Origin: Basidiobolus meristosporus CBS 931.73
Taxonomy: Eukaryota > Fungi > Basidiobolomycota
Reading direction: 5' to 3'
Assembly: GCA_002104905.1 (NCBI GenBank)
Contig: MCFE01000478.1
Coordinates: 4,399 to 68,398 of the forward strand
Length of the DNA: 64,000 bases
Shown here in pieces: positions 1 through 64,000 of this stretch. The notes below the pieces were generated by a model. The model worked only from the letters and a program-made list of their open reading frames with translations. It made no database searches and was not told where the DNA came from. The position numbers and the translations under genes were made by a program. Within the stretch, counting starts at the first letter, position 1. Every line of letters begins with the position of its first letter.

Positions 1-1521
1 TTCTGCATCGGCAAGGCGATCGCTCCTCCGAAGGATTGCGAGAATGCGTGGATTCCAGTGATCTGGGGTTGATCTAAGGGTTTCTGTTAGTGATACGCTC
101 GTGAGATTGAAAAGTCTCTGGGCATTTACCTTCTTCCTTGACCGCCGATTGAACACCAATGATATACAGCTGGAAGCATAGACCACATCCTATGCCGTAA
201 ATAGCAAGGTAGCCCAGCTCCTGAGCCTGCACCGAGCGAGGATTCAATGTGGTGATGAGGGCGGTACCGATGACAAGGATGCTGGTGCCTACGATGATCC
301 ATGGGCGCACCTTGCCGGTGTAACTAACAAGCCAGCCGGCACCCACCGAGGCCACAAAGTTGCACATCAGGGCGGGCAGGATCTTGATGCCGGAGCTTTC
401 TGCGCTATCCCCATAAACTGCCTGGAAAAACAACGGGATGTAGTACACGCCACCGAAGTAGACGGCCCCGAAGACGACGTCTCCGATCAGACTGACGCAG
501 ACGTTTCTGATCTTGAAGAATCGGAATGGCATGATGGGCTCCTTGGGGTAACGTGGCTCGTAGAAGACGAACAACGCCAACGCCAACACTCCAATGACAT
601 ACAGACTGATGATGACGGGGCTGGACCAAGCATACTTGGAGCCACCCCAGTTGGTAGGGATCAGGACGCACACCACCCCTGTGGCCAGCAAGAATGCACC
701 GACCCAATCAATCCGCCTGGCCTTGCTCCAAAATGTGCCGGGGGTAGAGTCGGAATCAAGACAGTAACCGACCACGAACAGGGTGAACACGATGAGGGGA
801 AGCTTCACGTAGAAAGCCCATCTCCAGGAAAGTTTGTCCGACAGGACTCCGCCTAGCAACGGACCGGTGATGGACGCGAGGGCGAACACTCCGGCCAGGA
901 TGCCCATGTACTTGCCTCTGTCACGAATAGGGAACGTATCTGCACGAAGGGGGTTAGATGATCCGAAAGGCCCAAGTTCCATCCACGATGCGGCACAAAC
1001 CTGAAATAATGATGAACGGCAACGAGTAGGTCCCGCCACCTCCGATACCGGTGAACGCTCTCGACAGGATCAGCATGGTCATGCTCTGCGAGACGCCGCA
1101 CAAAACGGTCCCGATGGTGAAGATGACCAACGCGGTAAGAACGACGACCTTCCTTCCGAACAGGGTGGCCAGTTTCCCGTAGAGTGGATGGAGAATGGTC
1201 ATACTCAGAAGGTAACTGGTGCCCACCCAGGAGATGGAATCCATGGCGTTGAACTCGCTGGCGATGTGTGAAAGGCACGTGGCGACGATGGTGTCGTCGA
1301 TGGCGCCGAGGAAGAATGTGAGGGCGAGGCTTTACAAGCAGCATTAGTATTGGTGATTGGTTTGGTTGGTAAGTTAATCAAGTGGCTAACCCAATGAACA
1401 GGGAGATCATTCTCCGGAAAGACATCTCTTTTTTGACGATCTCCGCATCCTCAAGATTCGCCTGCTTCTTCTCTAAGTCGGTAAACTCTATGGCAAGTGT
1501 GTTTTCTGACATTGTAGCCAT
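1..1521 (-). CDS. MFS multidrug transporter, DHA2 (EmrB/QacA-like, 14-TMS) family; 3' end runs off the window
   Basis: Spliced product MATMSENTLAIEFTDLEK...LALTFFLGAIDDTIVAT...SWVGTSYLL...LYGKLATLFGRK...RGKYMG...GPLLGGVLSDKLSWRWAF; GT-AG introns near 1340-1395, 940-1000 and 60-130. Confidence 0.9.
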
Positions 1522-2264
1522 TGCAACATGAGGGGACAACAAGCGGACCAGTAGCTATTTATCGATCAGCGGTCATCGCCCTTATTGGCCCGCTGGATGG
1601 GGTTTTTTTCTTTGCTGGTACTTTCTACCCAACTGGATCTAGATTCCCCAATTACTCGATGATAATGGCAATGGCTATCTAGCGTACCATAGGAAAACAG
1701 AAGCGTTCGACAGATTTGGATCCCGAATCAAACGATAAATTGAGTTTAACTCCACCGTGATGTCCGATGGTCGGGTGCTACAAAAGCACCGCGACGTAGA
1801 GGTGAACATGCCGGAGCCTTTCCCCACGCTTCAGTGGAAGCAAAGCGCTTGTCTTCACTCCCTTGCGCTGAGTCAAGCCCTGAATTACCCAGGTGAGCAG
1901 CACGCCGGATGTATGTAGTGAATAATCTATCTACTGGATTTGGTCATTCCGTCATCTATAGCAGCTTCTGAATGTCTCCTAATATGGAATTTATTCGCAG
2001 GATGTCGAATCTATCGAATTTGGCAATGTGGAAGGTACAATGGAAGAGATTCGTATAATTAGCAGGTTTCCTGCCCATGGACCGAATATACCCTCTTTGA
2101 GAAGTGATTGACCTTGTTGGACAATCTGGGAAACTTAGCTAAGAGGCGTGCACACATCGCACCTCCAGTATTTCTGAGCCCCATTTGTACACAAACGAAA
2201 GATCGGGATTTTATTAAGAACGTGCTTTAGCATGGATAGCAGCCACACTACAGAAACTAGGAAG

Positions 2265-4862
2265 CTAATTGGAAATTTGGAATGTGCTCGAATAGCCGGA
2301 ATGAGAGCTGATCTTTCCAAATGCTTTATTTGCCCCAAAGTATCCAATGCGATAGATCCCAGCTAGGCGGGCGAATGGGAAAAGTTTAGTTTAAACTCAA
2401 ATACAAGCATGCTACGATGACTTACGTTTCACATTGGGTTCGATCTGCCATTGGATGGTCACGTTGCTTTCGGCGATTCCTTGACGTTTCCATTGAAACT
2501 TGGTGCACCAATCTCCATCATTTCGAACCACTTTCCAATCATCGGATGTTTGCATCTCAACAGTAAGAAACGTCTCTTCCAGAGCCACTTTGTTTTTAGG
2601 GTGGCCACCTACGAATGCCACGCTCACCGTATCTCCTATCTTGTAAGTGGCTTGAGCATCCTTTAGAACATCTCCAAATTTCTTTCCGATGGGAGCGGTG
2701 TCCAGAACAACTCCAGTTTGAAGGTTGATGGCATTTCGAGTCAGATCTGGTGTGCTGATCAGAGAAACAACCGGCTTTCCTTGGATCATTGCTGCGGCCA
2801 CCTCCTTGTACAACTGTATATAGCCATCCAAGGTGTTGGGGCCATAGATAGTGGAGGCCCCCTCATACCGCTGAGCTGAATACTCCTCCGGAGTTGTAAC
2901 GTAACTTGAGTAAGTGTTCGATGGGCCTGCCAGAACTACGATTGGATTCTTCAAATCGCTCGTTTCGGCAAACACTTGTCCAATCGCCTCTCGTAATCGA
3001 CGGCCACTCATCGTGGTGAACTCACCAGGGACCACCGCAATCACCAGCTGTCCAACTCGCAGGATCTGGATATCAACTACGCGTGGCTGCCACATATAGG
3101 GTAACTTGATTTCTCCCGTGGCCAGAAGGACTGGCTTAGGAGATTGGCATTCCTTCAGCTCCTCACTTGGTTTCGTAATAAAAGCACGGACTACATCCCA
3201 GAATGGGTGGCTGACATTGGAGTCTCCTTGGGTGAAATCAAACTCACCAGGGCCTGGGTGTGAGAGTAGGTTGGTTAGTTGTGGCCGTGAGAAATTGGTG
3301 CAAAAAGGCATACCATCGGTAGTACCAGCAGCAAACGAATAACCCATGGCAGGTTTGCATAGTCTTTTCGTGGTTGAGTTTCCGAGTTTGACTTCCACTT
3401 TGGTCAGATCTACAAACTGGTGCCTGAAATCGACGGGTCCTTTGACGTATTCTTTAGCCTCATTCATCAATCTCTTCGCCGTTTCGTATTGATAGGAGCC
3501 GATAATCCTAGTAGACTCCACATCGCCTCCGGTTTCGTAGCCAGGCCCTCTAGATGATGTGATATCGATGGATTTGTGAATACAACATACAAGCCTAGGT
3601 TACAAAACTATATTACCTAGCAACACAAAGCTCGTTTTTGCCGTTACACGTACTTGTCTTATAGTCGCAGGGTAATCCGCTATCAAGACAGCGTGGCCCC
3701 TGAGTATTTGGAGAGACATCGCCCATGTTGGACTGAGCAAAGCCCGCAACAAACTTGCCTGTTCCTGGTAATATGTCGTCGCCATTCATTTCTCTTTCAA
3801 AAGCATAAGCAGCATATCCCTTGTTATCTCCGCTAATCAAGAGGTTTTCGTTGTTCATAGAGGTGCAATGGACTGCATACCAATTGAGAATACCCAATGG
3901 CTCCCCAGCCTCGTTGGTGAATTTGACCAGCCTCATCTCTTGGTCTGTATTGTGCTTGTAACGTGCTCGCTCAGACTGAGGGTTCTGATCGTATGCCCAG
4001 GGAGATCTGTTGATGTTTCCGTTCTCCACATCTCCCGCAGAGGTGGTTATGAATCCGGGAGTCATGTTTTCATGAGCTCGTTGGATTGAATTCACGATAC
4101 CGTTAACCACCGGACGAGTAGCGTCTTCAATAAATCCAAGATTGGTAAACTGATATAACACATATTGGTGCCAACCACCTGGACCACTATGAGTGTGTGT
4201 GCCGGTAAGTGCTACATTGTTGTCATTGTACAAATCGCCATAGAGCTGTTTTAATGCTTCGATAACCCGCCTGCGAACCACTTGAGAGATCATTCCCAAA
4301 TCTGCCGACACGTAGGCAATTCGATTTTCTGTCGCATTCGGATCACTGACAATGAAAGCTACAAGGTCATCAGCGAACACGTCAACCTACTTTTCAACTG
4401 GTAGGATAATGTACCTCTGGATCGTAATCTTAAATGGATACCGGCAGTTTTTTGGCTGGCTTTCGCATAACCCTGGTTTGGGAAGAAGTATCAGTATCGT
4501 CCTGTATGCGTCAAATTGAATTTTCTTACCATCATGTTAATTTCGGCTATATCACAAATTGTTCCATGTCGTATAGTGTTAGCTGGATATAATCATACAT
4601 AATCAAATACGAGTATCATACCAGCTGGTCTGTAAGGAATCAAAGAAACTCTTGTTAGTAAAACCGAGCTTGAAATGAACCTCAAGTTAACTTTAATTAC
4701 CCAGTAATGTCTGCGATGCCCACGCCGATCTACTCCCAATAGAAAGTGGATGGTTACGAGGTGGACTATGATTCCCGCAAGCAAGCAAAAACTTACCATG
4801 TAATCCGCAGCGAGCACAGCATTTAGTGCAATAAGCACTAAGAATATTGTCCACTGAAGCAT
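2265..4862 (-). CDS. Neutral/alkaline non-lysosomal ceramidase, secreted (signal peptide)
   Basis: MLQWTIFLVLIALNAVLA signal peptide; motifs GTHTHSGPGG, NRSPWAY, NWYAVHCTSMNN, SGDNKGYA, GDVSPN, PGEFTTMSGRRLR, YEGASTIYGP; multi-exon, last exon PGIYRIGYFG...QISN*. Confidence 0.93.
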
Positions 4863-5230
4863 CCTCACTGTAAACTCGAACGTATATAGTACTTGTATTG
4901 TAGCTCTAGCAAGTTACTTTCTTTGATAGAAAGTGTAGGCAGTCACAAAGAGAAAGAGTAGTAGAATAGCAGTCAAATGGAAAAAATGGCACTCAATGTA
5001 TACTTCGTAACAGGATTTGGCATTGTAATGACAATCGGATTAAAAATCCAAAGTGCGATGATGTGGCTTAACATATATGATGAGGAGAACGAGTATTTGC
5101 TGAATATAGTCATGCTACAAATAAAAAGCATGACGCACCTGATCTTTTCACTTGGCTATGACATAACCATATCAAATGTTCAAAATTGGTCGGAGTAACC
5201 GGAATAGATGAATGTAACAACTAGCTAGTC

Positions 5231-8200
5231 TCACTTTTGTCTTTTGCTACGGCGTGATTTAGCGGTTGAGGTGCGCTTGGATCCAGGCGTGATCTTACGT
5301 GGTGGGTGTTCTCGTTTTTTTGTTGGGCAGTTTTTTGCCAAGTGACCCTGCTGCTCCATTCAATCCTTCAGTTCATCCATTCTAAAATTCCTGTCTCAAT
5401 GCTGTGCAATGTACCTTATTGCAAACAAAGCAATTATACTCCCTAGGATTCTTGGTACGAGCCGAAGGCGCATGCTTTGGGCAGTTTCTTGCGATATGTC
5501 CTACCTATCATTCAAGTACCGCTGAACATTGAGCTATCAATACAACAATATAAACTGTTCATTTACCTGACCACACTTATAACAAATCTCCGAGGAGCCT
5601 GGCAGCGAGATGCCGCCGCTATTACACTCATTTTCATCACGAGTTTCAAGCCACTGGAAGAAGGTACATCTTCCATTGGAGTTTAAGCAGGCGAAAAATG
5701 ATTTCCCTTTGTTTGGCCCATCCTTTGAAACAGTCCTGATAGTAGTCAATAGACCACAGTCACACACAGGGTTGTTTTCGTTTAAAGGATTATTCTGAAA
5801 ATAAAGTTGCTTAGTGCCCAAAATGGTTACTGCGAAGGTAAACTGCTATTTAGGACTCAACCCTGAGCTTACCATCACCACTTCAGAGACAATAGTTTCG
5901 CCCGTCAATTCCTGTCTGTTGCCCTCTAAATATTCCATCGAAGGAAACGATGGTACTTCGTCTTTCCATTGAAAAAAATCACAATTTTGTCCTTTAGGTT
6001 TCGGACAACCATAGAATTGTCTGCCAGTATTGGGTCCTCTTTTGCGTACAGTCTTGGCGCTGGCACGATCACCACAAGAACATTTAGGAATATTGGCATC
6101 GTCTATAACATTGCTGTTAGTGGACATCCTGAAATCTGCACTGTTGTGGTGAGCTTCCACTCTATGACCATTGTTTTTTGGTACATCAACGTTTGCTAAA
6201 ACAGGATCACGTTCGCAACATGCCTTGATCACGATAATCAGTACATGAAACACGGATTGTATATATACGTTATTCGCTTACCTGAAGGGTACAGGAATCT
6301 TCAAGCCATTGAAAGAAATCGCATCTATCTGCATCTTGGGGTTTAGAACAACAGAAAAATTGCCTCCCTTGATTAGGACCCTCTTTCTTCACTGTTCTGG
6401 AAACTGATTGCAGCCCGCAGTAGCATGATGGAATAGAGCCAATCTCTGCAAGAACCGGGCAACTAACATTGATGTTCTTATATCTCTCGTTAACAATACC
6501 ATTCTCGGCGTGATCTACTCCTGATCCTTCATCATTATCCTAATGGAGAGTGAGCACTTCATTAACGATTTTAAATGGTATGTGATAACACATACTTGAA
6601 ACAACTGATTCGGTTCGAGCTCCTCCGGATTATGGCCAAAATACCTCGCTAATGCCTAAACAAGGAATGAATATGCATCAAAAAACCGAGAAGCAAATCT
6701 GTTCCTACTTGCACAAGTTTGAAACTTTGATCATTGGTTTTGAGAAAAACATCTCGATACATCCCAACTCCTTGTCTTACGACCAACTCTTTGGTTTGTG
6801 ATCCCTCGCAGATTTTTCTCATGTTAAGCTCCATCTTGATTTCAGTAGTTGACTGTTAGTTGCATTCTAATCGACGTATAAACAGTAACGGGGCTTACTT
6901 CTCTTCTAAGAAACGGTTTGGAGAGAGATGTATTAAAATCAATACCATCATATCCTTCCACAAGGGCGATGCCTAATGTGGAGGGCACAAAATAGCTCGC
7001 TTCTTTGAATGCATAAGCGCGATCCAGAACCTTCTTGATATGTTCGTGGATTGTTGCATCAGTGCCTAAGCCGAAGATCAATCTACAACCCTCAGAATCA
7101 AGGACTGTTATTCCAACTAACCTATTCCATTTTTGTCCATTACTGCAATCAAGTCAGCCTCGGTTAAGAGAGAGGGAGGACTGGTTTTTCCCTCAGACAT
7201 TTCGATGCTATCAGGTATAAATTGCTCGCCCTTCTGGAAGACTGGGATAGTGGTTTCACTCCAGCGATCGTATGGATAAATTTCAAGGTAATTTCTGGCA
7301 ATAATCATCAAACCTATGTACCAAGGGTAGTGAATACTAATTAATTGGGGTATGCGTAGTTGTTTACCCTTTGTAGTGAAGACTTCGTCGGAAATGTTGA
7401 TCTCCACAGTGGTTTCATGGCCTTTAGCGTTGTCGGAACATGCAGCAAGAAACCTCCTAACAACAAACTCATAGACTTGTCGATCATCGCCAATCAAGTC
7501 TTTTGCCCAGGCTGTAGGGTGTATTGGCGGGTGTGCCTTGTCGTTATTTTTTCCTGTTCGTGGGGATTTGAACCCACCCGTCAAAAGCCTATTCACGGAA
7601 TAATAGGATCAGTTATAGGCGTTTCTCATTGATCAATAACCAGTATCACATTTTAGCATATGGACCCCACTGCTGATCGTGGACTTGTTTTTCGATTAGT
7701 GGTAGAAGCTGGAAGCTATTATCGAATTGATCAGTTTCAGTTCTGGGGTAACTTATGAAACCACGGTTATATAAACTCTCAGCAATCTTGTGTCAAAATA
7801 GATGTTAGCAAACTGAGACGATAGATGTACCAATACTAAGTCACCGTCATAATTCGGTCAGAAGTCATTTTGAGAAAACGTGCGCCAGATTTTTGGAGCT
7901 CAACTGTAGTTAATGGTAATGGCTTCCTGATTTTATGAGCGAGTGCAGATAAATATGTAGTTGAGGAGATCTGAAAGCAGCAAAGGCGGTTTACCATTTA
8001 CTGGTAGGCTTGGATTTCACTCCAGAAACCGTGGCCATGGAGTTTTCAACGCATTGTTCATACAAGATAAGACAAAACAATTGACAGTACATGGACCCTC
8101 TTTGCCAATTGAATCTGGCTAAACCATCAGCTCGATTGACACACACATCTATTTTCCAGAAATCCTCAGGGACGAAATTCTCGACTCGGAGGAACTGATC

Positions 8201-9192
8201 GACGATAAATCCGAGAGTAGGAAACTGACAGGGCCCTATATTGCATGGTCTCTATCAAGCACACCTTGAGTTGACATCATTAAGAGTTGTTACTGGCTTA
8301 CCATAGCTTATTACTTTTTCGTTCAGCTCATGAAACTGAGGACAGAGTTGTAACGTTTGAAACCGAGTGAAGGCCGCTCCGATTCTCAAGTCTAGCTCAG
8401 TGCGTGCATCAACTGCGTCTACTTGTCGGATATCTAGATTCAATGGGTTTTGACATGCATTATGGATTTCCCTATAGTAACCGGAATACAAGGGATCAAT
8501 ATCCTATACAAAATGACAACATAAATATGTAGATTTATTGGTACCTTGTCATAACTACGGAAAATCGAGCTCTCAGAACATGTATCCTATCATTCGCTTT
8601 GGAACAGATTTCCACGACTTCATGTCCAATATTTTCGCCTTCCCGATCACAATCGGTCCATATCATCAGTATCGAAGCATCTCTCACTTCTCGCTGCAGA
8701 TTTACCACGATGTCTTTAAAAGCCTATCAAAAAAGTGGATATTCATTGGATCCCGCCTTTGTTTAAGGATACAGGATAGCTATTTACCGGGTTTACTGAT
8801 TTATATACTGGTGCCTCGAACAGCGATGCTGGCGGGCAAGAATCCCACTTTTTGTGATTTGGTCCAAAATCCAATACCATTATATGCCCGAGCAATGAAG
8901 TCATCGTGAATTTGCATGTTTTCCCGTTGTATTTATACTGGAAGTCGAAGTTTTTGCAATATTTGTTTTTTCCGGCTCTCTAAATTGACAAAACAGTGAC
9001 CAACGCTGAGTACATTGCATGATACCAGTGACGTGAGGAATACAAAGCGGCAATCTTCATAGAACAATAGACCAATGGATCCTAAACCTCGATCTATTCC
9101 AAAATACCTACGGTACGAACGTTTCCTTTTGATAGTATCTGGGCGATGCTTTTGGCTATAGAGGGCTTCTCAGCAACACACAATATCTTCAT
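5231..9192 (-). CDS. TOP3: DNA topoisomerase III (Top3alpha type) with C-terminal 3x GRF zinc fingers and 2x CCHC knuckles
   Basis: MKILCVAEKPSIAK (Toprim), ELDLRIGAAFTRFQT, HPPIHP, LIAVMDKNGIGTDAT; GRF motifs CYCG..SRTVKKEGPNQGRQFFCC, CSCG..KTVRKRGPNTGRQFYGC, CDCG..RTVSKDGPNKGKSFFAC; knuckles CYKCGQVGHIARNC and CFVCNKQGHLAKNC after splicing. Confidence 0.92.
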
Positions 9193-10292
9193 TTCAGCGT
9201 GTATGGGATTAGGGGAATTCCTTTTGATAGAATTAAATCTTTCAAAGAGAGATAAATTTAAACTAAAGATTGCCACTCTTGACCAACAATGATTTTGGCA
9301 ACATTTTGTCCATGCAATGTTAATATACCCACTAAAATCATTAGCATTTAGTTAGAATAATGATCCGAAAATATCTATTGCAGGGGTATATCGTAATTTG
9401 GGTTATTTTCATCACCAACAAAACGCTTCCACATCTAATTTCTGCTCTAGTCCTAGAGTAGCAACAGTGAAGAGATCTGCTTCAGCGAGAACCAACCCAA
9501 GTAAAAGTAAGTAGCATTGCTGGTTTTGATTTATTCTGATCACTCTATATGATGTTTGATATGTAAAAGGTTTGACTGCGTTTCAATCCAAAGCTCACTG
9601 CTCTCAATTTTCTCGACATCCCTGCTGTGCCTGTATTGTTCGAAATCTTGGCTTTAGATCTAGTATTGTCTATTAAGCAGTAAGGCCGGACATAAATCTA
9701 CAAGGGGTGCCAAGTCTGAATTATTTCAGCTTGACATCTACGAGTTTTTCATAGACCCTGAACTCTAACATTGAGTTTTACGGGTAAAGGGGACTCTAAG
9801 ATCTACATATCTGGTTTACAACATGAACTCTCCGAACTTAGTGTTATGTTGTGAGAGCGGATTGGTGAACCAAAAGTAAGGTTGCAGCGTAAAATATTCT
9901 ACCAGCTTTGAGAAGCTTTGCATAGCTGGCGAGGAGCGCGGCATATAGAAAAGGGCAGTGCGGGATTCACCCGAGAGGTTGGGACCGGAGCTTTTGCGAT
10001 TACGTAGATATGAGAACCCCCACTCCACTGATAGAGTTATATTTGTTGCCTGGTAACAATAACATACTAACGTATCTTTTTGCTATAGAATGAGCGAGTC
10101 ATTTAGGTAATACGCATTTCCATGAGTATCCAGCGTTGAATGTAAAGATGGTTTATCATATTAAAATAAATGTGTACATATAATACGGACAAACATAGGT
10201 TTGTATGACTAAATATCTGAATACGCATATGAATACAATAAGCACTTGCGTGGCTAGAGAAGACTCCACTACCTCCAGAGCAGTTTCGCGAG

Positions 10293-10724
10293 CTACTCGT
10301 TCGATTCGCTTAGCACCAACTCTCTTGAAGCATTTGAACTGACGGAGCTTCTTCTGGTGGGCAGGATTATCCCCAGAGTAGCGATTGCTTCGGCCAAACT
10401 TCTTTCGTAATCAGCTTTAACCTTGATGGCGTCAAATTGGTCGTTCTCCTTATCTAATTCGCAGAAGCTTTGTTTACGTGGTTTTCTTTGAGGGCCTAAG
10501 CCGGTGAGCAGAGGGGAGTCGTTGCTGAGTTTTTTAGGCTTTTTCCAGCCTAGCTCGGTGTCCTCGAAGTTGCACTTGTAGTTGAGGAAGTCTTGTGCAA
10601 AGCTTTTGTTTTTCTTAGGGGGTCGGATTACATCTAGCTCACTATCGCTACGTACTTCTGAGAACAAATCATCAGTGGCCCAGCTAATGCGATAGTTGGC
10701 AAATTCCAGGTCTGGATTGGACAT
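10293..10724 (-). CDS. Hypothetical protein (~143 aa), no recognised domain
   Basis: Open frame MSNPDLEF...ELVLSESNE* in an otherwise AT-rich intergenic stretch. Confidence 0.4.
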   Translation of the reverse strand: MSNPDLEFANYRISWATDDLFSEVRSDSELDVIRPPKKNKSFAQDFLNYKCNFEDTELGWKKPKKLSNDSPLLTGLGPQRKPRKQSFCELDKENDQFDAIKVKADYERSLAEAIATLGIILPTRRSSVSSNASRELVLSESNE

Positions 10725-10996
10725 AATTGCCAAAGGCCAACTAGTTGGAAGAGTCAAAGGTAACAGACAGACTCTATTTGTACGTCCTGGTAGAACATTC
10801 AAAATTGGGCATATAACAGAACTTTCCTGGTTATTGTATAATGATTCGAACTGCTTTGATTGGTTTCAAGACGCTGAAATGATTATCATTGTATGAAGAG
10901 AGTGGCCATGTAGGATAATTTATTTTCCAACTGTCACATGATACGACTGTCCATATCCAGGCCACACTTCAGGTTGTGTATGAAGAAAACTTCGCC

Positions 10997-11681
10997 ATGA
11001 AGCAGGTACAAGTCGCTTGTGCAGGCTTGATCTTTCGACCTGACAGGAAATTCTTGATTGGTAAGCGTAAAGGTAGCCAAGGCGAAGGTAACTATTGATC
11101 CCCAGCCAGATCTTATCACCCTTCACTAGACACTCCTTTTCAGGAACCTGGGCTTTACCCGGAGGTAATAAACACCAGCATACACCAGTGTAGAGGAGAG
11201 TATTTTCTCAACTTCAATATGATATTCCTTAGGCCACTTGGAGTTTGGGGAGAGTTTCGAATCCTGCGCCGCTCGTAAGCACTGATACATACTTCTAGAA
11301 ACAAGATTAATGTACAATATTTATCCTGGTTTGCATCTCAAGGGGAAACGGAAGAAGAAACGGCACTCAAGATCCCAGCCTCTGCATTTAGATATCTCTA
11401 TGCCGTCAATGCACCGATGCCGTTGGCTAGTAAACACTATGTCACAGTATTTTTGAGAGCAGATATAGAAGAAAATGAACCGGAGGTGAAGGTAACTCTT
11501 CAAGATCATTTTACCACCAAGGGCTCAGACTAACTAGCGAACTAAGAATATGGAGCCACACAAGTGTGACGGTTGGGCTTGGGTCTCCCTACAAGAATTG
11601 GAGGACCCCAATTCACCATACTCTCCACTTTATTTTCCTTTCGCTGAGCTAGTGGAGAAAACCAGAGAACACTTCCAGTAA
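10997..11681 (+). CDS. Nudix hydrolase, NUDT15/MTH2-like nucleotide triphosphate diphosphatase
   Basis: Not in the ORF track because of 4 introns; spliced MKQVQVACAGLIF...[40 protein letters not shown] (Nudix box)...HYVTVFL...MEPHKCDGWAW... Confidence 0.85.
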
Positions 11682-12229
11682 TAAAGCAGAGTAATCACAC
11701 TTTGAACATCCACCAGTCAACACTGACAATCCTCGTGGATTTTAATCGACCAGTAAACATTAATCTTATCCGGAACACACTCCACCAATGATATGGGATA
11801 TACTCCAGGGACGGTCAAAATATGCCGTTTGAACCTGTGGAGAATATTATTAGACGTGACGTCAAAATTCCTATCATTGGATGTGATATTTTGGGACGAC
11901 CATAAGGGCACCTGAGGAGTACTGATCTCCCGGAAGCTAAAACTTCTCTTGGGCAGAATTCGGGATTTCAAAAGAATTACTGGACCTTGATTTTTCTCGA
12001 TGGTTTTTTTTCAAAGTCGATTCATTATCAATCGCTGGTGACCGTTGGATTGTCGTATTTTTTTACTTAACTACCAAGAGGCCCTTCGTTCCTTTCCTCA
12101 CAAAACTCGACTGGAAGCAGTTTGAGCGTTACTTCACTTGGTTGAATTTCACTTGCCACTTTCCCCCAAACATACAACCACCCTGCATTGTGGCCTTTTG
12201 GGTCTGAAACTCCCCTTCCTTTTGACAAT

Positions 12230-13662
12230 ATGAGTATGTGTTTCGTCGTAAAGTGGTTTCTTCTTCGTCAGCGCTAACAGCATTGTTGGGTCAGTAGGAA
12301 AAACTCCAACCTCAGCAAGCCGAAGAGGCAATCGCGGAGGCAGCAAACGTAGCAAGTCTGAAGAAGAGACTCGCTGCGTGTGCGGCCAGCAACGTAAGCT
12401 CCTTCATCACTCCTCCACCGCTTAAGTATCATTCTTTTTATTTATATCAACAGCTTTAGATCACGAAGGACTGATGATCCAGTGTGAACTATGCAAAGTA
12501 TGGCAACACTGCGCCTGCGTGGATATACTCGACGAGAAGGACTGTCCTGAGCAATATTTTTGCGAGCAGTGCAAACCAGAAAACCACCCATACCTGCAGT
12601 ACTACAAAAGCAACCTCAAAGCAAAGTACGTTTGTTTTCTATGTTCATACAGTGCTCTGTATGCTTACCTCTCACTGCAGTAGCCCGTTGAAGCCCAAAA
12701 AGCACTCTTCGGAGGGTGGCAATAGCACCCATTCTGACAGCAAGTCGTCAGATGAGAGTCGAAAGAAAAAGCGAGGAGACCAGCCTGATGGTCCCGAAGT
12801 CGAGCCCTTCTCCGACCTATCTGATCTTGATACTGAAGATGGTTATAGAAAGGAGAGTCGTTCGAAACGCACGAAGACTCCACGGAATCGCTCACCTAGT
12901 CCCATTTCCGCTGGTAGGAAGACTAAGGAATCCGAAAGCGATGAAGACTATCTTAGTCGCGGTGAGCGCAGGAAGAAAAAAGCCAATTCCACTCCCAAGA
13001 TCGAGGACCGCGATTACACGAGTTCCAAAAATAGAAAGCGTGATAATAAATCCAGTGGCCATGGTGATGAGGAGGTAGTGGCGAAAGAAGAAAGCCAGCA
13101 CCGAAAAGTGGCCAAAAAAGACACCAAAGGTATTCAATGATTACATCTTGTACACCCGAGTCAATTGGGCCTAACGTTTGAAGCAGAGTGCAGTAGCAGT
13201 CACGAGTCAGAAACTCCACAAAAACCTGCCTCATCTAACGAGGAAACACACACTAATGGGAAGCGAAAGAAGACTCGACGAAGCACGCCGGACCATTCTC
13301 GAAATTCATCTCGCTCGAAGGATGGTGTACACACCCCCGACAATAGACGTACGATTCAACTACTCATGACTTGACATATACCGAGATCGATTCTTACTGA
13401 GTTTCTAACGTTAGGTTCACCCCCGGTTCGAGTGAAAAACGTGAGCAATCGCATGACATTTCAAGACATGAACCGACGGACCAAGCATATTTTCGATTGC
13501 ATAACTCGTATACAGGTCTCTATGGCTGAGAAGGGAAAGGAGGAGGATGCAGGAGGAGCGGACCTGAATGGTAAAGGCTGTGAAGTAACAACCATGGAGA
13601 TGGTTGAAGGGCTCACTAGAAAACTAGTTCACTTTCAGGAACTGTATGGTGATATGCGTTGA
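12230..13662 (+). CDS. PHD-finger chromatin protein, Cti6-like (Rpd3L-associated)
   Basis: [26 protein letters not shown]...YFCEQC PHD finger; low-complexity basic/acidic middle; C-terminal [21 protein letters not shown] motif resembling Cti6. Confidence 0.75.
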
Positions 13663-14500
13663 GATTTATTCACACGATCTTTGCAAAGATTATCAGCTAC
13701 CTGGTACCTTGGGCAGTTGCTAATAAGCTGTAAAATAGAAGTCCATCCGAAAGCATACTCAGAGAATCCATTGTAATGATAAGGTCATTTCAGTTTGCTC
13801 TCAATTCTTTGCTAGTGTAACCGGATTTCAAAGAGTGTACATACATGTTCCCCAATTCTGCATCCACTGCTTCGTTTGACTATCTTGCGTCCCGTGCAAT
13901 AAATCGATTGAGCTTGAGCATCTACCTATTAATATAAAAGGAAGTAAGAAATCTGACTCTTGAGGAAAATTTATATGGCCGCAAGAGGCAGGGGATCAGT
14001 AATGGCCCATCCCCAGCCAATTGCAGAGCCGCCCAAATTAGAATTTACCCATGTCCACGTGATACGATCCATAAACAGAACTTCCCATTCACCATCCCTC
14101 ATTGTTTGTCATCCAGGATAACAACAAAACAGCCCCTTGATACGATTACCAATGGCTCATTATGAGTTTGTCAGTCTACCAATGCAGGCCCAATGCCACA
14201 TTTAAGCGCAACGTTACCCTTCACCCAAATTGGTCCTCCTTTTCTCAACGTGATCAAGAAAATGGGTGTCCGAGTGACTAATTTGGATGGTTCGGTTCAT
14301 GCTTGTGACACGCTTGGGGTGTTTGCCTTAGGTGTATGCCATGATCCTCTCAGCAATATAAATGGACTAGATCATTATACGTGTTCTCATACGTAGCTAC
14401 TGCTGATTCCCTTCTGATTTCCAGGTGAGATCGCTTGATGTGGCTCCATTGCGGCCTTTTCATTTCTTACCTTTGTAGTTGACATAGTGCCAGTACCATA

Positions 14501-16118
14501 ATGTCTCGTTTTCTCCGAAAGACATTCACGACCGGCTCGAGTCTAGCTCGTTTGGTACTAAGCCATGTGTTTATGAGTCTGGGTTTTGCTTGCTGAATCT
14601 TTTTATTTCGTGTAGTCGCAGCAAATCCGCTACCAAAGCATTGCTTCGGCCACTCACCAAGTAAGGCCATTTTCCGTTAGTCGTAAAAATTAGAAACCCT
14701 GCTGACAAGTCCTCTTTCTAGTCTGGCCCTTCCAAGGTCACGCATCCGGACGCTGACAACAACCCCAAAACCCTTGAGATACTGGCTGAGAGCGACAAAT
14801 ACATCCTCAACACCTACAGCAAGCCCTCGTTGGTCTTTACACACGGAAAAGGTTGCTACCTTTATGACCAGAGTAATCGTCGTTACTTGGACTTTTGCGC
14901 CGGAATTGCTGTGAATGCACTGGGTCATGCTGACGAAGAAATGACCCAGGTGCTTGCTGAACAAGCTTCGCAGTTGGTGCATCTTTCGAATCTTTTCCAT
15001 CACCAATGGAGTGGTGAGCTTGCTAAGGCTTTAGTGGAATCCACCAAAGCTTCAAGCGCTTTCCAAGCCAGTAAGGTGTTTTTGGCCAACTCAGGCACTG
15101 AGGCCAACGAAGGGGCCTTGAAGTTCATGCGCAAATGGGGGAAAATCATTTCTGATAAGGATGACAAGTTTGAAATAGTGTCTTGCTCCAACGGTTTCCA
15201 TGGTAGATCCATGGGTGCCTTGAGTTGCACACCCAATCCCAAGTATCAGAAACCATTCCTTCCATTGGTACCCGGGGTGAAGCACATTGATTTCAATGAT
15301 GTTGAGAGCATTAAAGCCAATATTACCGAGAAGACGTGTGGAGTTATCGTTGAGCCAGTTCAGGGTGAGGGTGGTATTTTCCCGGCCAAGGTTGAGTTCT
15401 TGCGTGCTATGCGAAAGCGTTGCGATGAAGTCGGTGCTTTGTTAGTTTTCGATGAGATCCAGGTAAGCTACCATCTCTGATCCTCGCCACCCACTGATCT
15501 CTAAAAGCGACTTTTGTTTAGTGCGGTCTTGGCAGAACCGGTAAATTGTGGGCTTTCGAGAACTTCCCGTCTGATGTCGTTCCAGATATCCTGACCTTGG
15601 CTAAGCCCTTGGCCAATGGCTTCCCCATTGGCGCTATTCTCATGAACGACAAAGTAGCAGACAAGATCAAGATAGGTAAGGGGATCACGTGCACATGCTG
15701 TTCATTCCCATGCTCACCACCAAGCATATTCACAGGCGATCATGGAACCACATTTGGAGGAAACCCCTTGGGTTGCCGTGTAGCATTGTCGGTATTCAAC
15801 CGCATTAGTCGCCCAGAGTTCCTCGCCAATGTAAATGAGACCGGAGCTCACTTGAAACAAGGCCTTCGGAATATCACCAATGGCAATCCCTTGGTCAAGG
15901 AGGTTCGTGGATTGGGGCTTATTCTGGGTGTGGAGTTCACAGTTGATCCCACGCCAATCGTCAAGATGGCCAGAGAGCGCGGACTGATCGTGATCACTGC
16001 CAGCAACAACACTGTTCGCTTGGTGCCCCCGCTGATCCTCACGAAAGAGGAAGCGGATCAAGGCCTTGCTATTCTGAAAGACTGCTTTGAGGAGTTCAAA
16101 GCTCAAACCCCCGTTTGA
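14501..16118 (+). CDS. ARG8: Mitochondrial acetylornithine aminotransferase, intact copy
   Basis: Presequence-like MSRFLRKTFTTGSSLARL; YLDFCAGIAVNALGH, NSGTEANEGA, FHGRSMGALS, IVEPVQGEGG, LLVFDEIQ|CGLGRTG, DILTLAKPLANGFP, HGTTFGGNPL. Confidence 0.95.
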
Positions 16119-16270
16119 TTGAATCATCCTATTTCTCATGAGGCTTCCAATGTAGATAAAGCGATGTTTGGTAGATGTCAATTGTAATGAGTGAGGAAAT
16201 AAAATGAAATGCAGTTTAATATGCTGACCCAGCACTGGGTGACCCCCTAAATCTGATCGAACACAGCCAT

Positions 16271-16882
16271 CTATTCTATCCAAGATCTGGAGTACCTGAA
16301 GTTGTCAGTTGATGCGGTGGTGATGGATTCTGGGATTTGCAAGCTCTCGCCAGCAGTGGCGTACGAGAGGTGCTGCTTAGATTCTCGCTTACTGCTCGCT
16401 ATCTGCTGTTTGTCATGTCGCCACGACATGTAATTGTAGACTTGCGAGACGATTGCGTAAATCACGCCTATGCAGTTTGAAAGGACGGCCAAAAATGGGA
16501 TGATTTTAAAGAACCCATTGAACGTCTTGTAAATCACCTTCAGAAGCAAGTCGGGTTAGAAATGGTGTGCAAGGTGTACGAACTCTGCGGCCGGTTACCT
16601 GAATTACCAGCTGTGGTATATCCTCAATCAAGATTCCCACACCTACGCATATCAGGATGTGATACCTGACTCGTGGTGAGAATGGCGCATTCAAGCTGCG
16701 GAGGTTACAGAAATTTGACGAAAGAATGAATATGAGGGCTGGATTGGTTGCCGCCAGGATAGTCACCGACGATGTTAGCAGCGTATGATTAGAGAACCAC
16801 TCGTGGAAGAGAGGATTCCTGGCCACTTCCTTGACGATGATATATGTAGAAGAGAACATATTGAAGCAAAATGGATTCACAA
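16271..16882 (-). pseudogene. 5'-truncated duplicate (last ~2 exons) of the membrane-protein gene at 21685-24499
   Basis: Near-identical to 21685-22296; homology stops abruptly at 16882 with no upstream coding sequence. Confidence 0.9.
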
Positions 16883-17148
16883 GATACGCTAAAAGGCTGA
16901 TAAGGCATCTCTACGAAAGGAATAACAATTACTCGCTTTAGCCATCTCGTAACAATTGTCTCGTTCTTCCGTCGTGGAGAGCATTTAAATTATTTATTAT
17001 TTTTTCCATAATGATAATGGGAGAGGCCAAGTTATACGACTGGGCCGATCCGGTAGGCTCTTTTCCCCCATCTTTCGGATCCCTAATACAGGTGAGAGAG
17101 GTGGGTAGGGACTGAACTAGGCTGCATAGACTCCAACATGACTGACCC

Positions 17149-19704
17149 CTAGAATAGATGGGCATAGTTACGGTCATAATCCATCTTGATTTTACGGACG
17201 ATCACTTCTGGTATCTCTTCTACTTCTGCCTCTTCCTCTTCTGCTTCTTCTGCTTCCGCTTCCTCGTCAACAGGCATGGATAGGGAGCGGACTTGGACAT
17301 AATCTAGCTGCATCATAGGCTGAACGCGAGGGGTCTCTGCGATCTGGAAGATCTCCTCAAGTATCTCTTCGTATTGTCGATTCGTGTAGTCTGGGAATCG
17401 ACTTTCGAATTGACTAATGGTAGGCGGATCGTATTGACTTGTCACAAACTTGCTTTTCAAGGCGTCGTATTTGTCTCTCTCGTCGTCTGTCAATCCTGCA
17501 ATGAACCAGTCGCGGGTTTCCTTGCTGAAGATGCAGTCGGTGATCTCATAGTAACGATTCGCGTTGTCCCCAGCCAGATCTGCGGCAAGGCGTAGGAAGA
17601 AAAGTCTTTGCTGCAAATCGTTCCAATCGTGCCTGAACTGAAGGACTTCAAGGTTGAATTGGCGGCCCATAGACATGTGTTTTCTACGCAAGATGTTGCG
17701 AACAGTTTTGATCGGCGTGATGTCAGGATTGTGGCACATTGCAACTGCCAGCGCGAGAGTATGAAACGCGTGATGAGACGCCCATTCAGCAGCGGCGGCA
17801 TGGTTGTTGGTTAGACCATCTGACCACTGCACCCCTACAGTTCGCTTTCCGACTTTGGCACCACTGCCGCCCATACCGGCGTCAAACGCATGGATTGGCT
17901 CTCCTTCCGTGGTCTGGAAATAACCACCTTTGCCGTATTCAGGCACGCCATCGATGATATTCTTGACAGCAGCACTGAGTGCGGGATCACGTTTGCGGTC
18001 GAATGTTTTGGGAGCGAGGAGAGCGTCGAACTTGGCATCATTAAAGGTGAACTTGTCATCTGAGAAGCCGATATCTCCAAAACCGCCTTCCACGTGTACG
18101 GCTATACCTGACGTGAACAACGCTGACATGATGTCCTGGATTGGCACTGGCGAGGCGTAGTTGAAAAAGAGCTGTTCAGACCAGCGTTTGAAAAAACTGG
18201 TGTTCGCGTCAGTGTCGTAGTTGGCGATGGAGCTGATCTCGGAGCAACTCGAGCTGAACATTGGCAAGCCGAGGCGTCCCGATCGAGAAAGCGGAGCCTC
18301 CAGAATAAGGTGCCTCTCGTGATCTTCAATATTGGACACGATGCCAGTGCCGATGGAAAATGCGGTATATCCTGCGCGTAGGAGACCGGTTTCCGTGGCA
18401 GCACTGTTGGGATATTGAAGGATGTCCTTGTGATACCTTTCCATATACTCTCGAACCGTGACCTGGCTGCCGTCACCCTTGACACGACTATTAACCTGAC
18501 TCGGTAGTTTTCTCAAGGTGCGTGCAATATGGGCCTCAAGGAACTCGTAGGCGATCGGGAGCCAGTTGGAATTGCGCTGCAGGCGCAGTGCATGCATATC
18601 ACGGGCGGAAAAGAACGAGCGTCCGCCACGCCAATTCGGGTCAAGAGCAGTGCGAGGCGGAGCCGGGCCGTTTTTCCCATGGCTAATGACAGTGATGAGG
18701 CCCTGATATTTCTCAGCATTGTGCTCTATGTACTTGATCGGATCGGTGGATATTTCGATATCTGGCAAGAAAGCAAGCAGTAGGGAAGCATAATCATAGA
18801 AGGAGAGACCCAAGCCGGTCAGGGCGATCTTTTTGTTGTTGTTTCTGATACGCCCATCTTCCAGAATTCCACGTCTTGTGAGGTATTCACGCATTGTTTT
18901 ATGGTTTGGAGTCGCGTGGTAGTAGGCCGTGGGGTTGACCTCGGGCTTCAGCGGAAGAGTCAAACGAGTACCATGGGCAAAGGAGACAAAGTCGAATTGC
19001 GCCGTCCTCTCGACACCTCCCGACTTGACCTTGATGCCCGGTTTCTGGGGATTCGTGTCAAAGTCGACACCAATCACCTCATGCGAGTAGAGGATATCAA
19101 TGACGATCTTGTCGGACATGTTATCTCGGATGTAGTCCAGTGCTTTTCTGATGTTCCGTCCCTGGATTTTGCCCCACTCGCCTCTGGTCATGCAAGCGAT
19201 AGAAGTGTTGGGCTCACCATGTTGGAAGGCATTCTTGAATAGGACGGCGGCAGGGGGATTGGTTTTTATGAGTTCCTCGAGAAGATCAGTGTATCGACCC
19301 TTCAACGAACCGTACATGGTACCAGGAAGATCTGCAATCTCCTTGAGCGTCTGAAACTCAGTGCTATTGACATTGCCAAGGAAGTTGGGGAGCTTGGTGA
19401 CCGGAGTGTTGACCGTGGCATCACAATCTTCCTGGAACGCATGGCCAAAGCCAGCAGTGTTTTCGCCCTGTTTTTCGAAGACGGTGTAGTGAAGCTTGAA
19501 GTTGACATGTCCCTTGATCTTGTCAAGTTTGTCTTGATAGGCAAGAATAACCATGGCCTGGTACATAAGGTAGAAAGCATGACGAGGCCCAAAACCTGAA
19601 AGGCCCCAGGTGATGGTGGTCACCTCGCTGTCACTAGGCGACTTGACGGGATCTAGAGGGGCCTGACCATTGATGGTGGAGCCGTTTGTAGCAGTAGAAT
19701 CCAT
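17149..19704 (-). CDS. Intronless 851-aa FAD/NAD(P)-binding oxidoreductase (NAD_binding_9 / CreE-FzmM-YdhS-like flavoprotein)
   Basis: GLSGFGPRH (GxGPR FAD Rossmann), YTVFEK, AGFGHAF..VNT, TRGEWG, FDFVSFAHG, second Rossmann IALTGLGLSFYD, PVPIQDIMSALFTSG; Glu-rich C-terminal tail. Confidence 0.8.
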   Translation of the reverse strand: MDSTATNGSTINGQAPLDPVKSPSDSEVTTITWGLSGFGPRHAFYLMYQAMVILAYQDKLDKIKGHVNFKLHYTVFEKQGENTAGFGHAFQEDCDATVNTPVTKLPNFLGNVNSTEFQTLKEIADLPGTMYGSLKGRYTDLLEELIKTNPPAAVLFKNAFQHGEPNTSIACMTRGEWGKIQGRNIRKALDYIRDNMSDKIVIDILYSHEVIGVDFDTNPQKPGIKVKSGGVERTAQFDFVSFAHGTRLTLPLKPEVNPTAYYHATPNHKTMREYLTRRGILEDGRIRNNNKKIALTGLGLSFYDYASLLLAFLPDIEISTDPIKYIEHNAEKYQGLITVISHGKNGPAPPRTALDPNWRGGRSFFSARDMHALRLQRNSNWLPIAYEFLEAHIARTLRKLPSQVNSRVKGDGSQVTVREYMERYHKDILQYPNSAATETGLLRAGYTAFSIGTGIVSNIEDHERHLILEAPLSRSGRLGLPMFSSSCSEISSIANYDTDANTSFFKRWSEQLFFNYASPVPIQDIMSALFTSGIAVHVEGGFGDIGFSDDKFTFNDAKFDALLAPKTFDRKRDPALSAAVKNIIDGVPEYGKGGYFQTTEGEPIHAFDAGMGGSGAKVGKRTVGVQWSDGLTNNHAAAAEWASHHAFHTLALAVAMCHNPDITPIKTVRNILRRKHMSMGRQFNLEVLQFRHDWNDLQQRLFFLRLAADLAGDNANRYYEITDCIFSKETRDWFIAGLTDDERDKYDALKSKFVTSQYDPPTISQFESRFPDYTNRQYEEILEEIFQIAETPRVQPMMQLDYVQVRSLSMPVDEEAEAEEAEEEEAEVEEIPEVIVRKIKMDYDRNYAHLF

Positions 19705-19763
19705 GTTGCTAGGGTGCGAGTGGCGGCGCTATAGGAGGTGAAGAGTGATTGAGAGATGTTCGC

Positions 19764-19790
19764 TTCAGCCACTTTTATACCTTGGCTGAA
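19764..19790 (-). promoter_or_regulatory. TATA box (TATAAAAG, minus strand) in the loop of an 8-bp inverted repeat upstream of the flavoprotein gene
   Basis: TTCAGCCA-cttttatacct-TGGCTGAA; TATA about 70 bp upstream of the ATG at 19704. Confidence 0.55.
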
Positions 19791-19829
19791 CGAGAGTGGG
19801 GCTACAGCAGACGAGCTTACAGTGAGGTT

Positions 19830-22296
19830 CAGGGGATCAGTTATGCAGAGCCACCCAAGTTAGAATTTACCCAGGTCCAAGTAATGTAGTCCATAAACAG
19901 CATTTCCTATTCACCATCCCTCATGGTTGTGTCATCCGGGGTAACAACCAAATTGCCCCTTGATACGATTGCCAATTGCTTATTATGAGTTTGTCAGTCT
20001 AAGCGCAACGTTACCCTTCACCCAAATTGGCCCTCCTTTTCTCAACGTGATCAAGAAAGTGGGTGGCTGACTAATTTGGATGGCTCAATTCATGCTTGTG
20101 ACAGGTGTTTGCCTTAGGTGTATGCCATGATCCTCTCAGCAATATAAATGGACTAGATCATTATACGTGTTCTCATACGTAGCTACTGCTGATTCCCTTC
20201 TGATTTCCAGGTGAGATCGCTTGATGTGGCTCCATTGCGGCCTTTTCATTTCTTACCTTTGTAGTTGACATAGTGCCAGTACCATAATGTCTCGTTTTCT
20301 CCGAAAGACATTCACGCCCGGCTCGAGTCTAGCTCGTTTGGTACTAAGCCATGTGTTTATGAGTCTGGGTTTTGCTTGCTGAATCCTTTTATTTCGTGTA
20401 GTCGCAGCAAATCCGCTACCAAAGCATTGCTTCGGCCACTCACCAAGTAAGGCCACTTTCCGTTAGTCGTAAAAATTAGAAACCCTGCTGACAAGTCCTC
20501 TTTCTAGTCTGGCCCTTCCAAGGTCACGCATCCGGATGCTGACAACAACCCCAAAACCCTTGAGATACTGGCTGAGAGCGACAAATACATCCTCAACACC
20601 TACAGCAAGCCCTCGTTGGTCTTTACACACGGAAAAGGTTGCTACCTTTATGACCAGAGTAATCGTCGTTACTTGGACTTTTGCGCCGGAATTGCTGTGA
20701 ATGCACTGGGTCATGCTGACGAAGAAATGACCCAGGTGCTTGCTGAACAAGCTTCGCAGTTGGTGCATCTTTCGAATCTTTTCCATCACCAATGGAGTGG
20801 GGGAGTTGATTTCTTGCGTGCTATGCGAAAGCGTTGCGATGAAGTCGGTGCTTTGTTAGTTTTCGATGAGATCTAGGTAAGCTACCATCTCTGATCCTCG
20901 CCACCCACTGATCTCTAAAAGCGACTTTTGTTTAGTGCGGTCTTGGCAGAACCGGTAAATTGTGGGCTTTCGAGAACTTCCCATCTGATGTCGTTCCAGA
21001 TATCCTGACCTTGGCTAAGCCCTTGGCCAATGGCTTCCCCATTGGCGCTATTCTCATGAACGACAAAGTAGCAGACAAGATCAAGATAGGTAAGGGGATC
21101 ACGTGCACATGCTGTTCATTCCCATGCTCACCACCAAGCATATTCACAGGCGATCATGGAACCACATTTGGAGGAAACCCCTTGGGTTGCCGTGTAGCAT
21201 TGTCGGTATTCAACCGCATTAGTCGCCCAGAGTTCCTCGCCAATGTAAATGAGACCGGAGCTCACTTGAAACAAGGCCTTCGGAATATCACCAATGGCAA
21301 TCCCTTGGTCAAGGAGGTTCGTGGATTGGGGCTTATTCTGGGTGTGGAGTTCACAGTTGATCCCACGCCAATCGTCAAGATGGCCAGAGAGCGCGGACTG
21401 ATCGTGATCACTGCCAGCAACAACACTGTTCGCTTGGTGCCCCCGCTGATCCTCACGAAAGAGGAAGCGGATCAAGGCCTTGCTATTCTGAAAGACTGCT
21501 TTGAGGAGTTCAAAGCTCAAACCCCCGTTTGATTGAATCATCCTATTTCTCATGAGGCTTCCAATGTAGATAAAGCGATGTTTGGTAGATGTCAATTGTA
21601 ATGAGTGAGGAAATAAAATGAAATGCAGTTTAATATGCTGACCCAGCGCTGGGTGACCCCCTAAATCTGATCGAACACAGCCATCTATTCTATCCAAGAT
21701 CTGGAGTACCTGAAGTTGTCAGTTGATGCGGTGGTGATGGATTCTGGGATTTGCAAGCTCTCGCCAGCAGTGGCGTACGAGAGGTGCTGCTTAGATTCTC
21801 GCTTACTGCTCGCTATCTGCTGTTTGTCATGTCGCCACGACATGTAATTGTAGACTTGCGAGACGATTGCGTAAATCACGCCTATGCAGTTTGAAAGGAC
21901 GGCCAAAAATGGGATGATTTTAAAGAACCCATTGAACGTCTTGTAAATCACCTTCAGAAGCAAGTCGGGTTAGAAATGGTGTGCAAGGTGTACGAACTCT
22001 GCGGCCGGTTACCTGAATTACCAGCTGTGGTATATCCTCAATCAAGATTCCCACACCTACGCATATCAGGATGTGATACCTGACTCGTGGTGAGAATGGC
22101 GCATTCAAGCTGCGGAGGTTACAGAAATTTGACGAAAGAATGAATATGAGGGCTGGATTGGTTGCCGCCAGGATAGTCACCGACGATGTTAGCAGCGTAT
22201 GATTAGAGAACCACTCGTGGAAGAGAGGATTCCTGGCCACTTCCTTGACGATGATATATGTAGAAGAGAGCATATTGAAGCAAAATGGAATCACAA
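19830..22296. repeat. Segmental direct duplication, copy 2
   Basis: Matches 13989-16882; first ~280 bp diverged with indels, remainder ~99% identical apart from a 372-bp deletion. Confidence 0.95.
20287..21532 (+). pseudogene. ARG8: ARG8 pseudogene copy
   Basis: In-frame 372-bp deletion (HQWSG joined to GVDFLRAM) plus CAG>TAG stop at 20874-20876 immediately before the intron donor. Confidence 0.93.
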
Positions 22297-24499
22297 AGAA
22301 TATCACTGAAGGGGCGCGTAATGAGCGAATATCCCCACTGTTCAACAAAACGAAGAGTAAGTCGGTACAGAAATCGAAGACTGAGATGAATATGACAAAT
22401 ACAACAGCGTTGTCACTTGAGGGGTATTTTCTTCGAAGAAATGCAAACGCAGCAATTAGAACCACCACCACAACGCCTAATAGGATGAATTTGACCTTGT
22501 TACTTCGAAACAAATCTTCTTCCACGGTCACTCCAAATTCACTGTTCAATGTTTGCGTGTACTGTCCTTTGGACAAAGGACTACGAGCTTTCGTTCTAAT
22601 CATTTCCTGAAAATCGTTCACGATGGCAGTGGCTGTCCGATTTTGAGATGCCGCTATTTTTGTAATCGTGATCTGATATATATCGCCAGCATTATCCTGT
22701 CGTAGGAAACTTGCGCTTATTCGGTTGGCCTCCACTGGCAAGGCCTCAGTTAGCTCTCTGGTCAGATTATTGGCAACTTCAGATCTCTCAATAGTATTGT
22801 TTAGATCTAAGGCTACTTGAACAGTAATATCGTCCTTTTCATCTTTCGACAGTTCAGCATTGGGAGTGGTAACTCGCCATTGATACGGTGATAGGCCCTC
22901 CAATGGTTCCGAGACAGCGCTTTGGAAAGTACCACCATCGATGGTAATGTAGTACTCTGTCCCAGGTAAATTCAAGGCATAGCCGTCTAGAGTGAAATTG
23001 AATGTGTCTCCCCGGATAGGCGTGTCAGAAGACACGGAGAGAACCTGCCGCGGATATTCAGGTCGATTTGCATCATAGACATAGATGTGTCCCAGAGAGG
23101 TGGAATAGTCGGATTGAATAAATGTCAGGGAAAACCGCTGTGTTGTGCTAATCTGAGCTACTCCACCTTGTATTGGGTATGTTGTCTTGATAATTGGATT
23201 GTTCCCATAATCTGACGCATTGAGAAACTTGGGTGGATTGTCAATTCGAGCTCTAAAGCCAGGAACTACGAAAAACCCGGCCCCAGAAGTTGAAGTATCG
23301 TATGTGAGAGATGCAACTGAGTTGTTAGGAAAGGACACCAGTCCGGTAGGGCCGAGAGTATTATTCTCGAACGGATAATAGGACCAGTAGCGATCGTAAA
23401 GTTGAACATAACTGGTGATCCCTTGATTATTACTTATCTTGTTGTCCGATAGTAACAACGCTCCCCCGTAGGGTAAAGATGCAGCCCTAGTGATTCCGAT
23501 CCCCCTCGACACTTGTATAGTAGAGTTTCCCAAGAGTGTAGGCAGGTCAAACTGAGAGCCAGTTGAGGAAAACACCGTGCTGTAGGTGTATCGAGTGATA
23601 TTGACGTTAGGATTATTGTCAGTTGGCTGAACAATATAGTCATATATACAGACATGCCCATCTCCAGCTTTCAGTAGACTGCATTTGTTGATTATCAGAT
23701 AGTCCGCTCTATTCACAACTTTTGTTTTCTCGGCTGTGGCGACAATAAAACTTCGAGATGTTTGGAACCCACCAGGGCTGGAGAGATAGTTTGCACGGAG
23801 TATATTATCTCCTGATGGGGATTTACAAGCCCAATTAATCATAAAAAAGCGATCTGGAGATGGGACCACTGAGATAGTCGGTTGAAAAGGAGCACTGGTG
23901 TTGTAGATGTTGTCCGCTATTCTCGTCATATTGACTACATTGCCATATAGATCGAAAAATATGCTTCCCACAAAAGGTGCAGTAAGATTTGCGCCCCTAC
24001 TTACACCTGCCAAAAGGATATGGTCTAAGCCTTTGGCCACGGAGAAGAGTTCGAAACCCCCATCCAATAATTTAGGCTCCCCGATCTTAGTCATTGTCTT
24101 GTCGTAGCGATCTACCATAACTCCAAATTTTGTTTTCACTAGCGGTAAGTAGAAATGCAGGAAGCCACCGTCCGGAGTAGGGACAAAGGCATTGTCTTCC
24201 GTAGAGAGAACCTTTGTCAAGTTCGCATTTTCATTGATTTTGTTACCGTCAAAGTCATACATCTCCAACAGGCCTGGGAGTAGGATTTTGTCCATTCTTT
24301 GGACGCGTCCTGCGTCATCCGTTAGGTTTTGAGTCAGGAAAGCCTGCTCACTGACGTATCTTGTGAAGTACCACAGTATCCTCTCCTGTGGAAGGACTGT
24401 GGCCTCATATTTTGGAATGAGATACTCTTGCGCGGTGATTGTAGACATAGACCCCAGGAATAAGCACCAAAAAGAAAGAATAAGCCGGCAACGAACCAT
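21685..24499 (-). CDS. Large signal-peptide membrane protein: ~650-aa ectodomain with an Ig-like (Big_5/SbsA-like) segment plus a multi-TM C-terminal module
   Basis: MVRCRLILSFWCLFLGSMSTITAQ; FSLTF..GHIYVYD..PGTEYYITIDGGTF; TM helices FILLGVVVVVLIAAFAFL, FDFCTDLLFV, IEDIPQLVIQ; one intron near the 3' end. Confidence 0.85.
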
Positions 24500-24680
24500 G
24501 CTATATACAAAAGATCGAATGAGTATATGCGCTGGAGTAGATGACACCCAGCTTTTATCAGAGGCCGTAGGCTAGAGTCAACAAAATTGGAATCTGATTT
24601 GCGCCCAGACGAAGCTAAGCCCTTAATTAACAATTAACAAGTATCATTGGAAGTTTATTTCTATATATTACAGAAGCCCA

Positions 24681-25932
24681 TTAATTGGCAGTTTGTTTGG
24701 TGACTTTCTCATGGAATTGTCGTAACAGCGCATCGACGTTCTCGATACCCTGTGGCCGAATATCAGCAAGTGCTTTAATCTGGGCTGTGACTTGTTTGAC
24801 TTGGTCATCGCTGAGGTTCAGTCCTAGCTGCGTAACTCTGTTCTTGACGGCATTCCAGCCAGTGAGTCGGTGTCCGATGGATACGTAACGAGTCATTCCG
24901 AAATCCTCTGGTTGCAAAATCTCATATGTGCTAGGGTTGTTAAGGATGGCCTTGGCGTGGATTCCAGCCTTATGGGTGAAGGCACAATAGCCGGTGATAT
25001 AGTTGTTGAATGGCACTTGGATATCGACTGCTTCAGCCACTAGGTTTTCGATGTCGCGAAGCATGTGAAGCTTGTATTTGCCCATAATATACTCCTTGTT
25101 GGCTACGTACATCCGAGCGCATAGGCCACCAAGCGGGGTGATCCCGTTACGCTCGCCAATACCAAGGACCGAGGTGTCGATGTGCGTAGCACCCGCTTCG
25201 AGAGCCGCATAAGCATTTGCAATAGCACACCCAGTGTCATCATGGAAATGGCACTCTATGTCACAGGAAACCACTCCACGAAGAGTCCTCACTAGTTCGT
25301 ACACCTGGCGAGGGTTGGCACAACCAACGGTATCGGCAATACCAACGCGGTTAACTCCCAACTTATCGACAGTAGTGTAGATGTTGAGCAAGTCCACCAG
25401 GTCACTACGGAAGGAATCTTCACTGGAGAATCTGACCTCCAATCCGGTTGAGATGATGTAACTGACCACCTCAATGGCCTGTTGGGTAATGTAGTCCATA
25501 TCTTTACCGTGGGAGAACTTGCGAAGGAAGGAGGATGTCCCGATGACAACATCGAGTCCATCCACCCCAGTATCAATAGCAAGCTTAGCATCATCCATAT
25601 GGCAACGGACGTGGGTGAGGATCTTAGCCTTCAAGCCCAGTTGGCAGATGGCCTTGCAATCGCTCCTTGATTGCTCGGAGGCGGCAGGAGAGGTTAGCTC
25701 GATGTACTCGACACCGAACTCATCCAAGGCTTTGGCAATCTCGATCTTCTTCTCGGTATCGAAGAATGCATTGGCGAATTGTTCACCCTCTGGAGAAAAC
25801 GATTAGCTTAATTGTGGAAGGAGAAACGCCCAGGGGCAACCAACCTCTTAGTGTGGACTCGATCACAGCAAAATTGTCGACTCTGCTTAAAAGATCAGAG
25901 ACGTTTCCGGCGTAAGGATTTGATCTGGTCAT
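24681..25932 (-). CDS. LYS21: Homocitrate synthase (alpha-aminoadipate lysine pathway)
   Basis: [17 protein letters not shown]|[67 protein letters not shown]. Confidence 0.95.
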
Positions 25933-26154
25933 TGTGGGAGTAAAATGCGACGGCTAATACAACGTTTCGGTAAAAGGCGATGGTTGATACGATGTTGGCT
26001 GCTAGAGCGGTGGGGAGGTATTTAAATGAAATCACCACGGCCAGAGTTTGAGTGTAGACTTCCGCTCAAGACTATGATTAAACCCTTTCACACAACCCAT
26101 TCCATATGCATCTCAAATCTCCCAAATTCGATCACTGATGGCTGGTGTATCTTA

Positions 26155-26173
26155 ATGACTCGATTCTGACTCA
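26155..26173. promoter_or_regulatory. Tandem Gcn4/CpcA-type sites (ATGACTC and TGACTCA) upstream of homocitrate synthase
   Basis: ATGACTCG at 26155 and TGACTCAT at 26167, about 230 bp upstream of the ATG. Confidence 0.6.
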
Positions 26174-26938
26174 TGTTGCCAAAATGCAGCATGTTGAATC
26201 CCGGCGCACAAACGACCTAGTAGACAGATCCATGTCAGTCTTACCTACCATCTGGCTGATCTCATCTGAGTTTAAAGTTTAGCCATGTCACATCTTCCGC
26301 TGAGCCTGATCCATGTCACATCAATATACGGAGTTTATTTGTGTGGCACCACCTTGTCCCTCGAACAACAAAACCCCATTCTGAAGCAATGTGCTCCCCC
26401 AGAGGCGGGTCAAGGTGGGGTTCCATAAAAGAAACAAAGGGTACACCGAGAAAAATAATTATTAGTTAGCAATAGTTCGTTGTGATAGTGTCTAATGGCA
26501 CGAGGCGGGCGATGATGGATTATACTGTATAGAGGGACTCCATTGCATAAGTAAGGCTTGGTCCAGATGATGAAGGGTTCCATTGGGTTGGTGGCATGTG
26601 GGGAGTATCAACAAGGAATAAGATACAAGTCGATAGACTCTGAAAGGAAAATTGCGCTGATTATTATTTCGTTGCAAGATAAGATAGAAATGATGTCGGG
26701 TACGATAAACCAATGGAAAGTGGGTTGGAAAACTGAGCAAGCGGAGTTCAGGATGCGAGGACAAGCGAGCTAAAACGACCGGTGTCTATACGGAAGAATA
26801 CCATTGCAACGGGAGCTCTCGAAAATCAATGTTGTACATGACTGTTTACAGTGAAAAATAGAAGGTAGCGGGGATCTTCGTCTTGCCAAAGAGAAGCGTC
26901 GGGTAGAGAGTTGTTGACTAATCGACATGGCCTAGTGC

Positions 26939-28318
26939 TCACGGCATCATAGGAGTTGTGGTGGTGGTGGTAGTGGAAACAGTGTCGCGCTGAGAATTGG
27001 TGGCCTCTTGTGAATGCGATGTTGCACCAGCGCTCAGACTCGACTCGGGATGTCTCTCTACACACCAGTAACGATGGCCATCTGACCATGCTTTTGATTG
27101 GCATGTTTTGGAGCAGTATTTGGCTTTGCGGCACCGTCTACATTTAGAGAACTCCCGGGGGTATCTTTCCCATTTTCCACAAGACATGTTGGCGCACTGT
27201 CTGATTCCGCCGCGGGATTCGTCTTTACGACAAGCATTTCTCATAATGATTGAAGCCCAGCACTGGATCTCGGCGGTATGTCCTCGACTGGTGAATTTCT
27301 CCACCAAGCTGAACACGTTACACTCGAACTCGGTGTGGAGCCGTTGTCGGAGATGTGGATATTTTGAAACGTAAGCCAAGAGCTGTAGTGAAAGGAGGAT
27401 ATCTTCTTCTCTGTACAATACTTCGTCGATTTTATCTGGCGGGCTATCAATGGACTGAGAATTAGGACGGTTGGGAGCTTCCTCACGCGTGGCGCGCTCT
27501 AATTGGATTCCCACCTCGGCGTTACCGATTCCCTCTTGGTGTTGGTAGTTTGGAGCCGGAGACGGTGGCTGAGATTCACCTGTATCTGGGTTGGTATCTA
27601 GATCTGGAACGACCGTGGTAGACGCGTTGTTGGGTTGGGTAAGTAGCGAAGTGAACACCGGAGTGGAATTATCGTTATTCTCATCACCACCGTTTTGCAA
27701 CTGTTGCGATGCTAGAGTGCGACGAAGCGAAGGCAAACTGCGTCTAATCGCTGGTATATTATTTAAGTCTTGGGGTCGTAGCACATCGGCCATCTCAGTA
27801 TTTTGCATGGGGTCATCCATTTGTCGCGCGGCGTTGTTTCCAATGGGAGGTAACGACACGCTGGCGTCAAAAGCGTTCTCATTCATAAGCGTACTGGACA
27901 ATGGCTGGATTTCCTTGTCTTTTTCCAATTTGACTTGCTCAAGGGCTTTGAGAAAGTGTTTCAGGATGTTGATGACCACCTCCACCATCCCGGCATCCAC
28001 CACTCGACAGCGGATCGTTTCAGTTCCTCTTACACCGACATTTACTACACACTGGAAGGCCATGGACCATATCCAGGCCAGCCTTTTGTCATCTATTCTA
28101 GTGGTTTTCAGTATGCGAATTAAGCGTTCCAGCCCGCCATCTTTGGTCATAATCTCTCTAATTCGTGGGGAGGTACTCGTCAGATATATCAGATGAGATA
28201 AGGAATTGATCAGAGGTAATATAGCAGTGCAGTCGAGCGCTCGACGATCGTAAAGTGCCGAGGTGATGGTGACGCAGGCGCGATTTTGGTTTGGAAAGGA
28301 AAAGTTCGACTCTCTCAT
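26939..28318 (-). CDS. MUB1: MYND-type zinc finger protein MUB1/samB
   Basis: MRESNFSFP..CVTITSALYDRRALDC..LINSLSHLIYLTSTSPRIRE; MYND CANMSCGKWE..FSKCRRCRKAKYCSKTCQSKAW..HRYWC. Confidence 0.92.
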   Translation of the reverse strand: MRESNFSFPNQNRACVTITSALYDRRALDCTAILPLINSLSHLIYLTSTSPRIREIMTKDGGLERLIRILKTTRIDDKRLAWIWSMAFQCVVNVGVRGTETIRCRVVDAGMVEVVINILKHFLKALEQVKLEKDKEIQPLSSTLMNENAFDASVSLPPIGNNAARQMDDPMQNTEMADVLRPQDLNNIPAIRRSLPSLRRTLASQQLQNGGDENNDNSTPVFTSLLTQPNNASTTVVPDLDTNPDTGESQPPSPAPNYQHQEGIGNAEVGIQLERATREEAPNRPNSQSIDSPPDKIDEVLYREEDILLSLQLLAYVSKYPHLRQRLHTEFECNVFSLVEKFTSRGHTAEIQCWASIIMRNACRKDESRGGIRQCANMSCGKWERYPREFSKCRRCRKAKYCSKTCQSKAWSDGHRYWCVERHPESSLSAGATSHSQEATNSQRDTVSTTTTTTTPMMP

Positions 28319-28672
28319 TCTGCGCAAAAGAACTTGGTTAACAAACCACTTCAGGCGGGTAGAACAATAGCTACGGAAATCTTGCTAAGGAGATAAGGGA
28401 TGTGTAGGCCGCTTGTTCTAAATCACTTCAGCAAGGAAGAAAGGCTTACTATAAAAGGAGTGTTGGAGGTTGCAGGGCTTTCAAGAAACAAGATGAGAAA
28501 GAAAGGAATACGGGTGTGGGGTTTAACGTCAGGTTGACTGATACAATGCGTCGAATTCAATAAATTAAAAGTGGATCAGGTGACCTTCGGGTACAATGAT
28601 GCTTAAGGACAGGTGAGAGAAAAAATTTAAGAGAAAAAAAGGAGCTTCACAAAGGGATGATTAGTCATTAAA

Positions 28673-28768
28673 TGATTGATTATTCGTAGCTTTATCCCAT
28701 GTAAGTTGATGATAATTCGCAGCTTTATCCCATATTAGTTGGTGATTTATTTGTAGCTTTTCATGTAG
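28673..28768. repeat. Degenerate ~33-bp tandem repeat x3
   Basis: TGAT(T/G)AT(T/A)ATTCG(T/C)AGCTTTATCCCAT... twice plus a third decayed unit. Confidence 0.7.
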
Positions 28769-29287
28769 CGTTTCATTCTCATTCTATATTAGTGGATATT
28801 ACCATTGGGCTAAGGAAAATCGCTAAGAACAATCGTTCAAGCCACAAGATGTTGCGATAATGGTGCCGCACGTGATTCCGCCGATGATTGGCCATGCCTG
28901 GGAATGGAAGTTGTTGATTTGGTGGATTTTCTCCGTGTCCAGAAACTTGTTACATGTATGATACACGCCTACACGCCTACACGCCCACAGGTAAGTACAT
29001 GTTAGCTGGCCATCAATAGAAAACACACCTATTACGCAAAACAACCTGCATCACAGTATATACTCAACAAAATGATTTGTCCAGACCGCATACTCGGCCA
29101 AATATATACGCTTCACCTGTTTGCTAAAGCTTGGTCATAAAAAATTGCTACTTATTAGCAGTGTGGGGGAAAGCACTTTATGAAGTCAATATGATATTGT
29201 ATTTTGGAATGAAGGTCGTACAGTGGAATGAAGATGCATCGTAATAAAGCGAGATATGACATAAAGACTTGGGAAGCCCTACAAAGC

Positions 29288-29671
29288 TCACAAGTTTGGT
29301 TGTTTTTGAGACTCTGACTGCTGTATTCCGTCGGCCCTTGGATTTTTGGCCTCTGTACGCAACTCCCAAAGTCGTTCCACCATATCATCGTTCATCTTAT
29401 CAAGAGAGATTGTGTCCAGCTTCTTCCCCAATAAAATTCGCTTATCTTCTGTGGGGACTGTGTTGGTCTGGAGCTGTAAATCGTGAAGATACTGATGCCA
29501 CTGGGTAACAAAACCCTTTAGAAACGTGGGATTGGTCACATCTTTATGGCGGCGGAACTCGTCTTTGACGTAGTTGTCGCCAAGGTAGCGAAATTCATCG
29601 GGAAGGCGCCGGTGCACACGAAGAATGTGACGATACAGATGCAGAGGAGGTAGGCGACGAAGTCCACTCAT
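29288..29671 (-). CDS. SDHAF3: Succinate dehydrogenase assembly factor 3 (ACN9/SDH7, LYR family)
   Basis: LPPLHLYRHILRVHRRLP..RYLGDNYVKDEFRRHK..F..QW..Y. Confidence 0.9.
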   Translation of the reverse strand: MSGLRRLPPLHLYRHILRVHRRLPDEFRYLGDNYVKDEFRRHKDVTNPTFLKGFVTQWHQYLHDLQLQTNTVPTEDKRILLGKKLDTISLDKMNDDMVERLWELRTEAKNPRADGIQQSESQKQPNL

Positions 29672-29918
29672 TTTCAACGAATTCACCAAATGGGTCAAGG
29701 TTCACTTGAAATAGCATGGCTGTCAAAATCATTTAAGGGGAAAATTCTTCCCCATCTGCCGCAATAAGAAAGGAATCTATTTATTAGGCTAAGGAGGCGA
29801 AATATGCTAGAAATACATTCAATCATGCTATTGTCTGTGGATCTGTCTGAAATGAGGAATCAATCGTGTGTGGGAATCATATCAAATGCGTGGGATGCTC
29901 AACAACTAGATAAGCACT

Positions 29919-30464
29919 TCACGTGTTGGCGGCAATGACTGGGATTTCATTGATCAGCTTGGGTTTTTTCCGAGTGCTCACTCTGTGGCAGAGGTACTGC
30001 TCGTTCTGGGGATCGAGCGCTCGCTTCTTCACCCCACTCAACGAGTCCCCCCGTATATCGGCGGTTCTTACCACCCAGTGGATGCTTTGTAGGCCAGGAT
30101 AGTTCAGCACAGTATCCATTAGCCATTCTCGAACACTCAACCCTTCATAGGCCTCCGAGATGTGGATGTTACATAGATAAGCTAGCCGAATATAGTCCGT
30201 GGCGACTCGGGCAAATCCGATTTGATAGACGGTCGGCATCCCAAGACTGCCATATTCTTTAGGCAATGTGACAAACAGACCAAAGCACAAAGAAAAGTTT
30301 AGGATGCGTTTGAAGTTCGCCCTGCACAGCGGCTCTTCACTTTCATTCAGCGAGGAGATGTATTCGTAGACGAAGTTTAGATCCAGGTCTCGAGGGTCAG
30401 TACTGATGAAATAGTTCCCTTTCGTCCAGGTGTACGCGCTACGTGTTACTGAAGATATGCTCAT
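29919..30464 (-). CDS. GNAT-family N-acetyltransferase-like protein, intronless
   Basis: YFISTDPRDLD..FSLCFGLF..QIGFARVATDY..AYLCNIHI..LMDTVLNYPGLQ. Confidence 0.75.
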   Translation of the reverse strand: MSISSVTRSAYTWTKGNYFISTDPRDLDLNFVYEYISSLNESEEPLCRANFKRILNFSLCFGLFVTLPKEYGSLGMPTVYQIGFARVATDYIRLAYLCNIHISEAYEGLSVREWLMDTVLNYPGLQSIHWVVRTADIRGDSLSGVKKRALDPQNEQYLCHRVSTRKKPKLINEIPVIAANT

Positions 30465-30905
30465 ATTTTCCACCGAAATGAATAGAATAGAGGAAAGGGA
30501 TATGCTCTACTCTAGAATCAATCGGGCAAAGGCGACGGTGTGGCTTTATAAAGCTACAAGGTGGTTTGAAACTGGAGATTTACGCAAACAAGAGTAGTCA
30601 CACACGCGTACTACTGCTGATGGGGACATGACTACATCCATCTAGATACACCGAGGTGATTTGCCTGTTGGTATGGGCGTGAGGATGATGGATCTGGCTG
30701 AATCTTGTGTGGAGGAAATGGAGAAGCACGAGATGGACTATTGGGTGGATGATACATGAGGGCGGGGTGTTTTTTGACACATGAGTTTTGATAGCGGGGA
30801 CTTGGTTTGACACATGAGTCCGCATCTTTTTCGATCATCGTGTGACTTCAGCGTGTGAGAAACACCGAAGAGAACAACAAGAATCTGGAGAACACCAACA
30901 ATAGA

Positions 30906-30923
30906 TTAGGATTAGGGTTAGGG
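30906..30923 (+). promoter_or_regulatory. Telomere-like TTAGGA-TTAGGG-TTAGGG motif (Tbf1/telo-box type) upstream of the snoRNA host locus
   Basis: Seen directly; about 200 bp upstream of the first snoRNA. Confidence 0.5.
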
Positions 30924-31123
30924 TCGCGCGGATCCAATCGGGGAGGGGAACGATGTTCAGGGGTGATTTTTTCTCGCTCCTCAGGCTGAGGGAATTTTTT
31001 TCTCACACCTCAGGTAAAGCCTTAAATTCGGTCGGTGTGCCACCTCCATTCCTCCTCTCTCTTGGTCATCAGAATTCTGAAGGTGAGTAAACAAGCTACA
31101 TTTTGCATGATCCATCACAATGA

Positions 31124-31204
31124 GTAGGAATGATGTTCAAAATATTGCTTTTTGAATTTCTTCACCTGAACATAAAATGTTGAGAAATGACACCCCTGAC
31201 CTAT
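31124..31204 (+). ncRNA. Box C/D snoRNA, snR47/U36(SNORD36C)-type guide for LSU rRNA Am2220 (yeast numbering)
   Basis: Box C ATGATGT 31130-31136; guide TTGAATTTCTTCAC (31152-31165) complementary to conserved LSU GTGAAGAAATTCAA; D' CTGA 31166; D CTGA 31196; terminal stem GTAGG/CCTAT; inside intron GTGAGT(31083)..GCTGAC..TGTAG(31275). Confidence 0.88.
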
Positions 31205-31341
31205 CAATGTTGAACATAATGGTTTACCATATAAATGCACAAGTACGATTGCTGACCAAGTTTCCTTCACTGTAGGCTTCTTCTGCTGTACAATTGGACG
31301 GTTCCGACGGGAGGGTTCAACTCCCTCTGTTGTACTTTCAT

Positions 31342-31429
31342 TTAAGATGATGAACTTTAAAAAATCAAAAGGCTTAACCATTGAGATATATTCATTTATA
31401 TCGTTGATACCTTGATTGTTCTGATTTCA
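31342..31429 (+). ncRNA. Candidate second box C/D snoRNA, target not identified
   Basis: Perfect box C ATGATGA 31347-31353, D'-like TTGA 31381, box D CTGA 31421; ~75 nt C-to-D spacing; followed by a 3' splice-like TTGCAG. Confidence 0.55.
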
Positions 31430-31476
31430 ACCATTTTTGCACATGGGTGGTCCCATCATTGCAGGTTCGATTCCTG

Positions 31477-31526
31477 AGTTGTGCTATTCCTTGCTGTGTG
31501 TAGTTGTGCTATTCCTTGCTGCGTGT
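31477..31526. repeat. 25-bp tandem duplication
   Basis: AGTTGTGCTATTCCTTGCTG(T/C)GTGT x2. Confidence 0.85.
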
Positions 31527-31973
31527 TGCACTGACTAAACGAACAAATAAATCCTCTAATTTAAAAATAATAATGGACCATAATGTATGATGGCTATGAC
31601 TGAGTGTTTTGGGGAATGTAACCATATAATGACTGGCCCTAAAGATTTCCATCGCGTATCGTCATTATCCAGCGCAGTTATGCAGCCAAATCGAATTAAA
31701 AAAAACATTTTTTTTTTGAATCCGAGATATCTTACGGATCGGGAAAAAAAAACTTGGTGAAAAAAAATCAAGATACACTACACGCTGACAACGAGTAGCA
31801 TTGTGTACTGCCCGAGCTTGAACCCAAAGCGGTGCGTTAGCTACTGATAGACTTTGCCTCAAGCTGTGGAGTTCGTTCCGGTGTATTTATTTGTTAAATA
31901 GAACTGTTTCCCTGAGTCCCCCTTTTCGTTTCGTATAAACGTGAAAAACCTACACATAGGTTTGTAAACCAAC

Positions 31974-34900
31974 ATGAACATTTCAAACCCGGTTAACGCC
32001 GAGATCAATGCTGTATCTTTCTCCTTCTACGACCCAGAGGAGGTAAAGAAGATCTCGGTAAAGCATATAGTCAATCCCCAGCTTCTTGACAACTTGAATC
32101 ACCCCACCAAAGGTGGTCTGTATGATCCAGCTCTCGGCCCTTTTACCAAAAACCATGTGTAAGTGACTTTCTCCTTGAAACAAATATAGCGACCGGTATT
32201 AACATGTTACGTTATCCTCAATTAGCTGCGCTACCTGCTCTCTCGACTACTTTTCGTGCCCTGGTCATTTCGGTCACATTGAGCTCCCCTGCCCAGTCAC
32301 GAATCCTTTAGTTTTCAAATATATGTTCGGATTGATGAGAGCCAAATGTTTTTACTGCCATCGCTTCAGAACTTCTCGTGCTGAGGTATTTTTGCATTGG
32401 TTTTGGCTTTTCACCCGCAGCGCATAACCTCCGTGATATTTCAGAATGCTCGTTTCATAGCCAAGCTACAACTGCTTCAATCTGGACTGGTTTTGGAGGC
32501 GTTGGAAGTTGACAACATGGTTCCCAATTTCAAGAGCAAGAAGGCTGCTGGTGAGGAAGAAGAAGAGTCCATTGAGGAATTGAAGGTGGAGACCGAGGAC
32601 GAATATGTCGAGAGAATCGGTTAGTTGAAGCAAATGGATTTCTTTGGTAGTTTGAGATGATTTACTAATAGATCCATTACAGAGATGTTTGTTAAGAAAT
32701 CCCTCGAGAATGCCTCTGAGAGTGCCTCCAAGGATTACAAAATAACCCTTATCAACGAAGAAAGAAGAAAGGTCCAAGCTGAATTTATTAAGCGTGCCTG
32801 CGGTAAAAGAAGATGCGACAACTGTTCTGGATATGCTCCTGTTCTTCGTAACGACGGGTACACCAAGGTTTTCAAGCAGCCCCTTCCAAAGAAATACCAG
32901 GCTGTGATGGATGCCAAGGGTATGGTAGAATCAGACGTTCTTCAGAAGAAAGCCAAGCAACAAAAGCGTCACTATGCCGACACCGAAATGATGGATGTCG
33001 ACGAGGAGGAAGAGGAGGCCACCGAGGATATGGAGATGGAGGTAGCAGCCGAAAAGAAGACTGCTCATACCTTCATGACCCCTCTTCACCTTCGTAACCA
33101 TATTGGTCTCTTGTTTGAGAATGAAGCCGTCATCACCAACTTGTTGTATGGCAAGTACAACCCCATCAGTGGTACATACGCCACCAAGGCCAGCCCAAAT
33201 ATGTTCTTCATTGAAGTTCTTCCTGTGCCTCCAACTCGCTTCAGACCAGCTTCCGTCTTTGAAGATGAGATCATGGAAAACCCTCAAAATGTGTATCTCG
33301 GCCAAGTGTTGGGCACCTGCAACCGCCTCCGTGATATTAACGTCACTGCCAACGGTGGCAGCGATAAGATTGATGGCGCCAGTTTGGCTAGCTCCGACAC
33401 CAGATTGTTCTCCAACCTCATCAATACCTGGATCCAGCTTCAGCAAGATGTCAACAACCTTATTGACAGTTCCAAGAACCCCAACCTGGGTAAGAACGGA
33501 GCCGCCCCTCCCCCAGGTATTCGTCAGACACTTGAGAAGAAGGAAGGTCTATTCAGAAAGCACATGATGGGCAAGCGTGTCAACTACTCTGCTCGTTCCG
33601 TCATTTCTCCTGATCCCAACATCGAAACCAGTGAAATCGGTATTCCACCAGTGTTCGCCTCAAAGTTGACCTACCCTGAGCCAGTGACCCACTACAACGT
33701 CAAGGAAATGCGTCGCGCCGTCATTAATGGACCCGATCAATGGCCTGGTGCTTCTCATGTTCAGCATGAGGATGGAACCTTGACATCCTTGGGTAACCTG
33801 AGTCTGGAGTCCAGAATTGCCTTGGCCAATCAACTTCTCACCCCACAAGAGACCTCTACCAATGCTTCTGCCGGTGGCGCGTTTACTCCTCGGGTGACTG
33901 GGGTAAACAAGAAGGTTCTTAGACATCTTAAGAATGGTGATCTTCTTCTGTTGAACAGACAGCCTACCCTACACAAGCCCTCTATCATGGCACACAGAGC
34001 CAGAGTTCTCCCTGGCGAGAAGACCATTCGTATGCACTATGCCAATTGTAACACCTACAACGCCGATTTCGATGGTGATGAAATGAACATCCATTTCCCC
34101 CAGAACGAAATCGCCAGAGCCGAGGCGCTTCTTATTGCCAACACTGACTCGCAGTACCTCGTACCAACTAACGGTAGTCCCCTCCGTGGTTTGATCCAGG
34201 ATCACGTAGTAACAGGGGTGTGGATGACGGCTAAGGACACCTTCTTTACTCGCGAAGAGTACCAACAAGTCATCTATGGTGCCTTGAGACCCGAAGAAGA
34301 CGAGAGTGGTAACGGTAAGATTGACACCGTTCCTCCTGCCATCTGGAAGCCTCAGCCTCTTTGGACCGGTAAACAAATCATCTCCACGATCTTGAAGAAC
34401 CTTACCAAGGGACTTCCACAAGCCAACGTCAAGTCTAAGGCCAAGGTGCCTGCCAAATACTGGGGCCCAGGATCCGAGGAGCAAAACGTCATTGTCATGG
34501 ATGGTGAGTTGCTCTGTGGTGTTCTCGATAAGAGTCAGTTTGGTGCCTCTGCTTTTGGTCTGGTCCACTCGGTGTATGAGCTCTATGGACCATCATATGC
34601 TGGTAAATTGCTCAGCATTTTCGGCAGACTCTTCACCAAGTATGTCCAGATGCGCGGTTTTACCTGTCGTATGGATGATTTGCGTTTGACCAGCGAAGGT
34701 GATCAATGGAGACGTGACTTGCTGGAGAAGGGCAAGTTCTTTGGTCGCGATGCATCCAGAGACTACGTTGGATTGAAGAATCTTGAGGAAATGAGCCAAC
34801 AACAGATCGAAAGTGAGTACAAACACAGAATGGAGGAGGTTCTTCGTTCCAACGAGAAGATGGCCGGTTTGGATGCCGCCATGAAGTCCAAGATGAACGG

Positions 34901-37214
34901 CTTAACCTCGTCCATCATTAACAAGTGTCTTCCCGCTGGTCTACTTCGTCTCTTCCCGGACAACAACATGCAAATGATGACCATTTCCGGTGCCAAGGGA
35001 TCTAACGTCAACGTGTCCCAGATTTCCTGCCTTCTTGGACAGCAGGAATTGGAAGGTAGAAGAGTACCAACCATGGTGTCTGGTAAAACCTTGCCCTCCT
35101 TCTTGCCCTTCGACTCAAGTGCTAGAGCCGGTGGGTTCATTGCTGGCCGTTTCTTGACTGGTATCAGACCACAGGAATATTTCTTCCATTGTATGGCTGG
35201 TCGTGAAGGTCTTATCGACACAGCCGTCAAAACCGCTAACTCCGGTTATCTCCAGCGTTGTTTGATTAAGCATCTTGAAGGCCTCCGTGTTCACTACGAC
35301 CACACTGTCCGTGACTCTGACGGTTCCATTCTTCAATTCCAATATGGTGAAGATGCCCTCGATGTCATCAAGCAGAAGCATTTGAACGAGTTCAGCTTCA
35401 TCGCTAGCAACTACGCAGCATTCATCAAGAAGCAGCAGCCACAGAAGGCGTTGGCCGTTCTTGAATTGGAGGAAGCCGGCTCATACTCCAAGAAGGCTTT
35501 GAAGAAACCTTCCAAGTACGACCCAGTTCTGTCCAAATTCAACCCTAGCAGAAACCTCGGTGCGGTTTCCGAGAAATTCCAAACCTCACTTGACAAGTAC
35601 TTGGAGCAAAACCCCGAGAAATTGATTGTCACCAAGGAGAATGCCAGCAATCCTAATGTACGCTTCCCTGACCTGAACAAGAAGAAGTTCAAGGCCTTGA
35701 TGCACTTGAAGTATCTTCAGAGTTTGGCGGATCCTGGTGAGGCTGTTGGTCTGCTTGCTGCCCAGGGTGTTGGTGAGCCATCCACTCAGATGACACTGAA
35801 CACTTTCCATTTCGCCGGATTTGGTGCCAAGAACGTTACCCTCGGTATTCCACGTCTTCGTGAAATCGTCATGACTGCCAGTGCCAACATCAAGACTCCT
35901 TCCATGACTCTTCCCCTTCACTCCCACATCAGCGATACCGAATCCCATGAATTCTGCCAAGACATCAGCAAGCTTACCCTTGCTGCTATTATGGATGACG
36001 TCCTCGTCAAGGAGCAGCTTTCCAAGCTACCCCATTCCGGTGGTAGACGTGTGAAGACCTACAACATTCGATTGAACTTCTTCACCAAGAAGGAGTACCG
36101 TGATGAATACAACTTGGAGCCATCTATGGTTCAACATGCCATCGAGAAGTCGTTTGTTAGCAAGCTTGAGCGTGCCATTGTCCGTGATTTGAAGAAGGTC
36201 TACCGTGGCTCCGCAAACACTGAAGAGGAGGATATTGGTAAGCCAGTCCGTACCTCTCGCGCCAAGGCCACCGAGGAGAATGAGGAGGCCGATGCCCCTG
36301 CTAGAGTAATGCGCGAGGATTCTGATGACGAAGATGACCAATCCGAGGTTGGCGACAACGATGCTGATGACGCCAAGCGTGCATCGAAGCGTCAAGAGAA
36401 GGCCACCTACGACGGCCCCGATGAGGAGGATGAAGCCATGATCGCCGAAATGAACAAGGAGCTCGAATCGGATGAGGACTCTTCAGAATCTGAGGAAGAG
36501 AACGTCGAGGGCTATGTTGAAGGCCAAGAAAGTGCGGAGCACAAGGCTCGTGCCGGACGTATTGTCGAGAGCAGTCTTTATGTTAAGCGCTACAAGTTCG
36601 ATGAGCAGAACGGATCTTACTGCGAGATCGAGATGCAATTCCCGGCTGATACCAAGAAGATTCTTATGGTCGGTATCGTCGAGAAGATCTGTCACGAGAC
36701 AGTCATCCATGAAGTGAAGGGCATTGATCGTTGCTTCCCCTTGATCAACGAAGCAGAGAACGATACCTCCAAGCAGTTGGCCACTGAGGGTGTCAACCTT
36801 CGCGGTATGTGGAATTATCCCGAGACTCTTGATCTCAACAAGATTTACACCAACGATATCGCAGCCATCTTGCGTACCTATGGTGTTGAAGCCGCCCGTA
36901 ACGCCATCACCAAAGAAATTGGTGGTGTGTTCGGAGTGTACGGTATCGAGGTCGATCCCAGACATCTATCGCTCATTGCCGATTACATGACTTTCGAAGG
37001 AGGCTACAAGCCATTCAACAGAATGGGTATTGAATCCAACGTCAGTCCCTTCTTGAAGATGAGTTTCGAAACCACCTGTCACTTCTTGACCAACGCCACC
37101 GTTCACGGAGACTATGATACCATGGCAAGTCCTAGTGCCAGAATTGTGGTGGGTAAGGTTGTTGAAGGAGGTACCGGTGCTTTCGAGATTCGTCAGCCAC
37201 TGACTGTTCAATAA
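31974..37214 (+). CDS. RPA1: RNA polymerase I largest subunit
   Basis: GGLYDPALGP, CPGHFGHIELP, KKEGLFRKHMMGKRVNY, NRQPTLHKPS, catalytic YNADFDGDEMN, TQMTLNTFHFAG, GIPRLREI; three 5' introns then one long exon. Confidence 0.97.
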
Positions 37215-38722
37215 TCGAAGTGAAGCCAGCAAACCTTATTCATTCTAATCAATCTTTGTATCACCACACCTTCTACTTTCCTACATGGCCTGTAATTTCC
37301 ACCCCTTCTTTCTCTTCCTCTCATCGACCCCCCACCATTTTACTTTATTCATGAAATTTATATACTTTTACTAGGAAATATTAGTTTGTGACCGTTCCTT
37401 TTAAATATAGAGAAAATAAATCCTGTAGACGTAAACTGCCACGGATGTGCTTCCCATAGATAATGCATGGTACAATGAGCAGCGATTTAGCTTTGCTCGC
37501 AGCAATGGAATCTGTTGGACACTTACTGTGTGCTCTCAGGAATGCGGTGCTCACCACCAAACGTGCCAAAACAAAGTCATGGCGAGGGGCATTCAGAGGA
37601 CACCAAACACTCAAACCAAGAGAAGGGATGAAGTTTACAAACCCAAGACACCAAACCCTCGGAAACCCCCTACTATCTACGAGAAAAGAAACCTATCTTA
37701 TCCGCGAAACGTTTTCCATACCTCAACTCACTTGGCTGAATTACCAAAAAAGTGGAACCGGTGCAACTCTGTCGCTGGCTGTTCACCTCCACGACCTGCT
37801 AGCTATAACCACCATATTCTCGGATGCGATTTGCTTCCCACATTGCAATAGAAATTTTCTGGAGCAATTTCTATCATGGGCTACTCGCTCTTTTCATATG
37901 ATTAAAGTGGACTCGACTGACGCCACCACGATAGCTTTTCAGAGTGTGAGTGCCTAAAGTGGCTGCCCCAGCGGGCTCGGGTGCCTATTTGCCACTTTGG
38001 TGAAATCATGGCTGACTCGTGTATACATTCCATTAACCAGCATGTCGAAGTACACTTTGGTCAGCTAACGAAGTAACACAATCCCTCATGGCCACCTAAG
38101 CACGTCACAGTTGGGTGGGATTAGAACTACCTTTCATATTCAAATATACTCACCCACCCAAAATAGCAAGCAAATTCACCGATTGTTGGTCCCTAATCCA
38201 CTCATAGTGGACAGCTATTCCGTTGGGTCAGTTTGTACCAATTGGAGTTAATTGGGGACGTCAAACACTGAGCACAACGGGGGTCAATTCCAACCCTCCA
38301 ACCCCACTTTCCACCCCAACGAAGTCATTTTAAGCAGTAGTCTTCCCAAAAAAGTCTCCCGAACCCAATACTCAGCGCACACTACCAACGGAGCAGATCA
38401 TGTTAGTAAGAATCAATTGAGGGGTCACTGGACATTTCCACACCACACGAATCCTACAAGTCCAATAGGATTTGATTAGCTTAGTTTTAAACTAATTAGA
38501 AAAAAATGGGGCCATGTTCTTGAATATCACCTGAATGTAACGTCGGTGAGCGCTTTCTATTTGGTGGTGGGTGTGATCGAAATCGAGCCCCTGCTCAGAT
38601 CCGGATGATTCGAGCCATTCCCTTGTTTTTCTATCAGCTAAATAGCCCTCGTCCCCGACTCTGCTACTTCGTCCTCATTGCTTTTGAGTCCTTAGCCTTC
38701 GCTCTTCTTACACCAGTTTAAT

Positions 38723-39637
38723 ATGTCTGTCCAAAAGAAAGAAAAGAACTTCGCCGTTGATTTCCTCATGGGTGGTGTCTCCGCCGCTGTCTCCAAGACC
38801 GCCGCTGCCCCCATCGAGCGTATCAAGCTCCTCATCCAGAACCAAGATGAGATGATCAAGAGCGGTCGTCTTTCCCACCCATACAAGGGTGTCGCTGACT
38901 GTTTCACTCGTGTCATCAAGGAGGAAGGTACCGTCTCCCTCTGGAGAGGTAACATGGCCAACGTCATCCGTTACTTCCCCACCCAAGCTTTGAACTTCGC
39001 CTTCAAGGACTACTTCAAGCAAATGTTCGGTTACAAGAAGGACAAGGACGGCTACTGGAAGTGGTTCGCTGGTAACCTTGCCTCCGGTGGTGCCGCTGGT
39101 GCCTTCTCCCTCTTCTTCGTGTACTCCTTGGATTACGCTCGTACCCGTCTTGCCAACGACAACAAGTCCGCCAAGAAGGGAGGAGAGCGTCAATTCAACG
39201 GTCTCGTTGATGTCTACCGCAAGACCCTCAAGTCTGACGGTGTCGCTGGTTTGTACAGAGGCTTCAACATCTCCTGTGTTGGTATCATCGTCTACCGTGG
39301 TTTGTACTTCGGTATGTACGATTCCTTGAAGCCTGTTCTCCTCGTCGGAGAGCTCAAGGACTCCCTCCTCGCCTCCTTCTTGTTGGGTTGGGGTATCACC
39401 ATTGGTGCTGGTCTCGCTTCTTATCCTATCGATACTGTCCGTAGAAGAATGATGATGACTTCCGGTGAAGCCGTCAAGTACACCTCCTCCATGCAATGCT
39501 TCCAAGAGGTTATCAAGAAGGAGGGTTACAAGTCTCTCTTCAAGGGAGCCGGTGCTAACATTCTCCGTGCTGTTGCTGGTGCTGGTGTGTTGGCTGGATA
39601 TGACAAACTCCAAGCCGTCTTCGCCAACAAGTTCTAA
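38723..39637 (+). CDS. AAC: Mitochondrial ADP/ATP carrier, copy 1
   Basis: [36 protein letters not shown] signature; intronless. Confidence 0.97.
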
Positions 39638-40162
39638 GTTAATTAGGCTAGCAAACCCCGAATTTTCTAATTCGCTCTATTTATTATGTAGATTAGAAGC
39701 ATTCATAATAAACAGCATTCATCATTCTTTATTAACAATACCTATCGTCACAGTAAAATTTTCTTCTTAACCTTCATGATGACGAATGTTTCACGCATGG
39801 ATCCCCTTTATATTTTTGGGGGGTTATGCATTCCATATCGAACCATATGATTATTTTCCTTGATCCGATTAGGTTTACCATGTGGTTTACCATAAAATCC
39901 ATTACGTTCCAAAATCCCAGGGTTTATTCTAGGATGTGTAGCTTGCTCATTTGCCTATTTACTATTGAAATCGTAGAACGCTTCAACAGATTATTGTAGT
40001 AGGGATACTCCACTGTGGTGCGATTATCAAAGCTAAAGGTTACTATGCAATAGAAAATGTGTTTTCGTCTGAAGAGCAATTTTATTGAATGCTAAACATG
40101 TCTTCATTATTTGGTATGTGTGAACACAAATGCAATTAATGTGGATGAGATGAGAATTAAAT

Positions 40163-41077
40163 TTAGAACTTGTTGGCGAAGACGGCTTGGAGTTTGTCAT
40201 ATCCAGCCAACACACCAGCACCAGCAACAGCACGGAGAATATTAGCACCGGCTCCCTTGAAGAGAGACTTGTAACCCTCCTTCTTGATAACCTCTTGGAA
40301 GCATTGCATGGAGGAGGTGTACTTGACGGCTTCACCGGAAGTCATCATCATTCTTCTACGGACAGTATCGATAGGATAAGAAGCGAGACCAGCACCAATG
40401 GTGATACCCCAACCCAACAAGAAGGAGGCGAGGAGGGAGTCCTTGAGCTCTCCGACGAGGAGAACAGGCTTCAAGGAATCGTACATACCGAAGTACAAAC
40501 CACGGTAGACGATGATACCAACACAGGAGATGTTGAAACCTCTGTACAAACCAGCGACACCATCAGACTTGAGGGTCTTGCGGTAGACATCAACGAGACC
40601 GTTGAATTGACGCTCTCCTCCCTTCTTGGCGGACTTGTTGTCGTTGGCAAGACGGGTACGAGCGTAATCCAAGGAGTACACGAAGAAGAGGGAGAAGGCA
40701 CCAGCGGCACCACCGGAGGCAAGGTTACCAGCGAACCACTTCCAGTAGCCGTCCTTGTCCTTCTTGTAACCGAACATTTGCTTGAAGTAGTCCTTGAAGG
40801 CGAAGTTCAAAGCTTGGGTGGGGAAGTAACGGATGACGTTGGCCATGTTACCTCTCCAGAGGGAGACGGTACCTTCCTCCTTGATGACACGAGTGAAACA
40901 GTCAGCGACACCCTTGTATGGGTGGGAAAGACGACCGCTCTTGATCATCTCATCTTGGTTCTGGATGAGGAGCTTGATACGCTCGATGGGGGCAGCGGCG
41001 GTCTTGGAGACAGCGGCGGAGACACCACCCATGAGGAAGTCAACGGCGAAGTTCTTTTCTTTCTTTTGGACAGACAT
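40163..41077 (-). CDS. AAC: Mitochondrial ADP/ATP carrier, copy 2 (identical protein, convergent orientation)
   Basis: 915-bp CDS differing from copy 1 at 4 synonymous sites by eye. Confidence 0.97.
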
Positions 41078-41719
41078 GTTAAGCAAGAGAGGAGATGGTT
41101 CTGTACTAGAAGTTAGACAACTTGGTCGGGTCGGCCACCGCGAGTATTTATTCAAAACGAGAAAGTGGAAAATTTTTTGTACTCTCCCCACTTCCAAAAT
41201 TTCCCCGCTTCACGTAGGGATGAGGTTGGACACACCATTCTATTGGGGAAATTCGTTTGGTCCAATAACACTCCACCATTACCAAGGTTTCTCCCCAATT
41301 GCATTAGGAATTCCGAGAGTGGGGTACCAAATATGTCGTACCTACCAATTCTACCGCCTACTTTCGAACCTTCCTATCTCCAGTGATTCTTACCTTCGCT
41401 CGCGATTAATCGCAATACTCCCTAATTTTGGCCTGCTTCCAATTGGATATATGATTCATGAAATCGACAGGAATGGGATGGGAATAGGGATGGGGACGGT
41501 GATAGTGATGGTGATAGTGATGAAATGGTTTTTTGCCCATAAATTTTCGCCAGTAAACGTTGCGGAGCCTATTAGCTCGCTGGGGCTTGCAATATCTATT
41601 TACCCTTGGACTGGTGGATGGGATGATTAGGCTTTTTTAGTATAGATTGGTGTACTTTTGGGCAGTCAAGCATCCGAGCTGGTCATGGGGGACAATTAAT
41701 GATTCCTGTTACACAGGAT

Positions 41720-42190
41720 GCGGGTACTACTCTCAGCATTACCTGACTATTGAGGTAAGGGGGAAAGTGATGATAGCAGCTTAGGAGAGCAGTAGGTTCA
41801 GTGATTCCCCTCTCGCCTTGACCTTTCGGTGGTGCGTCTTGTGTGTGCAAGCGTCCCAATAACATCAGGGTCTATGATGCGTATTTTGCGCTCATTCATC
41901 GGCCAACATCTCATCCTTGGCGTCGCAAGTCCAATGCTGTGAGCGTACATCTTGGGCGGGTCAGACTAGAAACCAGATTTGCTTTGGCGGCATCTAGATT
42001 GGCTTGTTTGGTTCGGATCCTACATTCAACTGTGTTCAGGCGACATGCCTGTACACTATACCATGGTTTACCATCTGAAGTGGCCGGCACATGAAATTTA
42101 CCGTAGAACCACTGGATAAATAGCCCCACGATGTGTGGGGGGGATGTAGCAAGCCCAATCGTAATTTGGAACCGATTTAAAGTGGTTGGT
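41720..42190 (-). pseudogene. Decayed fragment of the 3' half of the cyclin gene at 43948-45526
   Basis: CCTTGACCTTTCGGTGGTGCGTCTTGTGTGTGCAA vs CCTTGACCATTCGTTGGTTCGTCTTGTGAGTGCAA (44094); FHVPATSDGKPWY..CRL vs FRVPATLDGKPWY..CRL. Confidence 0.85.
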
Positions 42191-43059
42191 TGGGTTTCTG
42201 TTTAACTATTCATGGAGTTATTCACGACCTATCTACCATTAAAGGGGAGTTGATGAGATCTACGCTAGATCAATCGTCCATCCGCAATGCTTTGCATTCT
42301 CTGACAAAGAGGTGAGAGTGTCAAGAGCCACGAAAAGATCAGTGGGTGTTGCCTCTTACATAGCTTTTCAAGTGTTATTTGTATGACGACAATGAATGTG
42401 ACACTTCTACAAGGTGATCATTTTTCTCCGATTGATCTGGGTGGACCAAAGGGTTAGAAGTTGGGCAGCAGGCACCGAACAACAAACACATCCCTGGTAT
42501 TCATTAGAAACTTGAGGATGAAAGGATTAATTGCTTTCCCAAATAACCACCGTTTCCTACTATTTCACATCGAGCGAACATACTTATGACGCTGCATCCA
42601 ACAATTCAATATCCCTCTCTTCCGCTACGGACAGCGGAGCCTGAATGTGGGTAGCCGATGATACCCGCACCAGACGAAACCTACGAACGTGTCCAGTGGG
42701 ATCGGATTTTCTTGCATTAGAGTGCATACCAATCGGTAATGAACTGGTTGAATTGGATATGCACGATCTTCTACGGAATCCCTCGAACACTTGATTTCCG
42801 CCCTACACTTGCATATTGGTTCTGCTTTCCGTTTCACCTAATCAAAATCGCTCAATATGTACTTTCATTGTCCCGAATTTCATGGAGGAACGTTCATCTT
42901 CGTTGCCAACCGAAATGAATTCCGAATGCAGAAAAAATCGGGTGGCACAGGATCATCATCCTTTTGAATGCCAAATGTTCCTCAATTTAGCATGGGGAAT
43001 ACCGACCCGATGAATGTGGCGGAGGTGATGGAGGCCGTAAATTTAATGTTGGGTGGCCA

Positions 43060-43580
43060 AGGTCGCTGCAGTTTGTCATAATCAGCCTATACACCAGCAC
43101 CAGCACCAGAACCAGCACCAGCACGAAAGATATTGTCTCTCCCTCCCTTGAAGAGAAATTTTTGGTCTTCCCTCTTGACGACTTTCTTGAAGTATCGACT
43201 GGAGTGCTGTATTTGACGGCTTCTATCCTTCTACGGAAAGTGTCTATAGGATAAGTTGAGAATCCGTCGTCAATGGTGATGCTCCAACCCAACAAGAAAG
43301 AAGCAAGGAGCAACCCTTGAACTCTTCAACAAGAAGAGTAGGCTTCAAAGAGTCACACAAACTGAAGGCACAAACCACGGTAGCCGATGATACAACGATG
43401 ATACCAACGCAAGATGGGGTGAAGCCTCTATACAATCCGACAACATCGCCACTCTGGTAATTCTTGTGATACCGTTGAATTGGCCTCCCTCGGCGCACTT
43501 GTTGAAAAGACAACGACTCTTGACAATCTCATCAGAGACACCACCCATAAGGGAATCAACAGCGAAGTTTTGAACTGACG
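43060..43580 (-). pseudogene. AAC: Decayed ADP/ATP carrier pseudogene with a large internal deletion and frameshifts
   Basis: QNFAVDSLMGGVS..., [50 protein letters not shown] remnants. Confidence 0.88.
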
Positions 43581-43947
43581 TGGCAAATTGGCTTAAGAGC
43601 GAGGGCTTTGATAAGATGATTCTGTATTCAATGGTACACGGTGAACTTTCAGATATCGCCATGTGTATCTATTGAATGTTGGAAACTGGATAGTATGCTA
43701 CCCTTTCCGAATTTCCAAGTTGTTGCATACCATTGGAATCTCGTGGGCTTTCCAACCCTACATAAGCCATATTGTGGACACCAAGTGTATCCAAAAATGT
43801 CTGCACCATACCAAACTTACGAACACAACCAGCAGGGTCGGGCCTTCTTATTAGTTGGCAATGGGTAGGTGGAATTGGTTATGAGCGACATTAAGCGACA
43901 TTGGATATTTCACTTTCAAGTGGATTTATTGATGGAGTGGTGCATGT

Positions 43948-45526
43948 TCAACTAAATATATACCTAACCGTGGAGGTGTCCTGAGTGCTCGAGATGTCCA
44001 GCCTGCGACGGGTGGATTCTGATGGAGTAAAGTGAGAGATAGGGTTAGTATCCGTGGGAGAACAGTAGACCCAGTGATGGGGATCTTTTTCTTACCTTGA
44101 CCATTCGTTGGTTCGTCTTGTGAGTGCAACGCGAACTCTATCAGTATGGGTAATGGCGGCACAGGGGTGTATGAAACGTTACCTGGGTGGCCCCGTTTTT
44201 TGGCTTTTTCGTTGAGTTCGATCTTGACTTGAGTGAACTCGGGTAATTTCTCGTCCTTCGGGTCGGTCTGGGTGATGTAAAAGTCCAGTAGCTGCGAGCA
44301 CACGTCTTGAATAGGTTGGGTTAGTGGCTGCATTGCTGCTGCCTGGATCGGTTCGGTTGGTAGGGATCTTACCTTCGATCATTTCTAGTCGACACGACAG
44401 CGCTTTGTACCACGGTTTGCCATCCAGCGTGGCTGGCACCCGGAATCTCCCACGGGAGAGTAGAACTGCTAGGTGAATGGCCCCCGCTGCCACGATATGT
44501 GGGGGGTATTGCAAACCCAGTTGCGTTTTGTAACTAAATCAATTCATCTGGTTAGGTTCCCTGTGAGGTTCCCTGTGAGTACGGCGACGAGGCACCACCA
44601 ACCTTTCCACCGTGATGCTCCACGCTTTCTGAGCGAGCTTTTTGTCACCTAAATAAGACGGGGTTTCCCGGGTCAATCCTCAGTCACTCGATGTCAGGTT
44701 TGTTGGGGGGGGGGGTTACCGTTGAGCTTCCTCACGAATTTGATGATGTATTTGAATGGGTGCTGTACTCTAAAATCGAAACACAGCGTCTCAATGATCA
44801 GCCGTTCGTAAGAGATGATTCGTTTTCTCTTCTCCTCAGCCTCCTGATGATTTCGCTAGGACGTCAGTGGGTGTGGGGTGGGGAGGAGAGGAGGTGGGCC
44901 AAGGGGACTTACTGGGCTGTCGAGGTTCATATGTTTTCCCGGGTGGGCTGCCTCGTAGGTGGCGGCCAAAATGTCCGAGAGTTTCTTGAACGTCTCCTCG
45001 ATTTTGCAGGCGACGAACAAGCACGCGATCGAGACCGTCTAAAGGGGGCAAGAACGAGGGGTTCAGCGAAAGGCCCAAACTTCGGCAACGAGAAGGGGAC
45101 CGTTTACCATGGGGGAAAAATCGTTCAGCGAGTAGAACAGATAGAACCGGTGATACAGAAGCTGCGCTGTGCTCAACGTGCGTTGTGGGCTAAAGGGGAG
45201 ACAAGGTTAAGGAAAACGCCCACTCTGGTTTCGAACCTCCCCCACTCCCCGTCCCGCCTCCGCGGTGGTCTCAAATAAGGATACAAGCCAAGCAGCTTCC
45301 CGCTGTGCGTGATGAAGTTGCAACAGTGAACCCTCGTCTTGATCTCCTTTCTTACCGGAACATTGTCCCGCGACGAAGGGTTGTTCGTCAGCTCGTCTTT
45401 CGTGAAGTAGAGGTGGGAATGCCGCTCCACGCATAGTTTTCGTGTGGGCTCGACTTGCTCGCTCTTCGAGGGTCTCGGGTTGTCCACCGGTGTGGCGGTC
45501 CTAGGGGAACGCGTGTTTCTGGACAT
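43948..45526 (-). CDS. Transcriptional cyclin, cyclin K/Ctk2/Pch1-like
   Basis: LYFTKDELTNNPSSRDNV..E.KTRVHCCNFI..GKLLGL; AQLLYHRFYLFY; QYPPHIVAAGAIHLA; multi-exon. Confidence 0.85.
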
Positions 45527-45781
45527 CCGCTGGAGATTTGATGGGAATATCCGTCAGAGGGATGCTGACCCATATCGACGAGCCACCCCTTTCACGTGAC
45601 CTACGAGGGCCGGGGAAATTTTCTTTTTTCTCCACTCCGATAGAAATCAACAGCCATCTTGATTCAAACACTTGGATTTATTTCAATGGGTGGTTGGAAT
45701 GAGGGTATGGGGTGGGTGAGGGGTGACGGGTGAGTGTGTCATGCAATATTATGTGTTCTATCTACCACGTCTATGCTTAAG

Positions 45782-46294
45782 TTAAACTCGGCTGGCGGCG
45801 AAAGATTGGCATTGTTTCAACATGTCCATGTAGAATTGGCAGGCGGAGAAATCGTTGTTGTTGGATTCCATGCAGTTGGTGAAGGCCTTGAGGTCGGCAT
45901 CGCAGCTGTGGCTGGCGGGGGCCTGGAAGGGGGAGGCCTCATACTGAGGAGCAGCGGGTGCGGGTTGGGGAGCAGCTTGAGGGACGGCTTCCTCAGAGCC
46001 TCCGCTTCCACTGAAAAGGCTGGTCATACCGTGACCAACGGCGTGGCCAACGGCGGAACCAACGGCAACGCCAGCAGCGGTAGAGGCCATTTGAGCGAAA
46101 AGACCTGGTTGTTGGGGTTGAGCTGGAGCCATAGCGGCAGCGGGGGCAGCAGTCATGGCCGCGGGCTGAGGAGGAGGAGCATGTTGAACCGGAGCGGGAG
46201 CTGGGGCAGCACGTTGTGGGGGAGGAGCAGCAACAGTAGAAGCTGAACGGGTTTGAGTGCGAGGAGCGGCGGAGCGTCTAGATTGGCGAGGCAT
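45782..46294 (-). CDS. MIX17: Mitochondrial CHCH-domain protein CHCHD2/10 (MIX17)
   Basis: MPRQSRRS..; QPGLFAQMASTAAGVAVGSAVGH; twin CX9C (CDADLKAFTNC..CQFYMDMLKQC). Confidence 0.93.
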   Translation of the reverse strand: MPRQSRRSAAPRTQTRSASTVAAPPPQRAAPAPAPVQHAPPPQPAAMTAAPAAAMAPAQPQQPGLFAQMASTAAGVAVGSAVGHAVGHGMTSLFSGSGGSEEAVPQAAPQPAPAAPQYEASPFQAPASHSCDADLKAFTNCMESNNNDFSACQFYMDMLKQCQSFAASRV

Positions 46295-47080
46295 GTTGAC
46301 AACGGTTAGGTGCTAATCACCAGGAGCGCAAACCTTTTATTATATTGTCTCAAATTAACGCCGGGCCCAATCAGATCCCCCCATCCGACATGCTGCGGGT
46401 TCGCCAAAAATTTCGCTCGACTTCTTTCACATCCAACTTCCCCACGTCCATCTCATTGGCTGGCACCGATAATCAATCCCTCTGATTCGCCGCAGCCTTT
46501 CGGAAACTGATCGGTGCTCATGAATTGGGTCTCCGCCGAATTGGCCCTACTACCAAAGCGCACCAATGGACTCTTACACTAACTTGATTTGGGTCGGTCG
46601 CTTTGCTTGCTTCAGGCATTTCCACTTGCTGATCTGTCTATAAGCCCCGGTTAAGATAACATCCATCAACACTTCCATTAATACTTCACCGACCTACCCA
46701 GGGATGATTGGTTGGTGGATCTGGGCTTCAGCACTCTCCAAGCATAGGTTTGGTATTCCATGACAAAACTGGTGTTCAACATACATACACCAAGTGCGGT
46801 TGCTTCCTTTGAACTCAATTGACCAATAACCCTTGGAAACTTTTGGTGGACTCCATCACAATATCTGAAAAAATCCAACTTGCAGCATGCTCACAACTCT
46901 CCAAGGGTTGGGGTCAGGGTTCATGTTGTAGGGTAAGAGATTGAAAGTAGTTGGGCTGGGTGGCTTTCATGTACTAACTTTTTGAGTGCAGAAGCAGTGC
47001 ATATATGTTTACAAGGTCTTGGCCAAACAGTCCTTTCCCATATGTTTAGGAAGGTCCAAAGTGTTGTAAATATTGTAATT

Positions 47081-47400
47081 GTTGTGAAAATTTGTCATTT
47101 CACCTGAATATTCACCTAACTTAGTCACTTGGATTATTACCTGCAAGTCTTGGAGAATTCTGACCAAATTCCATGTGGGGACCCACTTTGAGTATTGTTG
47201 CCAAACTATCCAGTACCCAAAGCATGAACTTCTCAAAGTTGACCAAACATCCCCAACCTTTGCACACATGTCATTGATATCTTCCTAAGCACACTCCTGT
47301 ACTTGTATTGCCAAGACTATGCAAAAGTATAAGTACTACTTTTGCATTCAATAAATGATCAAGTGAAAACCACATAATCTACTTGTTCTCCTAATCCCTT
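47081..47400. mobile_element. Single arm of a MITE/foldback-like repeat family
   Basis: Aligns with 47931-48240 (ACTTAGTCACTT.GAT.ATTACC...CACATAATCTACTTGT). Confidence 0.65.
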
Positions 47401-47504
47401 CCAATATCTCCAAACCTGATACAACAGGTTATGAGCCCCAAGCAATCACTTGCTGTAATGTCTATTCCTGTAATTACTGGTACTTTCCCCCTTTTGCTGA
47501 AAAG

Positions 47505-47920
47505 TTGGCTGGATCTAACAACCAAGTCTGGAAGGTGAAGATACTGTTACAGAAAAGAGGCCTTTGGGAGACTGTTGTTGGAGATGAATGCTATCCTAGA
47601 GGCATAGGAGAAGAAGCCTTCAAGTACCAACAGAAAGAACAGAGTGCTTTCAACTGCATTTGCCTCAATTTTAAAGACAAATTGCTAATTCAATGCCCAA
47701 GTGCAAAAATGGCAAAGAATGCCTAGAAGGCATCAGCAGACACATACCAGACATGTTCAGTCACTAAGAAAATGTAGCTTGGACAAGAATGCATTACTAG
47801 ATAGATGCTCCCAGGAGAATGAATGGAAAATCTGATTACCTGAAGTACTCTGTTGCTTAAACAGATGGAATCAGATGGTGTACAAACAACTGATGAAGAT
47901 GGTGTTGTAACTATTGAGTG
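47505..47920 (+). mobile_element. Ty1/Copia gag fragment (Retrotran_gag_2-like), degraded
   Basis: WKVKILLQKRGLWETV..EQSAFNCICLN.KDKLL; similar fragments near 48575-48640 and 49832-50095. Confidence 0.7.
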
Positions 47921-47925
47921 GTCAT

Positions 47926-48573
47926 CTGTGTTGTAAAATTCATAATTCCACCATGATTTTCACCTGACTTAGTCACTTAGATCATTACCTTCAAATCCTA
48001 GAGAATACTGACCAAATTATTTGTTGGATATACTTCAAATATTTTCACCAAAATACCAGGTACCCAGAACATGAAAATTCTCAAAGTTGTTCAAACAGTC
48101 TTAAACTCTGCACACATGTTCTTGGGATCTTCCTTAACCTATTCCTGATGTTTTTTATGCTAAGGCCATGTAAAAGTATAAATACTACTTTTACATTCAA
48201 TAAATCATTAAGTGAAAGCCACATAATCTACTTGTCCTCCCAAATCACTTCCAGTATCTTCAAGACTCTTACAACTTTCTACATGTTAGTTATGGCAAGA
48301 CCATGTAAAAGTAGTATTTATATTTTTACACTGTCTTGGCATTACAGACACGTAGAGTGGGTTAAGGAAGGCCCCAAGAACTTGTGTGCAAAGTTTGGGG
48401 CTGTTTGGACACCTTTCAGAATTTTCATGTTGTTGGTACCAAGTATTTTGGTAAAAATATTCTAAGTAATTCCCAACAAAGAATTTGGACAGTACTCTCT
48501 AGGATTTGAGGATAATGATCTAAGTGACTAAGTTAGGTAAATATTTAGGTGGAATTACAAATTTTTATAACAG
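47926..48573. mobile_element. MITE/foldback-like element with ~270-bp imperfect terminal inverted repeats
   Basis: CTTAGTCACTTAGATCATTA..CAAATCCTAGAGA at ~47970 mirrored by TCTCTAGGATTTG..TAATGATCTAAGTGACTAAG at ~48500; short central spacer; non-coding. Confidence 0.7.
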
Positions 48574-49326
48574 TGTGGAAGGTGAAGATGAAGATGCTGC
48601 TACAAGAAAGAGGCCTTTGCAATATTGCCATGGGAGAAGGATTGTGGTAATGGAAAGTATTCCATTACTACAATATCTCTAAACCAATATTGCACTCATT
48701 TCTTTATTTTGCTTTTTGCTATTGTAACACACAAGTGAAAGATCAAGAATTTCCAACTTTGAAGGACAAATGCTCCAGACCCTGACAAGCAATCCACCCA
48801 AGAATATTATGTCATACAGAACATGTAGTAGCCAACACATGTTTCAAATTGCAGCTCATCTGAAGCAGTACTTAAGGAGTTATGACCAAAAGAGTCCAAT
48901 TATTATATATACTATGCCTTATTGCTAGGATTACTATAGTGACTTTGATCACATGTAACTTCTGAACCAGCCAATCATATCATGTGATATTCTCACAGGT
49001 GCTGCGCCTATGTCCGATCTGTGCCACTGCACAATTTTAGCTTTGTATCACATGTATTGCTTGTGCAATCACCCAAAAACTTTGATCCTTCAGAATTTTC
49101 ATATATATGACTTCCCCAGCTGAAAAATAAAGGGAGAGCCTCTCTTTCCAGAATCTCCACGCTACAATTACAAGTTTAAAGGTTATAAGACTTCCCCTGC
49201 ATCACTTGCACTGTTGAGTATTCTGACTTTGATTGGTACTACATTAGTAAAGAGACTGCAAAGCTCACAAGAATCCAATCTAAGTTCTACAAGAAACTAC
49301 CACTTTTCTGTTGGAAAAGTTCCCTC

Positions 49327-49474
49327 TAAGAAACCCCTTTACTCTAAAGACACCCCTTTAGGCACCCCTTTAAGTCTAAAGACCCCTTTAGAGACCTCTT
49401 TAAGAAACCCCTTTACTCTAAAATCACCCCTTTAGACACCCCTCTAGGTCTAAAGTCCACTTTAGAGACTTCTA
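49327..49474. repeat. 74-bp tandem repeat x2 built from CCCCTTTA subrepeats
   Basis: TAAGAAACCCCTTTACTCTAAA at 49327 and 49401. Confidence 0.8.
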
Positions 49475-49831
49475 CAACACACCCCTTGAGGTTAGAGGGG
49501 AGGTCAGAATTTCCATATTAGGAAACATTTTCTCAGAAAGGAAGGTGACTTCCAAATAAGGAGAAGCCACTATAAAAGTAAATAAGCCCATTAGCTGACA
49601 GAAGGTCAGAACACTGCTGTAGAAGTGATAAACACTGCCTGTAGTATATTTTGAGCCTCAGATTGAAGAAATTAGTGAAAGTTATATCTTCAATTGGTAT
49701 ATCAAGCTCCCAATAAACTATTTCTGTATTAGCATACTTGAAGTTGTTGTATATTGTTGATTAGCCTCTACATTGTAGAACAAGCCCCAAACTAATCATA
49801 ATACAACACAACAGAATGCCCTCCTACTAAT

Positions 49832-50095
49832 GTGGGAGAGGAAGCCTTTAAGTACCAGAAGAAAGAACAAAGTGCCTTTAAGTGCATTTGCCTTAATGTT
49901 AAAGACAAGTTGCTAGTTCAATGCTCAAGAGCAAAAACAGCAACAAATGTCTGGAAGGCATTAGAAGACACCAACTGGTCATGTTCAGCTGCTAAGAAAA
50001 TGTATCTTAGACAAAGATTCTTTACTACAAAGATGCAGCCAGGAGAAGAAATGAAAAGTCTGATCAACCAACCCTATAAAAAATTATTGAGATGA
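49832..50095 (+). mobile_element. Ty1/Copia gag fragment
   Basis: EQSAFKCICLNVKDKLL..AKTATNVWKALE..KMYLRQRFFTTKMQPGEEM. Confidence 0.75.
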
Positions 50096-50106
50096 TCCTG
50101 TCAAAA

Positions 50107-50500
50107 TATTATATTTGATTCTTTCCCAAGTTTGTTCTTGTACAGGCAAAGATACTTTTCTGTCTTTGTAACTATTGACCACAGCTGCATTCTTATCAAG
50201 TTCCTACTTGTGGAGTTTACAGTTGTTTTAACTTTGGAAGCTTTAGTACATTGTGATCTCAAATGATGCTGAGCCCACCACATACTTTTCTTAAGATGCC
50301 AACTAAGTTTGGGATTGTAGCTCAATAGTTTTCCCTTGACAAGCTTGTGGCTTTATTCCCCTTCACATTAGATTAGAGACAGAACCCTTGTATACCTAGC
50401 AAGCTTTTGCCAGAGGTTATTGCTCCCAGTGAACACCCCACGCACAAAACACTTGAGAAGTGCTGGACGTATATCTCCCTTGGACCTATACACCACCACA
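50107..50500 (+). mobile_element. Truncated LTR of gypsy family B, in opposite orientation to the other copies
   Basis: Reverse complement of the first ~395 bp of 53073-54142 and 59661-60731; ends TATACACCACCACA. Confidence 0.9.
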
Positions 50501-52785
50501 ATGTTTGTGTGAATTGATTGGCTATTGCCTCTTTTTCACACTCCTTACTTCCGGACTCAACCATTTCTGTTACTTTTCATGCATACAAATTGATATATTT
50601 CCATTGAAACTTCAGTTGTACCTCAATTGCCAGTTGTATTGGTCAATGCAAGTCTCTATACCCTGCACTAACATTAAGCCCAACCCCACACTCAACAAGT
50701 AACTCCATTAAAATCCACCACTCAAAAAGTATTTCTGCTGTAATGCTCTGGTTCCACAACTTTAGCGGGAACCCATTGGCTTTATGCCACTGTTCATTCA
50801 CTGGTTCCCACACATCCTGGTCTTCAGCTGGCACTGCAAGGTCTAGCTCCTTGTCTGCCAGTCTTTGCAATAAATCCTTGCAATATTCCAGTGCTTTTTC
50901 TTGAGCACTGCTTTGAAGAAGTACGGCAACATCTTGGTGTGCCTATTAATGTTCTAAAACTCCACTGAAGGTATTATGATAGTCTTTTGAGCTCTTGACG
51001 TTGTAGCCTTGTCTGTCAGTGGGATCTCCACTATGTCAACAATGGAGGCTGTGGAGGCTGTGGTAGACAAATTGCCTTTTTCAGCAAACTCATCTACCTT
51101 GCTGGAGTGTAGCTCAACTGGCGGCGCTTCCAACTCCTGTGAAAACAGCTGTTTTCTTGTTGGCAATTCTTCTTGGCTATGATGGGATTCAGTTTGTTCC
51201 TTGCTTGCGGTGTTAATTGGCAAGAACTGCAGTTAGTTTTGCATGCCTTCCTGTCTCTGGCTTGAGCAGACATTTTTCCCTTTACCTTTTCCTTTATCAC
51301 TGCCAGGTCTTTCACTGCTACTTTGTCTGAGTGCTTTGTGTAAAGAACTACATCTTCTCCTGGATAAATTCTGCTCTGACGCATCTGTTTTGGCCTGCTT
51401 GTCCCTTGCTGGCACTCTTCTGGCAACCTGATGTTTCTTTTCTGCTTGTTTTGAGCTCTCAACTGTAGTTGTGACAGGCTCCTGCAAAAGCGGCAGGTTT
51501 TTTATCACTGCCAGGTCCTTCACTGCTACTTTGACTGGGTGCTTCTTAAGTGGTACTTTGCTTTTTCCTTGATAAATGTTGTGCTGGTGGATCCATGTCT
51601 GCCTGCATTCCCTATTGGCACTCTTCCAGCTACCTGACATCTCTTTGACACTTGTCTGAAGCTTTTGGCCCTGCTTGTAATGGGCTCTTGAGGAAGCTGC
51701 TGGTTTTTAGCCATGGCACCTTGTTCTTCTGCCTTTGATGGTTTCTGCTATTCTTAAGATACTTTCTTAGCATACCAATGCTGGCTCAAAATCTGTTTGC
51801 CTGTTTGAATCCAGGATAATGCTCATGGAACAAGTCAAGTGCATTCTGCTTGGCCTTGAGTTCCTGATGGTCCCATGGTATGCCAGCCTTAAGGTGATGG
51901 AGTGCTAGACTTCCAATGGCCTCTTGTTTATTAGCCCACTCTTCATTATTGTACTCAAGGGCTTCACAGATCTTAAATATCTTTTGATTTTTAGGCTTTG
52001 GTATAAACACCACATTGTCTCCCTCCCATGCTGTGGTAGGTTTTTCTATGGGCTTTATCTTTGGGCACTGTTGTTGTGCTTCAAAGACTGTATAGTGTTC
52101 CTCTGCTGTTACATTGGGATATGGCTCAATTCATGGCTGAGACATTGAGCTACTTGAGTTTCTTCTTTGCAGAAAAGATACTGCTTTCTCTACCCAAGAT
52201 ATTGATTGCTCTATACATATTGTCTGCTCATCCTGTTTCTGGACTATTTCCTGATTTCTTTGGGCCTTTGCATCTATCCTATCAGCCACTGCCCCTAATT
52301 GCTTCATTAATGCTTTGGTATGAGCTGACAACATACTTGCTAATATGGGTGGTGATGTTATCATGGCCACTTGCTGATCTTCAACTGAGGGTACAGCATT
52401 TGCTAAATTCTCATCTGCCTGAGCATAACAGTCAGATGGTGGCTCCACAGAGGTTCTCAATTGTCTACATGACTTAGAGCCAGAGGAGTCTACATTATTA
52501 TCTTCAATGGGCACACTGTCCACAGGACCTTTTTTGGGTGTAGACCTGCTTGTTGCACTGAATGTCAAAGCAAGCTGTTGTCCAACAGTTCTTCTGTTGC
52601 CATCAGCAATGGGGTTTGTTTGAGAACCAGACAAATTTGCTTTATTTTTTGGCAGCACATATATGGGAGTGAGTCAAACCAAAGGGGATATAGTGATATA
52701 TGTACACATGTATGTGGTGCCACAACTTTATTTATAATGCTTACTATGACAGGTCATCATTGAATCTTACATTCATATAGGTGCG

Positions 52786-55700
52786 ATGTCTCAAATACAA
52801 GACTGTCTTAAGTTCACATGAGCATTGACCAAAAAGTGATATAATAGCGTTACATTGTTCAAGGTCAAACTGTTTGCCTCATGGACAAGATTACTTTGAC
52901 TCAACACTGTAAGAAAAGAGAAAAAAGACCATGTGGCTATTCTGACAAGACTCTCAGCCATGAAGCACGCAGACAGCTTAGAAACTAATACAAGGATCAT
53001 TGCCAGTGCTTTGCTACCCAAGTCATATTTGACCATTCATTAGTCACTACTGTACTAACATTATGTTGCCGGTGTGGTGGTGTATAAGTCCAAGGGAGAG
53101 ATACATCCAACACTTCTCAAGTGTTTTGTGCGTGGGGTGTTCACTGGGTGCAATAACCTCTGGCAAAATCTTGCTAGGAATACTAGGGTTCTGTCTCTAA
53201 TCTAATGTGAAGGGGAATAAAGCCACAAGCTTGTCAAGGGAAAACTATTGAGCTACAATCCCAAACTTAGTTGGCATCTTAACAAAAGTATGTGGTGGGT
53301 TCAGCATCATTTGAGATGACAATGTACTAAAGCTTCCAAAGTTAAAACAACTGTAAACTCCACAAGCAGGAACTTGATAAGAATGCAGCTGTGGTCAATA
53401 GTTACAAAGACAGAAAAGTATCTTTGCCTGTACAAGAACAAACTTGGGAAAGAATCAAATATAATAAAAGATACATACTCTGAGTATTCCTCACAAGTAG
53501 TGCCTCCAAGGTCAGTTGGCTGTCAGCATGGTTTCCTGGGAGTGTCCAGTGGTCTGGGGTTGGAAGTTCAGGTAGCAGCAGGTAGCAGTGATCACACTAA
53601 TCAACAAGTTGGTATATTGATAAATGGATGATGATTTATTGTAGAGGGTTAGCCTCCCTTATATACTTTTCTTACTGGCTAAGTGAATACTAATCATGGT
53701 GTCCTAGAAGGTTCCAGATATCAATAGAAATCTTAATGACATTGCAATGACCTAAGAATGTTCTAAGTAGGTGCCAGAAGGTTCTAAGAGGCAAAGCACA
53801 TCCCACCAACCAGTAATCAGTACTCCAAAGCCTGTGTGACATAGGGATACCATATATGGTATGGAAATAGTAGGGATGGTGACACGGGCTGATCATGTGT
53901 CACAGGTACTGGCATGGGTACTTGCCTAATATAGAAGCACTTACTGCTAGTAATCTTACATAAAGTGGGGGATAACTTATGCAACAAGGTAAGCAGGTGT
54001 AATAGTCAACCTGCTTATGGAATAATACTGATCAGGTGAGATAAATGCAATAAAACTAAAATAAGAGTAGTAGAGAAATAGTGAAGTAGAAAATATAGGA
54101 ATGAGCACATATATCAGTGGGTGTCACTTTGACCCCACTACACCAGCCAGTTGATGCTTCTATATTGGCACCTGGCTGTCTTTGCCACCTTGCGCAAACT
54201 GAGTCAGGTGAGTTTGTGACACCTTTAGGCTCACCTCAGCCTTCTGAATATGGCATGCAGAGTGACAGCTCAGACACAGAAGGTTCACTGATGGATTTTG
54301 AGCCTATCTCCCCTAACAACAGTATCATGTATGAGCCTGGTCAAATCCCTATATGCAATGAGACAACACCTGTTGAAACAAATGCCATGGATACTTTATG
54401 GAGCCAAGTGAGCCCAGTAGTCCATCTACTGGTGAATGATGTAATGTTGTGGCTAGTGAAGTGACATGTTTCCACTAATATTAGTAATGAGGGCTTTGAA
54501 GATTTATTACTACTTCTTGCCAAAATCATACCAGGATGCAACATACCATGTACATGGTACAAGTGGACAACTTTCATGCGGCTGGCAACATATGATCCAG
54601 AGACTGTCCTGATTCCAGCATGTGTTAACAGTTGCATGGCATTCACATCCAAAAATGCTATCATTGCAACATGTCCAAATTGTCAGGAATCCACCACCAT
54701 TGAGGGAAAACATTGTTGACACTCTGGATATATTCCAGTCATACCCCATCTGTGGAAGCTGATGCAGTCCAACAAATATTGCAAAGCTATACAGTACTGC
54801 ACTAAGTATTAATCAAGTGCAAACATATCCAATACATTTGATGGCAAGCATTACAAACAGCTAAGAGGCAAGGGCTACTCTGAAGGTATGTATGACCACA
54901 CCTTTGCTTTAGCACTTGATGGATTCTCATTAAACAAGTACTCTACCAGCAAATCCTGCTGGCCACTGATTCTCATCAATCTGAATCTGCCACCCATCTT
55001 ACGGTATCAGAGCAATGATCTGATGGTAGTCTCACTAGTATATGGGCCTATATCACCATCCAACCTGGATAGCTACCTGCATCCATTGCTGGATGAATTT
55101 TGTATGCTTTCCAGTGGGATAACAGTAAATTGCTATCATGTAAAAGCACATATTATTATCTGCATTGGAGATACCCCAGCCATCAGCAAGATAGCAGGTT
55201 TTTCCAGGCACAATGGACAGTATTGCTCTCAAATGTGTGAGATCCAGGGGATTAAATCCATAACTCACACACATTATTATTACCCAAGCACCAGCACTAA
55301 GAACATCATCTCTCCACAGAGAGAAAATACAGAAGTAAGCATGCAATTGCAGCAAAGTTGGCAAGCTATTAGCAATTGGCCAGAATATGGAATCAATTGG
55401 AAACCAGAGATACTTAAGATAGAGTGTATATGTTGGAGCAAAAGCTTTCCACTGGGAGCAGTGCTTTTGCTTTTGAACAATATCCCTATACATATGACCA
55501 AGTTGTACATGGGGCATTTCAAGCTAAATGAGCCCTATGAGATACTGGAGAAATTTGAAAGAATTGGCTAGATATTGCAGAGTATCTGCTACTCTAAGTA
55601 CTTCTCACAGGCTCCACTTAATATTCATAAGCATATGCAACAATACAAATGCAAAGACTGGATGAACTGGATATGTATTTATTCAAGTGGTGTTCTGAAG

Positions 55701-56087
55701 CCATTCCTACCAAGAGTATATTGGAAGCATTGGGAGTCATATGTGGACATTGTATGAATATTTATCCAAAAGCAGATCACCAATGCCAACTTGACGCATC
55801 TGCAGCTGTTGTGTGAGGAGTTTGTGATGGGATTTGAGTGGCTATACCACAAACATAAAGCTGAGAATGTGGATATCTGCTGCTACTGTATCCATTCTCT
55901 ACTCCATCTTGCATGGTGTGTGGAGAATATTGGACCTTACTTCACCTTTTGGGAGTTTCCTATGGAGTGGATGTGTGGGGAGATAGGAAGACAAGTCAAG
56001 TTGCAGGTACTACAATATCCTAATCTCATCAACAATATTACCTTCAAGTCTGCCATGGATGTAATGAGTTGGCACATGGAGGACAGC
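52786..56087 (+). mobile_element. Degraded CACTA/EnSpm-type (Transposase_21/tnp2-like) DNA transposase, interrupted by a solo LTR and cut at 56088 by a chromovirus
   Basis: CMAF..ATCPNC, LALDGFSL..SCWPLILINLNLPP..R, GPISPSNLDSYLHPLLDEF, GDTPAISKIAGF..HNG..C..CEI, YKCKDWMNW, F.MEWMCG. Confidence 0.78.
53073..54142 (-). mobile_element. Solo LTR (1070 bp) of gypsy family B
   Basis: TGTGGTGG...CCACTACA termini; direct repeat of 59661-60731; 4-bp flanks CCGG / CCAG (a TSD with one CpG transition). Confidence 0.9.
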
Positions 56088-59000
56088 TGTTATGAATGGA
56101 CACAAAGCAGGAGAGTAGGGCTAGGCAAGGCAGGAGCAGGAAAGGACTTAGGTGTGGATCAACAAGGCAAGGCAGATTTCCAAGGCAAGGCTGTTTATTC
56201 AAGACCTGTGTTTAACAGACTGAGGAATACTAAGGGGGAATAGGACTTTATATACTTTTTGGTTATACTGATGCTGAGAGATATTGGCTAATACTAATGG
56301 GGTTGTGGGGTGAGGCACAGCAATGCGCTGGAGATAATAATATAGAAGGCAAGGCACTGAGACAGGATGGGGAAATGGATTGGGTCACCCAATCATGTGA
56401 CTAAATCATGTGACCTGGTATTTCCATATATGATACTGGACTATGAAAAATATGATGGGAAACTTCCATGGAATGTTCCATTGTGTAACAAGGGTTTTAA
56501 ATGTTCAGGAACTTTCTGGAAGGTGGTAGAAGGTTCCAGAAGGAATCACTTAGAAATTGAGCTAGGAAGCTGAAACATGGCATGGGTGTTCATGGTTGTC
56601 ATGTGATCATGACACTATTCTCCTCTTCCAGGCAAAGCTCTGTTTCCCTTTGGGGCAGGTTTTGCAGGATATTGCTAGTAAAACTGGGTAACTAGTTCTT
56701 GACAATTAGTGAGATGGGTAGCTGGTTCCCATGTTTGGTCACTTGGACCATAACCAATCCAGTCTACTAAGTAGTACAGCTTTGACCAGATATACTTGGA
56801 GTCTAGAATGTGTTAAACTTCAAATTCTTGATGTTGGTCAACCTGGATGGCTTGGGGCTTTGCTTCTTGCTGGTTTGGCAAGGTGTTCCTACAATGCGGC
56901 TCCAGGAGGGACACATGGAAAGTATCATGGATTTTCATACTTGCTGGTAACTGTAGCTGATATACTATAGGGCTAAGCTTCTTCTTGATCTCGAAGGGAC
57001 CAAGTTTCTTGAAATCCAACTTGTCACAAGGGCGGTTGGTGCTGATGTTTCTTCTGAGCAACCATACAGAATCTTCTTCATTAAGATCAGGGCTGGGGTG
57101 CCATTTTAGATTGGCAAATTTCTTGTAGCTTTCCTGAGCTAAGGATAGTTCTTCCTTGAGGGTATTCTGGATATCCTGGATTGCTTGGGCATGTTCAGGT
57201 GCATGTGGGCTCATTGGGTTTGTTGGAATCTGGATATCAAACTGAGGGCAGAATCCATAGTTTGCATAGAATGGTGTAAAACCGGTTGCACTATTGCTTC
57301 AGTTGTTGTAGGCAAACTCAGCAACAGGGAGTAGATCAATCCAATTGTCTTGCTGGTGATTGATATAGCACCGGAGGTATTGCTCTAGAATCTGGTTGAT
57401 TCTTTCAGTCTGGCCATCAGACTGTGGATGAAAGGCAGTAGAGAGCTTGCCTTGAACACCAAGGTATTGCGTGAAGTGTTTCCAAAACTTGGACACAAAC
57501 TGTGGGCCTCTATATGACACAATATCACTGGGGATACCATGAAGGTGGAAAATATTCTTCAGGACTAATGCGGCAGTTTCTTTTGCATCAGTGTTCTTAC
57601 AGCAAGGGATAAAGTGAGCCATCTTGGTCAGCCAGTCAGCCACTACAAGTATAGCATTGAAGCCACATGACTCAGGGAGGTCAGTTATGAAGTCCATAGA
57701 TATTGATCTCCATTGGTGTTCTGGGATAGGCAAGGGCTGAAGAAGTCCATAGGGCTGGTGTCAGGCTGGTTTTGCATGGTTGCAAATATCACATGTCAGA
57801 ATGTACTGTTTGATGAGAGTTATCATTCTAGGCCACCAGAAATCTCTTTTGATAGCATTCAAGGTTTTGGCAGTACCAATGTGGCCTGCAGCCATTGAAT
57901 CATGCCAAGACTTAATGATGTCTAGCTGGGTGGCAAGCTCTGGGACATAAAGCTGCTGCTGGTGGTAGATGAGGTTGTTTATCAAATGCAGGTTCTGGAT
58001 GTCTGGGAACTTGGGAGGGGGCCCAGCTGGGGATTCCAGATATTTCTTGATGGTGCTAGAAGTCAAATCAGAGGCTTGGGATTCTGATATCCTTACTAGG
58101 AATGAAGGGACAACAAGACTTGAGGACTGGTGGGCAAGAATCTCAAAATGTTTCTTGCTCAGCAATTGGTGTTCCATTTGCCAACAGGCATCTTCTCCCT
58201 CTTCCAGGGCATATTCCTTTTTTCTGGACAGGGCATCAGGCTTTCCTTGCTTTGCACCAGGTCTATAGGTGATAGTAAAGTCAAAGCTGGTCAGGATGAG
58301 TGACCATCTGGCTTGTCTCCGGTTTAGTACTTTGGAAGTTGCAAAGTACTCAAGGTTCTTTTGGTCACAGAAGACTTTGATTTTGTGTTTTGCACCATCC
58401 AGGTAGTGTCTCCATTGCTCAAAGGCTACAATGATGGCAAGCAACTCCTTATCATAGATATCATAGTTGATCTCTGCAGGGGAAAACTTCCAAGAGTAGA
58501 ATGCAATGGGGTACAACACATTGTCCGCAACACACTAGGAGAGTATGGCACCAAGGGCAAAATAAGAAGCATCAGTCTCCACTATGAACTGCTTCTCAAG
58601 GTCAGGGTGGGCAAGCAGGGGGGTCTTCAGGAAAGATTTCTTGAGTTGGTTGAATGGGCTGGATTGCTCCTCATTCCAGCCAAAAGGTGTGTTCTTCTGG
58701 GTAAGCTTTGTCAGAGGGGTGACTATCTTGGAGTAGTTGGCTATGAACCTGCAATAGAAGTTGGCAAATCCCAGGAAGGATTGTACTTCCTTGACTGAGC
58801 TTGGAGTTTTCCAGGATTGGACTGAGTCAACTTTCTTTGGGTCCATTCTTGTTCCCTCAGGGCTGATGAGATAACCAAGAAATTCCACTTCTCTCTGGTC
58901 AAATTCACACTTCTCTAGCTTGGCATAGAGACTGGCAGAGTCTAGTTTTCTCAATACTTTCTTGACATGTTCATCATATTCATCCTGGTTCTTGGAGTAT

Positions 59001-59660
59001 ATGAGAATATCATCAAGGTAGATTACCACAAACTGGTCAAGGTATTCACAGAATATGTCATTCATGAGGTGTTGAAACACAGCAGGGGCATTGGTGAGGA
59101 CAAATGGCATTACTTTGTACTCAAAGTGGCCATATCTTGTGCAAAGGGCAGTTTTCCATTCATCACTGGGCTTGATTCTGACAAGGTTGTAAGCTCCTCT
59201 CAAGTCAATCTTGGTGAAGACTTGGGCAGCAGATAGCTGATTCAACAGTGTGTTGATCAGGGGCAGGGGGTAGTGGTTCTTGACTGTGATCTTATTCAAA
59301 GCACAGTAGTCCACACACATTCTGAGGGTGCTATCCTTCTTCTTGACAAAGAGGGTTGGGGCTCCAGCAGGTGATTTGGAGTGCTGAATAAAACCCTTCT
59401 GGAGGTTTTCTTCAATATAACCATGGAGTTCTTTCAACTCCAGCTGGGAGAGGTTGTATATTGGGCCAAATGGAGGGACTTTTCCATCTTCAAGGTCAAT
59501 AGGGCAGTCATAAGGCCAATGGTCAGGGAGGAGTTCTGCTTTCTTCTTGTCAAAGACATGGGCAAACTCTAGGTACTTGGCTGGTATGTTTGCTGAGGGG
59601 GCTCCTTCAGCTGGCAAGGTATTATGAGCTGTTGAACTGTTGGCAACAATCTTTTCATGA
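56088..59660 (-). mobile_element. Ty3/gypsy chromovirus (Tf2-like), element A: RT-RNaseH-integrase-chromodomain and 3' LTR 56088-56614; 5' part displaced by element B
   Basis: RT FTKIDLRGAY, IYLDDILIYS; RNaseH ETDASYFALGA, YDKELLAI; integrase GHIG, ISMDFITDLP, HPQSDGQTER; chromodomain EFEV*HILDS..YLVDW..TWEP; PPT GGAAGAGGAGAATAG; LTR TGTTATGA..TCATGACA. Confidence 0.92.
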
Positions 59661-62600
59661 TGTGGTGGTGTATAAGTCCAAGGGAGAGATACGTCCAACA
59701 CTTCTCAAGTGTTTTGTGTGTTGGGTGTTCACTGGGTGCAATAACTTCTGACAAAAGCTTGCTAGGAATACTTGGGTTCTGTCTCTAATCTAATGTGAAG
59801 GGGAATAAAGCCACAAGCTTGTCAAGCAAAAACTATTGAGCTACAATCCCCAACTTAGTTGGCATCTTAACAAAAGTATGTGCTGGGTTCAGCGTCCTTT
59901 GAGATGACAATGTACTAAAGCTTCCAAAGTCAAAACAACTGTAAACTCCACCAGCAGGGACTTGATAAGAATGCAGCTTTGGTCAATAGTTACAAAGACA
60001 GAAAAGTATCTTTGCCTGTACAAGAACAAACTTGGGAAAGAATCAAATATAATAAAAGATACCTACTCTGAGTATTCCTCACAAGTAGTGCCTCCAAGGT
60101 CAGTTGGCTGTCAGCGCGGTTTCCTGGGAGTGTCCTGTGGTCTGGGGTTGGAAGTTCAGGTAGCAGCAGGTAGCAGTGATCACACTAATCAACAAGTCGG
60201 TATATTGATAAAAGGGATGATGATTTATTGTTGAGGGATAGCCTCCCTTATATACTTTTCTCACTGGCTAAGTGATTACTAATCATGGTGTTCCAGAAGG
60301 TTCCAGAGATCAATAGAAATCTTAATGACATCAGAATGACCTAAGAATGTTCTAAGTAGGTGCCGGAAGGTTCTAAGAGGCACAGCACATCCAACCAATC
60401 AGGAATCAGTATTCTGAAACCTGTGTAACATGGGGATACCATATATGGTATGGATATGGTAGGGATGGTGACACGGGCTGATCATGTGTCACGGGTACTG
60501 GCGCGGGTACTTGCCTAATATAGAAGTACTTATAGCTAGTAATCTTACATAAAGTGAGGGGTAACTTATGCAATAAGGTAAGCAGGTGTGATAGTCAACT
60601 GGCTTATGGGATAGTACTGATTGGGTAAGACAAATGGGATAACACTAAAATAAGTGTAGTAGAGATATAGGGAAGTAGAAAATAAGGGAATGAGCACATC
60701 TGTCAGTGGATGTCACTGTCACCCCACTACATCCACCCCCCTCTCAGCTTTGAACTTGGGTCAAAGCAAACTAATCTTGATGTGCAAAATTCCTATGCTT
60801 GAATAACTTAAGTCAATTTCCAGCAACTGGTGCTCTCAACTGGGTGTTGTCAAGCTCAGATATGTAATAACTTCCATTTCCAATCACTTTGGAAATGAGG
60901 TAGAGGCCAGTCCATTTGTTGTCAAACTTCCAACTCCATTGCTTGTCCAAGGTAGAATCATAGGGTAATACTGGGTCTCCTAGTGATAGTGGTTTTGGTC
61001 TTGTTGGGTGTGATTTGTCAAAGGGCACCTTGTTCTTTAGTCATGTATCCTTAAGTTGTTCAGCAGCTCTGCTGATATTCAAGTCATGGTGATCAAGTTG
61101 CTGTATGCAAGTTGCAAGGAGGTCTTCAGTCTGCATATTGGATCTCCAATTCAATGAGTTCCAAGTGACTGTGTTTAACTCAACTAGTAGTATGCAGTTA
61201 TGTCCATAGAGTAGCTTGAATGGCAATAATCCAGTTGTCCTCTTAGTAGTAATTCTATCTGCCCAGAGTGCTAGATGTAATTGCTGTGGCCACAGTGTTG
61301 TGTTATTCTCACAGGTCTTAACAAGAGAGTTCACCAATGATCCATGTCCTCTCTCTATCATACCATTGGCTTGAGGGTGGTAAGCTGTTGTAAAAGCAAT
61401 GTGTATCTTGTACTTTGAGCACAACTCCTGGATCATTTGGGATGTCATCTCTCCTCTGTCAGCAACAAACTGTTGGATGCAGCCAAATCTGCAGATGATG
61501 TCTTCAAGTATAAATCTCCATATGGTATGGCTCTTGTTGTTGGGCAAGGCTTGAGCCTCTGCCCATCCACTAAGGTCATCTCTAGCAACAATCAGGTACT
61601 TTTTTGATCCAGCTGTTGGCATGTGGACAAGGTCAATACCAACCTTTTGCCATAGACAGATTGTGTAAGTAGGATGCAGTGGTTCTTCATAACGCTTTGA
61701 GGATCTCTTCTGGCAGGCTACACATGACTCAACAAAGTGTTGGATATCATAGTACATGTTTTCCCAGTAGTACCTCTGAGCTGTAGTATTGTATGTGGCT
61801 TCTTGTCCTCTATGTCCTCCTGGTTCTCCTTGGTGGATACTTGTCATGATGTTCAGTTGCTCTTGAGGGGTAGTGACTACTCTTCTTGGCATAAGTCCAG
61901 GTTTCACTCGCTTAAAGAGAAGATCATCTTTAAGATAGTAGTGGTGTGCCTTCTTCCTGAGTTTTCTAAACTCCTGAATATCTATCCAACTAGGTTTCTT
62001 AAGTGTCCTTAGATATTACTTGATCAGACTCCAGGTAGTTCTCTCTTGGTCTTTGATGGCAATCTGTTGGATCTCTGCATCAATAATATCATCAAAGTGA
62101 GGGTCCAAGTCTTCAAATAATTGTGGTCCCTTCCTGGAGAGTGCATCAGCCACAACATTTGTCTTGCCAGGGATATGTTTGACCTCAAAGTCAAACATTT
62201 TCAGCCTTGCCATCCATCGGTTTGTGGCATCATCAGGTAGGTCAGGCTTGTTGATCATTCCTATCAGTGGCTTGGCATCTGTCTCCAGGATAAAATGTGT
62301 CATGTAGAGTTGTGACTTCAGTTTCCTCAGCATCTTCACAACTCCTAGTAGTTCTCTCTTAATCTGTGAGTATCTTTGTTCTCTAGGAGAGAATAGGCAG
62401 CTCTCATATCTGCAGGCATAGCGGTTGCCATCTTCATCATCTTGTCCAAGTAGTGCTCCAGCTCCTATGGGGCTTGCATCCACTGTCAAAATAGGTGGGC
62501 ATTCAGTGTTTTGATAGTCAAGAGGTCTCAGAACTGGTGGAGATACTAAGGCCTCTTTCAGTAATTGCATGGCTTCTTCTTGCTCTTCTCCCCAGATAAA

Positions 62601-64000
62601 TGGGGTGTTCTTTCTCTGTAGTTGGTAAATTGGTTCTGCTATCTCAGAAAATCTTGGGATCCAGATCCTAAAGAACCCACAAGCAGCCACAAAGCCACGA
62701 GCTTGTGTGAGATTTGTGGGGGTAGGCCAGTTGCATATCTTTTGTGTCTTGGAGTCTCCAGGTGAACGACCAAAGGTGTTGCATTTTTGTCCAACAATGG
62801 ATATCTCTGATACACCAAAGCTGCTTTTCTCACCACTGATGGTGAGTCCAGCTTCTTCAATGGCTCCTAATATGGCATCATTGTCTGCAATATGGTCATA
62901 GACAAACTTTCTTACTCCAGGCATAACTTCAGTGGTGTCCCGGAATTTTGATCCTTTGATGCCTATGTCATCCACAAAGACAGCAAGTTTCTCAGGTATA
63001 AACTGATACAGCACATTTACCATGCATCTCTGGAACTGAGCCACGGAGTTTGTAGCCCCTTGACTGAGTCTTGTCATCCTTAACAGTCCAAATGGTGTCT
63101 GTAGTGCAAACATATCTCTTGATGTCTCATCAAGGGGGATCTGGTCATATCCTGAGTAGAGATCATATATTGAGTAGATGGAGTGGCCACTAAAGCTTTC
63201 TGCAAAGTCATCAATAGATGGAGGTATAGCAGCATCTCTGATAGTGACAGCATTTGCAGGTTGCATGTCTTGAATGAATTGGAGCTTTCCATTCTCCTTT
63301 TTGGTCACAAACCATCTGTTAGCATAGGGTCCATGGCAAGGTTCTAGGATACCAGCTTCTATCTTCTTCTTAAGTAGGTCATGCACATCAGCTTGGAGTC
63401 CTCTGGGCAGTGGGTAAGGCTTAAATGACCAGGGTGTGTGGGGCACTGTATGAATCTTGATGGGTTTTTCAACCAATGTCTTTAAGAGTCCCATCTCCTT
63501 GTCATTATATGAGAAGACCTTATCATGCCTTTTCAAGGTCTCCTTGAATAATAGTATCTCCTCTGGTGTTAGGTTTCCATCACCAATGATAAGTTGCTTA
63601 AGTCTCTCAGGTGTAAGTTGTATATCATCTGGTGTTTTTTCTGGTGGTCTAATGTAATCAGCAGGTCAAGATCCATCAGTCAGTGGGGTAAGTGATGGTC
63701 TAATCTTCTGTTCTACTGTCTTGTATTTTGTTTGAACCATAGCTGTTTGCTCCTGTATACCTAATGAGCAGCTCCAAATGTTGGGATGTATATTGTCAGG
63801 CTCTTCATCTTCTTCCATAACAAGATGTGCCTTCTGGCAAGCAGTATGTGTCCTCTTATTGTTGGGTGTTACACCACAGAAGGTTGACTGTAGTCCTGGG
63901 TTGGATCCTTGTATGGTGTACCATACTGACCCATCGGAATAGTTGGTAGTTGTAGACTTAGTACTGGTTTCCATGGTCTACCTAGCAGAAGGTCAAAGTT
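59661..64000 (-). mobile_element. Ty3/gypsy element B nested in element A: RT-RNaseH (62016-63536), integrase (61041-61907), PPT, 3' LTR 59661-60731; runs off the window
   Basis: DLYSGYDQI, QGATNS, VFVDDIGIK, TVDASPIG, RELLGVV, HQGEPGGHRG, GIDLVHM, YHPQANGMIER; PPT GAGAGGGGGGTGGA abutting TGTAGTGG. Confidence 0.92.

Follow-up and report, generated by a model that had tools for sequence, protein, structure and literature searches.

A self-contained gene for a flavoenzyme of the FzmM–CreE type is likely to have entered the lineage of Basidiobolus meristosporus from outside, at the junction of a tandem duplication of host DNA, after this lineage had split from that of B. ranarum; a Mortierellaceae-like source is the likeliest, and we put the probability of this reading at roughly two in three. 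The locus lies in a 64,000-nucleotide stretch of contig MCFE01000478.1 of strain CBS 931.73 (the window, to which all coordinates refer unless stated), where the ARG8 interval has been duplicated in tandem over 2.9 kb and the inserted segment falls precisely at the junction of the two copies. Because the sister species has neither the gene nor the duplication, and because the closest relatives are of the Mortierella type, the locus is best read as a probable transfer from one fungus to another, with the scar of integration preserved.

The inserted segment (16883–19829, minus strand) is 2947 bp long and is predicted to be a single compact transcription unit. The original prediction described it as unique and as holding one intronless open reading frame (ORF) of 851 amino acids, and both points are borne out. 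Comparison of the window with itself by blastn gave no second match to the segment, nothing matching it was found in the collinear B. ranarum contig, and the 851-codon ORF (17149–19704, minus strand) is intact, intronless, and begins with ATG. The TATA motif that had been claimed is also there: a putative promoter, TATAAAA (19773–19779, minus strand), stands 75 nt 5′ of the ATG, and a putative polyadenylation signal, AATAAA (16993–16998, minus strand), stands 151 nt 3′ of the stop, both within the insert. No inverted repeats of 40 nt or more occur between 10 and 26 kb, no tRNA was found, and no transposase domain was detected by Pfam in the 851-aa ORF. This agrees with the earlier reading that terminal inverted repeats, LTRs, and a transposase are absent. 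The hallmarks of a transposable element (terminal repeats, a short target-site duplication, a transposase or integrase) were thus not seen at the locus, and the direct repeats flanking the insert are single-copy host genes in B. ranarum. An origin as a retrocopy was also considered and was rejected because the 3′ end of the insert has no poly(A) tract. A comparison of codon usage had been proposed as a check on foreign origin, and it gave no such signal. Codon usage, GC3, and RSCU distance of the insert ORF are indistinguishable from those of host genes, so composition does not support transfer.

The two flanking copies of host DNA have the edges originally reported, recovered here by self-blastn and edge alignment. 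Copy A (13989–16882) comprises the upstream region of ARG8, ARG8 itself, intergenic DNA, and a 3′ fragment of an 875-codon gene, while copy B, or A′ (19830–22296), runs unbroken into the remainder of that gene. In the self-blastn, 15391–16882 and 20805–22296 are 99.6% identical without gaps, and 14022–15014 and 19844–20800 are 92.9% identical; reading the edges by alignment pushed the left boundary of the repeat to 13989/19830, across a 19-bp indel. The pattern of identity is a mosaic. Most of the repeat, about 2.5 kb, is 98–100% identical, and divergence is concentrated in the leftmost ~330 bp, where identity is 90.0% with five indels and 28 substitutions. Beyond this left edge, the copies differ at six SNPs and by a 375-bp deletion. 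RIP-like mutation was examined for the diverged edge, and its 19 transitions and 9 transversions, together with the indels, are not a RIP pattern.

Among the host genes at the locus, ARG8 in copy A (14713–16118, plus strand) is of the acetylornithine aminotransferase type (Aminotran_3), complete, and presumably functional. It has at least two exons (14722–15477 and 15522–16115), whose ORFs match PF00202 in Pfam (E 5e-58 and 9e-42), and it shares 90% amino acid identity with the B. ranarum gene. ARG8 in copy B (20499–21532, plus strand) is probably inactive, to judge from its sequence, because 375 bp (125 codons) are missing in frame; the absent segment corresponds to 15015–15390 of copy A, and B. 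ranarum 14127 to 13751 is skipped. Directly downstream of the inserted gene, the 3′ end of the 875-codon gene is repeated as a truncated duplicate (16274–16882, minus strand), which shows 4 differences in 609 bp from 21688–22296 and whose ORFs (16274–16555 and 16509–16910) match B. ranarum L009 at 12200–12851. The intact gene, K493DRAFT_410651 (21920–24547, minus strand, 875-codon ORF), crosses the right edge of copy B. It has no Pfam domain, and it is 97% identical to the NCBI model and 65% identical to B. ranarum K7432_002793. The exons and ORFs of ARG8 and the 875-codon gene were searched singly, unjoined, and both genes proved to be split by introns, as had been said of most flanking host genes.

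The encoded protein is a far branch of the NAD_binding_9/FzmM–CreE type of flavoprotein monooxygenases and is class-B-like. We place it there because FzmM is its best structural match, because the family member P0111 forms a bridge to PF13454, and because the cofactor motifs are kept. The identity first proposed, an NAD_binding_9 protein like CreE, FzmM, and YdhS, is upheld by the structural match and the bridge, but not by a direct match to the PF13454 model. Searches of Pfam (E up to 10) and NCBIfam with the 851-aa protein returned no match, PF13454 and PF13434 included, and 55 of the 57 family members scanned fall short of the PF13454 model. P0111 matches both the family profile (E 5e-31) and PF13454 (46.2 bits against a cut-off of 21.8, E 6e-12, residues 51–249), and hhalign joined it to the window clade over 603 columns (probability 99.6%, E 4e-24, window residues 37–680). 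The Atlas neighbours of another homologue, P0011, are all PF13454 (NAD_binding_9) clusters. Among PDB sequences, nothing was found for the close clade by profile or single-sequence search, and with an 88-member profile a halogenase and bacterial FMOs matched only weakly, at the DFVxxAxG motif (E ~1e-3). The predicted structure (pLDDT 90.9, pTM 0.90) was compared with 48,161 PDB representatives. On this model, FzmM (8cp2_A) ranked first (Z 15.6, rmsd 4.3 Å, 487 of 600 residues; Foldseek E 4e-10) and SidA second (Z 13.8). The model suggests an FzmM-like three-domain fold at residues ~29–655, in which a helical substrate domain is wedged between the FAD and NADPH domains in the FzmM order (domain order and boundaries as in PMC10404684), with an extra helical domain at ~635–790 and a disordered acidic tail.

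The motifs listed in the original prediction are present and coincide with conserved positions of the family, of which the window protein retains G37, G39, E77, N99, R174, G245, G297, D304, and R351. Its FAD motif, G37-x-G39-P-R-H (GFGPRH), has His in the place of the third glycine, a position that varies across the family. Further nucleotide-binding motifs are E77 at the acidic end of strand 2, G297-x-G-L-S-x-x-D304, and D608...G615, and the general motif set of flavoproteins with two dinucleotide-binding domains is present. The resemblance extends to the FzmM/CreE L-aspartate N-hydroxylases (nitrosuccinate-forming and PF13454-containing; PDB 8CP2, 8CP5), which have the same domain order, the GxGPR start, an invariant Asn after the first Rossmann unit, and the GxGLSxxD motif. 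However, sequence identity to these enzymes is only 13–14%, with no direct HMM match. Unlike them, the window protein has His at the third glycine and ~200 extra residues, made up of a conserved C-terminal helical domain and the acidic tail, and no nitrosuccinate lyase (CreD/FzmL-type Lyase_1) was among the genes called next to its fungal homologues at the loci examined. In FzmM, a Streptomyces enzyme, a helical-domain cluster of Arg13, 276, 416, and 577 with Asn413 binds L-aspartate; the family of the window protein has conserved arginines of its own at R41, R174, R351, and R443. The FAD and NADPH cores of the class B ornithine/lysine N-hydroxylases SidA, PvdA, and KtzI superpose on the predicted model (Z 13.3–13.8, 380–396 residues), and by inference their NADPH and O2 chemistry on amines may be likened to that of the window protein. 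Unlike these enzymes, it has no PF13434 match and no siderophore gene context, and it resembles FzmM in having a much larger helical substrate domain. The P0011 Atlas neighbours and P0111 belong with the YdhS/HpyO-type FAD-NAD(P)-binding proteins (NAD_binding_9), compared with which proteins of the window family are ~200–300 residues longer. By analogy, the reaction may be an N-oxygenation of an amine or amino acid that consumes NADPH and O2.

The family is a rare one: among 1.84 billion representatives it accounts for 160 clusters. The nearest homologue, from Mortierella sp. GBAus27b, is 58–62% identical, and no B. ranarum protein was among the homologues found. In the tree, the window gene groups with that of GBAus27b (support 100/99), nested inside Mortierellaceae, and a clade of Mortierellomycota only was rejected by an AU test (delta lnL 225, p 2e-50) of a group picked after inspection of the tree. 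It follows from this nesting that the likeliest donor is fungal, not bacterial, which refines the original prediction of a horizontally acquired enzyme and bears it out: the gene is absent at the site in the sister species and is nested in another lineage. Most likely, the donor was a Mortierellaceae-like fungus or a shared vector. The true donor is unsampled, since even the nearest homologue is only 58–62% identical, and several transfers from one unsampled source could also produce the nesting.

A different source would be a bacterium, the Mortierellaceae copies being parallel acquisitions from related bacteria. The fungal clade sits beside environmental sequences, at least one of which is on a bacterial-looking contig (LysR, a fumarase-class lyase, tight gene spacing), and the gene is intronless. 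The B. meristosporus genome is already known for frequent horizontal transfer; CBS 931.73 has 934 candidates for bacterial transfer, and bacterial-type genes are common to Basidiobolus and Mortierella (PMC7466969). The transfers from bacteria described by Tabima and colleagues (PMC7466969) are likewise intronless, host-like in composition, and set among native genes. Unlike those, the gene studied here has other fungi as its closest relatives (47–62% identity, against 41–44% for the environmental clade), carries eukaryotic TATA and AATAAA motifs within the insert, and shows both an empty site in the sister species and a flanking duplication. In addition, the window protein has in common with the fungal clade only a C-terminal extension that closes with a conserved DR-N-Y...F motif, and none of 185,579 bacterial and archaeal species genomes yielded a relative when scanned with narrow back-translated patterns. 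A scan of metagenomes gave two loci only, one of them already among the known homologues. Consequently, we regard direct acquisition from a bacterium as improbable.

The other loci of the family bear on whether the gene belongs, as cargo or as engine, to a mobile unit that has gone unrecognised and that regularly duplicates kilobases of its target when it integrates. The GBAus27b homologue, at an unrelated locus, is bracketed by direct repeats of 4.6 kb (97–98% identity), a soil eukaryote-like contig has 1.7-kb repeats (80–86% identity) flanking its homologue, and neighbours differ at all nine loci compared. Against such a unit, sensitive blastn of 6-kb flanks at the nine loci found no shared element ends and no common sequence outside the ORF, two near-identical Benniella-type loci excepted. 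Six other loci have no flanking repeats within the DNA examined, inverted repeats are absent at the Basidiobolus locus, and the fold is that of a flavoenzyme without a nuclease or integrase domain. We therefore think a mobile unit of this kind unlikely, about as much so as a bacterial source. Somewhat better placed, though still doubtful, is the idea that the gene moves among Mortierellaceae, Basidiobolus, and Orbilia as a naked single-gene unit, with integration repeatedly duplicating kilobases of target through replication or break repair. A search for an empty site of the GBAus27b locus matched its flanking gene only to metagenome contigs of up to 4.2 kb. On two environmental contigs, relatives of the family adjoin aldoxime-dehydratase-like genes; the Seiridium locus has no such neighbour. 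A Lyase_1 gene does occur on one environmental contig, where its partner is a separate N-hydroxylase of the ordinary kind.

The undisturbed, single-copy site is seen in B. ranarum. Contig JASJQH010000078.1 is collinear with 7000–33367 of the window and has one ARG8, which faces the orthologue of the 875-codon gene tail-to-tail, and no insert. Copy A is orthologous to B. ranarum L009 at ~12200–15300, and the flanking DNA carries counterparts of ordinary B. ranarum genes, among them ARG8, a PHD-domain gene, and an HMGL-like gene. Syntenic, vertically inherited orthologues would have spoken against acquisition, and the B. ranarum site is without the gene. Since B. ranarum has a single ARG8 interval lacking the insert, this comparison indicates that insert and duplication are the derived state. 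Copies A and B are 90–100% identical, whereas the same DNA is 40–83% identical to that of B. ranarum, which dates the duplication to after the split of the species. One could argue instead that gene and duplication are old in Basidiobolus and were inherited vertically, B. ranarum having lost both by recombination between the direct copies. Recombination of A with A′ would regenerate exactly the B. ranarum arrangement, and gene conversion, with which the mosaic identity is compatible, could hold the copies similar. However, identity between the copies is still 90% where the repeat is most diverged, against 40–56% for the same non-coding DNA between species, and the gene is nested deep in Mortierellaceae instead of branching outside it, with no B. 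ranarum homologue among the matches; we consider such a loss very unlikely. Least probable of all is an artefact of assembly in which two haplotypes or a chimeric read were joined in tandem, for while the strain's genome is rich in repeats and most of this one is nearly identical, the copies differ by the deletion, indels, and substitutions given above, the insert meets unique host sequence at two distinct junctions that collapse or expansion of a repeat cannot create, and the assembly was built from PacBio reads (PMC7466969).

If the gene was acquired as we propose, the simplest origin for the locus would be a single event of break repair or replication template switching. The left chromosome end would have been broken at 16882 and the right end at 13989, on two sister chromatids or at a collapsed fork, and both broken ends would have been joined through the foreign fragment to give the arrangement L-A-U-A′-R. 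Later, each copy would have been left with a single working gene, A with ARG8 and B with the 3′ end of the 875-codon gene. Comparable outcomes have been described in other systems. For example, duplications of host DNA were found beside integrated exogenous DNA in 6 of 40 mouse transgenic lines (PMC6396414), and in yeast segmental duplications arise by replication from broken forks (PMC2518615). As in these cases, the foreign DNA occupies precisely the junction of a direct target duplication, and no transposon-like ends were found. The Basidiobolus locus may also have acquired extra mutations beside one breakpoint (compare PMC4937565). Unlike the mouse and yeast cases, it records a natural event, fixed in a wild fungus with a working-looking gene, and its mechanism is read from the scar alone.

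The case for a gene transfer into a fungus usually rests on trees alone, and to our knowledge the moment of integration of a transferred fungal gene is almost never visible. The locus described here retains the empty site of the sister species, both junctions, and the target duplication, and it therefore offers a concrete case for studying the entry of foreign DNA into a fungal chromosome. In addition, the gene defines a very rare, uncharacterised branch of the N-oxygenating flavoenzymes, which make nitro, oxime, hydroxamate, and N–N bonded natural products. The aldoxime-dehydratase-like neighbours of its relatives provide a testable lead to its chemistry. If the gene does move as a naked unit, an insert at the junction of a tandem duplication would allow natural transfer between eukaryotes to be recognised by its scar, like the scars that transgenes leave in the laboratory.

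Aligned with itself by blastn, the window contains two collinear direct matches, one linking 15391-16882 to 20805-22296 at 99.6% identity without gaps and the other linking 14022-15014 to 19844-20800 at 92.9% identity. When the edges were read, homology was found to begin at 13989/19830, across a 19-bp indel, and to stop sharply at 16882/22296. The original prediction of two copies of host DNA (copy A, 13989-16882; copy B, 19830-22296) around an insert of 2947 bp (16883-19829, minus strand) is thus exact in its coordinates, and self-blastn gave no match to the insert elsewhere in the window. ARG8 is complete in copy A; copy B lacks 125 of its codons, in frame, through a deletion at 20800-20805 whose two sides are 98-100% identical to copy A. 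Conversely, the 875-codon ORF running across copy B's right-hand end (K493DRAFT_410651 of Basidiobolus meristosporus CBS 931.73) is complete only via copy B, while copy A has a truncated 3' fragment. One working gene has been retained per copy after duplication: ARG8 in copy A and the 875-codon gene via copy B. For these intron-containing neighbours, the exons were used one by one as queries.

Other repeats occur in the window. A pair of mitochondrial-carrier genes (38718-39644 and 40155-41082), 99.2% identical, inverted, and 510 bp apart, represents a recent inverted duplication. Several repeat copies of 270-340 bp, direct and inverted, lie at 47080-48572 with 77-82% identity. An LTR retrotransposon occupies 53073-60735, with terminal repeats of 1.07 kb (53073-54145 and 59661-60735; 92.7% identical) and a coding part at 57761-59701 for reverse transcriptase, RNase H, and an integrase zinc-binding domain. 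A tnp2-type transposase fragment is nested within it (54888-55571), an ORF for an integrase core follows immediately beyond it (61041-61907), and a related, inverted LTR fragment of 394 bp lies upstream (50107-50500).

A B. ranarum contig (JASJQH010000078.1) around the K493DRAFT_410651 orthologue, which is 65% identical, is collinear, in reverse, with 7000-33367 of the window. Both share the gene order topoisomerase, NUDIX, PHD, ARG8, the 916-aa orthologue of the 875-codon gene, HMGL-like, zf-MYND, LYR, and RNA polymerase. In B. ranarum there is a single ARG8, tail-to-tail with the 916-aa orthologue, and this locus has no counterpart of 16883-19829. Because the B. ranarum site is single-copy and without the insert, the ancestral arrangement was left flank, one interval, right flank, and the insert between two copies of host DNA, as originally described, is the derived state.

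In a three-way alignment with B. ranarum, copies A and B agree at 98-100% of positions to the right of about 14325, and the leftmost ~330 bp of the repeat, adjoining the junction of the insert with copy B, are 90.0% identical (28 substitutions and 5 indels per 281 aligned bases). Since the copies are 90-100% alike and the duplicated DNA is only 40-83% identical to that of B. ranarum, the duplication clearly postdates the species split. The mosaic identity can be read in two ways. The duplication may be older, with its interior later homogenised by gene conversion, in which case the open 2556-bp ORF of the insert would argue for purifying selection, since an unconstrained stretch should have gathered about 23 indels. 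Alternatively, the event may be recent, with error-prone repair synthesis beside the breakpoint; PMC4937565 deals with the increased density of variants at breakpoints. Under a recent event, the open ORF tells little about selection.

The insert consists of an intact 851-codon ORF (17149-19704, minus strand), 125 bp upstream, 266 bp downstream, and nothing more. Within it, on the same strand, TATAAAA stands 75 nt upstream of the ATG and AATAAA 151 nt past the stop. Neither inverted repeats of at least 40 nt nor a tRNA gene were found in 10-26 kb, and the insert, having no poly(A) tract, is not an obvious retrocopy. Codon usage and GC3 (0.58) of the ORF are inside the range of neighbouring host genes, so the suggested codon-usage comparison gives no foreign signal. 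Published transfer candidates of this strain are likewise the same in composition as host genes (PMC7466969).

Horizontal acquisition is supported by phylogeny. Named homologues come from Mortierellomycota (Mortierella sp. GBAus27b, 58% identical; M. polycephala, Benniella, Linnemannia, M. alpina, and Dissophora), from Orbilia oligospora TWF173, and, more distantly, from Seiridium and Marasmius; none comes from B. ranarum. In a maximum-likelihood tree (LG+C20+F+G4, 32 rows), the window sequence is sister to GBAus27b with support of 100/99, Orbilia branches next (97/94), and all three nest among other Mortierellaceae sequences. Constraining the Mortierellomycota rows to their own clade cost 225 log-likelihood units (AU p 2e-50), for a group picked after the tree was seen. 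An extension at the C-terminus, closing with a conserved motif, is common to the fungal clade only. The environmental sister clade includes one bacterial-looking contig and some eukaryote-like contigs, and a scan with narrow patterns found no relatives among the genomes of bacterial and archaeal species. Most economically, the B. meristosporus lineage would have received the gene from a Mortierellaceae-like fungus. The actual donor is unsampled, because the protein divergence of 38-42% far exceeds that of the flanking repeat. The copy in Orbilia, a nematode-trapping ascomycete (JAAGKP010000004.1, 10001-12670), is nested inside the Mortierellaceae clade, and its single-member 90% cluster suggests a second, strain-limited transfer.

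Each side of the insert carries a full copy of a 2.9-kb interval which B. ranarum has only once, and copy B runs on seamlessly into the 875-codon gene. One integration event would best account for both duplication and insert: breaks 2.9 kb from each other, either on sister chromatids or in a collapsed fork, could have left two ends that were joined through a foreign fragment, or, equivalently, a template switch could have occurred during replication. Similar events are on record: of 40 transgenic mouse lines, 6 had host duplications beside integrated exogenous DNA (PMC6396414), and broken forks give rise to segmental duplications in yeast (PMC2518615). The closest homologue, at an unrelated locus of Mortierella sp. 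GBAus27b (JALLLQ010000010.1:173907-196450; gene at 10001-12544), has the same layout, between mosaic direct repeats of ~4.6 kb (4765-9422 and 15157-19655; 97-98% identical) that bear Crinkler-domain genes. A soil contig (WNFR01004536.1), which looks eukaryotic and has hardly another long ORF, encodes a 778-aa homologue (6469-8805) between direct repeats of 1.7 kb (12-1742 and 12398-14234; 80-86% identity) inside which the contig ends. Six other homologue loci have no flanking repeats within the DNA examined, and no sequence outside the ORF is common to the loci. The repeats may reflect a common integration route or simply neighbourhoods prone to duplication.

The 851-aa protein matches no Pfam family, PF13454 (NAD_binding_9) included, even with E values as high as 10 allowed; NCBIfam gave noise only, and a profile built from the 13 nearest homologues found nothing among PDB sequences. 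The AlphaFold2 model, from an 88-sequence alignment, is confident (pLDDT 90.9, pTM 0.90), with only the first ~17 residues and an acidic tail after ~795 disordered. Among 48,161 PDB representatives, in a search independent of Foldseek, the top match was FzmM (8cp2_A; Z 15.6, rmsd 4.3 A, 487 of 600 residues aligned to model residues 30-655). SidA (Z 13.8, 396 residues) came second, ahead of further flavoenzymes with two dinucleotide domains. Foldseek concurs on FzmM (E 4e-10), as did an earlier, weaker model. In FzmM, a Streptomyces L-aspartate N-hydroxylase, the FAD domain and the NADPH domain have a helical substrate domain lodged between them (PMC10404684). The modelled domain order is equal: a Rossmann unit with a helical insertion (29-250), a second nucleotide unit (from 293), helices (367-532), and returning strands (535-625). 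However, identity is 13-14%, the additional helical domain at 635-790 is absent from FzmM, and the lyase partner of FzmM/CreE has no equivalent nearby.

Searched with the family profile, 1.84 billion representatives yielded only 160 homologous clusters, ~90 of them full length. One homologue, P0111, matches both the family profile (E 5e-31) and NAD_binding_9 (46 bits, above the gathering score of 21.8), and hhalign joins it to the window clade with 99.6% probability over 603 columns. Nearly all Atlas neighbours of the environmental homologue P0011 are clusters of NAD_binding_9, among them one named HpyO/CreE-like. Across 88 members, the window protein keeps R174, G245, and G297 (all 88), D304 (87), N99 (86), G37 and G39 (85 each), R351 (81), R41 (70), and E77 (63, plus 14 with Asp). 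In the FAD motif, His takes the place of the third glycine; as this position varies in the family (G31, N12, S12, T12, A9, H8; n=88), His is no mark of decay. Fold, P0111 bridge, and kept positions together indicate a far, unannotated branch of NAD_binding_9/FzmM-CreE type N-oxygenases; with 13-14% identity and no lyase close by, they do not place it within the FzmM/CreE orthologous group. The predicted CreE/FzmM/YdhS-like flavoprotein is therefore upheld by structure and bridge, though not by a direct Pfam match.

P0011 (ENA ERZ27237391) and a second environmental homologue, P0173 (ENA ERZ27237619), separate lineages that flank the fungal clade in the tree, both adjoin haem-dehydratase genes (aldoxime-dehydratase-like, PF13816); the Seiridium locus has no such neighbour. 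The P0011 contig also has a fumarase-class lyase and, after it, an ordinary N-hydroxylating monooxygenase, which look like a CreD/CreE-type pair. As a lead only, these neighbourhoods hint at oxime or nitrile chemistry.

Hundreds of transfer candidates have been reported for CBS 931.73 (PMC7466969), so a foreign gene here is unsurprising in itself. What sets the locus apart is a donor signal that points to fungi, a scar preserved together with its empty site, and an enzyme branch that is uncharacterised.
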